This document shows, in pieces, positions 1 through 64,000 of a stretch of 64,000 bases of DNA (position 1 is its first letter; every line of letters begins with the position of its first letter). The translations under genes were made by a program, and so were the position numbers. The DNA comes from an uncultured Chloroflexia bacterium (GTDB taxonomy: Bacteria > Chloroflexota > Anaerolineae > B4-G1 > SLSP01): positions 64,001 to 128,000 of the forward strand of contig CAVVUS010000037.1 of NCBI GenBank assembly GCA_963751345.1, read 5' to 3'. The notes under the pieces are model-generated. The model saw nothing but the letters and a program-made list of their open reading frames with translations, did no database searches and was not told where the DNA came from.

Positions 1-1205
1 CGGTACCCGGCTGCCGTCTCGGGATCAGGAACTGCGCGACAAAAGGCAGCAGGGTTCGCTTCTTGACGTGCTGCTGCGCCACCAACTCGTCGAGGATCTC
101 AGGGTAATCGCTGCCCAGCCTGCAGAGCGGCAGCACCCTCTGGGGTCCGAGCGACAGCGACGGCCTCCCGTGATCGGGGGAGGCCCACATCTGGCCAGGA
201 TCTCCACCGTTGGTGTCGATCCTGACGTGGCTGTCGCCGCCCAGCCCGACTGTATGCACATCTGCCGCCTCCACCATCGTACGGAACCGGCCCACCTGTG
301 CCCCCTGGGGATTGAGCCGGGGATGCCCGTCACGCAGCGCGGCGATGTCGGTGGTCGTTCCGCCGACGTCGACCACCCAGACGTCCTCGCGGCCGGCGAT
401 GTGCCAGGCGCCGACGACGCTTGCCGCGGGACCGGACAGGATCGTCTCGATGGGCCGTTGAATAGCCCACTCCGATCGGACGAGGGATCCATCACCCTTG
501 ACGATCATCAACGGTGCGGCCACCCCAGCCTCGTCGAGCATCCTGCGGACGGTCAGAATCAGATCGCGTAACGTGGGGATCAGCCGCGCGTTGAGCGCGA
601 CCGTCGTCGCCCGGCGAATGGCGTTCAGCTTCGTCGTGAGCTCGTGCCCGCAGGTCACCGGTAATCCCGACCAGATCCTCGACCAGCGCCTTGACGCGCA
701 GTTCGTGCGCAGGATTCCGCACGCTGAAGTAGCCCGACACGGCGAAGGCGCTGACACTGTCGCGGCGCGCAAGGATAGCCTCGCGGACGGCCTGCTCATC
801 CAGCGGCGCCCGCTCCTCACCGTCGATGTTGTGACCGCCCCGGATGTAGACGACGTCCTGCGTGGCGAGGTCCTCGGCAAAGGCGTGGGTGCGGATCAAC
901 TCCGGGTCATATCCCAGCAGGAGCAAGCAGACGGGGCTGCCCTGTCCCTCCACGATGGCATTGGTCGCCAACGTCGTCGAAAGGCCCACAAGACCCACGT
1001 CGCCCGGGCCGATGGCTCGCTCCCGCACGATCTGCTATCCGCGCCTCGGGCGCAAAGACGCCGCGTATCGCCGCCCCAATGCCGATGGAGAGATCGCGAT
1101 GCGTGGTCAGCGCCTTTGTCGTTGCCAAACCCCACCCGTCTCCTGATCCACCAGGACGGCATCGGTATAGGTGCCGCCCGTATCAATGCCCAGTGCGATG
1201 TCCAT
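1..1205 (-). CDS. Hydantoinase/oxoprolinase family protein, N-terminal part (frameshifted; runs off window start)
   Basis: ATG at 1205 reads MDIALGIDTGGTYTDAVLVD; ORF 492-1028 has STTLATNAIVEG and FAVSGYFSVRNPAHE; several frame changes. Confidence 0.85.
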
Positions 1206-1424
1206 TTATGTCGATGTATCCTTCACCTTGAGAGTCAGATAACCAACATAACGGTCGATCGGATCCTGCATACAACGCCGGTCGTCGGCCGATCGGCCGA
1301 CGACACGGGCTCTTATCTTACTACGGTGTCGGCTGAACGCGAGAGCTTGCAGTCTGCACGACACAGCAGTATACAGGTATTGTACTCTTGGACAGGTCAC
1401 CAAGTCGGGAGGCTCGCGATTCAC

Positions 1425-1943
1425 ATGAGCAACACTCTCATTCCTGCGTTGCTGGCTCTGGCGTGTGGCAGCATCTTCATCCTGGCCCTTATCGGGCTGG
1501 GACTCTTTCTCGTGATCCAGGGCACCCGCAGCCGCCGCAAGGCAGGTGAGAGCCTGCAGTGGCCCAGCGTGAGTGGAGTTATCGTGGAGACGCAGGTTCG
1601 TGAAGCCCGTAACACCGACGACGACGGCAACATCGATGTGAGCTACTACCCGCGCGTGGACTACACTTATGAGGTGGGAGGGCAGACGTATCGTTCTCAC
1701 CTCATTGCGTTTGGCGCCATCAAGCCGGTGAAGAACGCGGCTCAGGTGCAGAAAGGACTGGAGCGCTACCCCATGGGTGGCCCGGTGACCGTCTACTACA
1801 ATCCGGAAAAGCCGTCCGAGGCGGTGTTGGAGCGAGCGCCGGCGCACACACAGGCACTGCTCGTCATCGGTGTCATATGCCTGGTCCTTGCACTTTGCCT
1901 CGGCGGCCCGCTGATCCTGGGTGTCATCAACAACATCCGCTAG
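1425..1943 (+). CDS. DUF3592-like membrane protein
   Basis: N-terminal TM helix, WPSVSGVIVE...YYPRVDYTYEVGGQTY...VTVYYNPEKPSEAVLE, C-terminal TM helix; start MSNTL within ORF 498-1943. Confidence 0.8.
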   Translation: MSNTLIPALLALACGSIFILALIGLGLFLVIQGTRSRRKAGESLQWPSVSGVIVETQVREARNTDDDGNIDVSYYPRVDYTYEVGGQTYRSHLIAFGAIKPVKNAAQVQKGLERYPMGGPVTVYYNPEKPSEAVLERAPAHTQALLVIGVICLVLALCLGGPLILGVINNIR

Positions 1944-1976
1944 ATCGCACTCACTCGGACCGAGCTAACGCACTGC

Positions 1977-3704
1977 CTAAAGCGTGTACTTCTGCGTGAT
2001 CGGCGGGCGGCGGTCCTTGCCGAAGGCGCGCACCGTGATACGCACTCCCGGCGGCGCCTGCCGCCGCTTGTACTCCGCACGGTCCACCATCCTCACGACG
2101 CGCATCACGAGCGCCTCGGATACGCCGAGATTCCTGACGATCTCCTCGGGTGATTGGTCCTCTTCGACGTATGCGCGCAGGATCGGATCGAGAATCTCGT
2201 ACTCGGGAAGGGAATCGCTGTCCTTCTGGTCGGGCCGCAGCTCCGCCGATGGCGGGCGCGTGATAGCGCGCTCCGGGATAACCGGGCTCTCGCCCTGCTC
2301 GTTGCGCCAGCGCGACAGCGCGTAGACCAAGTCCTTGAGTACGTCCTTGATAACGGCGTACCCGCCGGCCATATCGCCGTAGAGCGTCGCATAGCCCACG
2401 CTCATCTCGCTCTTGTTGCCGGTCGTCAGCACCATCCAACCGAACTTATTGGAGAGCGCCATCAGGTAGTTGCCGCGGATGCGCGCCTGAACATTCTCCT
2501 CGGCGACGTTGGCCGCGGTGCCCGCGAACGGTGCTGCCAGCGCGTCGAGATAGGCGACGAAGACTTGCTCGATCGGAATGGTCATATAGCCGATACCGAG
2601 ATTCCTCGCCAACACAGCTGCATCATCATTGCTCATGTCCGCGGTATAGCGCGACGGCATCGAGACACCCGTGACGTTCTCCGGGCCCAGGGCATCGGCC
2701 GCAATGCAGGCGACGAGGCTGGAGTCGATGCCGCCCGATAGCCCGATCACAACCTTCTGGAATCCGTTCTTGCGCACGTAGTCGTGGGTGCCCAGCACCA
2801 ATGCGCTATAGATCTCGGCGAGATCGGGTAAGGGCTCGACCAGGTGTTCCGGCACGCCGGGTTTCTCGCTGTCAGATTCGGCCCCCGCGACAGGAAGATT
2901 GATGACGGGTAACGAGGCCGACGTGGCCTTCCGGCGCCGCGGATCGTGGAGCCGCCACCGGAACACGGCAGCCGTGTCGACGTCGGCGACGACAAAGTCT
3001 TCCTTGAATTGCGCGCCACGCGCGATCACCTCGCCTCGCTCGTCGATGATCAGGCTACGTCCGTCGAAGATCAGCTCATCCTGTCCCCCCACCAGATTGC
3101 AGAACGCCAGCACGGCGGCGTTATCCGCGGCACGCGTCCGCAGCATCTGTTCGCGCGAACTGCCCTTTCCCGCGTGGTAGGGAGACGCAGAGATATTGAT
3201 GAGCAGCCGTGCGCCGCCGTCAAGCGCTTGCTCCTCAGGCGGACCCGCAGGATACCAGATGTCCTCACATATGCTGACGCCAAAGGTCAACTGACCACGG
3301 CGCAGCACACAGTTGCTGTTACCCACCTGGAAATAGCGATCCTCGTCGAAGACGGCGTAGTTCGGAAGATAGTGCTTGTGATACGTGTGGACCCATACGC
3401 CATCGTGGAAAATGGCGGCGGCATTGTGAACGTCGTCGTCCACATCGGCGAATCCCACAATCGCCGTGATGTCCTGCGTCGTGTCCGCAATCGTGCGGAC
3501 GGCATCGAGGTTAGCCTGGAGAAATGACGGCTTCAGGAGCAGATCCTCCGGCGGATAGCCGGTCACGGACATCTCGGGGAAGAGCACGATATCGGCGCCC
3601 ACGTCCCGAGCGCGCCGGATTCCGGCCTCGATCTTGCTCACATTGCCATCGATGTCCCCAACGACTACATTGATCTGCGCCATCGCGATTCGGGCACGGC
3701 TCAT
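1977..3704 (-). CDS. nadE: Glutamine-dependent NAD+ synthetase
   Basis: Nitrilase-like domain (FPEMSVTGYPPEDLL, ICEDIW) plus synthetase domain (GLSGGIDS, ENVQARIRG, TGNKSE, GYATLYGD, PSAELRPDQKD). Confidence 0.97.
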   Translation of the reverse strand: MSRARIAMAQINVVVGDIDGNVSKIEAGIRRARDVGADIVLFPEMSVTGYPPEDLLLKPSFLQANLDAVRTIADTTQDITAIVGFADVDDDVHNAAAIFHDGVWVHTYHKHYLPNYAVFDEDRYFQVGNSNCVLRRGQLTFGVSICEDIWYPAGPPEEQALDGGARLLINISASPYHAGKGSSREQMLRTRAADNAAVLAFCNLVGGQDELIFDGRSLIIDERGEVIARGAQFKEDFVVADVDTAAVFRWRLHDPRRRKATSASLPVINLPVAGAESDSEKPGVPEHLVEPLPDLAEIYSALVLGTHDYVRKNGFQKVVIGLSGGIDSSLVACIAADALGPENVTGVSMPSRYTADMSNDDAAVLARNLGIGYMTIPIEQVFVAYLDALAAPFAGTAANVAEENVQARIRGNYLMALSNKFGWMVLTTGNKSEMSVGYATLYGDMAGGYAVIKDVLKDLVYALSRWRNEQGESPVIPERAITRPPSAELRPDQKDSDSLPEYEILDPILRAYVEEDQSPEEIVRNLGVSEALVMRVVRMVDRAEYKRRQAPPGVRITVRAFGKDRRPPITQKYTL

Positions 3705-3804
3705 GGTTCCTCCCCAGGGTCCAAAGTCTCAAGGCCGGGTAACAGTATACACGCTTTGGTAGGGCCGGGAACCGGTTGATAGGGGACGGAGGCATCTACG
3801 AAGG

Positions 3805-4297
3805 TCAGGTTGTGTCGATCAGCTCACAGACAGGGCCGGGACCCAGCCCGGGGTGCGCCGCCGACCCGCTGCTATGGAGCGCGGACTCAAGCTGGTGCAA
3901 TAACTTCGCCGGAGGAACGACGCCGTAGTTGATGTGCACCACGCGACCGCTGGGGTCAACGACCAGGCTGGTCGGCAGCGTCAGAATGTTGTAGGCCTTG
4001 GCTCGGTCGGGTTCGGCCTCTACATCCACAGGCTCGATCAGAGTGCGCACCCTCTCATCGAGCTGGGTCCACAGGCGAGCCTGGGTCTCGCACGACACAC
4101 AACTGTCGCTCCGAAAGTAGATCACGCGAGGGCACGGATCACCAGGTTCCCTCAGCGACGGTGCAGCGCCTGTCGAGCGCGGCACTTCACGCATGAGCTG
4201 CATTGCTGGCCCTGCGGCGTTGGTACCAGGTAGCCAAGAGGGCCAGGAGGCCGGCCACGACAACGACCGCGAGGGCGATCAGAAATCGATCGAGCAT
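3805..4297 (-). CDS. Membrane-anchored thioredoxin-like protein (frameshifted)
   Basis: ATG 4297 gives TM segment MLDRFLIALAVVVVAGLL; a second frame has CVSC and ILTLPT thioredoxin motifs. Confidence 0.75.
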
Positions 4298-4302
4298 GAG
4301 CA

Positions 4303-4764
4303 CTATCCGGTAAGCCGGCTGCGGGAAAACCCCGGCACGCCTAATCGGTTGAGTTGATAGTAGACGAAGCAGCCCAGACAGAACCCGGCAAAGAGGTTAA
4401 GAGAAGCCAACAGGACATGGAACCAGGCGAGGCTCCATCCGACAACGGGCCGACCAAGCAGCAGAAACGCGGTAGCAGCCAGGGCCAGCACCCCTCCCAC
4501 ACCCTTCGCAAAGCGGTGAGGCTCCTCGTAGTCAGAGATGATATTCGCACGAACAAGGCCCAGCGGCTTGAGCACGACTCGGTAAAGCTGGCGCCACAGC
4601 GAAAGGTTCGGACCCAGCAGGCCTACAAGATTGACGACGGCCACAGCCGCTACGAGGGGCCAAAAATCGACGACGAACCCCGTGACAAGCAGCAGAATCG
4701 TGCAAGCCTGGCTTACCTTGATTACAGATTGGTCCACACGCGGCATCTCCGGCCTCTCGTTCAT
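4303..4764 (-). CDS. DUF4395 family membrane protein
   Basis: PHRFAKGVG...LASLNLFAGFCLGCFVY signature. Confidence 0.8.
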   Translation of the reverse strand: MNERPEMPRVDQSVIKVSQACTILLLVTGFVVDFWPLVAAVAVVNLVGLLGPNLSLWRQLYRVVLKPLGLVRANIISDYEEPHRFAKGVGGVLALAATAFLLLGRPVVGWSLAWFHVLLASLNLFAGFCLGCFVYYQLNRLGVPGFSRSRLTG

Positions 4765-4877
4765 ATCAGTTTCGCTCCTCACGATCACGCTATGCAGTGT
4801 CCGATATTCTACGATTAAGGATAGCAGAATATCACAAATGAGCCACTGACGCCAGATGCAGGAGTTGACATTTTGCA

Positions 4878-4906
4878 TTGACAATAGAACTAATGTCCTA
4901 TATAAT
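4878..4906 (+). promoter_or_regulatory. Consensus sigma70 promoter P1 upstream of the topoisomerase operon
   Basis: TTGACA (4878-4883), 17 bp spacer, TATAAT (4901-4906). Confidence 0.85.
4885..4900. promoter_or_regulatory. Putative LexA (SOS) operator inside the promoter spacer
   Basis: TAGAAC-TAAT-GTCCTA, one mismatch to the GAAC-N4-GTTC palindrome. Confidence 0.6.
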
Positions 4907-4944
4907 AGGAATAGGGTTATCGCGCATATTGGACGCCATGGACT

Positions 4945-4973
4945 TTGACGGGGCAAGTGACCTATGCTATACT
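4945..4973 (+). promoter_or_regulatory. Second sigma70 promoter P2 (extended -10)
   Basis: TTGACG (4945-4950), 17 bp, TG-c-TATACT with the hexamer at 4968-4973. Confidence 0.6.
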
Positions 4974-5176
4974 CCTCGCGTCGACCTAGAAGTCGCCTGA
5001 TCCTGGTCCGCATCCACCACACTGGGCGAGGATCGGTCCGATGCCCCCCTTTGTCGACCTGCGGATCTGAGGGCCATGAACGACCACGACGCTCACCCTC
5101 TGCAAGTGGAAAGACCAGGCCAATATCGCTATCGTGGTGGCACGATGGCTGTGGTGGATGTGTAAGTGAGGAATGA

Positions 5177-7186
5177 ATGGTAAAGAAACAAGCAGTCTAT
5201 GACGCATCATCTATCCAGGTGCTGGACTACCCGGAGAATATCCAGCGTCGTCCCGGTATGTACGTGGGCGGCAAGGGTGAATCGGCGCTGCACCACCTGG
5301 CGATCGAGGTCATCGACAACTCAGTCGATGAGGCCCTGGCGGGCGTCTGTGACTGGATTGACGTAACGATTAGGAAGGATGGCAGCATCACGATCGCAGA
5401 TGACGGGCGCGGATTCCCGGTGGGTATCCACCCCGAGAAAGACAAATCCGCGTTGGAGGTCGCGTTCACAGAGCTGCACTCCGGTGGCAAGTTCGACCAA
5501 GGCTCTTATTCGACTTCTGGCGGCCTGCACGGCGTCGGCATCAAGGCCACGAATGCTTTGTCCAAGTGGCTCGACGTCGAAGTGAAACGCGACGGCGTGA
5601 TCTACCATCAGCGCCACGAGCGTGGCCTGCCGGTCACTGCAGTACTGATACTTGATCCCCATAGCCGCGACGTCATCGGCGAGGTCGGTGAACGTAAGGA
5701 GAAGTCCGTGATCCGCCAACACGCGGATCGTCAGATCGGCACCGGGAGCACGGTCTCCTTTATGCCAAATCCGGAGTTCCTGGACGTGACCGAGTTCGAC
5801 TTCAGCACGCTGGCACGACGGCTCCAAACCGTGGCGTTCCTGGTGCCGGGGCTGAAGGTCCACATTGTGGACGAACGAGATACGGACAATGAGCGCACCT
5901 ACCAATACAATGGTGGGATCGCCGAATACGTCGCCTACCTCAACCGGGACCGTCAGACCATCAACGAACCGATCACGATCACAGGTCAGACCGAGGACAA
6001 CACCAGGGTCGAGATCGTGCTCCAATATCAGGACCAAGACGAGGAGGAGATCATCTCCTTCGTCAACACCATCCCCACCCCCGACGGGGGACGTCACGTA
6101 GCGGGATTCCGTTCGGCCCTCACCAAGGCGGTCAACGTCTTCGCGGGAGAGAAAAAGCTCCTCAAACCCGGAGACGAAATCACGGGACGCGATACGAGTG
6201 CCGGAATCACGGCGATCGTCAACGTGAGCATGCGCGATCCGCAGTTCACGAGCCAGACCAAGACCCAGCTCGGCAGTGACCAGGTCCAGGGACAGGTGCA
6301 CTCGATCGTCTACGACGCGCTGTTGACCCAATTCCGGAAGAAGATGCCGCTCGGGCGCGCCATCGTGTCACGATGCCTGGCGGCCTCCCGCGCGCGCCAC
6401 GCCGCCGCGAAGGCCCGCGCGCTGGTCATGCGGCGTTCGGTCCTGGAGATCGACGAACTGCCGGGCAAGTTGGCCGACGTAGCCAAAGGCAGCCCGACCA
6501 ACCAGACCACGCTCTTTATCGTGGAGGGCGATTCGGCCGGGGGCTCCTGCAAGCAAGCACGCAACCGCAACTACCACGCGATCCTGCCCCTGCGCGGCAA
6601 GATTCTCAATACCGAACGCGCCCGGCTCAGCAAAGCACTCGCCAACGCCGAGGTCAAGTCCATCATCGCTGCCGTCGGCGCGGGCATAGGCTCGGACTTC
6701 GAGACGGAGAAGATGCGCTATGGGCGGGTGGCGATTCTGGTCGATGCCGACGTAGACGGCGATCACATCAAGACGTTGCTCTACACCCTCTTCTGGCGGC
6801 TGATGCGCACGATGGTGGAGGACGGGAAACTCTTCATCGCGCGCGCGCCCCTCTACCAGTTACGCAACGGTAAGAACAGCGCATACGCCTACACTGAAGC
6901 GGAGCGGGAACGCATCCTCAAGCAGTGGAAAACGGACAAAGCCACGACCCAACGCTACAAGGGATTGGGCGAGATGAACCCCAGCCAGCTTCGCGAGACC
7001 ATCTTCAAGGCGGGCGACCCCAATCCGTGGTTCAACGAGCATATGGCCCGCGTCACCGTCAACGACGTCCACGCCGCCAACACGACTGTCTCGCTGTGGA
7101 TGGGGGGCAGCCCCTCACAGCGCCGCGAGCGGTTGATGGAACATTGGGATGGTAAGGTCGTCGCCGACAACGGCGCCGGTGACTAG
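5177..7186 (+). CDS. Type IIA topoisomerase subunit B (GyrB/ParE-like)
   Basis: [61 protein letters not shown]. Confidence 0.95.
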
Positions 7187-7205
7187 GAAAAAGGAAGGAA
7201 CCAGA

Positions 7206-9698
7206 ATGGCAGCAACCGCAGCCAGTGTTGAGGAAACCTACACCGATACCGTCGAACTGTATCGGGACATGACCCAGGCCTACATCGGCTATGCGCGCGA
7301 GACCATTGAGGACCGCGCGCTACCCGACGTGCGCGACGGCCTCAAGCCCGTGCAGCGGCGCATCCTCTATGCGATGCACGATCTTGGGCTGACACACAGC
7401 AAACCACATAAGAAATCCGCCCGTATCGTCGGAGAGGTTCTGGGTAAGTACCATCCGCACGGCGACAGCTCGGTCTACCTGGCGATGGTGCGCTTGGCCC
7501 AGGACTTCGTGATGCGGGCGCCCTTGGTCGATGGACAGGGCAACTTCGGATCCATCGACGGCGATTCTCCGGCGGCTATGCGGTATACCGAAGCGCGTCT
7601 CAGCGCATTGGCGGAGACGATGCTCCAGGATCTGCAGATGAACACGGTGAGCTGGGTCGACAACTTCGACGGGAGTCTCCAGGAGCCGACCGTCCTGCCC
7701 ACCGTGCTGCCCAACCTGCTGGTCAACGGTGTCGACGGTATCGCCGTCGGCATGGCCACAAAGATTCCGCCTCACAACCTCGGCGAGGTATGCGATGCCG
7801 TGGTTCACGTCGCCAAGCAGTGGTCCCGTCGGGCCAAGATCACGGTCGACGAGCTGATGAAGATCATCCCGGGCCCAGACTTCCCGACCGGCGGGTTGAT
7901 CTACCGCTATCGCGACCAGGGCGAGGGCGATCCCATCGACACGATCCGTCAGGCGTACCGGACGGGGCGGGGCCTCGTCGTGATGCAGGCGCGGGTCCAA
8001 CTGGAGGACATCGGCGGAGGCAAGACCAACATCGTCGTCACCGAGCTGCCCTATGCCGTCCTGAAGACCACGGTCATCGAAAAGCTCGCCCGCGAGATCC
8101 GCGAGGGGCGCCTCACCGGCATCACCGACCTGCGCGACGAGTCGGACTACACGGGAATGCGCGTCGTCATCGAACTCTCGCGAAACGCCAACCCGAATGA
8201 GGTCATCGCGGAGACGCTGAAGTACTCGCAGCTTCGTGAGACCTTCGGCGTCATCAACCTGGCGTTGGTCCCGACCGACGACGGCGAGACCCGGCCCACG
8301 TATCTGTCGCTGGCGCAGATGCTAATCCACTTCGTGCACCATCGCCTGATCGTCATCGAACGCCGGAGCCAATACGAGCTGGAGGTCCGGCGCGCGCGGC
8401 TGCACATCGTCGAGGGATTGCTCAAAGCGCTGGATATCCTCGACGAGGTGATCGACACGATCCGCCGGTCGCGGACGGCAGAGACGGCACACGACAACCT
8501 GATGCACAAGTTCGGTTTCACCGATCTCCAGGCCACGGCGATCCTGAACATGCAGCTTCGCCGCCTGGCTGCGCTGGAGCGCCGGCATCTCGTGGACGAA
8601 GCGAAAGAGCTGCGAGACCGCATCAAGTTCCTGGAGAGCCTTCTGGGCTCGGAAGAGAAGCGACTCGAGGTCATCGTCGAGGAGACGACCCAGCTCAAAG
8701 AAACCTACGCTACACCCCGGCGAACGGTGATCATCGACACGGCGGAGAACGCCGCAGGGAACGGCAGCTTTACCACCCAGGCGGATCTGGTCATGCCGGA
8801 GGGGAAGCAGTTGGTCATCCTCACTCCCAACGGGATCCAGCGCCGGGACGCTTCAGGCTACTACTACCGCGTGGACGACGGGCTCACGAGTCGCGCGCCC
8901 GCCGGGGGCGGGCACCTCGCCCACCTTGAGGTCGAGCCAAACGAGGAAGTACTCCTCTTCTCCAGCAGGGGACGCGGGTGGAAGGGAGCCGTCGGCTTTG
9001 TTCCGGAGGAAGCCACGCCCGAAGCGATGGGGCTGGCCAAGGGTGAGGAGATCGTGGGTGCGGTCATCCTGAACCCCGACGATCATCTCGTGATGGTCAG
9101 TCGCGCCGGCAAGATCAAACGAACCAAGAGCGCAGACCTCTCCCTACCCGACCGGAGCTGGGATGTCATCATGGGGCTGGACGACGACTCCGATCGGTTG
9201 CTGGTCGGAGCGGTAGCCAACGACACCGCTCACGTCGTCTTCTATACGGCGGAAGCGCAGACGTTGCGCATCGACGCCAGCACGGTCAACCCACAGCAAA
9301 CGGGCTCAGCCTCCGGTGTGGTGGGGATCAAGATTCGCGAGGACGACACACTGCTCGGTGCCGTCGTCGTGCCCGACGGTGAGAAGGAAGAGGCGCTGTC
9401 ACAGATCGTGGTCGTATCGGAAACCGGCTACGTCCACCGCTTCGCCCTGGCCGAAGTCGCGGTGAAGGGACGTGGCAGCATGGGCGTGCGCTGTCTGCGC
9501 ATCTCCAAGTCCACCGGCAAGCTGGGGGGATTCGCCATCGGCCGAGAGGATGAAGGCGTTGACGTCTTCCTCGTCGACGGGCGGCGCTATCACCAGACCA
9601 TCAAGGCATTACCGGCTACCGCACGAGACGTCCAGGGCAACAAACTGATCAAAGACCCGAAGAAACAGCCTGTGGTACAGGCGGTGGTGGTAAGATAG
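7206..9698 (+). CDS. Type IIA topoisomerase subunit A (GyrA/ParC-like, no recognisable GyrA-box)
   Basis: [32 protein letters not shown] (catalytic Tyr), GPDFPTGG, beta-pinwheel-like C-terminal domain; AAGGAAGG RBS before ATG 7206. Confidence 0.95.
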
Positions 9699-9736
9699 CA
9701 ATCAGCGGTTAGCGATCAGCTTTCCAGGAGATGCCT

Positions 9737-10739
9737 ATGCGTGCAGCTACCCAGACCACCCTCCCGCGCTGGCGAGGGTTCAACCTGCTGGAGATGTTCA
9801 CCACGAGGAGCAGTGGAGATTTTCGGGAGGACGATTTCCGCTGGATGGCCGACTGGGGATTCAACTTCGCCCGGATCCCCGCCTGCTACACACTGTGGAT
9901 TGAGGACGAGGATGTCTACAAGCTCCACGAACCTATGCTGGCGAAGATAGACCACGTCGTCGATCTGGGGCGGCAGTACGGCATCCACGTCTCGTTCAAC
10001 TTCCACCGCGGCCCCGGCTACTCTGTGAACCGAGAGCGGCAGGAGCCTTTCGACCTCTGGAAGGACCAGGAGGCGCTGGATGCCTTCGTCTTCCATTGGA
10101 CAGACGCTCGCGGAGCGCTACAAAGGCATCCCGTCCGACGATTTGAGTTTCGACCTCGTCAACGAGCCGCCCTCGCCCCACCCGGACGGCATGACCCGTG
10201 AGGACCACGAACGAGTCGTTCGCGCCACCGTTGCCGCGATCCGCGAGATCGACCCCGACCGGCTCATCATCGCCGACGGGCTCGGCTACGGGCGGCTGAC
10301 GATGCCGGAGCTGGCCGATCTGGGGATTGCACAGAGCTGCCGCGCCTACGAGCCGATGGGCGTCAGCCACTACAAAGCCTCGTGGGTCAACGGCGAAGAT
10401 TGGCCGGTTCCCCAATGGCCCGGAGCGTGGCACTATGGTGCGACCTGGGACAGGAGCAACCTCGAAGCTGCGTACGCACCGTGGGCCGAACTCGCCGCAC
10501 AGGGCATTGGCGTTCACTGCGGCGAGGGTGGCGCTTTCAACAGGACGCCCCACGACGTCGTCCTCGCCTGGTTGCGTGACGTCTTGGAGATCCTCACGGG
10601 CTACAACATCGGTTATGCCCTCTGGAACTTTCGCGGCGCCTTCGGGATCCTCGATTCGGGTCGCGACGACGTGGCGTACGAGGACTGGCACGGGCACAAG
10701 CTGGACCGTCCGCTGCTCGACCTACTCCAGGAGTTCTGA
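9737..10739 (+). CDS. Glycoside hydrolase family 5 (frameshift near 10100)
   Basis: WRGFNL, GFNFARIP, DLVNEP (acid/base), HCGEGG (nucleophile), ALWNFRG; split over ORFs 9731-10201 and 10080-10739. Confidence 0.88.
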
Positions 10740-10750
10740 TCCGACGTTGC

Positions 10751-10785
10751 CGGCGACGCTCGCTCTAGTAAAGCGAGCGTCGCTG
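10751..10785. terminator. Hairpin between convergent genes
   Basis: CGGCGACGCTCGCT-loop-AGCGAGCGTCGCTG. Confidence 0.6.
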
Positions 10786-10819
10786 ACTTGCGGTATACTC
10801 CCTGCTCCCCAATCTCGCT

Positions 10820-11668
10820 TCACGGATGCTTGCCCAACATCATCCCGTGAAGGGCCCCCTGGAGATTGCGGGTGATGGCGCCGGGCTTGCCCTCGCCGAT
10901 GGGACGGCCCTCTATCTCCACGACGGGCATGACGCCGGTGGTCGTCCCCAGCAATAGCACCTCATCCGCATCGCACAGGGTCTCTTCCAGTATGGGGCGC
11001 TCTTCGTAGGGGATCTCGAGTTCCTGGCATAGGGTCAGAACCGCATCGCGGGTCACACTGCCCAGGATGTGATGCGTCAGCGGATGTGTGACCAACTGCC
11101 CGTCGAAGACGGCGCACACGCTCGTGTGCGAGCCCTCGGTCACCACACCATCCCTGACCAGGATCGCATCGTAGGCCCCCGCTTGCTTCGCACGTTGGCT
11201 TGCCAGGACGTTGGGCAGCAGCATCAGTGACTTGATATCACAGCGAGCCCAGCGAAGGTCCGGCAACATGATGGCGCGGACGCCGTTGGCCCACAGTGCT
11301 TCCGGGGGTACAAATGGCTCAGCCGAAGCATAGACGGTCGGGGAGACGGGTCTCTCCGGGAAGGTATGTCCGCGTGGTGCCACACCGCGCGTCACCTGGA
11401 TATAGAGCTTCGCGCCTGCATGGTCGAGGGCGTTCTGTGGGAGCAGCGCCTCAACGGAGGATCTCAGCAGCCCGAGATCTGGGAGAGGGATTTGCAGCGC
11501 CTGGAGGCTGCGCACGAGGCGCTTGAAGTGCACGTCCGACATGAAAAGCGTCCCGTCATAGGCACAGATGACCTCATAGACGCCGTCGGCGAAGAGGAAA
11601 CCACGATCGTCAGGCGAGATACGGACGTCCTCCTTGGGCAACAACTCTCCATTGTAGTATACGATCAT
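10820..11668 (-). CDS. dat: D-amino-acid aminotransferase (class IV PLP enzyme)
   Basis: DRGFLFADGVYEVI, YIQVTRG, RWARCDIKSL, VTEGSHTS, ILGSVTR. Confidence 0.88.
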   Translation of the reverse strand: MIVYYNGELLPKEDVRISPDDRGFLFADGVYEVICAYDGTLFMSDVHFKRLVRSLQALQIPLPDLGLLRSSVEALLPQNALDHAGAKLYIQVTRGVAPRGHTFPERPVSPTVYASAEPFVPPEALWANGVRAIMLPDLRWARCDIKSLMLLPNVLASQRAKQAGAYDAILVRDGVVTEGSHTSVCAVFDGQLVTHPLTHHILGSVTRDAVLTLCQELEIPYEERPILEETLCDADEVLLLGTTTGVMPVVEIEGRPIGEGKPGAITRNLQGALHGMMLGKHP

Positions 11669-11717
11669 TGGCTTTAGGAGCTCCAAGTCCTGAATGCTAA
11701 TTGCCAGGCAAGGACAG

Positions 11718-12311
11718 TCACATCCGTCCCCGTGCCCGACCATAGGCCAGCAGACTGTCACGGTGGATGAGCCATTCCCCGCGGATCTTCTCAGCACGTA
11801 CCAGGCCCTCGCGGGCCAGCCAGCGAATGTGGCTGGCCACGTAGTCCGTGACCTCGCTGGCTTCGGCGGTCCCGATCCACCCCTCGAGATAGGCGAGCAG
11901 CAGCTCACGATCGAAGAGCCAGCTATCGCCCTCTTGACGCGCGCCGACGCGCCCTTCTGCAGCAAGCTTCAACAGGTAGGTTGAGCCGCAGCCCGTCGCC
12001 CGGATGGCGTCTAGCGTGGAGATCCATTCCAGGTCGGCATCGTGGTCGAAGGGTGTCTCGCGGATGTGGATGTCGGGGCGAAGCTCCTCCAAAGTCCGAA
12101 GGAGCTTGTCGATCCGGTGACGATTCCCAAAATAGGTCACAAGCTCGCGCGCCATGTCACTCTTGTTCGTGCCGGTCAGCACCTCATCATCGACTCCCGC
12201 ATCGAAGGCAAGATCGCGCAGTTCACTCTCGGTGAGCCTCTCCACGAGTACCCGTCGCAGGTCCGCCCGATCGACCGGCACTCTCACGCTCTCAGGAGCG
12301 CACCTTGTCAC
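11718..12311 (-). CDS. Effector-associated (EAD7-like) domain fused to two excisionase/MerR-like HTH repeats
   Basis: LRRVLVERLTESELRDLAFDAGVD...KSDMARELVTYF...LEELRPD, then two repeats WIST/WIGT...EGRVGA/EGLVRA...WLFDR/WLIHR. Confidence 0.65.
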   Translation of the reverse strand: MTRCAPESVRVPVDRADLRRVLVERLTESELRDLAFDAGVDDEVLTGTNKSDMARELVTYFGNRHRIDKLLRTLEELRPDIHIRETPFDHDADLEWISTLDAIRATGCGSTYLLKLAAEGRVGARQEGDSWLFDRELLLAYLEGWIGTAEASEVTDYVASHIRWLAREGLVRAEKIRGEWLIHRDSLLAYGRARGRM

Positions 12312-12525
12312 GATAGCCCTCCTTGTCGAGGCCCGGGCAAGCGGTGGACAGTTGCCCGGATTGGCCTATGCTTCCAGCCGCATTGTCTAGTATTATAGGT
12401 ATCGACGCCTTTCGGGCAACGGGCCGTGCCCACGCTGCGCATTACTCTTGGCGGCAAATGGCGTTACAATGCGTACAAGAGATAGATCGTCACACCCACA
12501 CTTTTCCCTGTTAAGGAGTAGAGTC

Positions 12526-13191
12526 ATGTCATCGCACCTGCAAATAAAGACTGCTGTCATCACAGGAAACCATCCGTTTGACGTACCAGCCTTCACCCGG
12601 CTCTTCCGCGTCCTCTCGAACGTCGACGCGTTCATCCAGACCCTGGACGATTTCGTGGCGGATGAGGGTAAAGCACGCAACTGGTACGACGCGATCGTTT
12701 TCTACAACTTCCAGCAGGAAACGCCGGGGGCGCCGAATCACGAGCCCGGCGGAGGACGCGACGTGCTGAACGCGCTCAAGCGCCTCGGAAAGACCGACCA
12801 GGGCATCGTCGTCCTGCACCACGCCCTGATGGCCTTCCGCGAGTGGCCGTTTTGGTCGGAGTTGGTGGGCATCGAGGAGCGGGGGTTGGGCTACCACCAC
12901 GACCAGGAGATCGACGTTCACGTCGAGGACCCCAGCCACCCGATCACACTTCACCGGGGCGACTGGTCCATGGTTGACGAGACGTATACCATCAACGAGC
13001 CCGACGCCGATTCCAAGGTCCTGCTAACCACAAACCATCCCAACAGCATGCACAGCCTGGCGTGGGCCCGCACCTTCAACAAGGCGAGGGTCTTCTGCTA
13101 CGCATCCGGGCACGATTCGCAGGCGTTCGACAACCCTCATTTCCGCACCGTCCTGTCACGGGGCATCGCCTGGGCAGCGGGACACATCTGA
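12526..13191 (+). CDS. ThuA-like (trehalose utilisation) domain protein
   Basis: ITGNHPFD, GIVVLHH, HPIT, DETY, AWAR, RVFCYASGHD. Confidence 0.85.
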   Translation: MSSHLQIKTAVITGNHPFDVPAFTRLFRVLSNVDAFIQTLDDFVADEGKARNWYDAIVFYNFQQETPGAPNHEPGGGRDVLNALKRLGKTDQGIVVLHHALMAFREWPFWSELVGIEERGLGYHHDQEIDVHVEDPSHPITLHRGDWSMVDETYTINEPDADSKVLLTTNHPNSMHSLAWARTFNKARVFCYASGHDSQAFDNPHFRTVLSRGIAWAAGHI

Positions 13192-13217
13192 GGACGGCAG
13201 CAAGGACCTCGACAGAC

Positions 13218-13673
13218 ATGAGGATTGATCTGTCGCGATTTCACCACGCCTTCCGCACCAAGCCCTTGCTTATCGGCGGGAAGGCGATGGAATACTATGG
13301 CCTGCGGCTGGCCGGCGCCGACATCGACTTCGTGGTCACGCGCGGGGACTATGAGGCCCTTGCCCAACGCTACCCGGACACGTTGAGGGATCTCTGGGGC
13401 GACCTCGGCGTCTGTCCCTACGAGTTCGAAATCTGGACGAGTATCTGCCTTTTCGACTACGAGGATCTGTCGCCCGGCGCGATCGATTCGGGGGACTACC
13501 TCGTCATCTCGCTGGAGAAGCTTCTCTTCCTCAAGGCGTTGGCGATGGAGAAGGAGAAGTATCATCGTGACCTGGAGATGATCGTCCAGAAGATCCGGAG
13601 TGAAAAGTACGCGCCATGGTGGGACGCGCTGCCTGAAGAGCGCCGACAGGCCTACCTGGCAAGTCAGAAGTAA
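13218..13673 (+). CDS. Small nucleotidyltransferase-fold protein
   Basis: LLIGGKAMEYYGLR...ADIDFVV (GG...DxD) and C-terminal EKYHRDLEMI. Confidence 0.6.
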   Translation: MRIDLSRFHHAFRTKPLLIGGKAMEYYGLRLAGADIDFVVTRGDYEALAQRYPDTLRDLWGDLGVCPYEFEIWTSICLFDYEDLSPGAIDSGDYLVISLEKLLFLKALAMEKEKYHRDLEMIVQKIRSEKYAPWWDALPEERRQAYLASQK

Positions 13674-13777
13674 CCAGACACGCGAGGGAGGGCTCTTGCG
13701 AGGAACCATCCAACCGACGACCAAGACGTAGAGGAAGCCGTGGATGCGCCGGCCATTGGTCGGCGGCAGGCGGTAGT

Positions 13778-13818
13778 TACAGATGACCACAGGCTGAGTC
13801 AGCCTGTGGTCATCTGTA
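13778..13818. repeat. Perfect 20-bp inverted repeat with 1-nt spacer
   Basis: TACAGATGACCACAGGCTGA-G-TCAGCCTGTGGTCATCTGTA. Confidence 0.9.
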
Positions 13819-13827
13819 TAGGCTGCT

Positions 13828-14121
13828 CTACACGTCGATAGGCACCTCGAAGTACGTGATGTCGGGTTGCGCTGCCATCAGCGGCACCAGAGAGCCCAAC
13901 TTCGACTTCAGCCAGCCGCTTTCCTCCTGCTTCAGCATATTCTCCTTCGTATCATAGATGGCGATGGTCATCGACGTGCCGTCTTCCTCGTTCATCATCA
14001 CCAGGAACTTCTGGAGTCCCTCGAGCTCCGGCAGGTCGGGCACGACGTGCTTGTTCATCGCGTCGACTGCGGAATCTCCCGTGCCTGGCTTCATCTTCAC
14101 CGAAACCACCCGTGCGATCAT
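13828..14121 (-). CDS. Small ABM-like (dimeric alpha-beta barrel) protein
   Basis: 97 aa MIARVVSVKMKPG...; GGAGGT RBS upstream. Confidence 0.7.
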   Translation of the reverse strand: MIARVVSVKMKPGTGDSAVDAMNKHVVPDLPELEGLQKFLVMMNEEDGTSMTIAIYDTKENMLKQEESGWLKSKLGSLVPLMAAQPDITYFEVPIDV

Positions 14122-14215
14122 CTCTTACCTCCCGTGTGTCTGGATTGGCCCATTGTCGTCCTTCGACGATCCTATATTGCCACAGGAGTATCAAAGAACT
14201 CTCAAAGGATCGGCA

Positions 14216-14434
14216 ATGCCGGTGGTCCGCAGGCTCACCGGCGACCGCGTTGATGCCTTCTGCAGCCCTGACAGCGAGACGTGGTACGCCATGAGCCACG
14301 TCACCTTCCCGATGGACGACACGGTGCAGGTCGGCGTCCGTACCATCAGTATGATCGACCGCACCATCTACCCCGGCGCGTATCCTGAGGGTACAGCGAT
14401 CCGCTTCACGTCGTTCAAACTCTGGTCTGCTTGA
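14216..14434 (+). pseudogene. Possible C-terminal remnant of a DUF1349/concanavalin-like protein
   Basis: RLTGDRVDAFCSPDSETWY...VQVGV...FTSFKL resembles the end of such a domain; no N-terminal part. Confidence 0.3.
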
Positions 14435-14588
14435 TCTGTGCAGCACGCCGCAGCGTTGGGTGGGCCACTTGCTGAGCCATCTTCTGAACCACTGGGACCC
14501 CGGTCGTAGGCTGCGTCTTCCTTTGGAGCCGCATTGGGCACTGAGACGGCAGGGCCGCCGGCTCCAGTGCCCAATGCTGGAATCTTGC

Positions 14589-14780
14589 CTATGAAGCTGG
14601 GAAGACGGCCCTGCGCACCACGAGCCGCACGCGGGTCAGCACGTTGTCTGAGGGAGTGGCCCCCCGCCCACGGGCCTGACGGGCCAGGTGCCGGTCGTAA
14701 GCTGCCTGCTGCAGCTGCGCGCGAGAAGCCTTGTCCGTCGCCATCATCGTGTCGGTGCTGAACATCCGTGTCTCGTCCAT
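14589..14780 (-). CDS. Small hypothetical protein (63 aa) divergent from the SARP regulator
   Basis: AAGGAGAG RBS then MDETRMFSTDTMM... Confidence 0.5.
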   Translation of the reverse strand: MDETRMFSTDTMMATDKASRAQLQQAAYDRHLARQARGRGATPSDNVLTRVRLVVRRAVFPAS

Positions 14781-15014
14781 CGCGCTCTCCTCTTTGAGAT
14801 TGGTTGGTGTCTCCGTAACTTGTCCACAGCATAGCCAATGACCGCACTCGGAACGCATCGAGAACGCACTGTCTGGCAGCCCTGGCCAGGGCAGTCATGA
14901 AGTTGGGTGCAAGGTCCGCGGCTCCGTGTATACTGCTGGCAGGCTTGGCGTTGCATGGTTAGGCTGAAGGATGGCATGGGCAGCTCCTCCTACTGGCTGC
15001 CAAAGGAGTGAATC

Positions 15015-18000
15015 GTGGCACGCTTGGGACTGGCGTTGTTGGGCGGCATGACCATCACGCTGGACGGCATCGACGTTTCGGGCTTCAATTCGGATAAGGT
15101 GCGCGCGTTGCTGGCCTACCTGGCGGTCGAATCCGACCGCGCCCACCTTCGCGAGAGCCTCGCAACGCTCCTCTGGCCCGACTATCCTGAGCGTTCTGCA
15201 CTGACCAATCTCCGCAATGCGCTGGCTAACCTTCGCACCGTGATCGGCGACCGCGAAGCGGAGCCGCCTTTTCTGGAGATCAGCCGCCAAACCCTCGGCT
15301 TCTGCCCGGAGAGCGACGGCCACGTCGACGTATCGATCCTCAGCCGCATCGCCACTAGCCTAGCAAGCCGCCCGGTATCGACTGAGCAGGTTGCCGCAGC
15401 GGTCGACCTCTACAGGGGCGACTTTTTGGCAGGGTTCGCGCTCGAGGACAGCGCTGAATTCGATGACTGGTCGACCGTGACGCGTGAACAGCTACGTCGC
15501 CAGGCGATCTCCGCCCTGGAGTATCTGATCGACCAGCTTCAGCAACAGAACAAGCCCGACGAGGCATTAGGCTACGCCTGGCGTTTGGTGCAACTGGAGC
15601 CGTGGCGGGAGACAGGGCAGCGAGCCCTGATGCGATTGTTGGCTCTCACAGGACAACGCGCCGCCGCACTGGCGCAATACAGAGCCTGTTGCCGGATCCT
15701 GTCTGTTGAATTGAACATCGAACCCTCAGCTGAGACCGTAACCCTCTATGAGCAGATACAATCCGATGAGTTGCGGGCACAGACGTCTAGAACAGAGCAG
15801 GACATAGGGACAACAAAGCCGGTACAGCGCCGCCACAACCTCCCGGCTCAGCTCACGCCCCTGATCGGGCGCGAGTCGGAGTTGGCCCGGATCGATGCTT
15901 ACTTGCACGATCCTGCGTGTCGGCTTCTCACGCTTGTCGGCCCTGGTGGCATCGGCAAGACGCGGCTGGCATTGGAGGCGTGTGCTCCACAGGTCAACCG
16001 TTTCGATCACGGCGTCTTCTTGGCGCCACTGGCGGCGGTGGGCACGGCTGATGGCCTCGTCCCGGCTATCGCTGGCGCGGTGAGCTTCGCTTTCCACGAG
16101 GAGGGCGTCACCAAGAGCGCAGGTGGGATGACCGAGACGCCGCAAGCACAGCTCTTGGCCTACCTGCGGGACAAAGAGATGCTCCTGCTGCTCGACAACG
16201 TCGAGCACCTGCTGGACGGTGAGTCCCCAGATGGCGACATCCGCGAGACTATCTTGGCACTTCTGAGCTCGGCGCCAGACGTCAAGATCCTCACGACGTC
16301 GCGGGCGCGGGTGGAAATGCAGGGGGAGCAGCTCCTCCCACTAGGGGGCCTAGCCTATGGTGAGCGCTGGGTCGGCCCGCCGGCAGAGCCCCCGCTGAGT
16401 GCCGGGATACAGCTCTTCGTCGAAGGGGCTCGACGCGTCGTGCCCGGTTTCGCGATTTCGGACGGCAACGCCGAGCCGGTGGCGCGCATCTGCCGTGTCG
16501 TACAAGGGATGCCACTGGCGATTCTGCTTGCGGCGGCGTGGGTCACCGTTCTGTCGCCGCGGGAGATCGCTGACCAGCTCGCCGAGGGGGCGGACTCGGC
16601 TCTCGATCTGCTGACCGCGGACTGGGGCGACGTTCGGAACGCCACCGCAGCCTGCGTAACGTGTTCGAGGGCTAATGGACGCTGCTCACGCCCGACGAGC
16701 AGACGGCTTTCGCGGCCCTCAGCGTCTTCCACGGCGGCTTCACGTGGCCGGCGGCGCGCGATGTGGCGTGCGTCTCGTTGCCAACGCTGCGGGACCTCGC
16801 CTCCAAATCGATGGTTCAAGTCAATGAGGGACGTTACGACCTGCACCCGCTTCTGCGGCAGTTCGCCGCGGAGAGACTATCGGCCTCGCCCGACCACGCG
16901 GCTGCGCGCCAACGTCACTGCGCCACCTATGCGGCCAAGGTGCAGACTTGGTCACGCGGGTTGAAGGGGGCAGAGCAAATGGCGGCGTTGGCCGAGATGA
17001 CCGCTGAGATCGCCAACGTCGAGGCTGCTTGGGTGTGGGCTGCAAGTGCCGGCGACGTCAGCTATCTGGACACGATGGCCGAGGGGCTTGGACTCTACTA
17101 CCGCCGACGTGGCCTGCGCCGCGATGGTGAGCGTCTCTTCCGGATAGGCGTGGCGGGGTTGTCGCGGATTGAGCATGCGATCGGGGAGGCTGCTGGGCTG
17201 CAGGCGTGTCCACTGGTTCGCTTGCTCGCGTGGCAAGCCTATTTAAGCCAACGGGCAGCGGACAAGCGTCCCCTGGTCGAACGGGGTAACGCACTGCTTG
17301 CCCTAACCGACGCCAGTGACGCGGATGCATTGGCGTGCCGCGGTTTCTTGCTGCTCCCGGCTACGGATATTGCGGAAGCCGACGGCGACCTGGAACACGC
17401 ACAGGCATTGTCGTTGGAGGCACACCGGCTGTTTCATCAGTTGGACAGCCGCTGGTGGGAAGCCCTTGCGCTGTCGTATGCAGCTGATGTGGCTTGGTCA
17501 CTCGGGAGGTTTGCTGAGGCCTATCGCCTCAGCGACGCAACGCTAGGCCTCTTCCGGTCTCTCGGTAGTTCGCGGGAGGTCGGGCGGGCGTTGCTCCTGA
17601 CTGGCTCTACGTTGATGCGACAGGGCGCGCTCGATCGTGCGGAGGCGCTGTGGCAGGAGGCCGCCGAGGAACTGCGCAGGGCCGGTGACAAGGCCGATGC
17701 CGCGGATGCACTGTTCCATTTGGGCGCTGCCTGCTATTGGTCTGGGCGTTTATCCAAAGCTCTCCGCTTGATAAACGATGCCTATGACCTGTCGAGCGAC
17801 CTCGGACTACACGACCTGGCCTGTGAGATGGGGATTATGATCGCGGGCGCCCGGTGTATGCTAGGGGACTATGCCGCGGCGTCCGCATTCGCCGAAGCTC
17901 ACATGCGCGCTGCCGACGCGGCTGGCGATGTGCGCGCTGCGGGCGACTATCTGATATCGATGGCCAGCGTCGATCTGGTTGAGGGACGGGTTGATGACGC

Positions 18001-18433
18001 ATACACCCGTTGCCAGAGGGCCATCGAGCTCCTGGCTGGCCACGTGGCGGACGAGGAGGCGATGGCCAAGGCCATACTGGGGCTCATCGTGCTTCGCCTC
18101 GGCCAGCGGCACGCCGCCCACCGTCATCTGAAGGAGGTGCTAGCATTCTCCGAGCGAACGAATGCCTTCATGGCGCTGTATTACGCGCTGCCAATCGGTG
18201 CATCCCTGTTGGCCGAGTCTGGCGAGGTCGAGCGCGCCGTCGTGGTCTACGCTCTTGCCCGCGAGCGCTTTGCCTTTGTGGCCAACTCGCAGTGGTTCCA
18301 GGATGTGGTCGGTCAGCCGCTTGCGGAAGTCGCGGACAGGGCCCTGTCCCCCGAACGTATTGAAGCCGCTAAAGCGAAGGGGAGTGCCTTGGATTTGCAG
18401 CAGACCGTGGCTTTGTTGCTGGACACGATATGA
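15015..18433 (+). CDS. AfsR/SARP-family regulator (wHTH-BTAD-ATPase-TPR), interrupted by a frameshift and an in-frame TAA
   Basis: KVRALLAYLA, LYRGDFLAGF, EPWRE, LIGRESEL, GPGGIGKT, LLLLDNVEH, GMPLAILLAA; TPR-like ORF 16763-18433; TAA at 16673-16675. Confidence 0.88.
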
Positions 18434-18569
18434 GGCTTGTGAGTCTGCAGTACGTCGATGGGCTCTCAATAGAGAGCTAAGGTAAGCTGTATTTGGAGCT
18501 GGCGACTACATCGTCGCGTGATTGCATCCAAACGCCACCATACACCATACTAACAGTAGGAGGTTCCCT

Positions 18570-20272
18570 ATGATCCATCTCACCGAGAGTGGCTTGATCG
18601 CAGAGTCAGCCACCACCATCGTCGAGTTCGAGGGCGCGAGCATCGTCGCCATCAAGGATGCCCGCACGGGCGAGGCGTTCCTCGACCGCGGGCTGGGCGC
18701 CGACGTGCCCGGCTTCGACCTCTTCCATCAGACCGGCAAGGTCTCGCCGCTGGGCGTCCACCCGATGGCCAGCCACGTCCACACGACGCTGCTGACCGAC
18801 TCGCATCGCCGAGATCGTGCTGGAGGATTGGGAGGCCGACGTCAGCATCCGCGTGAGCATCGACGACGCCACCGGCGACATCCTTGTGGAACCCTCGGCG
18901 TGGACGATGCAGGGCGGCGTCGCGGGGCTTGGGCTCAACGTCGCCGGGATCCGCGAGGACCTGGACGTCGTGGGCCCCTTCCAGCAGGGCACGCGGCTGC
19001 CGCTTGCCCACCCGCAGATGGCGGGCAAGCGTGCGCCCTGGCCCAACACCTGGGAGGCCGGGTTCCTGGTCTTCCAGGGCAAGGCGTCCGGCTTCAGTGT
19101 CCAGACTTGGGACGATCACTTCATCTTCAAGCAGGTGAACGTCGGCCACGAGAAGAGCGTCCAGTCGGTGGCCTTCGTGACCCAGGCCTACGGTCCCCTG
19201 GAGCACAACCGGTGTGTGGGCAATCTCGCGTGGCGCATCTCGGCCCACCAGGGTGACTGGACCGTGCCGGTGACGCGCTACCGGGACTGGTACTGGAAAG
19301 CCTACCGCCTCGACGAGGCAGCTGCGATGCGGCCCGACTGGCTCGACGACATCCGGCTTGCGGTGTCGTGGTGCCCGTCGAACCCCGACCTGCTGGACGC
19401 GCTCGCCACGAGGATCGGATCCGCACAGGACCTTTCTCCACGTGCCGCGCTGGCGCCCGTACGAGTATGACCAGGACTATCCTACCTTCACGCCGAGTGA
19501 TGAAGGCCGGGCCTTCATCGAGAAGGCGCGTACGATGGGCTTTCACGTCGCGCCCCACGCCAACGCCTGCCAGATGAACCCCGATCACCCCTTCTTCTTC
19601 CAGGCGCGAGACTTCTGCACCCGGAGCCCGACCGACATCCGCTGGGGCGGCTGGAGTTGGCTGCCGGTGGAGGGCTGGGGCGCCTTTGGCCCGCCGCAGA
19701 GTTACTCGCAGATGCCGGCCAACAAGGATTGGAACATCCTCGTGAACGTGCACCTGGCCTGGTCGCCGTGGCGGCGACAGCTCACGCGCCAGGTCGCCGA
19801 TCTGATCCGCGACTTGGGCCTCGACAGCGTATTCGTGGACGTGTCGCAGCTCATTCACAACAGCGACAACGCAATTCTGGAGGGGCTGAGCTACGCGGAG
19901 GGCTCGCTCAAGTTGATCCGCGAGCTGGCCGAATTGACACCCGGCTTCTGCGTCTCCGGCGAGGGCCGCAACGAGATCTCGACCCAGTACCTGTCCATGG
20001 TGCAGTTCCACCTCTACAACTTCGCCCACAGCACCGCCATCAACCAGAAGGACGTCTCCTGGGTCATTGAGGCGACCACACCGGTCAACAAACTGCTCTT
20101 CGAGGGCCTCAGCCGCGGCATCGGCTACAACTACGGCAGGGGCGAGAACCGTCGCGTGATGGTCGAGGCAACGCTCAAGCAAGGCACGATCCCGACGCTG
20201 ATCTTCCGCACCCAGGATCCCGTCGCCGAGTTGGGCGGCGAGGAAGCACAGTACATTCTGTCCCACACCTAG
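18570..20272 (+). CDS. Hypothetical glycoside-hydrolase-like protein (DUF6259-like), two frameshifts
   Basis: Coding bias continues across ORFs 18522-19256, 18817-19470 and 19358-20272; WRPYEYDQDYP, DSVFVDVS, SGEGRNE; AGGAGG RBS. Confidence 0.55.
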
Positions 20273-20313
20273 GGCGCGCAACTCGACAGCCCGCTCCTAC
20301 GAAAGGTCTACCT

Positions 20314-21945
20314 ATGATCACACTCTCTTTGGCGGATTACCGATCGAAAGTGCTCGGATGCTGGATGGGCAAGAATATCGGAGGCACACTGGGCGCGCCC
20401 TTCGAGTGGCGCCGCAAGGTCAATGGCGTCACGTTCTACACGCAGGATCTGGGTGGCGAACCGCTCCCCAACGACGACCTGGATATACAACTCCTGTGGC
20501 TGGTGGCGCTGGAAGAGCAGGGCGTCGCGCTCGATGCGCAGACGCTGGCCGAGTATTGGTGTCTGTTCGTCACGCCTCACTGGGCCGAATACGGCACGGC
20601 CAAGAACAACATGCGCTCCGGCCTGCTCCCACCACTCTCGGGGACCCTCAACAACGTCTACAAGGACAGCTGCGGTGCCTTCATCCGCTCGGAGATCTGG
20701 GCCTGCATCGCTCCGGGTATGCCACGGCTCGCCGCCCGATACGCCTACGAGGACGCCATCCTCGACCATGGCAATGGGGAGGGCACCTTCGCGGAGGTCT
20801 TCTGTGCCGCGTTGGAGAGCGCGGCCTTTGTCATCAACGATCTGCCCACCCTGATCGATATCGGGCTCTCTTACATTCCCGACGACTGCGGCGTGGCGGG
20901 CGCCGTGCGTGCCGCGCAGGCGGCCTATACGTCAGGCATGAGCTGGCTCGATGCGCGCAACGACGTACTCGAACGCTTCCGCGGCAGCACGCACGCAGGG
21001 GTCCCCGAACTGACCTCGCCGGTCGATCGCGAGCGGGGCTTCCACGAGGGCCAACGCGGATGGGACGTGCCCTCCAATATCGGGATGCTCGTGATCGGCC
21101 TGCTCTACGGCGAGGGCGACTTCGACAACACGCTGTGCACCGCCGTGAATTGCGGCGAGGACACCGACTGCACCGGCGCCACGGCGGGTTCTATCTTCGG
21201 CATTATGCGCGGTATCGAGGCGGTCCCCACCCGCTGGATCGAGCCTATCGGCAAGACCATCAAGACGGCGTGCCTCAACCTCGGCGAACTCGGCTACTTC
21301 GGAGCGCAGCTCCCCCAGGATGTCGAGGAGATGACCCGGCGCACAGAGCGCATCGCCCAACAGGTGCTCGCGGCCTCGTCAGGGGCCATCGAACTCTCAG
21401 AACACCTAGCGACCGATTCGTCGCAGGTCAACGTGGATGCGCTCATGGCCCCCGACCCCAGAGCCCGCACGGTTGACACGTTGCTGGCTCACCCTTTCGC
21501 GCCGCCGGAGTTTGACAACCTGGGCGCCACCGTCCACAGATTCGACTTCTTCCAGGTGGCCGTCGACTACGGTGGGGACCCGCTGGTGCGCGACGGACAG
21601 CTCAAGAGTGTCACCCTGCGTATCCGCAATCTGTACAAGGTGCAGGACAACGTCAACATTCACTGGTACACGCCACCCGGCTGGTCGGTAAGCCCGTCAC
21701 CCGACGGCAGAGTCTTCGTGCCGTGCGGCTGGTTGGCACTGGGCGCCACCGCCGAGGTCACCTACGAGCTAATGGCGGAGCGGGTCGAGACGCCCATCGT
21801 ACGCTTCGCCGTGGAGCTGACCATCACCGGTCGGCCCACTGTGATGCTCGTGCCGGTGATGCTGGTCAACGGCAACCTGGTCGGAGAGGCTAGGCTGGAC
21901 GATCTCTCAGCCGCCATTTCACAGCACGAGGGTGTCTCAGCCTGA
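20314..21945 (+). CDS. ADP-ribosylglycohydrolase family protein with C-terminal beta domain
   Basis: GKNIGGTLGAPFE, NDDLD, GAFIRSEIW, CGEDTDCTGATAGSI. Confidence 0.88.
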   Translation: MITLSLADYRSKVLGCWMGKNIGGTLGAPFEWRRKVNGVTFYTQDLGGEPLPNDDLDIQLLWLVALEEQGVALDAQTLAEYWCLFVTPHWAEYGTAKNNMRSGLLPPLSGTLNNVYKDSCGAFIRSEIWACIAPGMPRLAARYAYEDAILDHGNGEGTFAEVFCAALESAAFVINDLPTLIDIGLSYIPDDCGVAGAVRAAQAAYTSGMSWLDARNDVLERFRGSTHAGVPELTSPVDRERGFHEGQRGWDVPSNIGMLVIGLLYGEGDFDNTLCTAVNCGEDTDCTGATAGSIFGIMRGIEAVPTRWIEPIGKTIKTACLNLGELGYFGAQLPQDVEEMTRRTERIAQQVLAASSGAIELSEHLATDSSQVNVDALMAPDPRARTVDTLLAHPFAPPEFDNLGATVHRFDFFQVAVDYGGDPLVRDGQLKSVTLRIRNLYKVQDNVNIHWYTPPGWSVSPSPDGRVFVPCGWLALGATAEVTYELMAERVETPIVRFAVELTITGRPTVMLVPVMLVNGNLVGEARLDDLSAAISQHEGVSA

Positions 21946-22068
21946 AGGCAACAACAGCAGTCTTGGTCCGGACATGCGCCCGAAGCGGGTTACTGTCCGG
22001 ACCAAGACTGCGAAGACCTCAGGGGCGGCGCCCCTCCGAGCTTGCCGCTGGGGCGCACCCTTCAATCG

Positions 22069-22980
22069 TCATTTACTCCACGTCATCAACGGCGCCAGCC
22101 CCTTCAGAATCTCATCCAGGTATGCTGACGAGACGTCGTCCAGCGGCATCGGGCCATTGCGCTTGAGCGGGCAGTCGATGACACCGCGACGATAGAGCAC
22201 TTCCTTGTAGGAGCCTGGGAGCTGGTGCTCGAAGAAGAAGAGGGGAGCCATTTCCTTGTAGATGTGCAGGGCGTGCGCATCGTCGCCACTTTCCAGCGCA
22301 TGCCAGAGGGCCACGACGACGTCGGTCACATGACAGCCAGGCATGTTGCCCGCGGAACCGCGCCGGAATTCCTCGATCAGATAACGCCCGCCGGCGCCGC
22401 CGAAGACACCCCTGCACGACCTATCGTTCCGCGCCAGTAGTTGCGAGAGCTTCATCGTCGTGGGCGTGGTCTCCTCTTTCACGTACTGCACCCACTCGAT
22501 CTCACGGCAGAGCCGCAACAGCAGATCAGCACTCATATCGGTACCCACCGGCGGCCCATAGTTCTGGATGAAGATGGGCAAGCGGGCAGCGTCGGAGATC
22601 GCCCGATAGTAAGCCCATATGACCGTTTCCGGCGTGCTTCCGCGATGGATATAAGGTGGCATTGCGATGACGCCGTCCGCCCCGATCTCGCGCGCGTGTG
22701 CCGCGAACTTTGCAGCGACCTCCTTCGCCACACCTGCGACGCCGATGATGGCCGGAATACGCCCGGCGTCCTGCTCGACCAGCACTTCCGTCAGCGTGAA
22801 GCGCTCGGCATCACTCAGCGACGTGAATTCACTGGCGTTCACCGGAAAGACCAAGCCGTGGGCACCACATCCAATACAGAAGTCGACCACGCGGCGGAAA
22901 CTGGCGACATCGATCTCCCCGTCCTCACGGAAGGGGGTGGAGGGAATGGTGAATATGCCTCGGAAAGGTGTGTGGGTCAT
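22069..22980 (-). CDS. Dihydrodipicolinate synthase-like (DapA family) aldolase
   Basis: TPFREDGEID, VNASEFTSLSDAER, IAMPP, YVKEE. Confidence 0.85.
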   Translation of the reverse strand: MTHTPFRGIFTIPSTPFREDGEIDVASFRRVVDFCIGCGAHGLVFPVNASEFTSLSDAERFTLTEVLVEQDAGRIPAIIGVAGVAKEVAAKFAAHAREIGADGVIAMPPYIHRGSTPETVIWAYYRAISDAARLPIFIQNYGPPVGTDMSADLLLRLCREIEWVQYVKEETTPTTMKLSQLLARNDRSCRGVFGGAGGRYLIEEFRRGSAGNMPGCHVTDVVVALWHALESGDDAHALHIYKEMAPLFFFEHQLPGSYKEVLYRRGVIDCPLKRNGPMPLDDVSSAYLDEILKGLAPLMTWSK

Positions 22981-23191
22981 ATCGCCTGGCTCCTTCTTGA
23001 GTATGCCAACAGAGACGATCCGATCGTGGAGGTATCGTAGCCCGCTCCGGCAGGCGCGCAACCGGACGATGGTCCCGCGGTTCTAGACGACACACCACCG
23101 AGCCGACCGTGCACTTTCCCGTTGACCCTGCCGCCGAACCCTCCTATACTGGGTCCGACACCTCGGGTGCTGACGCGAAAGGAGATGCCCA

Positions 23192-23569
23192 ATGCACAGG
23201 ATCGTGATAACAGCCGGGGACGTGACGATAACAGCAGAGCTAAACGAGAGCCCAACTGCCCTGGAAATATGGGAGGCTCTGCCCATTCAGGCCCAGGCCA
23301 ATATCTGGGGCGATGAGGTATACTTCGAAATCCCGGTGACACAGGCACAGGCACCGGATGCCCGGGCAGAGGTCGACGTGGGGACGCTGGGGTATTGGCC
23401 GGTCGGCAGCGCCTTCTGTATCTTCTTTGGGCCAACGCCGGTAAGTACCGGAAGCAAGCCGCGTGCATACAGCCCGGTGAACGTGATTGGCTCAGTCATA
23501 GGTGATGTGACCCCGCTCCAGCGTGTCCAGCAGGGGGATTCCGTGAGGATCGCCAGAGCGAAGGCCTGA
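23192..23569 (+). CDS. Cyclophilin-like fold protein (DUF369/TM1367-like)
   Basis: WGDEVYF, GYWPVGSAFCIFFGPTP, SPVNVIG. Confidence 0.85.
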   Translation: MHRIVITAGDVTITAELNESPTALEIWEALPIQAQANIWGDEVYFEIPVTQAQAPDARAEVDVGTLGYWPVGSAFCIFFGPTPVSTGSKPRAYSPVNVIGSVIGDVTPLQRVQQGDSVRIARAKA

Positions 23570-23593
23570 AGACAAACACACGACGCTGGAATG

Positions 23594-23636
23594 ACAGACT
23601 CCCCGCGCACCGAACGACACGCGGGGAGTCTGTTTC
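23594..23636. terminator. Terminator-like hairpin between convergent genes, closing the ECF operon
   Basis: ACAGACTCCCCGCG-loop-CGCGGGGAGTCTGT followed by TTC. Confidence 0.7.
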
Positions 23637-23647
23637 TGTACTGAAAC

Positions 23648-24103
23648 CTACTTAACCTGGATCTCTACCACGCCCTTGACCTGAAGGTTACCGGGGAAGT
23701 CCGGAAGCACGGTGCTGAAGCCGCCCTGGTTGCGGAATGAGACAATACAGTTCGAGCACCCCTGTAGCTCGCTCAATGCCACCTCGGCCGTGTAGCCATC
23801 GTCGGCCACAAAGACCACCGTGGTCGCACCACTCGCGACGCCGGCGATACCCAGCAGATCGTTGATCGGAACGCCCGTGTAGGTGCTCGCGACCCCATCC
23901 TTGTTGGTAGACTCGACATCGATGGCATCCATCGCCTTGAGGTCAGCCTCCGTCCAGCCGACCTCACTGTCCACACTACCGGTGACCTTGAGTGCAGCGT
24001 CGCTGGGGACACCTGAGCTGGTACCGCTCGGGCTGCCACACGCCGTCAGCGCCATAGCCACCACCAAGATGACGACCAACCATAGACCAGATCTCTTCGA
24101 CAT
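23648..24103 (-). CDS. Lipoprotein with molybdopterin-oxidoreductase-like (Oxidored_molyb) domain
   Basis: Lipobox LTAC; LKVTGSV...ADLKAM...YTGVPINDLL...ADDGY...VKGVVEIQV. Confidence 0.75.
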   Translation of the reverse strand: MSKRSGLWLVVILVVAMALTACGSPSGTSSGVPSDAALKVTGSVDSEVGWTEADLKAMDAIDVESTNKDGVASTYTGVPINDLLGIAGVASGATTVVFVADDGYTAEVALSELQGCSNCIVSFRNQGGFSTVLPDFPGNLQVKGVVEIQVK

Positions 24104-24152
24104 ATTGTTCTCCTCTTGTTGATAGACAGATTGATAATCGATGCTCACTCCC

Positions 24153-24635
24153 TCACGGATTGACCGTGAGGGTTTGCACCTGGAATACCCAGCGATTCGC
24201 TGGCGTCTCCGGGCAGACCAACCGGATGGGACCTTTGTCCGGCTCCGCCTTGGTGATCCACGTTCCATCTTTCTGCAATGCGACGATTGCATTCTGGAGC
24301 TCGTCTCGCGTGATCTCGATGGCATAGCCGTCTGCCGCGGTCGCCGTGATCGTAGCGAACTCTCCGACACCTGATTGACTCAGGATTGCGTCAAGCGAGA
24401 CTCCGCTCCACGAAGCCGTCTCGTCCTCGCCCAATGACTTCTGCATCAGGATATCCGTCAGATCGATTTGGGGCATACCTGCCAGATCGGCATAGCTCAA
24501 CGCAAGCGGCGTGCTCACATCACCCTCGATCGAGAGCGTCCACTCCACCTTGGGGGCACTATTGCAGGCCGCCGCCAGCAGGACGACACCGGTCAGGAGA
24601 CATAGAGCCAACAACCTCATCGTTTTCATTTCCAT
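24153..24635 (-). CDS. Lipoprotein with molybdopterin-oxidoreductase-like domain
   Basis: Lipobox AAAC; WTLSIEGDV...SYADLAGMP...WSGVSL...AADGY...GPIRLV...RWVFQV. Confidence 0.8.
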   Translation of the reverse strand: MEMKTMRLLALCLLTGVVLLAAACNSAPKVEWTLSIEGDVSTPLALSYADLAGMPQIDLTDILMQKSLGEDETASWSGVSLDAILSQSGVGEFATITATAADGYAIEITRDELQNAIVALQKDGTWITKAEPDKGPIRLVCPETPANRWVFQVQTLTVNP

Positions 24636-24704
24636 TCCTCCTCATACACACTTCATGCTCCTCACTCACTGTCTCGCTGCGTTACCTTTGATCTCACCTC
24701 CTCG

Positions 24705-25844
24705 TCACGGCTCTCTGACAAAGACCGGGATCAGCATATCCCGGGCAATGAGGTGCCCGTGATTGCCCTGTCGACCCTCCTCGTCCACGGTGTGCATCCC
24801 GTGGTCCGCCACCATCAGTACCAACGTGCCGTCGGGCAGAGCCTCGAGAAGCTGTCCAACAGCAGCGTCCACCCCCCTGATCGCAGCGACCTCCTCCGGC
24901 GCGCCGGGCCCGTACGTGTGCCCCGCGTCATCGATACCGTGGAAATGGACCCACAGCAGATCGGGCATACCCGCTTCGATGGCGGAGAGCGCATTGGCCA
25001 ACACGTTGTCATCGGTGCTCCCGTTTCCATCGCGATCGCCCGACAGTACGATTTCTGCGTCACGCAGGTTGAACGCCAACGCGTCCCCCTCAATGGCGAC
25101 GACCTGACGCTCTGCCGCGGACAAGACCCTAAACACAGTCTCCACCTCGGTGCTGCGGATGCCCCTGTCCGTTACGCCATTGACGACCGGCGGAGCGCCG
25201 CTCAGAAGCGCCGCCGAGGCAACCGCTGTGCAAGGCGGATAGACGGTCAACCCTATGAGTGGATCGCCCAGCGAAGCGAGAACCGGGATCAAGCCCGCGT
25301 CACGCGCCTCCGTGTATCGGACGTAGCCAAAGCCATCGAGGATCATTAGCAGAACGCGATCCGCCGGGCCGACCGCCAGGGACTTGCCGGTGGCCTCCGC
25401 CGGCGCGGGCAGGCCAAGCGCGTCCGCCGCCGTCGGGGCCAGGTCCGTAATGCTCACACTCGGCGCTGAAGGGAGCGTCAGTGGCTCGACGGACAGAGCT
25501 GCAGGTACGATAGTATTCCCACCTAGCGTGATCTTGCCGTCCAGAGACCACCAAGCGTCTTCCGCCGTTGGATCCCAACTATACGTCGTGACACTCCCTG
25601 CGGTGTCCGTAACGGTCACCGAGCTCACCAGATGATAGGCTGCCGCGTACAGCACGGTATCTACCGGCACGCCGTCCGACTCTCCGTGGGCCAGCAGGCC
25701 CTTCACCACATCGCGGTTCACCACGCCTGTCGATCCATCGGGGCCAACCACGATTGTCTCCCAGGCGTGTGCACAGCCAGACAGACCCAGCAAGCCGATC
25801 AGAAACACAATACATGCCGAAAGCACCGCCACAGATCGCTTCAT
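24705..25844 (-). CDS. Alkaline-phosphatase-superfamily (nucleotide pyrophosphatase/phosphodiesterase-type) lipoprotein
   Basis: Lipobox LSGC; ILDGFG, PPCT (Thr nucleophile), IDDAGHTYGP, VADHG, GNHG. Confidence 0.82.
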   Translation of the reverse strand: MKRSVAVLSACIVFLIGLLGLSGCAHAWETIVVGPDGSTGVVNRDVVKGLLAHGESDGVPVDTVLYAAAYHLVSSVTVTDTAGSVTTYSWDPTAEDAWWSLDGKITLGGNTIVPAALSVEPLTLPSAPSVSITDLAPTAADALGLPAPAEATGKSLAVGPADRVLLMILDGFGYVRYTEARDAGLIPVLASLGDPLIGLTVYPPCTAVASAALLSGAPPVVNGVTDRGIRSTEVETVFRVLSAAERQVVAIEGDALAFNLRDAEIVLSGDRDGNGSTDDNVLANALSAIEAGMPDLLWVHFHGIDDAGHTYGPGAPEEVAAIRGVDAAVGQLLEALPDGTLVLMVADHGMHTVDEEGRQGNHGHLIARDMLIPVFVREP

Positions 25845-25847
25845 GCG

Positions 25848-26762
25848 CTATTGGCTCTCCAGGGCCACTACATCTGCGACCCACTGCCCGCGGCCGCGAT
25901 CAGGAAACACCAACGTCGCCTGCCCACGTACCTGCGCCAAGAGCGCGCCACGCGCCTCGTCGACGGTCACCGTCTGCGCGGTGCCATCGGCACTGCGGAC
26001 CGTAAGGGTCGTGAATGACGGATCGGCAAGGATTGCCGATACCAGAATGCCGTTGATACGGGAGCCGGCCTGCGCCGTGCGCACCTGTCCGTCGTCCTCG
26101 CTCTTAAACATGACGTCGGCCTGCTCCACTGTCACCGATTGCACGGGCCCCAGCAGGAGACGGCCCATCGACGTCGCCCGCCCATCCACCTCTAGCGGAG
26201 TCTCTTGCCCCACGACAACGACACGCCTGATACCTTTCAGCCACGCGGAAACGTGCAGATCAGGAGATGCGAATCGAATGCCATCTTCGTAGGGCAGCAG
26301 CAAGGCGGCGTCCGTCAGATTCTGGCGCTCGATGGTGACAAAGCCGCCGTCATCGGATGCCAGGGTGACGCTATCGAAGTCCGCTACACCTTGCGCGGAG
26401 AGGAACGCCGTAAGTGCCACGTGGGTGTTTGGCTGATCCCGGTAGGGCAGCACGTCATCGACCAGAACGTACCCCGGCTCGGGTACATCTCCTTCGAAAG
26501 CCACCACAGCATAGAAGGGGACGTCGCTCAATTCCAACGCTCCGTGCTCATCATGGCACGTGGTGCAGCGATGAAACTCCGCGGTGTCGTGACACTCGGC
26601 ACATGCACTCATGGTCGCCGCCTCTTCGGCGAGCACCTTGACCGGATAGTCTGTAAGCACACGGACGGGCACAGCGTGCATCGAGCCGACGACCACCCCG
26701 ATCGTGCCGCCCAGCAGCACCAACAGAACAAACCCGGGCACCAACCAACGGGATCTTCTCAT
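25848..26762 (-). CDS. Membrane-anchored putative diheme c-type cytochrome with two molybdopterin-oxidoreductase-like domains
   Basis: N-terminal TM; CAECH and CTTCH; domains ending AWLKGIRRVVV and QWVADVVALE. Confidence 0.65.
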   Translation of the reverse strand: MRRSRWLVPGFVLLVLLGGTIGVVVGSMHAVPVRVLTDYPVKVLAEEAATMSACAECHDTAEFHRCTTCHDEHGALELSDVPFYAVVAFEGDVPEPGYVLVDDVLPYRDQPNTHVALTAFLSAQGVADFDSVTLASDDGGFVTIERQNLTDAALLLPYEDGIRFASPDLHVSAWLKGIRRVVVVGQETPLEVDGRATSMGRLLLGPVQSVTVEQADVMFKSEDDGQVRTAQAGSRINGILVSAILADPSFTTLTVRSADGTAQTVTVDEARGALLAQVRGQATLVFPDRGRGQWVADVVALESQ

Positions 26763-26801
26763 TCGCTCCTCCGAGACTGTGCACCTTAGATGCCGGCGAC
26801 C

Positions 26802-27587
26802 TCAGAAGGTGCCGGGTACTTTCAGGCGGAGCCCCAGGACCAGCGTCGCCAGGGCGAGCAATAGCGCGCCCGTCGCCAGGATATCCGTCCGGGTGAAGGG
26901 CACCTCGCGCAGAAAGGTCCGCCGCTGGTATTGCCCGAAGCCACGCCCCTCCATAGAGACCGCCAGGGCATCGACCTTACTCAGCGCCGAAACTAACAGA
27001 GGCAAGATGAACTGGCGTGCCAGGATCAGCCACCGCCGCGGACCGGTCCGGTCGTAGGCCATACCGCGCGCGATTTGTGCGCGATAGACCGTCTCCCCTT
27101 CCTGCTCGAAAACAGGCACGAGCCGCAGGGCCGTGACCAATGCAAAGCCAAAACGGTAAGGCAAGCCGACCTGCATCAGGGCGTAAGCCAGCGCATTTGG
27201 ATCCGTCGTCAGCACAAACAAGTAACTGAGCAACACGATGCCAAGAAATCGAGCCCCGACGTACACGCCCGTGGAGATCCCCTCTGTCGTCAGACGCAGC
27301 CAGCCGAGTTGCACCCAGACCGTGCCCTCCGTCCGGAAGAGCATCTGCACGATCGCCAGTGCCGTCGACGTAATGACAGCAAGGCGCACACCCCGCACCC
27401 GTCCGGGCACAAGCCACAGCCATAGGCCGCATAGGCCACAGAGCACGCTCAGTGCCGCCCACGGAGATCGCACCGCAAAGGCGAAGACCGTGACCGTCAC
27501 GAGCCAACCGAGCTTGACCAGGGGATGCAATCGGTGGACCAAGGTCTCGCCCGGCCTGTAGGCAATCTGTTCCCGCCGAGGGCTCAT
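26802..27587 (-). CDS. ECF transporter transmembrane T component
   Basis: HRLHPLVKL, TTDPNAL, AQIARG and SMEGRGF Arg motifs. Confidence 0.92.
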   Translation of the reverse strand: MSPRREQIAYRPGETLVHRLHPLVKLGWLVTVTVFAFAVRSPWAALSVLCGLCGLWLWLVPGRVRGVRLAVITSTALAIVQMLFRTEGTVWVQLGWLRLTTEGISTGVYVGARFLGIVLLSYLFVLTTDPNALAYALMQVGLPYRFGFALVTALRLVPVFEQEGETVYRAQIARGMAYDRTGPRRWLILARQFILPLLVSALSKVDALAVSMEGRGFGQYQRRTFLREVPFTRTDILATGALLLALATLVLGLRLKVPGTF

Positions 27588-29107
27588 GCAGCGATCCCCC
27601 CTGCCAGAGGCACGTAGGCCGTACGCCCCAGCTTGGCCAATGTCGCAAAGCCCTCCTGCGGCACGTCGTCCACGGTTAGCCGCCCATGGTCGAGAAAGAG
27701 CACGCGATCGGCGTAACGAGCAGCCACCTCGGGTGCGTGACTAACCATTACGACCGCGGCACCGCGGTCCGCCTCCTCCCGGAGTAGATCGAGGACAAAG
27801 GCCGCACTGGCGGGATCCTGACCGATCAGCACCTCATCAAGCAATAGCAGGCACGGCGCATAGCCGAGAACCGAGATGAGGTTAAGCCGTCGCTTCTGCC
27901 CATAGCTCAGGCGATAGGGCGGATCAGACTCGCGACCGCGGAGTCCGGCTCTTTCCAGCAAGTCACCCACACGCGCGCGGCGTCCGTCATCGAGCAAGTC
28001 GAAGTTCCGCAAGGCGAGCATCGCCTCATCCCAGACCGTATCGGCAAAGAGCTGGTGGTCGGGGTTCTGGAAGACATAGCCGACGTTGCGCGCGAGCTTG
28101 GAGACTGGTGTACGGCGCGTATCCAGGCCAAGTACCTCCACACGCCCCCTTCGCGGTATAAGGAACCCCATCAGGCTCTGAAGCAGTGTGCTCTTCCCCG
28201 AGCCGTTATCGCCCATCACGACGACGAACTCACCCGCCTCCATCGTGAAGGAGACATCTCGCAGGACGGGATCCTCCGTGTAGCCGGCGGACAGATTCTC
28301 GACCCGCACTACTATCTCACGTCCTGCCTGCGGGAATCGGCTGCCAGGCTCGCGACCCGACCACATAGAGACCGGAGGGGTATGATGCTCGATGACTTCT
28401 CCTGCCACAACGTGCAGCCAGCGGGGATCGAAGCGGCGCAGGTAGTCCACCTTGTGCTCGATCACAACGACCGTCAGCGCCCCCGGATCCCCATCTTCCG
28501 CGCACCCATTGGCGAGGATCTGCGTCGGCTCCCTGTCTTCAGCACGGATCCTCGCGATAACGTCGAAAATCTCGGCGGTGGCTGTCGGGTCCAGATTGGA
28601 TGTCGGCTCGTCAAAGATCAGCACCTTAGGCCGCGCCGCCAGCATCGACGCCACGGCAATGCGCTGCTTCTCGCCTCCGGACAATGTCGATAGCGAGCGG
28701 TCACGCAGATGCGCTGCTCCCACAACGTCCAGGGCCCACGCGAGCCGCGCCAGGATCCTCTCCCGCGGCACGCACCGGTTCTCCAGGCCAAACGCCACCT
28801 CGTCCTGCACCGTCAGCGTACAGAACTGCGCTTCAGGGTTCTGCTGGACCAGCCCGACGGTCTCCGCGACCTCATAGATCGGCGCTCGGCGCACATCCAA
28901 ACCTCCAACAGTCACAGCACCCTCAGCCTCTCCGGCATACTGGTTGAACAGAAAGCCTGACAGAGCCAACGCCAACGTCGACTTGCCCGAGCCTGACGGG
29001 CCGGTCACGACCACAAAGTCGCCCGGCGCGATCTCCAGATCCACGTGGCGGAGCGCATAGCGGTCACTGCCCGCGAAGCGATACGAGAAGTCACGCAGCG
29101 AGATCAT
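27584..29107 (-). CDS. ECF transporter fused double ATPase (A-A')
   Basis: GPSGSGKS, QQNPEAQ, LSGGEKQR, DEPT; GDNGSGKS, FQNPDHQ, LSYGQKRR. Confidence 0.93.
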   Translation of the reverse strand: MISLRDFSYRFAGSDRYALRHVDLEIAPGDFVVVTGPSGSGKSTLALALSGFLFNQYAGEAEGAVTVGGLDVRRAPIYEVAETVGLVQQNPEAQFCTLTVQDEVAFGLENRCVPRERILARLAWALDVVGAAHLRDRSLSTLSGGEKQRIAVASMLAARPKVLIFDEPTSNLDPTATAEIFDVIARIRAEDREPTQILANGCAEDGDPGALTVVVIEHKVDYLRRFDPRWLHVVAGEVIEHHTPPVSMWSGREPGSRFPQAGREIVVRVENLSAGYTEDPVLRDVSFTMEAGEFVVVMGDNGSGKSTLLQSLMGFLIPRRGRVEVLGLDTRRTPVSKLARNVGYVFQNPDHQLFADTVWDEAMLALRNFDLLDDGRRARVGDLLERAGLRGRESDPPYRLSYGQKRRLNLISVLGYAPCLLLLDEVLIGQDPASAAFVLDLLREEADRGAAVVMVSHAPEVAARYADRVLFLDHGRLTVDDVPQEGFATLAKLGRTAYVPLAGGIAA

Positions 29108-29131
29108 CCGACGACCGTACACCTCATCCTA

Positions 29132-30493
29132 CTACCTCACTTCCAGGGCCATGACCTTCGGCGCGATCACCGTCCCGTCCATCCGTGCGACGGCGAACGT
29201 GATTCCGAGCCCGTCGATGACGGTGAAGATACGGACATCATCACTGTCCCACAAGCCCTCCAGCGGCAACGTGACAGGTGCCTCCGGCGTTTGGATGATC
29301 AAGTCGTGAGCGTCCACCTCAGGTTCCATCGAGGCAATCACCGCCCCTAATGGTACGCCCTGCAGCTTCTGTGCCCCGTGCCCTACGTCGAGACTGACGC
29401 TGTCCATCTCGAACTGCCACGCGTCAGGGTCATAAGCCCCGGCCGCCGCGAGCTTTCCCGAAACGTCGAGCGTCACGCCACCGATCACCGTCAATGAACT
29501 GACGCCACGCACCCACGCCTTGCTGTTTTCCGGGCCCACGAGGTCGAAGGTCGCATCATCGCCGTTGCCCGACGGTACCAGGAGCAACGCCGGGTTGTCA
29601 CGCACCTCCTTCAGGCTCACAAAGAACGCATATCCATCGGCAGCGCGGACGAGCAGCAGGCCGGCGTCGCTTGCAGGCTGAGCACGGGCAAGCATCTCAC
29701 GAACGGGCACACCGGAGTATCGCGCCGGCGTCCCTCGCAGCGACGCCTCGGCCGTGATGCGCGGAATATCACCGTGCGCCGTGGGGTAGGCATAGGGCGC
29801 GGCTACCGCCCCATCCACCGTGACGACTGCCGGGCCGCGGAGCGCACCGCGCAGATAAAGGCCAAAGAGGATCGTCAGTATGGCAGCCCCGCCCACCCAT
29901 ACGGGAGCGACGCGGCGATCCCGTGACGGGGCAGGCAGGTCCTTCACTACACCCGCTCGGCGAAGCGCCCCCAATAGCACCCAGCCCAGTACCCCGGCAA
30001 AGACCACACCCGAGATGGCGGCCATGCCACCTACGAGGGCAAGTGCGCCGTAGGCCAGAAGATCGGCAGGCAGGGCAGCGAAGAGCTGAAAAACAAAGAC
30101 ATTTGACGCCGACGCGAGGCCACCGGCCAGCACATAGGCCGGCAGGCGGTCCTTTCTCCGAAAGAAGAGAAAGACGGCATCAACGAGCAAGCCCGCGACA
30201 ACGTCGACGAGCACAACCAACAGGCCGTGGGTGTTCCCTGTGAGGAACTCGACGCTACCCTTGAGGATTCCGGTCAGCGTCCCCGCCCCAACCCGTCCTG
30301 TCAGTCCTATCGCGAGCGTGAGCCACAGCACATGCAGCCCGGCAGCCCACTGCGTCGACCCGGCAAAGCCCAGGATCGACTGGGCGAGGTCGCCGATAGC
30401 ATTGATGTAGGTGCTCGTGACACCGCCAAGGGCCGCCAGCGCAGCCATCATCAGCCAATCACGCGTGGCGAGGCCAGGTCGCTCTGTGCGCAT
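29132..30493 (-). CDS. ECF S component fused to two molybdopterin-oxidoreductase-like domains
   Basis: Multi-TM N-terminus (MAALAALG, GRVGAGTLTG, GLLVD); soluble C-terminus YSGVPVREML...AADGY...AWVRGV and LQGVPLGAVI...KVMALEV. Confidence 0.78.
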   Translation of the reverse strand: MRTERPGLATRDWLMMAALAALGGVTSTYINAIGDLAQSILGFAGSTQWAAGLHVLWLTLAIGLTGRVGAGTLTGILKGSVEFLTGNTHGLLVVLVDVVAGLLVDAVFLFFRRKDRLPAYVLAGGLASASNVFVFQLFAALPADLLAYGALALVGGMAAISGVVFAGVLGWVLLGALRRAGVVKDLPAPSRDRRVAPVWVGGAAILTILFGLYLRGALRGPAVVTVDGAVAAPYAYPTAHGDIPRITAEASLRGTPARYSGVPVREMLARAQPASDAGLLLVRAADGYAFFVSLKEVRDNPALLLVPSGNGDDATFDLVGPENSKAWVRGVSSLTVIGGVTLDVSGKLAAAGAYDPDAWQFEMDSVSLDVGHGAQKLQGVPLGAVIASMEPEVDAHDLIIQTPEAPVTLPLEGLWDSDDVRIFTVIDGLGITFAVARMDGTVIAPKVMALEVR

Positions 30494-30517
30494 TTTGGTT
30501 TGCTCCCTACTCAGGAC

Positions 30518-30551
30518 AAAGAAAAACGGCATGCCCAGGAAAGGCATGCCG
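30518..30551 (-). terminator. Intrinsic terminator of the riboswitch expression platform
   Basis: Minus strand CGGCATGCC-TTTCCTG-GGCATGCCG-TTTTTCTTT. Confidence 0.85.
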
Positions 30552-30607
30552 CAGTCCACGACGGAACGCGCCACTCACATAAGTGGCGCGCCCTGTAGAG
30601 GGAGGGC

Positions 30608-30708
30608 ATCTCCTTTCCAAACACGGGAGGCATGGCCGTTTCCCGCCATACCCAATGGTCTCAGGCCTTGGGAGGTAAAGTATCCTTTAGGCTGTGAGAC
30701 TCGGAGAC
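30608..30708 (-). ncRNA. Moco RNA motif riboswitch, P3-less (Tuco-type) variant
   Basis: Minus strand TCTCCGA-GTCTCA..GCCTAA..TGAGAC-CATTGGGT-ATGGCGG-GAAA-CGGCCAT-GCCTCCCGTGTTTGGAAAGGAGA; 3' part matches the GCCTCCCGTxTTTGGAAAGG signature of the moaA leader. Confidence 0.88.
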
Positions 30709-31140
30709 AAGCTATGGATGTGCAACGTGTAAGGTACTGTGATCCAAAGGCAATCCTACCACGCCGGACCACAAACACAAATGGCACCTGATCCTGGCGC
30801 ATGGTGTTTGGGCGCTCTCTCGTCTATCGCCAGGGCGTACGCATGTCGAGCCGCAGCAGGCCGCCGGGCAGTGCACAACTCCTCAGCGACGACCCCTTCC
30901 CTAGGTGAGACGCGGCGACGCCCGTCTTCTGCTGCGCCGGGAACGCCGTTCGAGACAAACGTCGCGTCCCCAAGGCACTCCACCACGCGGTAGACGCCCC
31001 GACGACGCACTCCAATGCGCGGCTTCCCCAGTAGCATGCCACGTGAAATGCCTGCGTCCTGGCCTTTCCCTCTCCGAGGGACGCTGCTATGATAGCGGCA
31101 TCACGACGAGCGGCTACCATTACGCCCAAGGGAGGGTGCT

Positions 31141-33660
31141 ATGGACTTCGAAAAGCTTGGGGCCTTCTACCTCGGCAAGGCCTACGACCTCGCAAATCAG
31201 CAGTTGCTGGAGCAATTGACGATGTACGACGCCCGCGACCTGACCACGCACGCGGTCTGCGTCGGCATGACCGGGAGCGGAAAGACGGGGCTCTGTATCG
31301 ACCTCCTGGAGGAGGCGGCGATCGACCGCGTGCCCGCTCTGATTATTGACCCCAAGGGCGACATCACGAACCTGCTGCTTACCTTCCCGGACCTTCTCCC
31401 CTCGGACTTCCGCCCGTGGATCAACGTTGACGACGCGCGACGCCAGGGCCTCACCGAGGACGCGTACGCCGAGCAGCAGGCGAAGCTTTGGCGAAACGGC
31501 CTGGCCGAGTGGGGCGAGGATGGCGACCGTATCCGGATGCTGCGCGAGACCGCGGACTTCGCGATCTACACGCCGGGCAGCGACGCAGGGTTGCCGGTCT
31601 CGATCCTCCAGTCGTTTGCCGCACCCAAGCTCAGTTGGGACACCGAGGCGGAGCTGCTCCGCGAGCGCGTCCAGGGCACCGTCAGCGCGCTGCTGGGGCT
31701 CGTCGGCATCGACGCCGACCCGGTCCGGTCGCGCGAGCACATCCTGCTGGCTAATCTCTTCGAGCACTTCTGGCGCAAAGGCGAGGATCTGGACCTGCCC
31801 AAGCTTATCCTCTCGATCCAGACGCCGCCCATTCGAACCCTGGGCGTCTTCGACGTCGACACCTTCTTCCCGGAAAAGGACCGCTTCGGCCTCGCGATGG
31901 CGCTCAACAACATCATCGCTGCGCCTGCCTTCCAGAGCTGGCTCAACGGGCAACCGCTGGATATTGCCGGCTTCCTCTGGACACCGGAGGGCAAGCCGCG
32001 CCACTCGATCTTCTACATCGCCCATCTCAGCGAAGCCGAGCGCATGTTCTTCGTGACGATGCTGCTTGGCCAGCTCGTGACGTGGATGCGCACCCAGCCC
32101 GGCACCACCAGCCTGCGCGCGCTGCTCTATATGGACGAGGTCTTCGGCTTCTTCCCCCCGGTCGCGAACCCACCGAGCAAGCTACCGCTGCTCACGTTGA
32201 TGAAGCAGGCACGCGCCTTCGGTGTGGGTGTGGTGCTGACGACGCAGAACCCGGCCGATCTCGACTACAAGGGGCTGACCAACGCGGGTACCTGGTTCGT
32301 CGGGCGCCTCCAAGCGGAGCGTGACAAGGATCGACTTCTGGAGGGCCTCGAGGGTGCTTCGGCTCAGGCCGGCGGTTCGCTGGACCGCGCGGCGATCGAC
32401 AAGATCATCAGTGGGCTGGGCAAGCGGGTCTTCCTGCTGCACAACGTCCACGACGACCAGCCCACGGTCTTCCAAACGCGGTGGGCAATGAGCTATCTAC
32501 GCGGTCCCCTCACCCGCATGCAGGTCCGCGATCTCACGGCCGGCCAGACACCGGCAAGTGAATCGGCGGCCTCCGCCGCACCGGCGGCCTCGCCCACATC
32601 GGCGCCGCTGCCGACACCGGTACCCACACCTAAGGCACCCGAGGCCCCCTACGCCGCAGTTCCACCCGTGCTGCCGTCCGGCGTGCAACAGGTCTACCTG
32701 CCGCAGCGGCAAGGCGCGTCGACAGCAGAGCGGACGGTTGAGCAGCGCGCCGGAGGGCGCATCGAAGTTGAGGAACGCCATATCCTCTACCGGCCGGCCC
32801 TGCTCGGCATGGGACGTGTGCACTTCGTGAAGAACACCCAGGCCGTCCAGGTTGACGAATCCGAGGCCGTCGCCCTCTTGGCCCAGCCGCCGCAGGGCGT
32901 GGGCACCGTGCGATGGGAGCAAGCGGAGTCGCTAGACCTCCAGACACGGGATCTCATGGACAGGCCCGAGGCCGATGCCTATTTCGATGTGCTGCCCGAC
33001 ACAATCAACGAGTCCAAGAAGCTCACGGCGCTGCGCGGCGAACTCGAAGATCATCTCTACCGGTCGCGAAGCCTGAAGCTGCTCTATAACCCTGCGACGA
33101 AGCTCTACTCGGAACCGGACGAGAGCGAGCGTGACTTCCGCGCCCGCGTCAGTCAGGCCGCGAGGGAGCTGCGTGACGACGAGGTGGACACACTGGACGA
33201 CCGCTTCAAGAGCAAACTTAACACGCTGGAGGATCGTCTTCGCACGGCACGAGTTGCACTGGATAAACAGGAGACAACGGCACGGCAGCGCAAACAGGAT
33301 GCCCTGATCACCGCAGGCGAGACTGTCTTCAGCCTCTTCTCCGGCCGGCGCCGCTCGATCTCCAGCGCTGCGCGCAAAGTAACGCAGGCCACGACCACCA
33401 AAGCCGGTATCAACGCAGCAGAGGAGAAAGTCGCTGACGTCGAGGCCGACATCGAGGAGATGAAGGCCGAGCTCAAGCAGGAGACCGAGACCATCGTGAC
33501 ACGGTGGGAAAGCGCGCTCGCCGATTTCGAAGAGCTGCCCGTCACCCCGCGTCGCTCGGACATCGAGGTCAACCTCTTCGCGCTGGCCTGGGTGCCCGCG
33601 TGGTACATCGTCTACCGCACGGGTAATATCACGCAGACCGCGACGGTTCCGGCCTACTGA
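31141..33660 (+). CDS. HerA/FtsK-superfamily ATPase (DUF87/DUF853-like) with C-terminal coiled coil
   Basis: HAVCVGMTGSGKTG, IIDPKGD, LYMDEVFG, KQARAFGVG, TTQNP. Confidence 0.85.
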   Translation: MDFEKLGAFYLGKAYDLANQQLLEQLTMYDARDLTTHAVCVGMTGSGKTGLCIDLLEEAAIDRVPALIIDPKGDITNLLLTFPDLLPSDFRPWINVDDARRQGLTEDAYAEQQAKLWRNGLAEWGEDGDRIRMLRETADFAIYTPGSDAGLPVSILQSFAAPKLSWDTEAELLRERVQGTVSALLGLVGIDADPVRSREHILLANLFEHFWRKGEDLDLPKLILSIQTPPIRTLGVFDVDTFFPEKDRFGLAMALNNIIAAPAFQSWLNGQPLDIAGFLWTPEGKPRHSIFYIAHLSEAERMFFVTMLLGQLVTWMRTQPGTTSLRALLYMDEVFGFFPPVANPPSKLPLLTLMKQARAFGVGVVLTTQNPADLDYKGLTNAGTWFVGRLQAERDKDRLLEGLEGASAQAGGSLDRAAIDKIISGLGKRVFLLHNVHDDQPTVFQTRWAMSYLRGPLTRMQVRDLTAGQTPASESAASAAPAASPTSAPLPTPVPTPKAPEAPYAAVPPVLPSGVQQVYLPQRQGASTAERTVEQRAGGRIEVEERHILYRPALLGMGRVHFVKNTQAVQVDESEAVALLAQPPQGVGTVRWEQAESLDLQTRDLMDRPEADAYFDVLPDTINESKKLTALRGELEDHLYRSRSLKLLYNPATKLYSEPDESERDFRARVSQAARELRDDEVDTLDDRFKSKLNTLEDRLRTARVALDKQETTARQRKQDALITAGETVFSLFSGRRRSISSAARKVTQATTTKAGINAAEEKVADVEADIEEMKAELKQETETIVTRWESALADFEELPVTPRRSDIEVNLFALAWVPAWYIVYRTGNITQTATVPAY

Positions 33661-33668
33661 GGGGATGC

Positions 33669-35767
33669 CTACGCCGGGACAGGCAACCCGGCGTGGGCAC
33701 GGCGCCGGATCACGTCGTCCTGCACCTCCCGGGAGAGCGTCACAAAGTAGGCGGAAAAGCCGCTCACCCGCACCACGAGGTCACGATGCAACTCGGGGTT
33801 CTTCTGGGCGTCGACCAACACCTCATTGCCGGTGAAATTGAACTGCAACTCCTGCACACGGTTTCGCACAAATACCTTCATCAGGGCCAGAAAGGCGCGC
33901 TCGCCCTCGGCGTCGTGAAAATACACCGGCTCGAACTTCATATTGATCACGCTGCCCGTCAGCACGCGATGATAATCGGGCTTGGAGACCGAGTTTAGGA
34001 ACGCCGTGGGCCCGTGGACGTCGCGACCGAAGTACGGGCTCGCGGCATCCGAGAGCGGCGTGGAGGCGCGGCGCCCGTCCGGCGTCGCCCCGACTTCCTT
34101 GCCCGCAGGGATGTTGCTGACGTTGGCAGCCATCGCAGAGACGAAGCGTCCGCCACCTGCAATCTCGTGCCTGAGACACTCCCGTGAGGTCCAGTCGACG
34201 AGAAAGGCGGCAATCGTGTCCACCACGTCCTCGTCGTTGCCGTACTTGGGCGCACCGTTCACCAACATCTGGCGAAGCGGCTCACGGCCGGCAAAATCCG
34301 CATCAAGCGCATCCATCAACCCATCGTAGGTCACGCGCTGCTCCTCGAAGACCAGAGTCTTCACCGCAGCCAGCGAGTCCGCGACGGTCCCCAGACCCAT
34401 GATCGCGATGCCGTGCATGCGCGAGTATTCGGCGCCCCCGTCATTGATGTCCTTGGCGCGCCCAATGCAGTCGCGCGTAAGCACCGATAGGAAAGGATCG
34501 GGGAAGCGGTCCGGCGGGAATCCTGCGATGTAGGCATTGAAAGCCTCGCAGTAGGCCGCCAACGATTGACGCATCTCGTCCAGGAACGCCTCGACCAGCG
34601 TCTCATAGGTGAGCTCCTGCCGCCCCCGCACCCGCTGCATCGCGTTCATCAACTGCAGCGCCATGTTATATCGCCCATCGGACCACGCCGGTTGCCGCCC
34701 CGCCAGCATCGTCTCGATGCAACCCACCATACAGTGGTTGCGGGCGACCTCCACCGGAATGCCGATCTCGACCAGACCGGGAATCAGCACGTGATCGTTG
34801 AAAATCGCCGGAAACCCTACCCCTGTGAGAATCACGTCGAAGCAGGCCCGGTAGAAAGCGTCAGGCGTGCCGTCGTGGAAGCGCGCGGAGAGGTTGGTGA
34901 AGGGCGACTGGACCAGCTTGGTCGCCTCCAGGCAGAGGTACGACAGCTCGTTGGTCGCATCCTCACCCTCGGGCGTCAGACCGCCGATGCAGATGTTCTG
35001 CACGCCACCGTTCTCGGCAAGCTTCACCCACAGATGGCAGACGAGGTCGAGCGCCTCCGCGCGGGTCAGGCGCCCTGCCGTCAGGTCGCGGCGGTAGTAC
35101 GGCAGCAGATACTGGTCGATGCGCCCCAGGGCCATCGCGTAGCGCCCCTCACTCTCGAAAACGAGATGTGTGAAGGCGACGAGTTGGAGGGCTTCCCGGA
35201 AGGTGTGGGGCGGCTGGGTCGCGACACGCCGGGCGGTTGCCGCTAGGTCGTCGGCACCGCGGCTGGCGGCAGACTCTGCCCACCGCGCGATGTAGGCAGA
35301 AAATGCCTCAAGCGTGAGAATCATACCCCGGAGCGTGGTCTGCTCCCGCGCCGATGCATGGATTCGGAGTGAGGACTGGCGCGCGTGAGAAGACCGCCGA
35401 CACCGAGGCTCAGCAGCGTGGGATAGTCCGCCAAAGAGTGATCCCAACCGGCCCAGAAATCGCGCTGCCCGCGAGCGCGGTGCTCGGCGATGAGCTCGTC
35501 AGCCTCGGCCCGCGTGAGGTCCGGCGGCAGCTCGTGGGCGTACCAACCGGCGTGGCTCCCGCAGAGCCGCTCACCGTCGTAGGTGTACAGGCTGTCCTGC
35601 ATCAGGACACGGCGGAATGCCTGCGCACGCACAATAGGCTCCGGCTGGCCCTCGTATGCCCGGTAGGCCATCGCGCGCCAGAGTGGGCGCATATCGATGG
35701 CGTCCGGAGCGGCGAGCCCCTCGTTCATTACGCGGACCTGCGCCAGCACCTCACGCCACGTGTTCAC
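33669..35767 (-). CDS. Glycyl-radical enzyme (PFL superfamily), frameshift near 35360
   Basis: Cys loop MVGCIE, PKYGND, GATPDGR, C-terminal VRVSGFSAYF; N-terminus in ORF 35321-35767. Confidence 0.9.
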
Positions 35768-35922
35768 GTCGACCTCGGTTCATGGATGTCATGGTAGACA
35801 GGTCTGGAGATTGTGTCAAAACGGACGGCAACTCTATGAGCGGGAGGATTGACGGCCACCGACTGCCCGACTATAACAGAACGCAATCAGCGTAGTCTTC
35901 ACAATGAATGGAGGCAAAGACG

Positions 35923-38549
35923 ATGGTGCAGACCATCCACGTCGTTTCACATACGCATTGGGATCGCGAGTGGTACCGCCCCTTCCAGATCTTCCGGGCA
36001 CGACTTGTGGACTTGGTCGACGCCTTGTTGGACCTGATGGAGGAACAGCCTGAGTACATTGCCTTTCACCTGGATGGGCAAACCGCGATCCTGGAGGACT
36101 ACCTTGAGATTCGTCCCGAGCAGGAATCGCGCCTCGCGCGCCAGATCCGCGAAGGCCGGATCCTGATTGGTCCCTGGTACACGCAGCCTGACGAATTCCT
36201 CGTGAGTGGCGAGGCGCTGGTGCGCAATCTCCTACGTGGACGCCGGATTGCACAAGGTTACGGCGCCTGCATGGATCTGGGGTACCTGCCCGACACCTTT
36301 GGTCACACCGGGCAGATGCCCCAAATACTGGCCGGTTTTGGCTTCCCTGCCGCCATCTTCTTTCGCGGCATCACCGCCGACCAAGTGCGCTCTGCGTTCA
36401 CCTGGCGCGGCACCGATGGCACGGCCCTACTGGCTATCAAGCTTCCCGACGAAACGGCGTACAGCAACTTCTTCTACGGCATGCGGAGCACCTTGGCCGC
36501 CGCAGGCGCTATTGATTGGGACGATGCCGACCAACAACTCACCCAGCTTCGCGCCGACTCCGAGACATCGGCCGTCTGCGAGCACTTGCTCTGGATGGAT
36601 GGCGTCGATCACGTCTATGCCAACCCGAAGACGCCCGCACTTATTGAGCGTGCCAACGCCATCTTCGCCGATGCACACGTGATCCACTCCACCCTTCCTG
36701 CCTACGTCCAGGCTGTCCGTGACGCTAACCCCGACCTGGTCGAGCAAGTAGGCGAGTTGCGCCACGCGAACCGCGCTTGGCGGTTCCAGGCATTGCTGGC
36801 CAACGTCGCCTCTTCACACATCCGGATCAAGCAGGCAAACCACCGCTGCCAGACACTCTTGGAGGGGACGGCCGAACCCCTGAGCGCCCTCGCCTGGCTT
36901 CACGGAGGCACCTATCCGAGAGCCTATCTGGCCTTAGCCTGGAAATACCTCCTGCAGAACCACGCTCACGACAGCATCTGCGGCTGCTCGGTCGACCAGG
37001 TCCACCGGGAGATGCACCACCGGTACGACCAGGTGGCCCAGATCGGCGCAGTCGTTCAGGAGCGGGCCATGGACTTCCTGGCAGGACAGATCGACACGTC
37101 CTTCGTGAGCCCGGACGATACAGCTTTGGTGGTCGCCAACCCCTCGCGTTGGGCCAGGACGGAGACGTTGGTAGTCGATGTGCCCATCGCCTCAGAGGAT
37201 CGTCGCCCGCTAAGGTTCTACGACAATACAGGGCGCGAGATCAAACACCAGGTCCTGGCGATCACCGACCATGCGCCACTCCGTCAGCCACCGTTCGACG
37301 TGCCGTCTCCTCGCAGACGTTCGATCTATCGCGTCGCATTGAGCGGCGTCGAACTCCCTCCTTATAGCCTCACGGCGATGGGCATTCATACGATCACGGG
37401 GCCACAGCGGCCGGTCGGTTCTCTCTTTGTCGGCCCGCGCACAATGGAGAACGCCCATCTGCGGGCGACGGTAGAGGAAAGCGGTTCGCTGACCCTGACA
37501 CACAAGCCGACAGGGCGCACGTATCGCGGCCTGATGGTCTACGAGGATAGCGGGGACGGCGGCAGCGGGTGGCAATGGATACCGCCGCAGTTCGACAAGG
37601 TCAGGCTATCCGGTGGCACGCCATTCGAGCTCACACGGGTACAGGACGGCCCCCTAATGGCCGCACTCCAGCTCACAATGCATCTTCGCGTCCCCATAGG
37701 CCTCGACCCGACGCCCTACGAAGCGGACCCGGCGAGAATGCGACGGACCGAGGAGACCGTTGACCTGCCCGTCACCGCCATGCTCTCGCTGGCTGCAGAC
37801 GCGCGGCATCTCGACGTTGCGATCCAGGTGGACAACCGGGCGCAGAATCACCGGCTCCGTGTGCACTTCCCGACCGGGATCGCCACAGACGTCTGCTTTG
37901 CCGACGTTGCCTACGACGTCATTGAGCGTACCATCGCCCAACCCGATAGCCACGACTGGCTCGAACGCCAGCTTGGGACCTACCCACATCACAGCTTTGT
38001 GGGTGTAGGGGATGCGGAGGGCGGGCTGGTCGTCCTCACCGCGGGTACACAGGAATACGAGGTGATCGACGATCCCCAGCGCACCCTCGCGATTACGCTG
38101 CTGAGGGCGTTCGGGCGCGGCGCCGGCGAACCTGACGAGTACCTCGACAGCCAGGAGCCGGGGCCGCACGCCTATCGCCTGGCACTCCTTCCCTTTGCCG
38201 GCTCCGGGCAGCAAGACGAGATCGTGCGAAAGGCACGCTCGTGGTCGGTAGCGCCGATAGCCTGGAGACACAGGTCGGGACGGGGCCCCTGCCCTCTGGC
38301 GAATCCCTGCTTCGCGTCTCGGGAAATGACGTTGACGTCACCGCGGTCAAGCTCTGCGAGGCACGGGCTTCCCTGCTCGTCCGCTGTGTCAACCTATCCG
38401 GCGTTGTGCAAACGGCGACCCTCGCCACCGCTGCACCCGTCCGGGGAGCCTTTCGCCTGGATCTGGCGGAGGAGAGACTGGGAGCCCTGTCACCGGACGC
38501 AGCGGGTGTCGTACGACTGAACTCTCGCCGTGCGAGATCGTCACGATGA
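35923..38549 (+). CDS. Alpha-mannosidase, glycoside hydrolase family 38 (C-terminal frameshift)
   Basis: SHTHWDREWY, HLDGQ, PDEFLVSGE, YLPDTFGH, NHAHDSICGCSVD, TLLR. Confidence 0.92.
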
Positions 38550-38713
38550 GCTGGAGACATCGCGGACGGATGGGCCAGGCTGATGGTGCAACCTATGCAA
38601 CTCTGCCAACCCAGACCGTCCATTCGCCAACACTGACCAGACGTTGTGGGTCGTTCCATAGTAGAGTGAAAGAGAGATAGACAATTCGAGAATCAGACCT
38701 TGGAGGAATGAAG

Positions 38714-39368
38714 ATGTCAGACAGTATGTCTATAGACGCAGATGTAACGTGTACCGATGGCCCGTGTGGGAAATCAACCTACGTGGTGATCGACCCCGTC
38801 AAAGATGAAGTCACCCACCTGGTGGTCAGGATGTCGACCCGCCCCATACCGAGCTCCTGGTGCCGATCGACTGGGTGACCCAGACAGACTCCGATCTCGT
38901 CAAGTTGACGTGTTCGAAGGACCAACTCGCAAAGGCAGAAGAGTTGCCGAGACCGAATTCGTCAAGGTCGATACTACTATGCCCCCCTCGTCAGAGGTGA
39001 TGGTGCCTGCGGCCGGCGGCATGGGAACGGTGCCCTTAGTCATGTGGCCATACGCCACGGCAGAAGGCCCCGAGTATGTCCGAATGGAGCGCGAGAACAT
39101 CCCGGCAGGAGAGCGGGCTGTGCGCAGAGGTGCGCGCGTGCAAGCAACGGACGGAGACGTAGGCCATGTTGACGAATTCCTGGTGAATCCCGATGGCGAC
39201 CTGATCACACATCTGGTCCTTCGCGAGGGCCACCTGTGGGGTAGGAAGGACGTCAGCATCCCCGTATCTGCAATCGACCTCATCGAAGAGGATACTGTAT
39301 TCCTCAGCCTGAGTAAGGACGACGTCGAGGCCCTGCCGACCATCCCTATACACCGCAGGGAATCTTAG
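38714..39368 (+). CDS. PRC-barrel domain protein (frameshifted)
   Basis: VTCTDGPCGK...DPVKDEVTHLVV and VQATDGDVGHVDEFLVNP...ITHLVLREGHLWG. Confidence 0.8.
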
Positions 39369-39389
39369 AGCATCCCTGAGCATTGACTC

Positions 39390-39427
39390 CAAGAAAGCGT
39401 GTGCCCGTTTGGGCACACGCTTTCTTG
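39390..39427. terminator. Intrinsic terminator
   Basis: CAAGAAAGCGTGTGCCC-GTTT-GGGCACACGCTTTCTTG. Confidence 0.85.
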
Positions 39428-39797
39428 TGTATCCCGCCCCTTGCCTCTAATATATAAGGCAATGCCTGGCGTGCAAGCTATCGCGACAAGATGCCGCACT
39501 GCCTACCCGGAGCCGTGAGGGCCAACCCACTACACCGAGCGCCAACGTACCCAACCTTGACCGCCGTCATCACTAACGATATCCGCCGTCCCACGCCTCG
39601 GCTCTATGTTATGACATGATAAGCGTGTCGTGCTATCAGGCCAACAGAACTCTGCGGCGAAGCAAGGCTCGACAAGTGGAGATCGGCGGTTGGTTCTCAA
39701 TGCTAAGGATGAAGGAGGCTCAAGTTGATTTGGGCCGCCCGGAGTCATTATCAGTTAGTCGGCCCAAGAATGGAATTTCCGGTTCAGGAGGTGATAG

Positions 39798-40952
<1,155 letters not shown>

Positions 40953-41141
40953 GGCACCAACGCCGTGACGTCGTCAGTGCACAACTTACCCATAGAAAGG
41001 AAGGAGGTGGAGAATTCGGCGTGTGGGTCCTGCAGGAGGAGGCGTAGGTTCGTCCCATTGTCCCGGGCGGGGTGAGGGTAGCGGATCGGCGCTCTGGAAG
41101 GAAACGAATCCGTAGCGTAAGCATATGGGAGGGTAAGAACG

Positions 41142-43036
41142 ATGTACAAGCTAAGACTGTTCGTTGTGGGTGTCATCCTGGCAAGCATGCTTGCAGCGTG
41201 CGCGGGAACTACACCTTCGCCGACAGCGATGCCTACAACGGCACCGTCGGCATCAGCATCAGCAACACCGGCACCGGCGGCAACCGAGACACCGGCGGCT
41301 ACTGCAGCGCCTGAGGCATCGGCAACGCCGGCGGGGCCCCCGGACTTCGCGATGTACGGTTTCCCCACGGTCATCGCCAGTGAGATGGTGACCGCGAGCA
41401 CGGCGGTCACGCTGACTGCAGGTCTGTTCACCATCAAGATCCCGGACAACGCGTTCACCAACGACGTTCAGTTTGACGTATTGACCGGCGATCCGTCGAC
41501 CTTCACGGCGCCCTCAGGGGAGACCCCCATCATCGCCTTCGCCTTCAGGGTGACGGATCAGTCCACCATGGAGTTGCTCGGTGCCTTTGGCGCGCCGCTC
41601 GACTTCGTGGCGCAGTCGCCCAACATCGTGGCGGCAAGCAAGTACTACAACGTCGCGACCGATGGCACCCTGACCGAGAACTCGACCGGTATGACGGTTT
41701 CGGATGGTATGCTCGAACACCCCATCGCGGGTGCAGGCGTCGGTTGGCTGATCACATCACCCGCGGGCCAGACCGGCGGATTGATGACGCCTGAGCAGGC
41801 TGCGCTGGCAGCCGCCGGCGGCCAGAAGATCGGTGGTACCGTCAACGTGCTGGGTGTCTGGGGCGGCTCGGAGCTGGCCAGCTTCATGGCCATGCTCGCC
41901 CCCTTCGAGGCCGCGACCGGCATCAAGGTCCAGTATACCGGCACGCGTGACCTCAACGCCGTGCTGACCACGCGTCTGCAGGGCGGCAACCCGCCCGACG
42001 TCGCAGGTGTGCCCGGACCCGGCCAGATGGTTCAGTACGCCAATCAGGGTTATCTCGTCGACCTGAGCAAGATCCTCGACATGACCACCTACAGCAACCA
42101 GTACGCCACCACCTGGACCGACCTGGGGACCGTCAACGGCAAGCTGGTCGGGCTGTTCATGCGCGTCTCGGTCAAGGGCCTGATCTGGTACGACCCCAAG
42201 GTCTGGACGGCCGATGACTACACCAGCCCGTGACCTGGGATGACATGATCACACTCTCGCAGCAGATCGCGGCCACCGGCGCCACCCCCTGGTGTGTCGC
42301 CCTGGAGAGCGGTGCGGCCAGCGGCTGGCCCGGCACCGACTGGCTGGAGGACATCGTCCTGCGCCAGTCCGGCGTCCAGACCTACAACGACTGGTGGGCC
42401 GGCAAGATCAAGTGGTCGTCGCCTGAGATCAAGCAGGCGTGGCAGACCTGGGGCGAGATCGTGGCCACCAAGGGTATGGTCTACGGTGGGCCTAACGCCA
42501 TGCTGACCACCAACTTCGGCAACGTGGGCGACGGCCTCTTCACCAACCCGCCCAACTGCTACATGGTCCACCAGGCCAGCTTCATCGCCAGCTTCTTCCA
42601 GACCAACACCCCCGGCGTCGAGCCGATCACCGACTTCAACTGGTTCGGCTTCCCGCCCTTCCAGGCGGGCGCCCCTGTGGCCACCGAGATGGCAGGCGAC
42701 CTGTTCGGGATGTTCAACGACACGCCGCAGGCCGAGGCGCTCGTCCGCTACCTGGTCACGCCCGAGGCGCAGGCCATCTGGGTGCAGCGCGGTTCGGCGA
42801 TCTCGCCGAACAAGGCGGTGCCGCTGTCGCTCTATCCCGACGAGCTGAGCAAGCGCGCGGCGGAGCGGCTGACGAGCGCCCAGGTCGCGGTCTTCGATGC
42901 CTCCGACCAGATGCCTTCGGCGATGCAGAACGCCTTCTACCAGGCCATCGTGAGCTACATCCAGAATCCCACGGACCTGGATAGCATCCTGGCCAACCTG
43001 GATTCGGTCCAGAGTAGCGCCTACACGACGCCTTAG
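41142..43036 (+). CDS. Sugar ABC substrate-binding lipoprotein (alpha-glucoside type) with extra N-terminal domain; frameshift near 42230
   Basis: Lipobox LAAC; FEAATGIKV, GNPPDVA..PGPG, KGLIWY, SGAASGWPGTDWLED, FDASDQMP. Confidence 0.85.
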
Positions 43037-43047
43037 ATGAGGAGTGC

Positions 43048-43081
43048 TGTCGGGCGGCGGCGCTAGCGCCACCGCCCGACA
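43048..43081 (+). other. Intercistronic GC hairpin after the binding-protein gene
   Basis: TGTCGGGCGGCGGCGC-TA-GCGCCACCGCCCGACA. Confidence 0.6.
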
Positions 43082-43111
43082 CATCGTGATGAAAAGGAAA
43101 GGAGATGCACG

Positions 43112-44078
43112 ATGAACCGATAGGTCCTCGCCCCGATTGTCGTTCTCGGCGTTCCGGCAATCCTCGTGGGCTACGTCTACCTGGTGGAATGTCTCATCGG
43201 CCTCTTACCTAACAAAGCTCGTAGGCAGTTCGGCCCTGGTTATGGATTGGCCCGGCCCTGATTTTGTCGTGGCATTTCTGGTCTATCCTTCCCTTAACAC
43301 GATCTACCTGAGTTTCCTGGGCCCAAACTCGAAGAAGTACGTCGGTTTTGCGAACTACGTCTACTTCTTCACCAACGGAAACACGCTGGGGTCGCTTCGC
43401 AACAATGCACTTTGGCTGGTTCTGCTGACATCTCTCACGGTCGGATTCGGCATGCTCTTTGCGGTCCTCTTCGACCGTGTCAAGTATGAGTCGGTCGCGA
43501 AATCCGTCATCTTCCTGCCTATGGCAGTCTCCTTCGTGGCTGCAAGCGTGATTTGGAAACTTCAGTATGACTATCAGCCGGCCGGCGCGCCGCAGACGGG
43601 AACCCTTAACGCGATCCTGACGCTGTTTGGCGCACAACCCATCCCCTGGTTGGTGAACCGCACGACCAACAACTTCGCCCTCATCGCGGTGGGCATCTGG
43701 ACCTGGTGCGGCTTCGCGCTGGTCATCCTCTCGGCCGGCCTGAAGGGCATTCCCGTCCCCATCCTTGAGGCGGCACGCGTCGATGGTGCCAACGAGTGGC
43801 AAATCCTCTTCCGTATCACCATCCCCATGATGGCCTCGACGATCGCCGTCGTCGCCACCACAATGATCATCTTCGCCCTGAAAGCCTTTGACGTCGTCTA
43901 CGTGCTCACCAGCGGTTTCTTCAACACCAACGTCCTGGCCAACCAGATGTACCAGGAGATGTTCACTTACAATAACTTCGGCCATGCCGGCGCGGTCGCG
44001 GTGATCCTGTTGTTGGCGATCGTGCCCGTGATGGCCGTGAATATCAAGCGCTTCCGGGCGCAGGAGGCACTACGATGA
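43112..44078 (+). CDS. Sugar ABC permease (5' frameshifts)
   Basis: YVGFANY, IFLPMAVS, EAARVDGANEWQI, ALKAFDVVY. Confidence 0.9.
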
Positions 44079-44985
44079 ACTCGCCAGCATCCAAGATGAC
44101 CGGCAGCGGATCAGGCCACGCGCTGGTTCCGGCCCCTGCAGGAGGCGTCGTGCGTCTCCTGGCACGGGTGCCCATACACATCGTGATCATCGTGCTTTGT
44201 GCAGTGTGGTTCACACCGAACTTCGCCCTGCTGATCAGTTCGTTCCGTCCGGCGTCCGAAATCGCGACGACGGGCTGGTGGACCGCCTTCACGCCTCCCC
44301 TCAAATTCACCCTGGACCTCTATCGCCAGGCGCTGGCGACGTCCAATATGGGGGAAGCTTCATCAATAGCCTGTATATCACCATCCCGGCTACCGTGATC
44401 CCGATCATGATCGGCGCCTTTGCAGCCTACGCCTTTGCCTGGATGGAGTTCCCGGGCCGGGACTTGCTCTTCGTGACCGTCGTGGGACTGCTCGTCGTGC
44501 CTCTGCAGATGACGTTGATTCCAGTCCTTCGACTCTATGGTGCACTGCACCTCGCAGGAACCTTCCCCGGCATCTGGCTCGCACATACGGCCTATGGCTT
44601 GCCGTTTGCGGTCTACCTGCTCAGGAACTTCTTCGGAACGTTGCCTCGTGAGATGTTCGAATCAGCCTACCTGGATGGAGCATCACCATTCACCGCTTTC
44701 TTCCGCTTGGTGCTCCCCCTATCGGTGCCGGCCTTCGCCTCGCTGGTGATCTTCCAATTCGTCTGGGTGTGGAACGACCTGCTCGTCGCGTTGGTCTATC
44801 TGGGTGGCTATCCCAGCGTTGCGCCCATCACGGTGACCATCAGCAATTTGGTAAGCTCGCTCGGAGCCGGGTGGCAGTTGCTCACAGCCGCTGCCTTCAT
44901 TTCGATGGCGCTGCCGCTGGTCATCTTCCTGACGCTGCAGCGCTACTTCGTCAGTGGTATTCTGGCAGGTTCGGTAAAGGGCTAA
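44075..44985 (+). CDS. Sugar ABC permease (frameshift near 44355)
   Basis: FINSLYIT, AAYAFAW, ESAYLDGAS, WVWNDLL, QRYFVSGILAGSVKG. Confidence 0.9.
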
Positions 44986-45008
44986 ACAAGTCATAAGGGA
45001 GAACAACA

Positions 45009-45611
45009 ATGAACACACCGAATACACAACAGAGCAGAAGCGATAGGATGACCGCCTTTGAGGACCCGCGGTTCATACGAGTGCTTTTCAACGACACCCG
45101 CTGGGCATGGCTATGGCTGATCCTGCGGCTCTATGCAGGATGGGAGTGGCTCAATGCAGGGTGGGAAAAGGTGAACAACCCGGCATGGGTGGGAGCACAG
45201 GCCGGGACCGCCCTGACGGGCTTCCTGAAGAACGCGGAATCACTTGCGACTGGGGCGCATCCGGCTGTGCAGTCATGGTACGCCTGGTTCATCGAACACG
45301 TGGTCATGCCCAACGTCACCGTCTGGAGCTATGTCGTATCGTTCGGCGAACTCCTGGTCGGCGTGGCCTTGATACTGGGGATCTTCACCGGTATCGCCGC
45401 GTTCTTCGGGGGCTTCATGAATGCCAACTACCTTCTGGCGGGCTCGGTGAGCACCAACCCCATCCTCTACACTCTGGCCATCCTGCTGCTGCTTGCGTGG
45501 AAGACCGCCGGCTGGTGGGGCCTGGATCGGTGGGTGCTGCCCGCGCTGGGTACGCCCTGGCATCCCGGAAGCATATTCCACTCTGACGCAGGCGCGCAAC
45601 AGCAAGAGTAA
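45009..45611 (+). CDS. DoxX/DoxD-like membrane protein
   Basis: RLYAGWEWLNAGWEK, GELLVGVALILG, NYLLAGSVSTNP, GLDRW. Confidence 0.85.
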   Translation: MNTPNTQQSRSDRMTAFEDPRFIRVLFNDTRWAWLWLILRLYAGWEWLNAGWEKVNNPAWVGAQAGTALTGFLKNAESLATGAHPAVQSWYAWFIEHVVMPNVTVWSYVVSFGELLVGVALILGIFTGIAAFFGGFMNANYLLAGSVSTNPILYTLAILLLLAWKTAGWWGLDRWVLPALGTPWHPGSIFHSDAGAQQQE

Positions 45612-45679
45612 CGCGATGGAGGGCCAATCCGGCTTGAGAAACTAAGAGATCGCAGAATAGTCACGATAAGGAGACGTCA

Positions 45680-47762
45680 ATGAGCGCAGCAACTTCGCGG
45701 TCGGAGTCTGGACAATCTGTGCATCAACGCCATACGCTTTCTGTCGGTGGATGCCGTACAGCGAGCTGATAGCGGGCATCCCGGTCTGCCTTTGGACGCG
45801 GCACCGATGGCGTATGTGCTGTGGACTTCGTTCCTGAAACACGATCCGGCCGACCCGGACTGGTTCGATCGGGATCGATTCGTCCTTTCTGCCGGACATG
45901 GGTCGATGCTGCTGTACAGCCTCCTCCATCTGACGGGATATGATCTTTCGCTGGACGAGATCAAGCGATTTCGCCAGTGGGGGAGTAAGGCGCCGGGACA
46001 TCCCGAGTCGCTCCTCACCCCGGGGGTGGAGACAACGACAGGACCTTTGGGACAGGGATTCGCCAACGGCGTGGGTATGGCCATGGCGGAGGCGCATCTC
46101 GCGGCCCGCTACAACCGCCCCGGCTTCGATATCGTGGATCACCACACCTATGGCCTCGTAGGCGACGGGGACCTAATGGAAGGCATCTCCTCTGAGGCAG
46201 GGTCGCTGGCCGGTCACCTCAAGCTGGGCAAGCTGATCTACCTCTATGACAGCAACCACATCTCGCTGGCGGCGGCGACACACATTACCTTTACTGAGGA
46301 TGTCGCTCGTCGCTTCGATGCTTTTGGATGGTTCACCCAGCACGTCAAGGACGGAAACGATCTGGAAGCGATTTCTGAGGCTATCCAGGCGGCCAAGGAC
46401 GAGAAGGACCGCCCGTCTCTCATCGTCGTGCGCACCCACATCGGGTACGGCTCGCCGCACAAACAGGATACCTACCAAGCTCACGGTGAGCCCCTTGGCG
46501 AGGAGGAGGTCAAACTCACCAAGGAGAACCTGGGCTGGCCGAGTGACAAGGAGTTCTACGTCCCGGATGAGGTGTCGGCGCATATGCGCCGGGCCGTGGA
46601 CAAAGGGGAGCGGGCCAAGCGAGTGTGGGAAGCCCTCTTTGAGCACTATGCGGAGGCCTACCCCGATCTTGCGGCCGAGTTCCAGGGGTTGCTGCGGGGG
46701 GAACTCCCCAAAGGATGGGATGCCGACATTCCCACGTTCGAGCCGAGTCGCAAGGGGATGCGCACGCGCCGTGCGGGAAGCAAGGTGCTGAATGCGATCG
46801 CGCCCCGGCTTCCGCAGCTTGTCGGCGGCGCAGCCGACCTGGCACCCTCGACCTATACTGCGATGGAGGATCTGGGCGATTTCGAGAGCCCCAACGAAGA
46901 AGAAGGGGACCGTCAGGGATCCTTCGGCGGCGGTTGGACCTACGCCGGTCGCAACTTCCACTTCGGCGTGCGGGAGCACGCGATGGGCGGAATCCTCAAT
47001 GGCCTGGCAGCCCATGGCGGACTGCTGCCGTTTGGAGCGACCTTCCTGATCTTTTCGGACTACATGCGCCCGCCTATACGGCTGGCAGCACTTATGAAGA
47101 AGCACGTCATCTACGTTTTCACCCACGACAGCATCGGCCTGGGTGAGGATGGTCCCACCCACCAACCGGTCGAGCAGCTACCCGGACTGCGAGCGATTCC
47201 CAACCTCACGGTCATCCGACCGGGCGATGCCAACGAGGCAGTGGTCGCTTGGCGGGTGGCGGTTGAGGCTCAGGACCACCCCGTGGCGTTGATCTTCACG
47301 CGTCAGGACATCCCTATCCTCGATCGTTCGCAGCTTGCGCCGGCGGAAGGGCTTCGCCAGGGCGCCTACGTGCTGGCGGACGCACCGGAAGGCAAGCCGG
47401 CTCTGATCCTGATCGCCAGTGGCTCGGAGGTATCGCTCGTGCTCGACGCTCGCGAGCAGCTCCTGGCGCAGGGGATCGCGACACGCGTCGTGTCGATGCC
47501 GAGTTGGGAGCTCTTTGAAGCACAGCCTGAGGCTTATCGGCGGCACGTCCTGCCGCCCTCCGTCCGGGCGCGGCTCTCGGTCGAAGCTGCCTCGCCACAG
47601 GGGTGGAAGGCCTACGTGGGGGACTTGGGTGATACGCTCGGCGTCGAGCGCTTCGGCGCATCGGCACCTGGGGGCATTGTCCTTCAGGCGTATGGGTTCA
47701 GCGTCGACAACGTCGTCGCACGGGCATTGGCCGTGCTGAAGGCCATACCAGAGGAGTGGTGA
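45680..47762 (+). CDS. tkt: Transketolase (frameshift near N-terminus)
   Basis: [50 protein letters not shown]. Confidence 0.97.
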
Positions 47763-47766
47763 AACC

Positions 47767-48225
47767 ATGATGATTATCGGCCTGGCTGCCGACCACGGTG
47801 GCTTCGAACTGAAGCAATGTCTCTATGACGATCTGCGGGCTGCCGGCTACGAAGTGATCGATTTCGGCGCCAACGATCTGCAGCCGGAGGATGACTATCC
47901 CGATTACGTGATCCCCTTGGCCCAGGCGGTGGCTCGGGGTGATCTTAGCCGGGGCATTGCCATCTGTGGTAGCGGCGTCGGCGCCTCGGTCGCGGCAAAC
48001 AAGGTGCGCGGCGTGCGCGCTTGTCTGATCCACGAGATCTATTCCGCCCACCAGGGCGTGGAAGACGATGATATGAATGTAATGTGCCTCGGCGGCCGAG
48101 TTGTTGGCTACGAGGTGGCGTGGGACCTGGTGCAAGCGTTCCTTGCGGCCCGATTCGAGCCACAGCCCCGCTTTCGCCGGCGCCTCGAAAAAGTGGCAGC
48201 ACTTGAGGCCGGCACTACGCCCTGA
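47767..48225 (+). CDS. rpiB: Ribose-5-phosphate isomerase B
   Basis: ADHGGFELK, DDYPD, ICGSGVG, ANKVRGVR. Confidence 0.93.
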   Translation: MMIIGLAADHGGFELKQCLYDDLRAAGYEVIDFGANDLQPEDDYPDYVIPLAQAVARGDLSRGIAICGSGVGASVAANKVRGVRACLIHEIYSAHQGVEDDDMNVMCLGGRVVGYEVAWDLVQAFLAARFEPQPRFRRRLEKVAALEAGTTP

Positions 48226-48300
48226 GGTGGGGGACTGGAACGGTTGCACCGCTGCCGCATGGGATGACTCACAGGTGAACGGAGTATCGGGAGGGTATAA

Positions 48301-51132
48301 ATGGGCGAGAATCCATTAGTTAAGCTTCACGAATACGGCCAGAGCATCTGGCTGGACTTCCTGCGGCGGGATCTGTATACGTCGGATAAGCTACACAAAT
48401 TGATCGAAAAGGACGGGCTACGGGGCATGACCTCCAATCCCGCCATTTTCGACGAAGCCATCGCCGGCAGCCACGACTATGACGATGCGATCCGGGTGTT
48501 GGCGCTGGAGGGCAAGTCTCCGGATGAGACTTACGTCTCCCTGATGGTTGAAGATGTCCGAAGTGCCGCCGATAGTTTTCGGTCGGTCTACGATGCAGCC
48601 GGTGGGCACGACGGCTTGGTGAGCATAGAGGTCTCGCCCCAGCTTGCGTATGATACCGCAGGCACCATCGCCGAGGCGCGCCGCTTCTGGGGTATGGTGA
48701 GCAGGCCCAATATCATGATCAAAGTGCCGGCCACCTTGGAAGGCCTCCCCGCGATTCGTCAATTGCTCTCCGAGGGCATCAACGTCAACATCACACTGCT
48801 CTTCGGGCTGCCTCGCTACCGCAGAGTCGCAGAGGCCTTTGTCGCGGGACTGGAGGATCGCGTCGATGCAGGCCAGCCGATCGACCGGATCGCCTCTGTG
48901 GCCAGCTTCTTCCTCAGCCGGATCGACGTCCTCGTCGACCCCTTGCTTGAAAAGATGATGGCTGGAGGCGGCGCTGAAGCGGGTCTGGCCAGGGATCTGC
49001 ACGGGCAGGTGGCGATCAGCAGCGCGAAGATTGCCTACCAGATCTACAAGGAGGTTTTCGGAAGCGACCGCTTCAGGAAGCTGGCCGACAAGGGAGCACG
49101 TCCTCAGCGGCTGCTCTGGGCCAGCACCAGCACCAAGGACCCGGCCTACAGCGACGTGAAGTACGTCGAACCGCTGATAGGTCCGGATACGGTCAATACG
49201 CTGCCGACACAGACTCTGGATGCCTATCGAGATCACGGAAATCCGGCGTCAAGGATCGAGCAGGGGGTCGAGCAGGCTCGCACGCGACTCGACAACCTGG
49301 GGAAGCTGGGCATCAGCCTCGATGCCGTGACCCACGAGTTGGAGAATGAGGGGGCGGCAAAGTTCATCATTCCCTACAACAAGCTGATGGAGACCCTCTC
49401 GACAGCGCAGCGAACCGCCTTGTCGATGCCCCTGGACACCCAGGCCTTTGAGCTGGGAGATCAGGAGCAGCTTCTGAATCGAGGGCTCAGTGTACTCGGG
49501 ACTAAGGATTACGTGGCCCGCTTCTGGCGCAAGGACCCCAGATTGTGGAAGGACGACCTGACAGACCAGGCCGTGATCGTCGATGCCTTGGGCTGGCTGC
49601 AGGTAGCCAATCGGATGACAGAGCGAGTCCCGGAACTCACCGCGTTCGCCGCCGAAGTAGCGGAGGCCGGTTTCCAACACGTCGTGCACATGGGGATGGG
49701 CGGCAGCAGCTTGACGCCGCTGGTCTTCGAGCGCTCGCTGGCTCCCACGGGCAAGGGATTGCCCCTTACCGTCCTGGACAGCACCGATCCGGGCACAATC
49801 CTTCGCATTGCCCGCAGCGTACCGCTCGAAAAGACGCTCTTCATCGTCGCGAGCAAATCCGGCACCACCGCCGAACCCCTCGCATTCGGTGATTACTTCT
49901 ATGCCCGACTGCAAGAACTCAAGGGGGAGAAAGCCGGAGAGAACTTCGTGAGCATCACCGACGAGGGCACACCCCTGGTGGAGCTCTCACAGGAGCGAGG
50001 CTACCGGAGGGTCTTCACCAATTTCAGCGACATCGGGGGGCGCTACTCGGCCCTCTCGTATTTTGGGATGCTTCCGGCAGCACTGATGGGCTTCGATGTT
50101 GGAGATATCCTGGCGCGCGCCCTGCGGATGGCCCACGCCTGCGCGCCCGCAGTACCGGCGACACAGAATCCGGGGGTTCGTCTTGGCGCCCTAATGGGAG
50201 AGTTGGCCCGCAGTGGGCGCAACAAGGTTACCTTCCTCGCCCCGCCCGAGGCCGCGCCCCTGGGCATGTGGTTGGAGCAGTTGCTTGCCGAAAGCACCGG
50301 CAAAGAAAGCGCAGGGTTGCTGCCTGTTGCCGGCGAGGATGTCGGTGATCCCTTCGTCTATGGCAACGACCGGCTCTTTGTGCATATCCGGGTGAGGGGC
50401 AAGAGGGCCGCTTCGACTGCAGCGCTGAGCGCTCTGCGCCAGGCCGGACACCCGTTGGTCACCATCGATGTGGAGGAAATCCTCAACCTCGCCCAGGAGT
50501 TCTTCCGCTGGGAGATCGCGACGGCGGCTGCAGGCGCACTTCTCGGCATCAATGCCTTCAACCAGCCGAATGTTCAGGAGAGCAAGGACAACACGAACCG
50601 GCTTCTCGGCGTAGTCAAGGAGAAGGGATCGCTTCCCGAGGAGCACCCCGCCCTTTCCGAAGGGCCGCTCAGCCTGTACACAGAGCATCCAGGCACCAGC
50701 GTAGCCGAGACACTCGCCAAGTTCCTGGGGCAGGCGCAGCCAGGCGACTACGTGGCGCTGATGGCCTACGTCACCGAGGGCGCCGATGTCGATGAGGCGC
50801 TGCAGCGGCTGCGGCTCACCCTTCGGGACCGGCTCAAGGTGGCCACGACGGTGGGGTATGGCCCGCGCTTCCTGCACTCAACAGGCCAGTTCCACAAGGG
50901 CGGACCAAATACGGGTCTCTTCTTACAGTTGACGGCGGACGATGCCGAGGATCTGGACGTGCCCGGCCGGCCGTACAGCTTTGGCGTTCTCAAACAGGCA
51001 CAAGCCCAAGGCGATCTGGATGCGCTGCGCAGCCACGGCCGCCGGGTGATTCGCATCCATCTTGGTGAGGATATCGTCGCAGGCCTTGAGGCTCTGCGGA
51101 CAGCGATTAGTCAAGGACTAGATGAAGGATGA
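48301..51132 (+). CDS. Bifunctional transaldolase/glucose-6-phosphate isomerase
   Basis: GQSIWLD, MTSNPAIF, IKVPAT, LLWASTSTK; then GMGGSSL, ASKSGTT, IGGRYS, AESTGK, NQPNVQESK. Confidence 0.95.
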   Translation: MGENPLVKLHEYGQSIWLDFLRRDLYTSDKLHKLIEKDGLRGMTSNPAIFDEAIAGSHDYDDAIRVLALEGKSPDETYVSLMVEDVRSAADSFRSVYDAAGGHDGLVSIEVSPQLAYDTAGTIAEARRFWGMVSRPNIMIKVPATLEGLPAIRQLLSEGINVNITLLFGLPRYRRVAEAFVAGLEDRVDAGQPIDRIASVASFFLSRIDVLVDPLLEKMMAGGGAEAGLARDLHGQVAISSAKIAYQIYKEVFGSDRFRKLADKGARPQRLLWASTSTKDPAYSDVKYVEPLIGPDTVNTLPTQTLDAYRDHGNPASRIEQGVEQARTRLDNLGKLGISLDAVTHELENEGAAKFIIPYNKLMETLSTAQRTALSMPLDTQAFELGDQEQLLNRGLSVLGTKDYVARFWRKDPRLWKDDLTDQAVIVDALGWLQVANRMTERVPELTAFAAEVAEAGFQHVVHMGMGGSSLTPLVFERSLAPTGKGLPLTVLDSTDPGTILRIARSVPLEKTLFIVASKSGTTAEPLAFGDYFYARLQELKGEKAGENFVSITDEGTPLVELSQERGYRRVFTNFSDIGGRYSALSYFGMLPAALMGFDVGDILARALRMAHACAPAVPATQNPGVRLGALMGELARSGRNKVTFLAPPEAAPLGMWLEQLLAESTGKESAGLLPVAGEDVGDPFVYGNDRLFVHIRVRGKRAASTAALSALRQAGHPLVTIDVEEILNLAQEFFRWEIATAAAGALLGINAFNQPNVQESKDNTNRLLGVVKEKGSLPEEHPALSEGPLSLYTEHPGTSVAETLAKFLGQAQPGDYVALMAYVTEGADVDEALQRLRLTLRDRLKVATTVGYGPRFLHSTGQFHKGGPNTGLFLQLTADDAEDLDVPGRPYSFGVLKQAQAQGDLDALRSHGRRVIRIHLGEDIVAGLEALRTAISQGLDEG

Positions 51133-52607
51133 CACAGAAGGAAATGCTCAAACATACACGACGACCTATCTTGATCGGGCTGCTCATCGTGGCAGGACTA
51201 CTGATCGCGGGGTGCACGGCGACGCCGTCGCCCACACCTACGACCACACCGGCGCCTGCGGCGACCGAGACACCCGTACCTGAACCTACGTCCACCCCCT
51301 CGCCGGTCGCCACCGCCGAGCCGTCTGCTACGCCGGAGCCGGAAGATAGCTTCGCCATAGAGGCGGTCAAAGCGGACCTGGCCCAGAAATATGGGATCTC
51401 GACATCGACGATCTCCGTCGTGCAGACGGAACCAATCCAATGGCCCAACAGTTGTCTCGGCGTTGAACTGCCCGGAACAGCCTGCGCAATGCACGTTGTC
51501 GATGGATACCGGGTCGTGGTCAAGACCGGGGGAATCCAATACGAGTACCACACGAACGCCGACGGCAGTGAGGTCCTGGCAGCGCTGGCACTCACCTGGC
51601 ACCGCGAAGGCGGCATCGCCGGCTTCTGCAACGACCTCGTGGTTGACGTGACGGGTGAGGCCATAGCCTTCTCTTGCCAGGCGGGTCCATCTGCCGAAGT
51701 GACCCGTGAGTTGCTCTCGCTGGAGAACCGTCACCAACTGGATGCCTGGCGCATCAGTCTGCAGCCGTTTGAGTACAGCCAGACCGACTCAGCGACGGCG
51801 GATGCTATGTCTGTGCAGCTCACCTTCACCGGGTATGGGACAAAGGCAGCAACGGATACCCAGCAGGCCGACATCGCCGCCTTTGCCGGCGCAACCTACG
51901 TCAACATCGGTGGGCTACAGGGAACGGGGTCGGCAGCGGATGCCGCCGGCGCAGTCGTGGACGCATTCCTGACCGAGCTGATGGCGGATCCTGCAGGCGC
52001 GACCACGGCCCCCTACTTCAGCACGCCGCTGCAGGCCGAAATCGACGCGGGGACTCCGGTGTCCGAGCTCCTTGGCATCCCGGGGGACTTCCTCTCCTAT
52101 GGTATCGACACTAGTGAGGTGGAGAGCATTGCCAGCCGGGCCTTTGTGCAAGTAACGCTCAACTTCGTCAGCCCGATCCGGCGCGCATTCGAACTGGTTC
52201 AGGAGAACGACATCTGGAAGATCAACACCATCATCGTCTACGGTGTCCCGGATCAGGCACTGCCTACCGACATCGAGGCCGCCGATCTGGAGGTGCTGGA
52301 CCTCGTATGGGCATTGAAGACCGGCGATCTACCCTCGGTAGAGGCATTGTTGACGCCCAATGCGACAACCGAGCTGGGCGACCTGACCCAACTCATGCAA
52401 GGGGTGGACAACATCACGGCACTGACACTTCGGCTCACAGGCGTCTCAGGAGGTCAAGCGGTCTACTTGGCTACCCTGCAGGTCGATACGGCCTCAGGCG
52501 CTCCATCCTGGCAGCAGGGCACCAATCAGCGATGGATCGGCCTGACCCAGCCAAATGGGGTATGGGAAATCAACCAGATGACGTCATCGGAGCTCACGCT
52601 GCCCTAA
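51129..52607 (+). CDS. Hypothetical multidomain lipoprotein
   Basis: Lipobox IAGC, Pro/Thr linker, WPNSCLG...YEYHT; ATGA overlap with upstream gene. Confidence 0.7.
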   Translation: MTQKEMLKHTRRPILIGLLIVAGLLIAGCTATPSPTPTTTPAPAATETPVPEPTSTPSPVATAEPSATPEPEDSFAIEAVKADLAQKYGISTSTISVVQTEPIQWPNSCLGVELPGTACAMHVVDGYRVVVKTGGIQYEYHTNADGSEVLAALALTWHREGGIAGFCNDLVVDVTGEAIAFSCQAGPSAEVTRELLSLENRHQLDAWRISLQPFEYSQTDSATADAMSVQLTFTGYGTKAATDTQQADIAAFAGATYVNIGGLQGTGSAADAAGAVVDAFLTELMADPAGATTAPYFSTPLQAEIDAGTPVSELLGIPGDFLSYGIDTSEVESIASRAFVQVTLNFVSPIRRAFELVQENDIWKINTIIVYGVPDQALPTDIEAADLEVLDLVWALKTGDLPSVEALLTPNATTELGDLTQLMQGVDNITALTLRLTGVSGGQAVYLATLQVDTASGAPSWQQGTNQRWIGLTQPNGVWEINQMTSSELTLP

Positions 52608-52630
52608 GCGATCTGGGCGAGCTACGCGAT

Positions 52631-53423
52631 ATGGCGGGAAAGGACAGGGCGGAGCACTTCGTATGGCCTCCGTATGTCGCCGAGTTCATCGGAACCGCGC
52701 TGCTGGTTCTCGTCGGCCTGTCAGTCGTGATCCTGAACTTCGGAAACGGCAGTCCGGTCGCCCGGCTGATCCCTAGTGCGGGGGCACGCCGGGCGATCAC
52801 AGGCTTTCTCTTTGGCTCGACGGGCGGCCTCATCGCGATCTCGCCGATCGGCAAGGAGAGTGGTGCGCATATCAACCCGGTCGTCACACTCGCGTTCTGG
52901 CTGATGGGCAAGTTCCGGGGCCGGCACGCTGCCAGCTACGTCGTGGCGCAGTTGGCGGGTGGTATCGTAGGGGCACTTCCGCTGCTGGCCTGGGGAGCGA
53001 TGGGGCGCAGTATCGAGTTTGGCGCGACGCTGCCGGGGCCGAGCGTGGGCCCCGGCATTGCGGTGCTTGGGGAGATCGCCACGACCCTGGCGTTGATCGT
53101 CGGGCTCTTTCTCTTTGTCCGACATCGCCGCCTCCGGGCTTTCACACCGGCGCTCTTCCCGTTTCTGTACGCCGCTATGGTCTTCCTGGAGGCGCCGCTT
53201 TCCGGGAACGAGCACCAATCCGGCGCGCAGCCTTGGCCCCGAAGTGGTATCGGGTGTGTGGCACGACTGGTGGATCTACTGGCTCGGCCCCCTGACCGGT
53301 ATGCTGATCGGGGTCGCGCTCTTTCGATTCACCTGGTTGCGACGGGTCGAGATCGACGTGGTCAAGCTCTTCCATTTCGATTACGACCCACACCGCATAT
53401 TCCGCCAGGATGGAGGGAACTGA
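52631..53423 (+). CDS. Aquaporin/MIP channel (frameshift near 53200)
   Basis: AEFIGT, SGAHINPVVT, STNPARSLGP, WIYWLGP. Confidence 0.88.
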
Positions 53424-53473
53424 CGCGCCCCACATAGCACTTACCTATTCGATGATGAGTGAGGAGACACAGG

Positions 53474-54290
53474 ATGGAAGGACTCAAGGACAAGAGAGTG
53501 TTGGTTACCGGAGCCACCTCGGGCATCGGGCAGGCGATTGCGGTTCGCTTTGCCGCCGAGGGCGCCCACGTGGGGATCAACTACTACTCGGACGAGGGAT
53601 TAGTGGAGACGGACTACCGCGTGGAGGAGGCGGTTGAGGAGTGCCGCAAGCGCGTGGCCGAGATGGGCGTGGACTACGTCCTGGTGCAGGCCGATATCTC
53701 CAAGGAGGATGACGTGAAGCATCTGTTTGCAGAGGTCATCCGAGAACTCGGCGGCGTAGATATCCTCATCAACAACGCCGGGATACAGATCCCGGGGGAT
53801 TCGGACAAGGTCGATCTGAGCGACTTCGACCGGGTGGTCGGCGTCAACCTTAGAGGTGCGTACCTTTGCGCGCGCGAGGCGCTGCAGCACTTCCTGGCAG
53901 AGGACAAGCCGGGGATCATCATCAATGTCTCCAGCGTCCACCAGATCATCCCCAGGCCGCACTATATCAGTTACTCGATCAGCAAGGGCGGCATGCAAAA
54001 CATGACGCGCACGCTGGCGCTGGAATATGCGGATCGCGGCATCCGGGTCAACGGGATCGGCCCGGGGGCCACCGCAACGCCCATTAACCGGGACTGGGTG
54101 AATGATCCCGAGAAACGGGCCGAGGTCGTGCAGCATATCCCTGTTGGGCGTGTGGGGACGCCTGAGGAGATGGCTGCCATCACGGCGTTCCTCGCGTCCG
54201 ACGACGCGTCCTACATCACAGGGCAGACGCTCTTCGTCGACGGCGGGACTGACGTTATTTGCTGACTTCCGCACGCCGTGGTCAGGCTAA
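53474..54290 (+). CDS. Glucose 1-dehydrogenase-like SDR (3' frameshift)
   Basis: TGATSGIG, NNAG, SSVHQIIP, YSISK, TPIN, YITGQTLFVDGG. Confidence 0.87.
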
Positions 54291-54314
54291 GCCGTTCGAA
54301 GATTAGGAGTTCAT

Positions 54315-56760
54315 ATGGGCACAGATGACAACTACGCGCCTGGTTGGCCGGGTATCGAGCCGCGCTGGACGTCCAGCGCGAAGAGCGGCGTCGGCACTTC
54401 GCTCAGTCTGGAGAGCCGGGTGTGGTTCACCACGAGTCACGGCATCCTGGATGAGATCTACTATCCTCGGGTGGACCAGGCCTGCACGCGAGATTTGGGC
54501 TTGATCGTGACTAACGGATCCGATTTCTTCTCGGAGGAGAAACGGGATACCCGTCACGAAGTCTCGTACATTGCCCCGGGTTGCCCCGCCTATAAGCTCG
54601 TCAACACGTGCGAACAGGGGCGGTACGCCATCGAAAAAGAGATCCTGGCTGATCCAACTTACGATGTGGTCCTACAACGGATCAAGTTCACGCCGTTGAA
54701 GGGATCACAGGAAGACTACCACCTATACGTCCTGCTGGCCCCTCACCTTGGTAATCGAGGGGCAGGCAACACTGCGTGGCTCGGGGACTACAAAGGTGTG
54801 CCCATGCTGTTCGCCGAACGTGACGGCAACGCCCTGGCCCTCGCGTGCTCTGCCCCGTGGGTCAAGCGATCGGCCGGTTTCGTCGGCACCTCAGATGGGT
54901 GGCAAGATCTGCATCGCCATAAGCAAGATGACGTGGACCTATGACAGGGCGGAGAACGGCAATGTCGCCCTGATCGGCGAGATCGATCTGCACGGGGCCG
55001 GGGATACGTTCATCCTAGCGCTGGGTTTTGGCCTCAATGACGCAGAAGCAGGCTATCGAGCCCTGGCCAGCCTGTACAAGGGCTTTGATTCGGCACGCGC
55101 GGCCTACATCGACGAGTGGCAGCAGTGGCAGCAGGGCCTGATGGACCTGGACAAGTCCGATGCAGGGAAGATGAGCCTCTATCGAGTCAGCACCGCAGTG
55201 ATGCGCACCCACGGGGCAAAGCGTTTCCGCGGCGGACTGATGGCCAGCCTGTCCATCCCGTGGGGTTTTTCCAAGGGGGACGACGACCTGGGCGGCTATC
55301 ATCTGGTGTGGCCGCGCGACCTGGTGGAGATCGGTGGGGGGCTGCTGGCTGCCGGCGCCCTCGACGAAGCCGGAAGCATCCTCGAGTATCTGCGGGTGAC
55401 GCAGGAACTCGACGGGCACTGGCCGCAGAACATGTGGATTAACGGCACGCCATATTGGACCGGCGTGCAGATGGATGAGACGGCCTTCCCCATCCTGTTA
55501 GTGGACCAGGCCCGCCGTGAAAAGGCTCTCCATAGGGATCTGGACCACTACTGGCCGATGGTCCGCCGGGCTGCAGGCTATCTGGTCTGCAACGGTCCCG
55601 TCACCCAGCAAGACCGCTGGGAAGAGGACCCCGGCTACTCCCCCTTCACGCTGGCGGTTGAGATCGCCGCGCTATTGGCGGCCGCCGATTTGGCGGAGCT
55701 CCAAGGCGATGAGACAGCAGCAGCCTATCTGCGTGAGACGGCAGATAGCTGGAATGACAGTGTTGAGAAATGGACCTACGCCACGGGAACCGACCTGGCA
55801 CAGGAGGCGGACGTGGAGGGATATTACGTCCGAATCGCGCCGCCGGAGGAAGCAGCGGCAGGCTCACCTGCCGAAGGATTCGTGCCGATCAAGAACCGGC
55901 CGCCCGGCCAGAGCGCCGAGGCCGCTACCCAGATCGTCAGCCCCGATGCGCTGGCCCTGGTCCGATTCGGGCTGAGAGGTCCAGATACGGCCGAGATCGC
56001 CAACACCGTCAAGGTAATCGATCAATTACTTAAGGTGGAGACCCCGACAGGTCCGGCATGGCACCGCTACAACGATGATGGTTACGGCGAGCACGAGGAT
56101 GGCGCGCCCTTTGACGGCACAGGGACAGGTCGCGCCTGGCCGCTGCTGACCGGTGAGCGGGCCCACTACGAACTGGCTGCCGGACGGAAGGATGAAGCCG
56201 AGCGCCTCCTGAATGTGTTGGCGTCGTTCGCAAGCAATGGTGGGATGCTGCCCGAACAGGTGTGGGACGCGCCCGACATTCCCGAGCGGGGTCTCTTCTT
56301 CGGGAGACCTTCCGGGTCGGCTATGCCGCTGGCGTGGGCGCACGCCGAGTACGTCAAGCTCTGTCACTCACTCAAGGATGGCCAGGTCTTCGATATGCCG
56401 CCACAGACCGTCCAGCGCTACCAGATCGACGAGACGCACTCCCCGCGCTCAATCTGGCGCTTCAACAACAAGAGCCGCGTCATTACTGCAGGGCTGATGC
56501 TCCGAGTGGAGGTTCTGAGCCCCGCGGAGGTGCAGTGGAGCTCGGATGGCTGGAAAACGGTCCAGAAGGTCGCGACGCAGGATACCGGGCTGGGCATCTA
56601 CTTCGCCGATCTGCCTGCGGACAAGCTAGCTGCCGGCGATACGATCGCCTTTCGCTTCCTATGGCATGACGAACAGAACGAGCAGAGCTCGACGTTCACC
56701 GTGCAGGTCGTGGACTCGACCAAGGGATCCGAATCCAAGTTGCTTGCTGCCGATCAGTAG
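54315..56760 (+). CDS. Glucoamylase/glucodextranase, GH15 (frameshift near 54925)
   Basis: APGWPG..PRWTSSAK, ASLSIPWG, YHLVWPRD, QDRWEE, RYNDDGYGE, LPEQVW, SAMPLAWAHAEY. Confidence 0.92.
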
Positions 56761-57878
56761 CGGATTGAGACGGGAGTTCCGATATCGACCCAATCGTAGA
56801 GCAGCCTGGCCTCCTCGGTCCCCAACACGACGCAGCCATAGGAGACCGGTGTGCCCAGATAGCCCGCCCAGAGGGTCTGGCCGTTGGACAGGATCGGGAG
56901 AGCATGAATCCCGTTCTCCGTCGACCCGGCCCAATAGATGCCCAGCCACCACGGCATCCAGAGATCCCAGGCCGAACCATAGGCATTGGGAATCTTGCTC
57001 TGGATCCGGAACTCGCCCGCGGCGGTGTAAGACGGCGCCGCGCCCGTCGAGGCCACAAACGAATAGACCAGCTGGTCGCCCTGATAGGCGTAGAGATGCT
57101 GCTCCGATAGGCTGACGATGATGAGCTTGCCCTCGCCGGAGACGACAGGCGCCGTCCCGGCGAGACGTAGCACCTGACCAACGTAGATCTGTGAGGGATT
57201 GGCGATCCCATTCAGTTGCGCGATCACGGCCACCGTGGTTCCGGTCCGCGCCGCGATTTGCGTCAGCGTGTCGCCATGTTGCACGGTGTAGGTCTCAGCG
57301 TCGACAGCGATCTCCGGCGTCGCCGTGACCTCAGGGGTCGCCGTCGCCTCACCGGAAGTCTCGGCGGGCGAGGGTGGCGAGATCGGCTCGGGCAGCACCA
57401 GCTCCTGACCGGCATAGATCGGGCTCCAGCTTGTGAGTCCATTCTCACGCATAAGAGCCCAGATCGAGACCCGGACCCTGGCGGCAATGCCGCTCAACGT
57501 ATCTCCTGGCTGTACCAGATATGAGCGAGCATCCAGGCCGGGCATAGCCGGCGTCGGGACCGGCGTTGGCTCGGACGGCGTTGGCTCGCCTGGCGCCGAT
57601 CCGTCCGATGGAGGCGTCAGCGGCGCCTGCGGCGCCGTCGTAGTCGTCGCGCCGGGAATCACCAGCCGCTGCCCAACGTAGATATAGACCGTAGTCAGAC
57701 CGTTGGCCGCCATAATCTCGTTCACGGTGGTCCCGTAGTAGAGAGCGATGCGGAAGAGGTTTTCACCTGCCTGGACGGTATGGGTGACGGTCTCCTGCGC
57801 GCGGACCGGACGGCCGAGCGCCATACAGGCGAGCAGAATCAGTGACAACAGGGCAGCGCTGAGATGTCTACGTCGCAT
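56754..57878 (-). CDS. LysM (x3) L,D-transpeptidase
   Basis: Three LysM repeats (VQxGE/D.L..IA) plus YkuD domain with GIHALP...SYGCVVL. Confidence 0.9.
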   Translation of the reverse strand: MRRRHLSAALLSLILLACMALGRPVRAQETVTHTVQAGENLFRIALYYGTTVNEIMAANGLTTVYIYVGQRLVIPGATTTTAPQAPLTPPSDGSAPGEPTPSEPTPVPTPAMPGLDARSYLVQPGDTLSGIAARVRVSIWALMRENGLTSWSPIYAGQELVLPEPISPPSPAETSGEATATPEVTATPEIAVDAETYTVQHGDTLTQIAARTGTTVAVIAQLNGIANPSQIYVGQVLRLAGTAPVVSGEGKLIIVSLSEQHLYAYQGDQLVYSFVASTGAAPSYTAAGEFRIQSKIPNAYGSAWDLWMPWWLGIYWAGSTENGIHALPILSNGQTLWAGYLGTPVSYGCVVLGTEEARLLYDWVDIGTPVSIRY

Positions 57879-57953
57879 AGAGGACTCCTCAAAGCAGCAC
57901 GATGATTGACGTCCAAACGTCTCTAGTGGATAGTTAAGCCGATTCCTAAGATC

Positions 57954-58024
57954 TGTCATCCTGAACGGAGTGAAGGATCTACACCTGCAAAGCTGAGATC
58001 CTTCGCCTGCGGCTCGGGATGACA
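57954..58024. repeat. REP-like palindromic intergenic element
   Basis: TGTCATCCTGAACGGAGTGAAGGATCT...AGATCCTTCGCCTGCGGCTCGGGATGACA. Confidence 0.7.
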
Positions 58025-58049
58025 CTCACAGCACCTGCCTGACCCGCCA

Positions 58050-59369
58050 TCAGTGTGTTGCGCAGGCGATGCAAGGATCAAAGGCACGTACCACACGCCC
58101 TACGGCGCGCTCAAGCTCAAGATCGACGTGGTCTGCGGTGATGTAACGCTCGGCGACAACGCGCAGTGCCCGCTCAATCGCCATCAGATTGTGGACGGTC
58201 GGGATGATGAACTCCGCCCTGGCGATCTTGCCTCGCTCGACCCGGTAGTGGTGGATCAGAGGACCGCGCGGCGCCTCGACCAGCCCGTACCCCTCACCGT
58301 CGCGGGGCGTATGCGGGACGTTGGTCTCCTCGCCCTCCAGGGGCTCGGCCAGGATCTCCATCGAACGCTCGATGGCGTAGACGAGCTCGATCCCCCGGGC
58401 CAGATCAAAGAGCATGATCGCGTGGGCCGGGTGTCCAAAAGCTTCCCGAAACAGGCGCAGATAGCGATCGGCCATTGGGGTCCCCATCTTCTCAATCAGG
58501 TTGGCCCGGGCGAGGCTGTTGGCGCGCATGACCTGGCCCCTGTAGCTGGTCTGCTCGGCGTAGCTGTCTTCCGTCTCCTCGACGGTGAGGTAACTCTCGT
58601 ACTCTCGTGCAGGAAAGGCTGTACAGACGCCCTCGTCCCCATCGCATCCCAGGACGCGAACCACGTCGCCATAGTAGTTGGGATGCGTCACACCTATCGA
58701 GGAGATATAGCAAGCCGGAGCGTCATCCCCCCAGGTGCCAAGGCGCTCAGCCATCGCCAGCGAGACTTCCCAGTACGTGTCAAACAACCCACACGCGATC
58801 GGCAGCGCGCGGGCAAGCTCTTGGCGCATGTGCGCCGCAGCCTCCGCCGTGATGCCGGACGTCACGCCACCCACGACTGCCTTCACCGGATGGATGAACT
58901 GCCCCCCTGCCAACGTGATCAGGTGGGTGCCCATCTGGCGGACCTGAAGCGCGCGTGTGGCCATCGTCGCGTCGGCGTCCGCGTGGAGCGTGCTGTCCTC
59001 GGCATCGTAGATGCTGGCCACATTCAGCCGGTCCGGCATCGTGAAGACGAAAAGCGACGTGGCCTGGTTCTGCAACAACTGCCCAAGCAGCAGGAGCTCG
59101 CGAATCTTCAGCGCCAGTGGCGGGGGAGAGACGTCATAGATATCCTCCAGCGTCTTCACAGCAGCCACGTGGTGGGCAGTAGAGCAGACGCCACAGATGC
59201 GCGGCACGATGACCGGCATTTGCTCCGGCGGCCCGCCTTGCACCAGGAACTCGAACCCTCGATATTCGGTGGCCTGGAAACGCGCAGAGGTGACCTGACC
59301 GTGGTGCACTTCCACGACGACCTGCGCGTGACCTTCCATACGGCTCAGTGGAAACGTCAACGTCGCCAT
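58050..59369 (-). CDS. [NiFe]-hydrogenase large subunit (group 3-like, MvhA/HoxH type)
   Basis: SRMEGH, RGFE, PRICGVC, EAPRG, DPCIACATH-stop. Confidence 0.92.
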   Translation of the reverse strand: MATLTFPLSRMEGHAQVVVEVHHGQVTSARFQATEYRGFEFLVQGGPPEQMPVIVPRICGVCSTAHHVAAVKTLEDIYDVSPPPLALKIRELLLLGQLLQNQATSLFVFTMPDRLNVASIYDAEDSTLHADADATMATRALQVRQMGTHLITLAGGQFIHPVKAVVGGVTSGITAEAAAHMRQELARALPIACGLFDTYWEVSLAMAERLGTWGDDAPACYISSIGVTHPNYYGDVVRVLGCDGDEGVCTAFPAREYESYLTVEETEDSYAEQTSYRGQVMRANSLARANLIEKMGTPMADRYLRLFREAFGHPAHAIMLFDLARGIELVYAIERSMEILAEPLEGEETNVPHTPRDGEGYGLVEAPRGPLIHHYRVERGKIARAEFIIPTVHNLMAIERALRVVAERYITADHVDLELERAVGRVVRAFDPCIACATH

Positions 59370-60220
59370 ATCACAGCACCTTCTCTTTCGAGTCTCACGA
59401 TCCGGTTGCCACCTGAATAGTCAGAAAACTGGAAGAGGAAGAGCGCCAACTGCGGCGAGCGAAGCGCGGCATCGATCTCATCCTCGGCGATGGCGGTCAT
59501 CGAGTCAAAAACGCGTTTGATGCTCTTCAGCCACACGCCCGACTCCTTCTCGATGAAGACATCGGAGGGCCCGCGACAACCAACGCACGGGTGACCCGCT
59601 CGCGGGCACGGGGCGCGACACCCACCCCTTGTCGACGAGCCGACACAAAGATAGCCCTGGTTGATCAAGCATATGTCGGGCAGCACGTTGCCCTGCTCAA
59701 AACCAAGCAGCCGTTCGGGCCGCATATCGCGAAGCTTGGTCCGCCCACACTCCTGGCACACGATCTTGCTGGCCTGGAAGTCGGGATCGTCCATCAGTAC
59801 CGCCATGAAGAGCTCGGAGGTCGGTGGGCAGCCCGGCAGATAGAGATCGACGTCCACGTAGGCGTCCACCGGGTGACACTTGGGCAGTAGCCTCGGCACA
59901 TCACGTCGCTCCGCCTGTGCCAAGAAGACCTCACGCACCTCATCCCGGTCCCCCAGGTTCGCAACGCCGCCTGAAATCGCGCACGTCCCAACCGGCACGA
60001 CCTGGGCGGCGCGCTTAACGGCCCCGCGGAGCTTGTGCAGATCCTCGTCGGTCCGCACGCCCCCGCTGATGAGCAGGATGTCGACCTCGGGCACATCGTG
60101 CGCGGTGACGACCAGGGGCATATAGACAAGGTCAAACTGATCGACCCAGGCATCCGCGTTGATCAGCGAGACCTCGCACCCGGCACACCCGGAGAGCTGC
60201 AGGACCGCGAAGCGCTTCAT
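59357..60220 (-). CDS. [NiFe]-hydrogenase small subunit (MvhG-like)
   Basis: SGCAGC, GTCA, PGCPP, CQEC, CL..QGYLC.G..TRGGC...C...CVGCRGP. Confidence 0.9.
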   Translation of the reverse strand: MKRFAVLQLSGCAGCEVSLINADAWVDQFDLVYMPLVVTAHDVPEVDILLISGGVRTDEDLHKLRGAVKRAAQVVPVGTCAISGGVANLGDRDEVREVFLAQAERRDVPRLLPKCHPVDAYVDVDLYLPGCPPTSELFMAVLMDDPDFQASKIVCQECGRTKLRDMRPERLLGFEQGNVLPDICLINQGYLCVGSSTRGGCRAPCPRAGHPCVGCRGPSDVFIEKESGVWLKSIKRVFDSMTAIAEDEIDAALRSPQLALFLFQFSDYSGGNRIVRLEREGAVIWRR

Positions 60221-60445
60221 CTGGCCTCCTCCACACACAGCCGAACGTGACCACACCCCTGTGAGTCTAGTTCAGCTTCGGCGAATCGCAAGACGCGGGA
60301 CCCTCCGGGAAGAAAAGCACCAATCCCGGAGGGTCAGACTGCAATCGTTCAAGTGCGAAAGGCTTTGCTTTACAACCATGTCAAAGACGGTATACTACCG
60401 CTGTCTTACGCCCACGTCACAATCGAGGCTCAGATACAACATCCT

Positions 60446-62161
60446 ATGGAAGAGCAGCACATCAAACAAAGCGATCCCCGCGAGACCGTCCAAATCACGC
60501 TGCCGGATGGACTTACGTACGAAGGACCCGTCGGCACGACGTTGGAGTCCTTCCTCAGGGCAGCCTACCCCAACCCGGAGGCCCCCCTGATTGCGGCATT
60601 GGTCGACTGCCATCTCCGCGAGCTGACCTATCGGGTCAAGCGAGACTGCGTTGTGGAGCCGATCGATCTCTCACAGTCGGACGGCGTTCGCATTTACCGA
60701 CGGTCCCTCACATTCCTGATGGTCGCGGTTGCCGACCAGCTCTTTCCGGGAACTGAGATCTACGTGGACCACTCGCTGCCTTACGGCGGTTACTTCTGCG
60801 AGGTGCGTAACCGCGCACCGTTCACGGATGAGGAGTTGGCGCGCTTGAGCGCCGAGATGCAGCGCCATATCGATGCCGACACACCTATTCTCCGTGAGGA
60901 GGAGGTGCCCCTCGACGAGGCGCTCGATCTCTTCCAGACCCGTGGGGAGACTGACAAGGTCGGCATCTTCGAGACTCGTGATCGCACGCGAAAGGCCTAC
61001 TTGCGGCTGTACGGTCTCAACGGCTATCGTGACTACTTCCACGGCTACATGGTGCCGAGTGCCGGCTATCTCAAGGTCTTCCGATTGGTTCGCTGGGAGG
61101 AGGGATTCATCCTCCAGTTTCCGCGACGCGTGCAGCCCACCCAACTGCAACAACCCATCCGCTACCCGCAGCTGAAACGTGTCTTCAGGGAATACGGGGA
61201 ATGGCTTCGGCTTCTGGAGACGGAGAACGTCGGAGGGCTCAACCGGGCGATCAGTCGTGGGCGGATCCACGAGATCATCCTGGTCTCCGAAGCCCTGCAC
61301 GAGCAGGTGATTGCCGACATTGCACGGCAGATCGCCAGCCGCAGGGATCATGTACGGCTCGTGCTTATCGCCGGGCCTTCTTCCTCGGGGAAGACCACCT
61401 TCTCAAAACGGCTTGCCGTGCAGCTTCTAGCACACGGCGTGCGGCCCTTCGCCCTGGAGCTTGACAACTACTTCGTCAATCGGGAGCTGACGCCGAAGGA
61501 TGAGGCCGGCGACTACAATTTCGAGGCGCTGGAAGCCCTGGATCTGCCCCGTTTCAACGAACAACTGGGGCCGCTCATGAGCGGAGAGGAAGTGCAGTTG
61601 CCGAAGTACAACTTCCTCACCGGCCAACGCGAGAATGGTCAGGTCGTCCGCCTTCATCCGGACCAGATCGTCATCGTCGAAGGTATCCACGGGATGAACC
61701 CACGCCTGGTCTACTCGATCCCGCCCGACAGCATCTTCCGTGTTTACGTCTCGGCCTTGACGCAGCTCAACCTCGATAGACACAACCGTGTCGCGACAAC
61801 GGACACTCGGCTGATCCGGCGTATCACGCGCGACGCGCGTACCCGCGGCTACTCTGCGATGGACACACTGAATCGATGGGAGAGTGTGCGCCGCGGGGAG
61901 AAAGAGTACATCTTTCCGTATCAGGAGTACGCCGACGTCATGTTCAACTCGGCACTCGTCTACGAGCTTTCCGTGCTCAAATCGCTGGCAGAGCCCCTGC
62001 TGCTCCAGGTCAATCCGGAGTCGCGCCAGTGGGTGGAGGCCAAGCGCTTGCTCAAGTTCCTACAGTGGTTCCGGCCTCTTGACATCTCCCTCGTGCCCGA
62101 GAACTCCATTCTTCGCGAATTCGTCGGGGGATTGGCGCTAGAGGATTTCCATTGGGATTAG
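60446..62161 (+). CDS. Uridine/nucleoside kinase with N-terminal ThrRS-like domains
   Basis: TGS/ThrRS-like N-terminus; AGPSSSGKTT, LDNYF, EGIHG, RLIRRITRD, FNSALVYE. Confidence 0.88.
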   Translation: MEEQHIKQSDPRETVQITLPDGLTYEGPVGTTLESFLRAAYPNPEAPLIAALVDCHLRELTYRVKRDCVVEPIDLSQSDGVRIYRRSLTFLMVAVADQLFPGTEIYVDHSLPYGGYFCEVRNRAPFTDEELARLSAEMQRHIDADTPILREEEVPLDEALDLFQTRGETDKVGIFETRDRTRKAYLRLYGLNGYRDYFHGYMVPSAGYLKVFRLVRWEEGFILQFPRRVQPTQLQQPIRYPQLKRVFREYGEWLRLLETENVGGLNRAISRGRIHEIILVSEALHEQVIADIARQIASRRDHVRLVLIAGPSSSGKTTFSKRLAVQLLAHGVRPFALELDNYFVNRELTPKDEAGDYNFEALEALDLPRFNEQLGPLMSGEEVQLPKYNFLTGQRENGQVVRLHPDQIVIVEGIHGMNPRLVYSIPPDSIFRVYVSALTQLNLDRHNRVATTDTRLIRRITRDARTRGYSAMDTLNRWESVRRGEKEYIFPYQEYADVMFNSALVYELSVLKSLAEPLLLQVNPESRQWVEAKRLLKFLQWFRPLDISLVPENSILREFVGGLALEDFHWD

Positions 62162-62170
62162 GCTCCCTCT

Positions 62171-64000
62171 ATGGACCAGTGCCCTAAGTGCGGTGAGGCC
62201 CTGGGTGGGGCCACTATTGTCTGCCCCCACTGCGGAGCCACGCTCGTCGAGGACGAGAAAAGGCGCGCGTGGTTCGGCCGACGGCGGACGTCGCGCACCC
62301 CTCGGCAGCAGGGCCACCATCGCATCTGGATACGATTGCTCCTCGCGCTGCTTGCGGTCGTGCTCTTTGTCGGGGTCCTCGCCGGCTCAGCCTACGTCGG
62401 CATCTATACAGGCGAACGAGACCGCCAGACCCGCAGGGAGACCGTCCTCCAAGAGCACTATCAAGCGGGTATCACGGCACTCAACGATGGGAACTCCGAG
62501 CGCGCCGTCGCGGAGTTCGCGTATGTGCTGGAGCTCGATCCCGAGGACGGCCTGGCGGAGCAGGGGCTCACCGAAGCGCAGGCCCGCCTCGAGGTCAAGC
62601 CGACACCCACGCTGGAAGCCGCACAATCGCTGGCGGAGCAACTCCTCGCGCAGGCTGAGGCCTCCTACGCCCAGGAGGACTGGGTCTCAACCGCCCGCAC
62701 TCTGACGCAGCTCAGATCGCTGGATACAGTCTTCGCTCAGGAGGAAGTGGAGGAAATGCTCTTCCACAGCCTCTACCAGGCCGGTACGCAGTACCTCGAG
62801 GAGGACTCGCTCGAAATCGGTATCTCCTATCTCGACCAGGCCATCGCCCTTCGGCCCCTCGACGCGGACGTGGTGGCCCAGCGCAATCTCGCCGCGCGCT
62901 ATCTCGACGCGCTCAACTACTGGGGCGTAGATTGGGAACTCAGCATCGAACGGTTCGGGACCCTCTACGCTACCGCACCCGACTACAAGGACGTCGCACA
63001 GCGCCTGTACCAGGCCCATGTTGAGTACGGCGACGACTTTGTCGAACGCGGCGAGATGTGTCCGGCGGAGGTCCAGTACAGCCAGGCGCTGCGTATGTAC
63101 ACCAGCACCTCGGTCGAGGAAGCGCGCGCCGATGCGGCCCAAACCTGTCTCAGCGCCACGCCGATCCCGATCAGCGGCACGATGCCAAGCCTGACGCCGC
63201 AGCCCATCGCGGGGTTTTCAGTAGGTCGCCTGGCCTACCCGGTGTATAACAGCGCCAGCGGCGCCTACGACCTCTACGCCCTCTACGCCGGCGGACGTAT
63301 CATCCGCGTGGCGATCAACGGCGATCAACCCTCGTGGGAGTGGAACACCGGCAGGGTGGTGTACCGCGATAGAGCCGCCGGCTCGGTGCAGTTGGTGCTC
63401 CCCGAGGAAGGCGTGCCGCTCCAGTTACTGCCCGCCGGCCAACAGGCGTGGCCGACCTTGTCGCCCGACAGCCAACGTCTCGCCTACGCCGCGGTAGCAG
63501 GGGATGGCAACTGGGCCATCTACATCGCGAATATAGATGGCAGCGGCGAACCACGCCAGCTTGCTGCCGGGTGGGCACCGTCGTGGAGCAACACCGGACT
63601 TCTCGCCTACACCGGATGCGATAGCGACGGGGGCTGCGGCATCATCCTCGATAACCCGGACGATGACCAGCCCGGCGGGCGCCTCACCGGCAGCCAGAAC
63701 GACGGGGCCGTGAGCTGGGCACCGGCAGGCAACATGATGGCCTACATGGGCAACGTCACGGGGAACTGGGATCTCTTCCTGCTTAGCCCCGAGGGCGGTG
63801 TACAGCAGCTTACCACAGACACCTCGGACGAAGGGCTGCCCGCCTGGTCGCCCGACGGCGGCAAGATTGCGTTCGTGAGCAATCGCGGCGGGAGTTGGGC
63901 GCTCTATGTGATGGATCTCGGGACGCAGGAGGTCCAGCGCATCCTTGACCTGGGTGCAGAGCTGCCGGGTTGGGAGAACCAACGCCTCGCCTGGGCGCCT
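62171..64000 (+). CDS. Zinc-ribbon/TM/TPR/TolB-like beta-propeller protein (runs off window end; absent from the ORF track)
   Basis: ATG 62171 MDQCPKC...CPHC, hydrophobic segment, helical repeats, PD40-like repeats (PTLSPD, PAWSPDGGKIAFVSNR). Confidence 0.78.
   Translation, partial: MDQCPKCGEALGGATIVCPHCGATLVEDEKRRAWFGRRRTSRTPRQQGHHRIWIRLLLALLAVVLFVGVLAGSAYVGIYTGERDRQTRRETVLQEHYQAGITALNDGNSERAVAEFAYVLELDPEDGLAEQGLTEAQARLEVKPTPTLEAAQSLAEQLLAQAEASYAQEDWVSTARTLTQLRSLDTVFAQEEVEEMLFHSLYQAGTQYLEEDSLEIGISYLDQAIALRPLDADVVAQRNLAARYLDALNYWGVDWELSIERFGTLYATAPDYKDVAQRLYQAHVEYGDDFVERGEMCPAEVQYSQALRMYTSTSVEEARADAAQTCLSATPIPISGTMPSLTPQPIAGFSVGRLAYPVYNSASGAYDLYALYAGGRIIRVAINGDQPSWEWNTGRVVYRDRAAGSVQLVLPEEGVPLQLLPAGQQAWPTLSPDSQRLAYAAVAGDGNWAIYIANIDGSGEPRQLAAGWAPSWSNTGLLAYTGCDSDGGCGIILDNPDDDQPGGRLTGSQNDGAVSWAPAGNMMAYMGNVTGNWDLFLLSPEGGVQQLTTDTSDEGLPAWSPDGGKIAFVSNRGGSWALYVMDLGTQEVQRILDLGAELPGWENQRLAWAP

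What the first reader, a model, noticed from the sequence alone, without database searches (positions are those of the whole stretch)
23648..30708. Candidate Moco/tungsten-cofactor scavenging system: riboswitch-controlled ECF operon with six molybdopterin-binding-like domains
Seen: seven tightly packed co-directional genes (S-fusion, A-A', T, diheme protein, NPP-type phosphatase, two lipoproteins) follow a Moco-motif RNA and terminator and end at a hairpin near 23600. An Oxidored_molyb-like module (G-V-x-[LVI]...DGY...[WQ]V-x-x-V) recurs about six times in four proteins with lipoboxes or membrane anchors. Known: ECF transporters import vitamins and cofactors and are often controlled by riboswitches for their own substrate; Moco RNAs normally precede moa/mod genes or Mo/W enzymes, and none of those genes is in this operon. 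Inference: the operon captures, processes and imports intact Moco/Wco or molybdopterin. I know of no characterised ECF transporter for a pterin cofactor.
Basis: partly seen in the sequence, partly recalled or inferred. Interest (0 to 1): 0.93.

Follow-up and report, generated by a model that had tools for sequence, protein, structure and literature searches.

The report
Riboswitch-controlled pterin cofactor salvage transporter
A seven-gene membrane transporter operon switched by a molybdenum/tungsten-cofactor-sensing RNA looks like a system for scavenging the ready-made pterin cofactor from the environment, and many bacteria that carry it have lost the genes to make that cofactor themselves.

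Summary
A full-length Moco/Tuco riboswitch (RF01055, 71.6 bits, no P3 stem) and a terminator precede seven co-directional genes. These are a YkoE-like ECF S component fused to two extracytoplasmic domains, A-A', T, a membrane-anchored CxxCH protein, an NPP phosphodiesterase lipoprotein and two lipoproteins. The recurring module is a Cys-less SUOX fold closest in size and residues to PruR, a proven periplasmic pterin binder. Six copies are supported.

The operon is conserved across Anaerolineae: 170 genome loci were found and 80 were examined. A same-strand riboswitch lies within 517 nt upstream in 67 of 77 testable loci.

Of 45 carrier genomes, 29 lack MoaA and MoaC, against 7 of 143 non-carriers in a class sample. 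Eighteen also lack MoaE, MoeA and a TupA-like tungstate binder. All 45 nevertheless encode 1-20 tungsten-pterin AOR enzymes. In five such genomes this operon is the only Moco-riboswitch target.

A one-domain variant operon carries a non-homologous phosphoesterase instead of NPP.

Best reading (about 0.6): uptake of metal-loaded molybdopterin (tungsten/molybdenum cofactor), with surface capture and trimming. The substrate is inferred, not shown. I found no published precedent.

The parts
30594..30718 (-). Moco/Tuco riboswitch aptamer (RF01055), the variant without the P3 stem
   Evidence: 71.6 bits (gathering score 36), E 2.6e-15, full length, P3 positions deleted; 72 of 81 related copies also lack P3.
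30526..30552 (-). Intrinsic terminator of the expression platform (predicted OFF switch)
   Evidence: 11-bp stem, 7 GC pairs, 5-nt loop, tail TTTTTCTTT. It appears in the minimum-free-energy fold.
29132..30493 (-). ECF S component (YkoE-like, residues about 1-215) fused through a further membrane segment to two extracytoplasmic PruR-like domains (about 220-337 and 338-454)
   Evidence: PF09819; the only PDB hit is YkoE 5EDL, E 9.3e-9; hhalign probability 98.2 and 96.1 to the lipo1 profile. D287, Y289 and W328 are invariant or nearly so.
27584..29122 (-). Fused ECF ATPases A-A'
   Evidence: two ABC_tran stretches. TIGR04520 341.8 bits, over its cut-off of 315.
26802..27587 (-). ECF T component (CbiQ family)
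   Evidence: PF02361, E 8.4e-30.
25848..26762 (-). Protein with an N-terminal membrane anchor, two close CxxCH motifs (putative c-type hemes) and two PruR-like domains
   Evidence: the second motif, CxxCHDxHG, is invariant in 33 sequences; the first is lost in six; hhalign 95.9 (domain 2) and 87.9 (domain 1); top Foldseek hits are PruR, E 4.5e-3 at best, none <= 1e-3.
24705..25844 (-). Lipoprotein of the NPP / alkaline-phosphatase superfamily (phosphodiesterase-pyrophosphatase)
   Evidence: PF01663, E 1.6e-19; best PDB hit is Xanthomonas NPP 2GSN, E 4.5e-7, with the DxxGH and DHGM motifs aligned; lipobox LSGC.
24153..24635 (-). Lipoprotein 1: a single PruR-like pterin-binding domain (D102-G-Y104, W149)
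   Evidence: Oxidored_molyb, 50.1 bits. PruR 7KOS, E 3.1e-7; pLDDT 87.6. PruR 7kom, TM-score 0.73. D102, Y104, W149 and the lipobox Cys are invariant.
23648..24103 (-). Lipoprotein 2: a PruR-like domain with DGY, an invariant CxxC, and Gln in place of the Trp
   Evidence: Oxidored_molyb, 27.8 bits. C116 and C119 invariant; probability 99.8 to lipo1; the same domain type is fused to a TupA-like binding protein in L029.
23595..23632 (-). GC-rich hairpin after the last gene (13-bp stem, no T tail)
   Evidence: Read directly from the sequence.

Best explanation
The operon is a dedicated (group I) ECF-type ABC importer with a surface capture apparatus. It salvages a molybdopterin-type cofactor from outside the cell, most likely metal-loaded molybdopterin (tungsten cofactor or Moco).

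Shown:
- The leader is a Moco/Tuco aptamer of the P3-less class, followed by a terminator.
- The transporter core is S, A-A' and T.
- Six extracytoplasmic domains belong to the Cys-less, PruR-like branch of the sulfite-oxidase fold, whose solved members bind pterins.
- The gene set and its riboswitch are conserved across Anaerolineae.
- Most carrier genomes lack early Moco synthesis yet encode pterin-dependent enzymes.

Inferred:
- When the intracellular cofactor is low, the aptamer is empty, the terminator does not form and the operon is transcribed.
- The Sec-exported lipoproteins and the heme protein bind free or released cofactor through their Asp-x-Tyr/Trp pterin sites.
- The NPP lipoprotein cleaves a phosphoester, most plausibly the pyrophosphate of dinucleotide forms (MGD, MCD).
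- The low-potential hemes and the CxxC of lipoprotein 2 keep the oxygen-labile pterin/dithiolene reduced or handle the metal.
- The ligand is handed face to face to domain 1 of the S component and moved in by ATP hydrolysis.
- Inside, the cofactor goes to AOR enzymes, or through MobA to bis-MGD enzymes, and shuts the riboswitch.
For: 1. Regulation.
- RF01055 scores 71.6 bits.
- A riboswitch lies on the same strand within 517 nt upstream of the S gene in 67 of 77 loci that have at least 300 nt upstream. It lies about 3.4 kb upstream in 2 more, and 8 have none.
- In an Rfam check, 7 of 8 loci had it.
- In five genomes without any Moco synthesis marker, the only RF01055 hits over the cut-off are those of this operon.

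2. Pterin-binding modules.
- The lipo1 profile hits SorA (2e-9), PruR 7KOS (3.1e-7), 7RKB and 7KOM.
- Foldseek gives PruR 7kom a TM-score of 0.73.
- The Cys hairpin of SorA falls in a deletion, and 'DGY' aligns with PruR 'NDY'.
- According to PMC11194511 (passages), PruR sandwiches the pteridine ring between that Tyr and a Trp.
- D, Y and W are invariant in lipo1 and in S domain 1.
- The lipoproteins have Sec lipoboxes and no twin-arginine motif, so they cannot carry cytoplasmic Moco out.

3. Auxotrophy pattern in 45 carrier genomes (of the 80 loci, the 45 longer ones were taken).
- MoaA is over its cut-off in 14, MoaC is present in 16, MoaE in 9 and MoeA in 26.
- 29 lack both MoaA and MoaC. 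18 lack all four markers.
- AOR is present in 45 of 45, with 1-20 copies each.
- MoaC is present in 140 of 150 genomes of the class sample. It is missing in 3 of 7 carriers against 7 of 143 non-carriers.
- G109 (91% complete) and G143 (89%) are carriers that lack MoaC and MoeA and have 8 and 10 AOR genes.
- A MobA-like gene is kept in 5 of 5 all-negative genomes tested.
- The TupA-like tungstate binder (13 of 45) and the TCKD marker (12 of 45) occur in none of the 18 all-negative genomes.

4. Phosphoester step.
- The one-domain variant operon (riboswitch upstream in 30 of 45 testable metagenome loci) carries a calcineurin-like phosphoesterase in place of NPP. That enzyme has a weakly supported C-terminal PruR-like domain (probability 54.6).

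5. Hand-over.
- Complex prediction for the S ectodomain with lipo1 gave a median score of 0.74 against a best control of 0.01. The mark was reached by 58 of 80 solved complexes and 2 of 110 mismatched pairs.
- The runs agree in at least 90% of contacts, and the partner's pLDDT is at least 87.
- My own alignments were used, so those counts hold only roughly.
- The interface includes 287-289 and 328 of S, 102-109 of lipo1, and 143-148, next to W149.
Against: - No ligand was tested, so the substrate is inferred from context.
- The window's own genome and about a third of the carriers have a full synthesis pathway. The operon is therefore not restricted to auxotrophs.
- The lipo2-type domain is fused to a TupA-like oxyanion-binding protein in synthesis-competent genomes. 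ModA is rare among carriers, over its cut-off in 2 of 45. Both facts also fit a role in metal uptake.
- PruR binds small non-Moco pterins and has a truncated Moco cleft. These modules carry a different loop (LMEKSxGEDE) where PruR has its PW motif.
- The Trp equivalence rests on position, not on a printed alignment.
- The completeness of the 45 genomes reached through loci was not reported. Related genomes are not independent samples.
- Four AOR-bearing, MoaC-negative genomes of the sample lack the two-domain operon.
- The heme assignment rests on motifs only, and the model is poor there.
- Free Moco is very labile (recalled), so what is available outside cells is uncertain.
Confidence: 0.6

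Rival explanations
1. The operon is an ECF-type importer of the metal only (tungstate or molybdate). The extracytoplasmic modules would act as oxyanion or thio-metalate capture and redox proteins.
For: - Moco riboswitches commonly precede molybdate/tungstate transporters (Regulski 2008, PMC2408646, passages).
- ModA is over its cut-off in only 2 of 45 carrier genomes.
- The own genome has no ModA or WtpA, and its three PBP_like_2 proteins are PstS-type.
- The lipo2-type domain is fused to a TupA-like binding protein under the same riboswitch in L029.
- A second, related ECF system sits inside the own genome's moa operon, as cbiMNQO does in cobalamin operons (recalled).
Against: - 18 of 45 carriers lack MoeA, MoaA, MoaC and MoaE. 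Free metal would be useless to them, yet all have AOR genes.
- The S component is YkoE-like, a binder of an organic heterocycle.
- The modules keep the pterin-stacking Tyr and Trp of PruR.
- Two unrelated phosphoesterases are recruited in the two operon types, and an oxyanion needs neither.
Confidence: 0.12
2. The operon imports another pterin or a Moco precursor or breakdown product. Candidates are cPMP, metal-free or dephospho-molybdopterin, or an oxidised pterin that is then repaired. The finished metal cofactor would not be the substrate.
For: - PruR-type domains bind simple pterins, and their cleft is shorter than a Moco site.
- ECF S components usually take unphosphorylated vitamins (recalled), and a phosphoesterase is an integral part.
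- 11 of the 29 MoaA/MoaC-negative carriers keep MoeA. That fits import of metal-free MPT followed by metal insertion.
Against: - The 18 genomes without MoaE and MoeA could convert neither cPMP nor metal-free MPT, and they have no TupA-like tungstate binder.
- No conserved kinase or repair gene accompanies the operon: only the seven genes are conserved in the 80 loci.
- The riboswitch class senses Moco/Tuco, not a precursor.
Confidence: 0.15
3. The operon is a surface redox or sensing apparatus whose expression merely depends on cofactor status, with the ECF part importing an unrelated solute. One example is thiamine/HMP, as automatic annotation states.
For: - Source names for homologues read 'ABC-type thiamin/hydroxymethylpyrimidine transport system permease'.
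- The S domain's only solved relative is YkoE.
- PruR itself is a signalling protein.
- CxxCH and CxxC motifs suggest redox chemistry.
Against: - Rfam found no TPP riboswitch in the window, nor in the eight loci scanned.
- The pterin-type domains are covalently fused to the S component in every member.
- No DcpA-type partner is conserved.
- The link with loss of Moco synthesis would be unexplained.
Confidence: 0.06

Closest known systems
PruR-type periplasmic pterin-binding proteins (PDB 7KOS, 7KOU, 7KOM, 7KP2, 7RKB; PMC11194511)
   Same: Both are small, secreted, single sulfite-oxidase-fold domains without the Mo-ligand Cys. The pterin-stacking Tyr is conserved and a C-terminal Trp is present. 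They are profile and fold neighbours.
   Different: PruR occurs in Proteobacteria, binds monapterin/neopterin and regulates a DcpA-type c-di-GMP enzyme. The modules here are lipoproteins or are fused to an ECF S component, a heme protein or a TupA-like protein. They have Asp for PruR's Asn and an acidic GEDE loop instead of the PW motif. They have no DcpA partner and sit under a Moco riboswitch.
Riboswitch-controlled group I ECF vitamin importers (YkoEDC for thiamine/HMP; ECF-FolT, ECF-CbrT; names recalled)
   Same: Both have a dedicated S, A-A' and T in one operon. The S domain is homologous to YkoE. The controlling riboswitch senses the end product.
   Different: ECF importers normally work without binding proteins (recalled). 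Here the S component carries two external domains, and four further surface proteins are co-encoded. The riboswitch is of the Moco/Tuco class.
ModABC, TupABC and WtpABC molybdate/tungstate ABC importers under Moco riboswitches
   Same: They share the riboswitch class and the purpose of supplying Mo/W enzymes. A TupA-like protein even shares the lipo2-type domain.
   Different: Those systems are binding-protein-dependent type I ABC importers of oxyanions. They are absent from the auxotroph-type carriers.
Extracellular dinucleotide trimming before vitamin uptake (NadN/UshA with PnuC for NAD; recalled)
   Same: A surface pyrophosphatase/phosphoesterase is coupled to an importer of the trimmed cofactor. 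Here the enzyme is NPP, or a calcineurin-like enzyme in the variant operon.
   Different: The substrate here would be a pterin dinucleotide or phosphate. No activity has been measured.
Dietary Moco uptake by C. elegans from bacteria (PMC7849362; search listing and abstract only)
   Same: An organism acquires the finished cofactor from other cells.
   Different: That case is an animal and its transporter is unknown. In my searches no bacterial counterpart was found.

Membership tests
Moco RNA motif (RF01055) | Covariance-model score at or above the gathering score, over the full model | tested here: met
   71.6 bits against 36, model positions 1-135.
Moco RNA motif (RF01055) | P3 stem present (Moco class) or absent (proposed Tuco class) | tested here: met
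   P3 is absent in the window copy and in 72 of 81 related copies. The class meaning comes from Regulski 2008.
Moco RNA motif (RF01055) | Binds Moco or Tuco and switches expression | not testable with these tools
   Only the terminator after the aptamer was seen.
ECF transporter, group I (dedicated module) | S component, T component and two ATPase domains encoded together | tested here: met
   PF09819, PF02361, two ABC_tran domains, and TIGR04520 over its cut-off. The order is conserved in related loci.
ECF transporter, group I (dedicated module) | Works without extracytoplasmic binding proteins (recalled property) | tested here: not met
   Two domains are fused to S and four surface proteins are co-encoded. 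A predicted S-lipo1 contact scored 0.74 against a best control of 0.01; the mark was reached by 58 of 80 solved and 2 of 110 mismatched pairs.
YkoEDC thiamine/HMP transporter | TPP riboswitch control | tested here: not met
   No TPP riboswitch in the window or in 8 related loci. The Moco riboswitch is there instead.
PruR-type pterin-binding proteins | Sulfite-oxidase fold, small, secreted | tested here: met
   Lipoboxes seen.
PruR-type pterin-binding proteins | The Mo-ligand Cys hairpin is truncated and the Cys is absent | tested here: met
   SorA residues 92-126 align to an 18-residue stretch without Cys; no conserved Cys there.
PruR-type pterin-binding proteins | Pterin triad Asn, Tyr, Trp | tested here: inconclusive
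   The Tyr aligns (DGY against NDY) and is invariant. Asn is replaced by Asp. An invariant Trp lies at the expected C-terminal place but was not covered by a printed alignment. lipo2 has Gln there.
PruR-type pterin-binding proteins | PW motif, and a downstream DcpA-type partner gene | tested here: not met
   The loop is LMEKSxGEDE. Only the seven operon genes are conserved.
SUOX-family Moco enzymes (sulfite oxidase, MsrP/YedY) | Mo-coordinating Cys, and export of the folded, cofactor-loaded protein | tested here: not met
   No Cys. Sec-type lipoprotein signals without a twin-arginine motif.
NPP / alkaline-phosphatase superfamily (PF01663) | Profile match with the metal-ligand motifs | tested here: met
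   E 1.6e-19. DxxGH and DHGM aligned with Xanthomonas NPP.
c-type cytochrome | CxxCH heme-attachment motif on an exported protein | tested here: inconclusive
   There are two motifs, and the second is invariant in 33 sequences. No family match. pLDDT is below 50 at residues 64-82. Heme attachment cannot be tested here.

The most novel reading that the evidence does not exclude
A large part of the Anaerolineae are natural auxotrophs for the tungsten/molybdenum pterin cofactor and live on cofactor released by their neighbours.

This operon would be the first bacterial importer of finished Moco/Tuco. It would also be an ECF transporter that, against the rule for its class, uses a relay of external binding domains. 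The two-pterin tungsten cofactor of AOR enzymes may be held between two PruR-like domains placed face to face, as the predicted S-lipo1 interface suggests. Surface phosphoesterases would convert dinucleotide forms to the importable form.
Probability: 0.45. Interest if true: 0.92.

Novelty: new variant of a known kind. Interest (0 to 1): 0.87.

Why it matters
Moco and its tungsten form are usually treated as cofactors that every user must make for itself, because they are too labile to be shared.

A dedicated, cofactor-regulated importer would add molybdopterin to the list of traded vitamins. So would the widespread loss of moaA, moaC and moeA in bacteria that keep up to 20 pterin enzymes. Together they could help explain why many Anaerolineae resist isolation, and they would give a handle for supplying the cofactor to cells.

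The system would also be an ECF transporter with external binding domains, and it would extend the newly described PruR pterin-binding fold from signalling to nutrient capture.

The question is directly testable: binding assays with the soluble domains, and rescue of a laboratory Moco-synthesis mutant.

Tried and rejected
Readings considered and set aside
- Thiamine/HMP transporter (automatic annotation). Rejected because no TPP riboswitch was found and the Moco riboswitch is there instead.
- The modules as true Moco enzymes. Rejected because they have no Cys and carry Sec lipoprotein signals.
- A conserved cytoplasmic partner such as a kinase or chaperone next to the operon. None was found: clustering 984 ORFs from 80 loci gave only the seven operon genes as conserved.

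Results that stayed weak
- The NPP N-terminus as a seventh PruR-like module: probability 59, left open.
- The 159-aa membrane protein of the second ECF system in the own genome, as a PruR-like domain: probability 0.84, E 0.066 with a single sequence, not supported.
- The Foldseek search with the heme-protein model gave no hit at E <= 1e-3.

The seven class-sample genomes that lack MoaC and the operon
- Three have no AOR: G097, G123, G160.
- Two carry synthesis-type markers and are 84% and 91% complete, so their missing MoaC may be an assembly gap: G139, G174.
- One, G166, has a different riboswitch-controlled importer.
- One, G111, has no riboswitch hit.

Literature
- Searches for a known Moco or pterin ECF importer, or for Moco auxotrophy, found nothing relevant.
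- A 2026 review (PMC13259868, passages) states that how pterins cross membranes is unknown.
Fig. S4 and Table 1 details of Regulski 2008 and SI Figs S7 and S10 of the PruR paper could bear on the P3 classes and on the residue mapping.

Not done
- No expression data were sought (look-up of sequencing runs and read laying were not used).

Full report
**What is in the window**

Rfam finds one RNA family in the 64-kb window. It is the Moco/Tuco riboswitch aptamer RF01055 at 30594-30718 on the minus strand, at 71.6 bits against a gathering score of 36. The match is full length, and the positions of stem P3 are deleted.

An 11-bp hairpin with 7 GC pairs and a T-rich tail follows at 30552-30526. The leader folds well below shuffled controls, z = -4.6. 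The S gene starts directly after it, so the layout is that of a transcription-terminating OFF switch.

Seven ORFs then run head to tail on the minus strand down to 23648. A 13-bp GC-rich hairpin without a T tail lies at 23632-23595. The flanking genes are unrelated: a DHDPS-family gene, an ADP-ribosylglycohydrolase and a HerA-like ATPase.

**The seven proteins**

1. A 454-residue S component.
   - Its first ~215 residues match PF09819. Their only solved relative is B. subtilis YkoE (5EDL, E 9.3e-9).
   - The rest is extracytoplasmic.
2. Fused A-A' ATPases (ECF_ATPase_1 over its cut-off).
3. A CbiQ-type T component.
4. A membrane-anchored protein with two CxxCH motifs 12 residues apart.
5. A lipoprotein of the NPP family.
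   - Its DxxGH and DHGM motifs align with Xanthomonas NPP.
6. and 7. Two lipoproteins that pass Pfam's Oxidored_molyb threshold.

**The recurring module**

A profile of lipoprotein 1 homologues hits sulfite dehydrogenase SorA (2e-9). It also hits the 'pterin binding protein' PruR: 7KOS at 3.1e-7, plus 7RKB and 7KOM. Its AlphaFold model has pLDDT 87.6. That model matches sulfite-oxidase-family Moco domains and PruR, which account for the Foldseek hits at E <= 1e-3 apart from rank 39 of 39 (9a64). PruR covers it best, with a TM-score of 0.73 on the target.

Profile-profile comparison places the same module in these positions:

| Position | hhalign probability |
|---|---|
| lipo2 | 99.8 |
| S domain 1 | 98.2 |
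| S domain 2 | 96.1 |
| heme-protein domain 2 | 95.9 |
| heme-protein domain 1 | 87.9 |
| NPP N-terminus | 59 (unproven) |

'About six times in four proteins' therefore holds.

The PruR paper (PMC11194511, passages read) gives the following.
- These proteins are small and secreted.
- They have the sulfite-oxidase fold but lack the Mo-binding Cys.
- They hold a pteridine ring between a Tyr and a Trp, with an Asn hydrogen bond.

In the window's modules:
- The Cys hairpin is deleted.
- 'DGY' aligns with PruR's 'NDY'.
- D, Y and a C-terminal W are invariant in lipo1 and in S domain 1.
- lipo2 keeps DGY, has Gln for the Trp and adds an invariant CxxC.

Both lipoproteins have Sec-type lipoboxes and no twin-arginine signal. 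They are exported unfolded and cannot carry Moco out of the cell. If they bind a pterin, it is an external one.

These modules differ from PruR in three ways. They have an acidic loop (LMEKSxGEDE) instead of the PW motif. They have no DcpA-type partner. They are attached to a transporter.

**Conservation**

- The S fusion has at least 755 relatives in the protein collection. Those that carry an organism name are labelled Anaerolineae or Chloroflexota.
- It falls in 236 clusters at 50% identity.
- The genome collection holds 170 loci. The 80 kept are all Chloroflexota.
- Clustering all ORFs of these 80 loci shows that only the seven operon genes are conserved. They occur in this many loci: S 75, A-A' 62, heme protein 45, T 44, lipoproteins 39, NPP 34. 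Many loci end at contig edges.
- The gene order matches the window.
- A covariance model built from eleven Rfam-confirmed copies finds a riboswitch on the same strand within 517 nt upstream of the S gene in 67 of 77 loci with at least 300 nt upstream. It finds one about 3.4 kb upstream in 2 more and none in 8. Three loci were too short to test.
- In one subclade the lipoprotein genes are divergent and have their own tandem riboswitches.
- 72 of 81 copies lack P3. Regulski et al. link that class to tungsten-cofactor metabolism (PMC2408646, passages).

**The genome test**

I searched the genomes behind 45 of the 80 loci, taking the longer loci. The other 35 were not searched.

| Marker | Present in |
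|---|---|
| MoaA over its cut-off | 14 of 45 |
| MoaC | 16 of 45 (the same 14 plus two) |
| MoaE | 9 of 45 |
| MoeA | 26 of 45 |
| ModA over its cut-off | 2 of 45 |
| AOR family | 45 of 45, 1-20 copies each |

- 29 of 45 lack both enzymes of the first step. Of these, 18 lack all four markers and 11 keep MoeA.
- AOR-family enzymes use a tungsten (or molybdenum) bis-pterin cofactor.
- 42 of the 45 carriers (43 of 46 with the window's own genome) have PF00384 proteins, many of them selenocysteine formate dehydrogenases.
- Five of five all-negative genomes tested keep a full-length MobA-like gene (97-110 bits, below a strict cut-off).

Background sample:
- In an even sample of 150 genomes of the class, MoaC is found in 140.
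- Seven of the 150 carry the operon.
- MoaC is missing in 3 of those 7, against 7 of the 143 others.

Cases with known completeness:
- G109 (91%) and G143 (89%) are carriers without MoaC or MoeA, with 8 and 10 AOR genes.
- G171 (97%) lacks MoaC but has MoeA.

In five all-negative genomes the only RF01055 hits above the cut-off are those of this operon.

Two markers of synthesis-competent genomes are absent from all 18 all-negative genomes. They are a TupA-like binding protein (13 of 45) and a TCKD-like protein that marks a second riboswitch-controlled ECF system (12 of 45).

The carriers thus fall into two kinds. One kind makes the cofactor, takes up tungstate and also has the operon; the window's own genome is of this kind. 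The other kind has only the operon and many enzymes that need the cofactor.

Caveats:
- The completeness of the 45 genomes was not reported.
- Related genomes are not independent.
- Four AOR-bearing, MoaC-negative genomes of the sample lack the two-domain operon. Two of them show synthesis-type markers, and one has a different importer.

**A second operon type**

S components with a single external domain are common in metagenomes: 359 relatives, 80 loci kept. A same-strand Moco riboswitch lies upstream in 30 of 45 loci with enough sequence. It usually sits 2.3-3 kb away because two genes come first.

- The first gene is a membrane-anchored calcineurin-like phosphoesterase. Its C-terminus carries a DGY...RW stretch that is weakly PruR-like (probability 54.6; Pfam E 7.8e-4 in L118).
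- The second is a protein with an Oxidored_molyb-like domain.

A phosphoesterase of a different fold thus takes the place of NPP. That argues the phosphoester step is part of the function and that the substrate is a phosphorylated organic molecule, not an oxyanion.

**Mechanism proposed**

Shown:
- The riboswitch class and its terminator.
- The ECF core.
- The PruR-like modules and their conserved pterin-site residues.
- The conserved linkage of operon and riboswitch.
- The association with loss of cofactor synthesis.

Inferred:
- External cofactor is bound by the lipoproteins and the heme protein.
- Dinucleotide forms are cut by the phosphoesterase.
- The hemes and the CxxC keep the labile pterin/dithiolene reduced or deal with the metal.
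- The ligand passes to S domain 1 and is imported.

A complex prediction of the S ectodomain with lipo1 supports contact but does not show it.
- The median score was 0.74 and the best control 0.01.
- The mark was reached by 58 of 80 solved and 2 of 110 mismatched pairs.
- The runs agree in at least 90% of contacts, and the partner's pLDDT is at least 87.
- My own alignments were used, so those counts hold only roughly.
- The interface brings the two putative pterin sites together: S residues 287-289 and 328, with lipo1 residues 102-109 and 143-148, next to W149.

For genomes without MoeA the imported species must already carry the metal. Where MoeA is kept, metal-free MPT cannot be excluded.

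**Rivals**

- A metal-only ECF importer fits several facts: the usual riboswitch targets, the rarity of ModA, and the fusion of the lipo2-type domain to a TupA-like protein (probability 100). It does not fit the 18 genomes that could not use free metal, the pterin-site residues or the phosphoesterases.
- Import of a precursor or of another pterin fits PruR's known ligands. It fails where MoaE and MoeA are absent.
- The annotated thiamine function has no support.

**Comparison with what is known, and novelty**

The parts are known kinds: the Moco riboswitch, a group I ECF module, the PruR fold and an NPP. The combination and the implied substrate are not known.

My searches of the held library found no bacterial Moco/Tuco importer, no ECF system under a Moco riboswitch and no report of Moco auxotrophy in these bacteria. 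A 2026 review says it is unknown how pterins cross membranes.

I rate it a new variant of a known kind, with high interest.

Noticed in passing
Own genome contig C14, held as L003 4138-12024 (-): A second Moco riboswitch (63.8 bits) precedes a further operon. In order: a cytoplasmic TiaS-TCKD-like protein, an A-A'-T fusion (767 aa), a 159-aa membrane-anchored protein, a 182-aa S component related to the window's (probability 87.6), then moaA, moaC, a split moaE, and moeA. The TCKD-like marker occurs in 12 of 45 carrier genomes, all of the synthesis-competent kind apart from G028, which lacks MoaA and MoaC but keeps MoeA and the TupA-like protein. It is often next to a TupA-like gene. Its substrate is unknown.
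   Followed up: partly
L029 6407-9868 (+), and likewise L031: Between the riboswitch and the S gene lie a TupB-like permease and a 562-aa TupA/PstS-type binding protein. The C-terminus of that protein is a lipo2-type domain with the CxxC (probability 100, 61% identity). Homologues of 565-644 aa occur in several synthesis-competent genomes.
   Followed up: partly
L105 (G166:C33:2500-14500), about 350-4250 (+): This genome is 93% complete, lacks MoaC and the two-domain operon, and has four AOR genes. Its single Moco riboswitch precedes an NTPase_1/DUF2478/MobB-like P-loop protein, a Peripla_BP_2 (BtuF/FhuD-type) binding protein and an ABC ATPase. This is a possible second, unrelated cofactor importer.
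   Followed up: no
L020 7335-7689 (-); L066, L071, L083 downstream regions (-): Tandem pairs of Moco riboswitches on the opposite strand. In L066, L071 and L083 they precede divergently placed lipoprotein genes. In L020's genome, one of only two ModA genes found lies about 10 kb further on, on the same contig.
   Followed up: no
L062 16737-16875 (+): A cobalamin riboswitch (RF00174, 67.5 bits) lies directly downstream of the operon in this locus.
   Followed up: no
L019 1879-2271 (+), and six other loci: A 130-aa ORF without a family match sits between the riboswitch and the S gene in seven loci. These overlap with the loci whose riboswitch carries a P3 insert, among them L014, L018 and L019.
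   Followed up: no
L107 (G139:C83), 611-2058 (+): After a riboswitch and a TCKD-like gene, the A-A'-T fusion seems to break off after about 130 residues. A lipo2-like ORF (72% identical to the window's) follows. This is either a rearranged locus or an assembly join.
   Followed up: no
Window 31141-33660 (+): An 839-aa protein with weak HerA/TrwB-type P-loop matches is transcribed divergently from the riboswitch. No link to the operon was seen.
   Followed up: no
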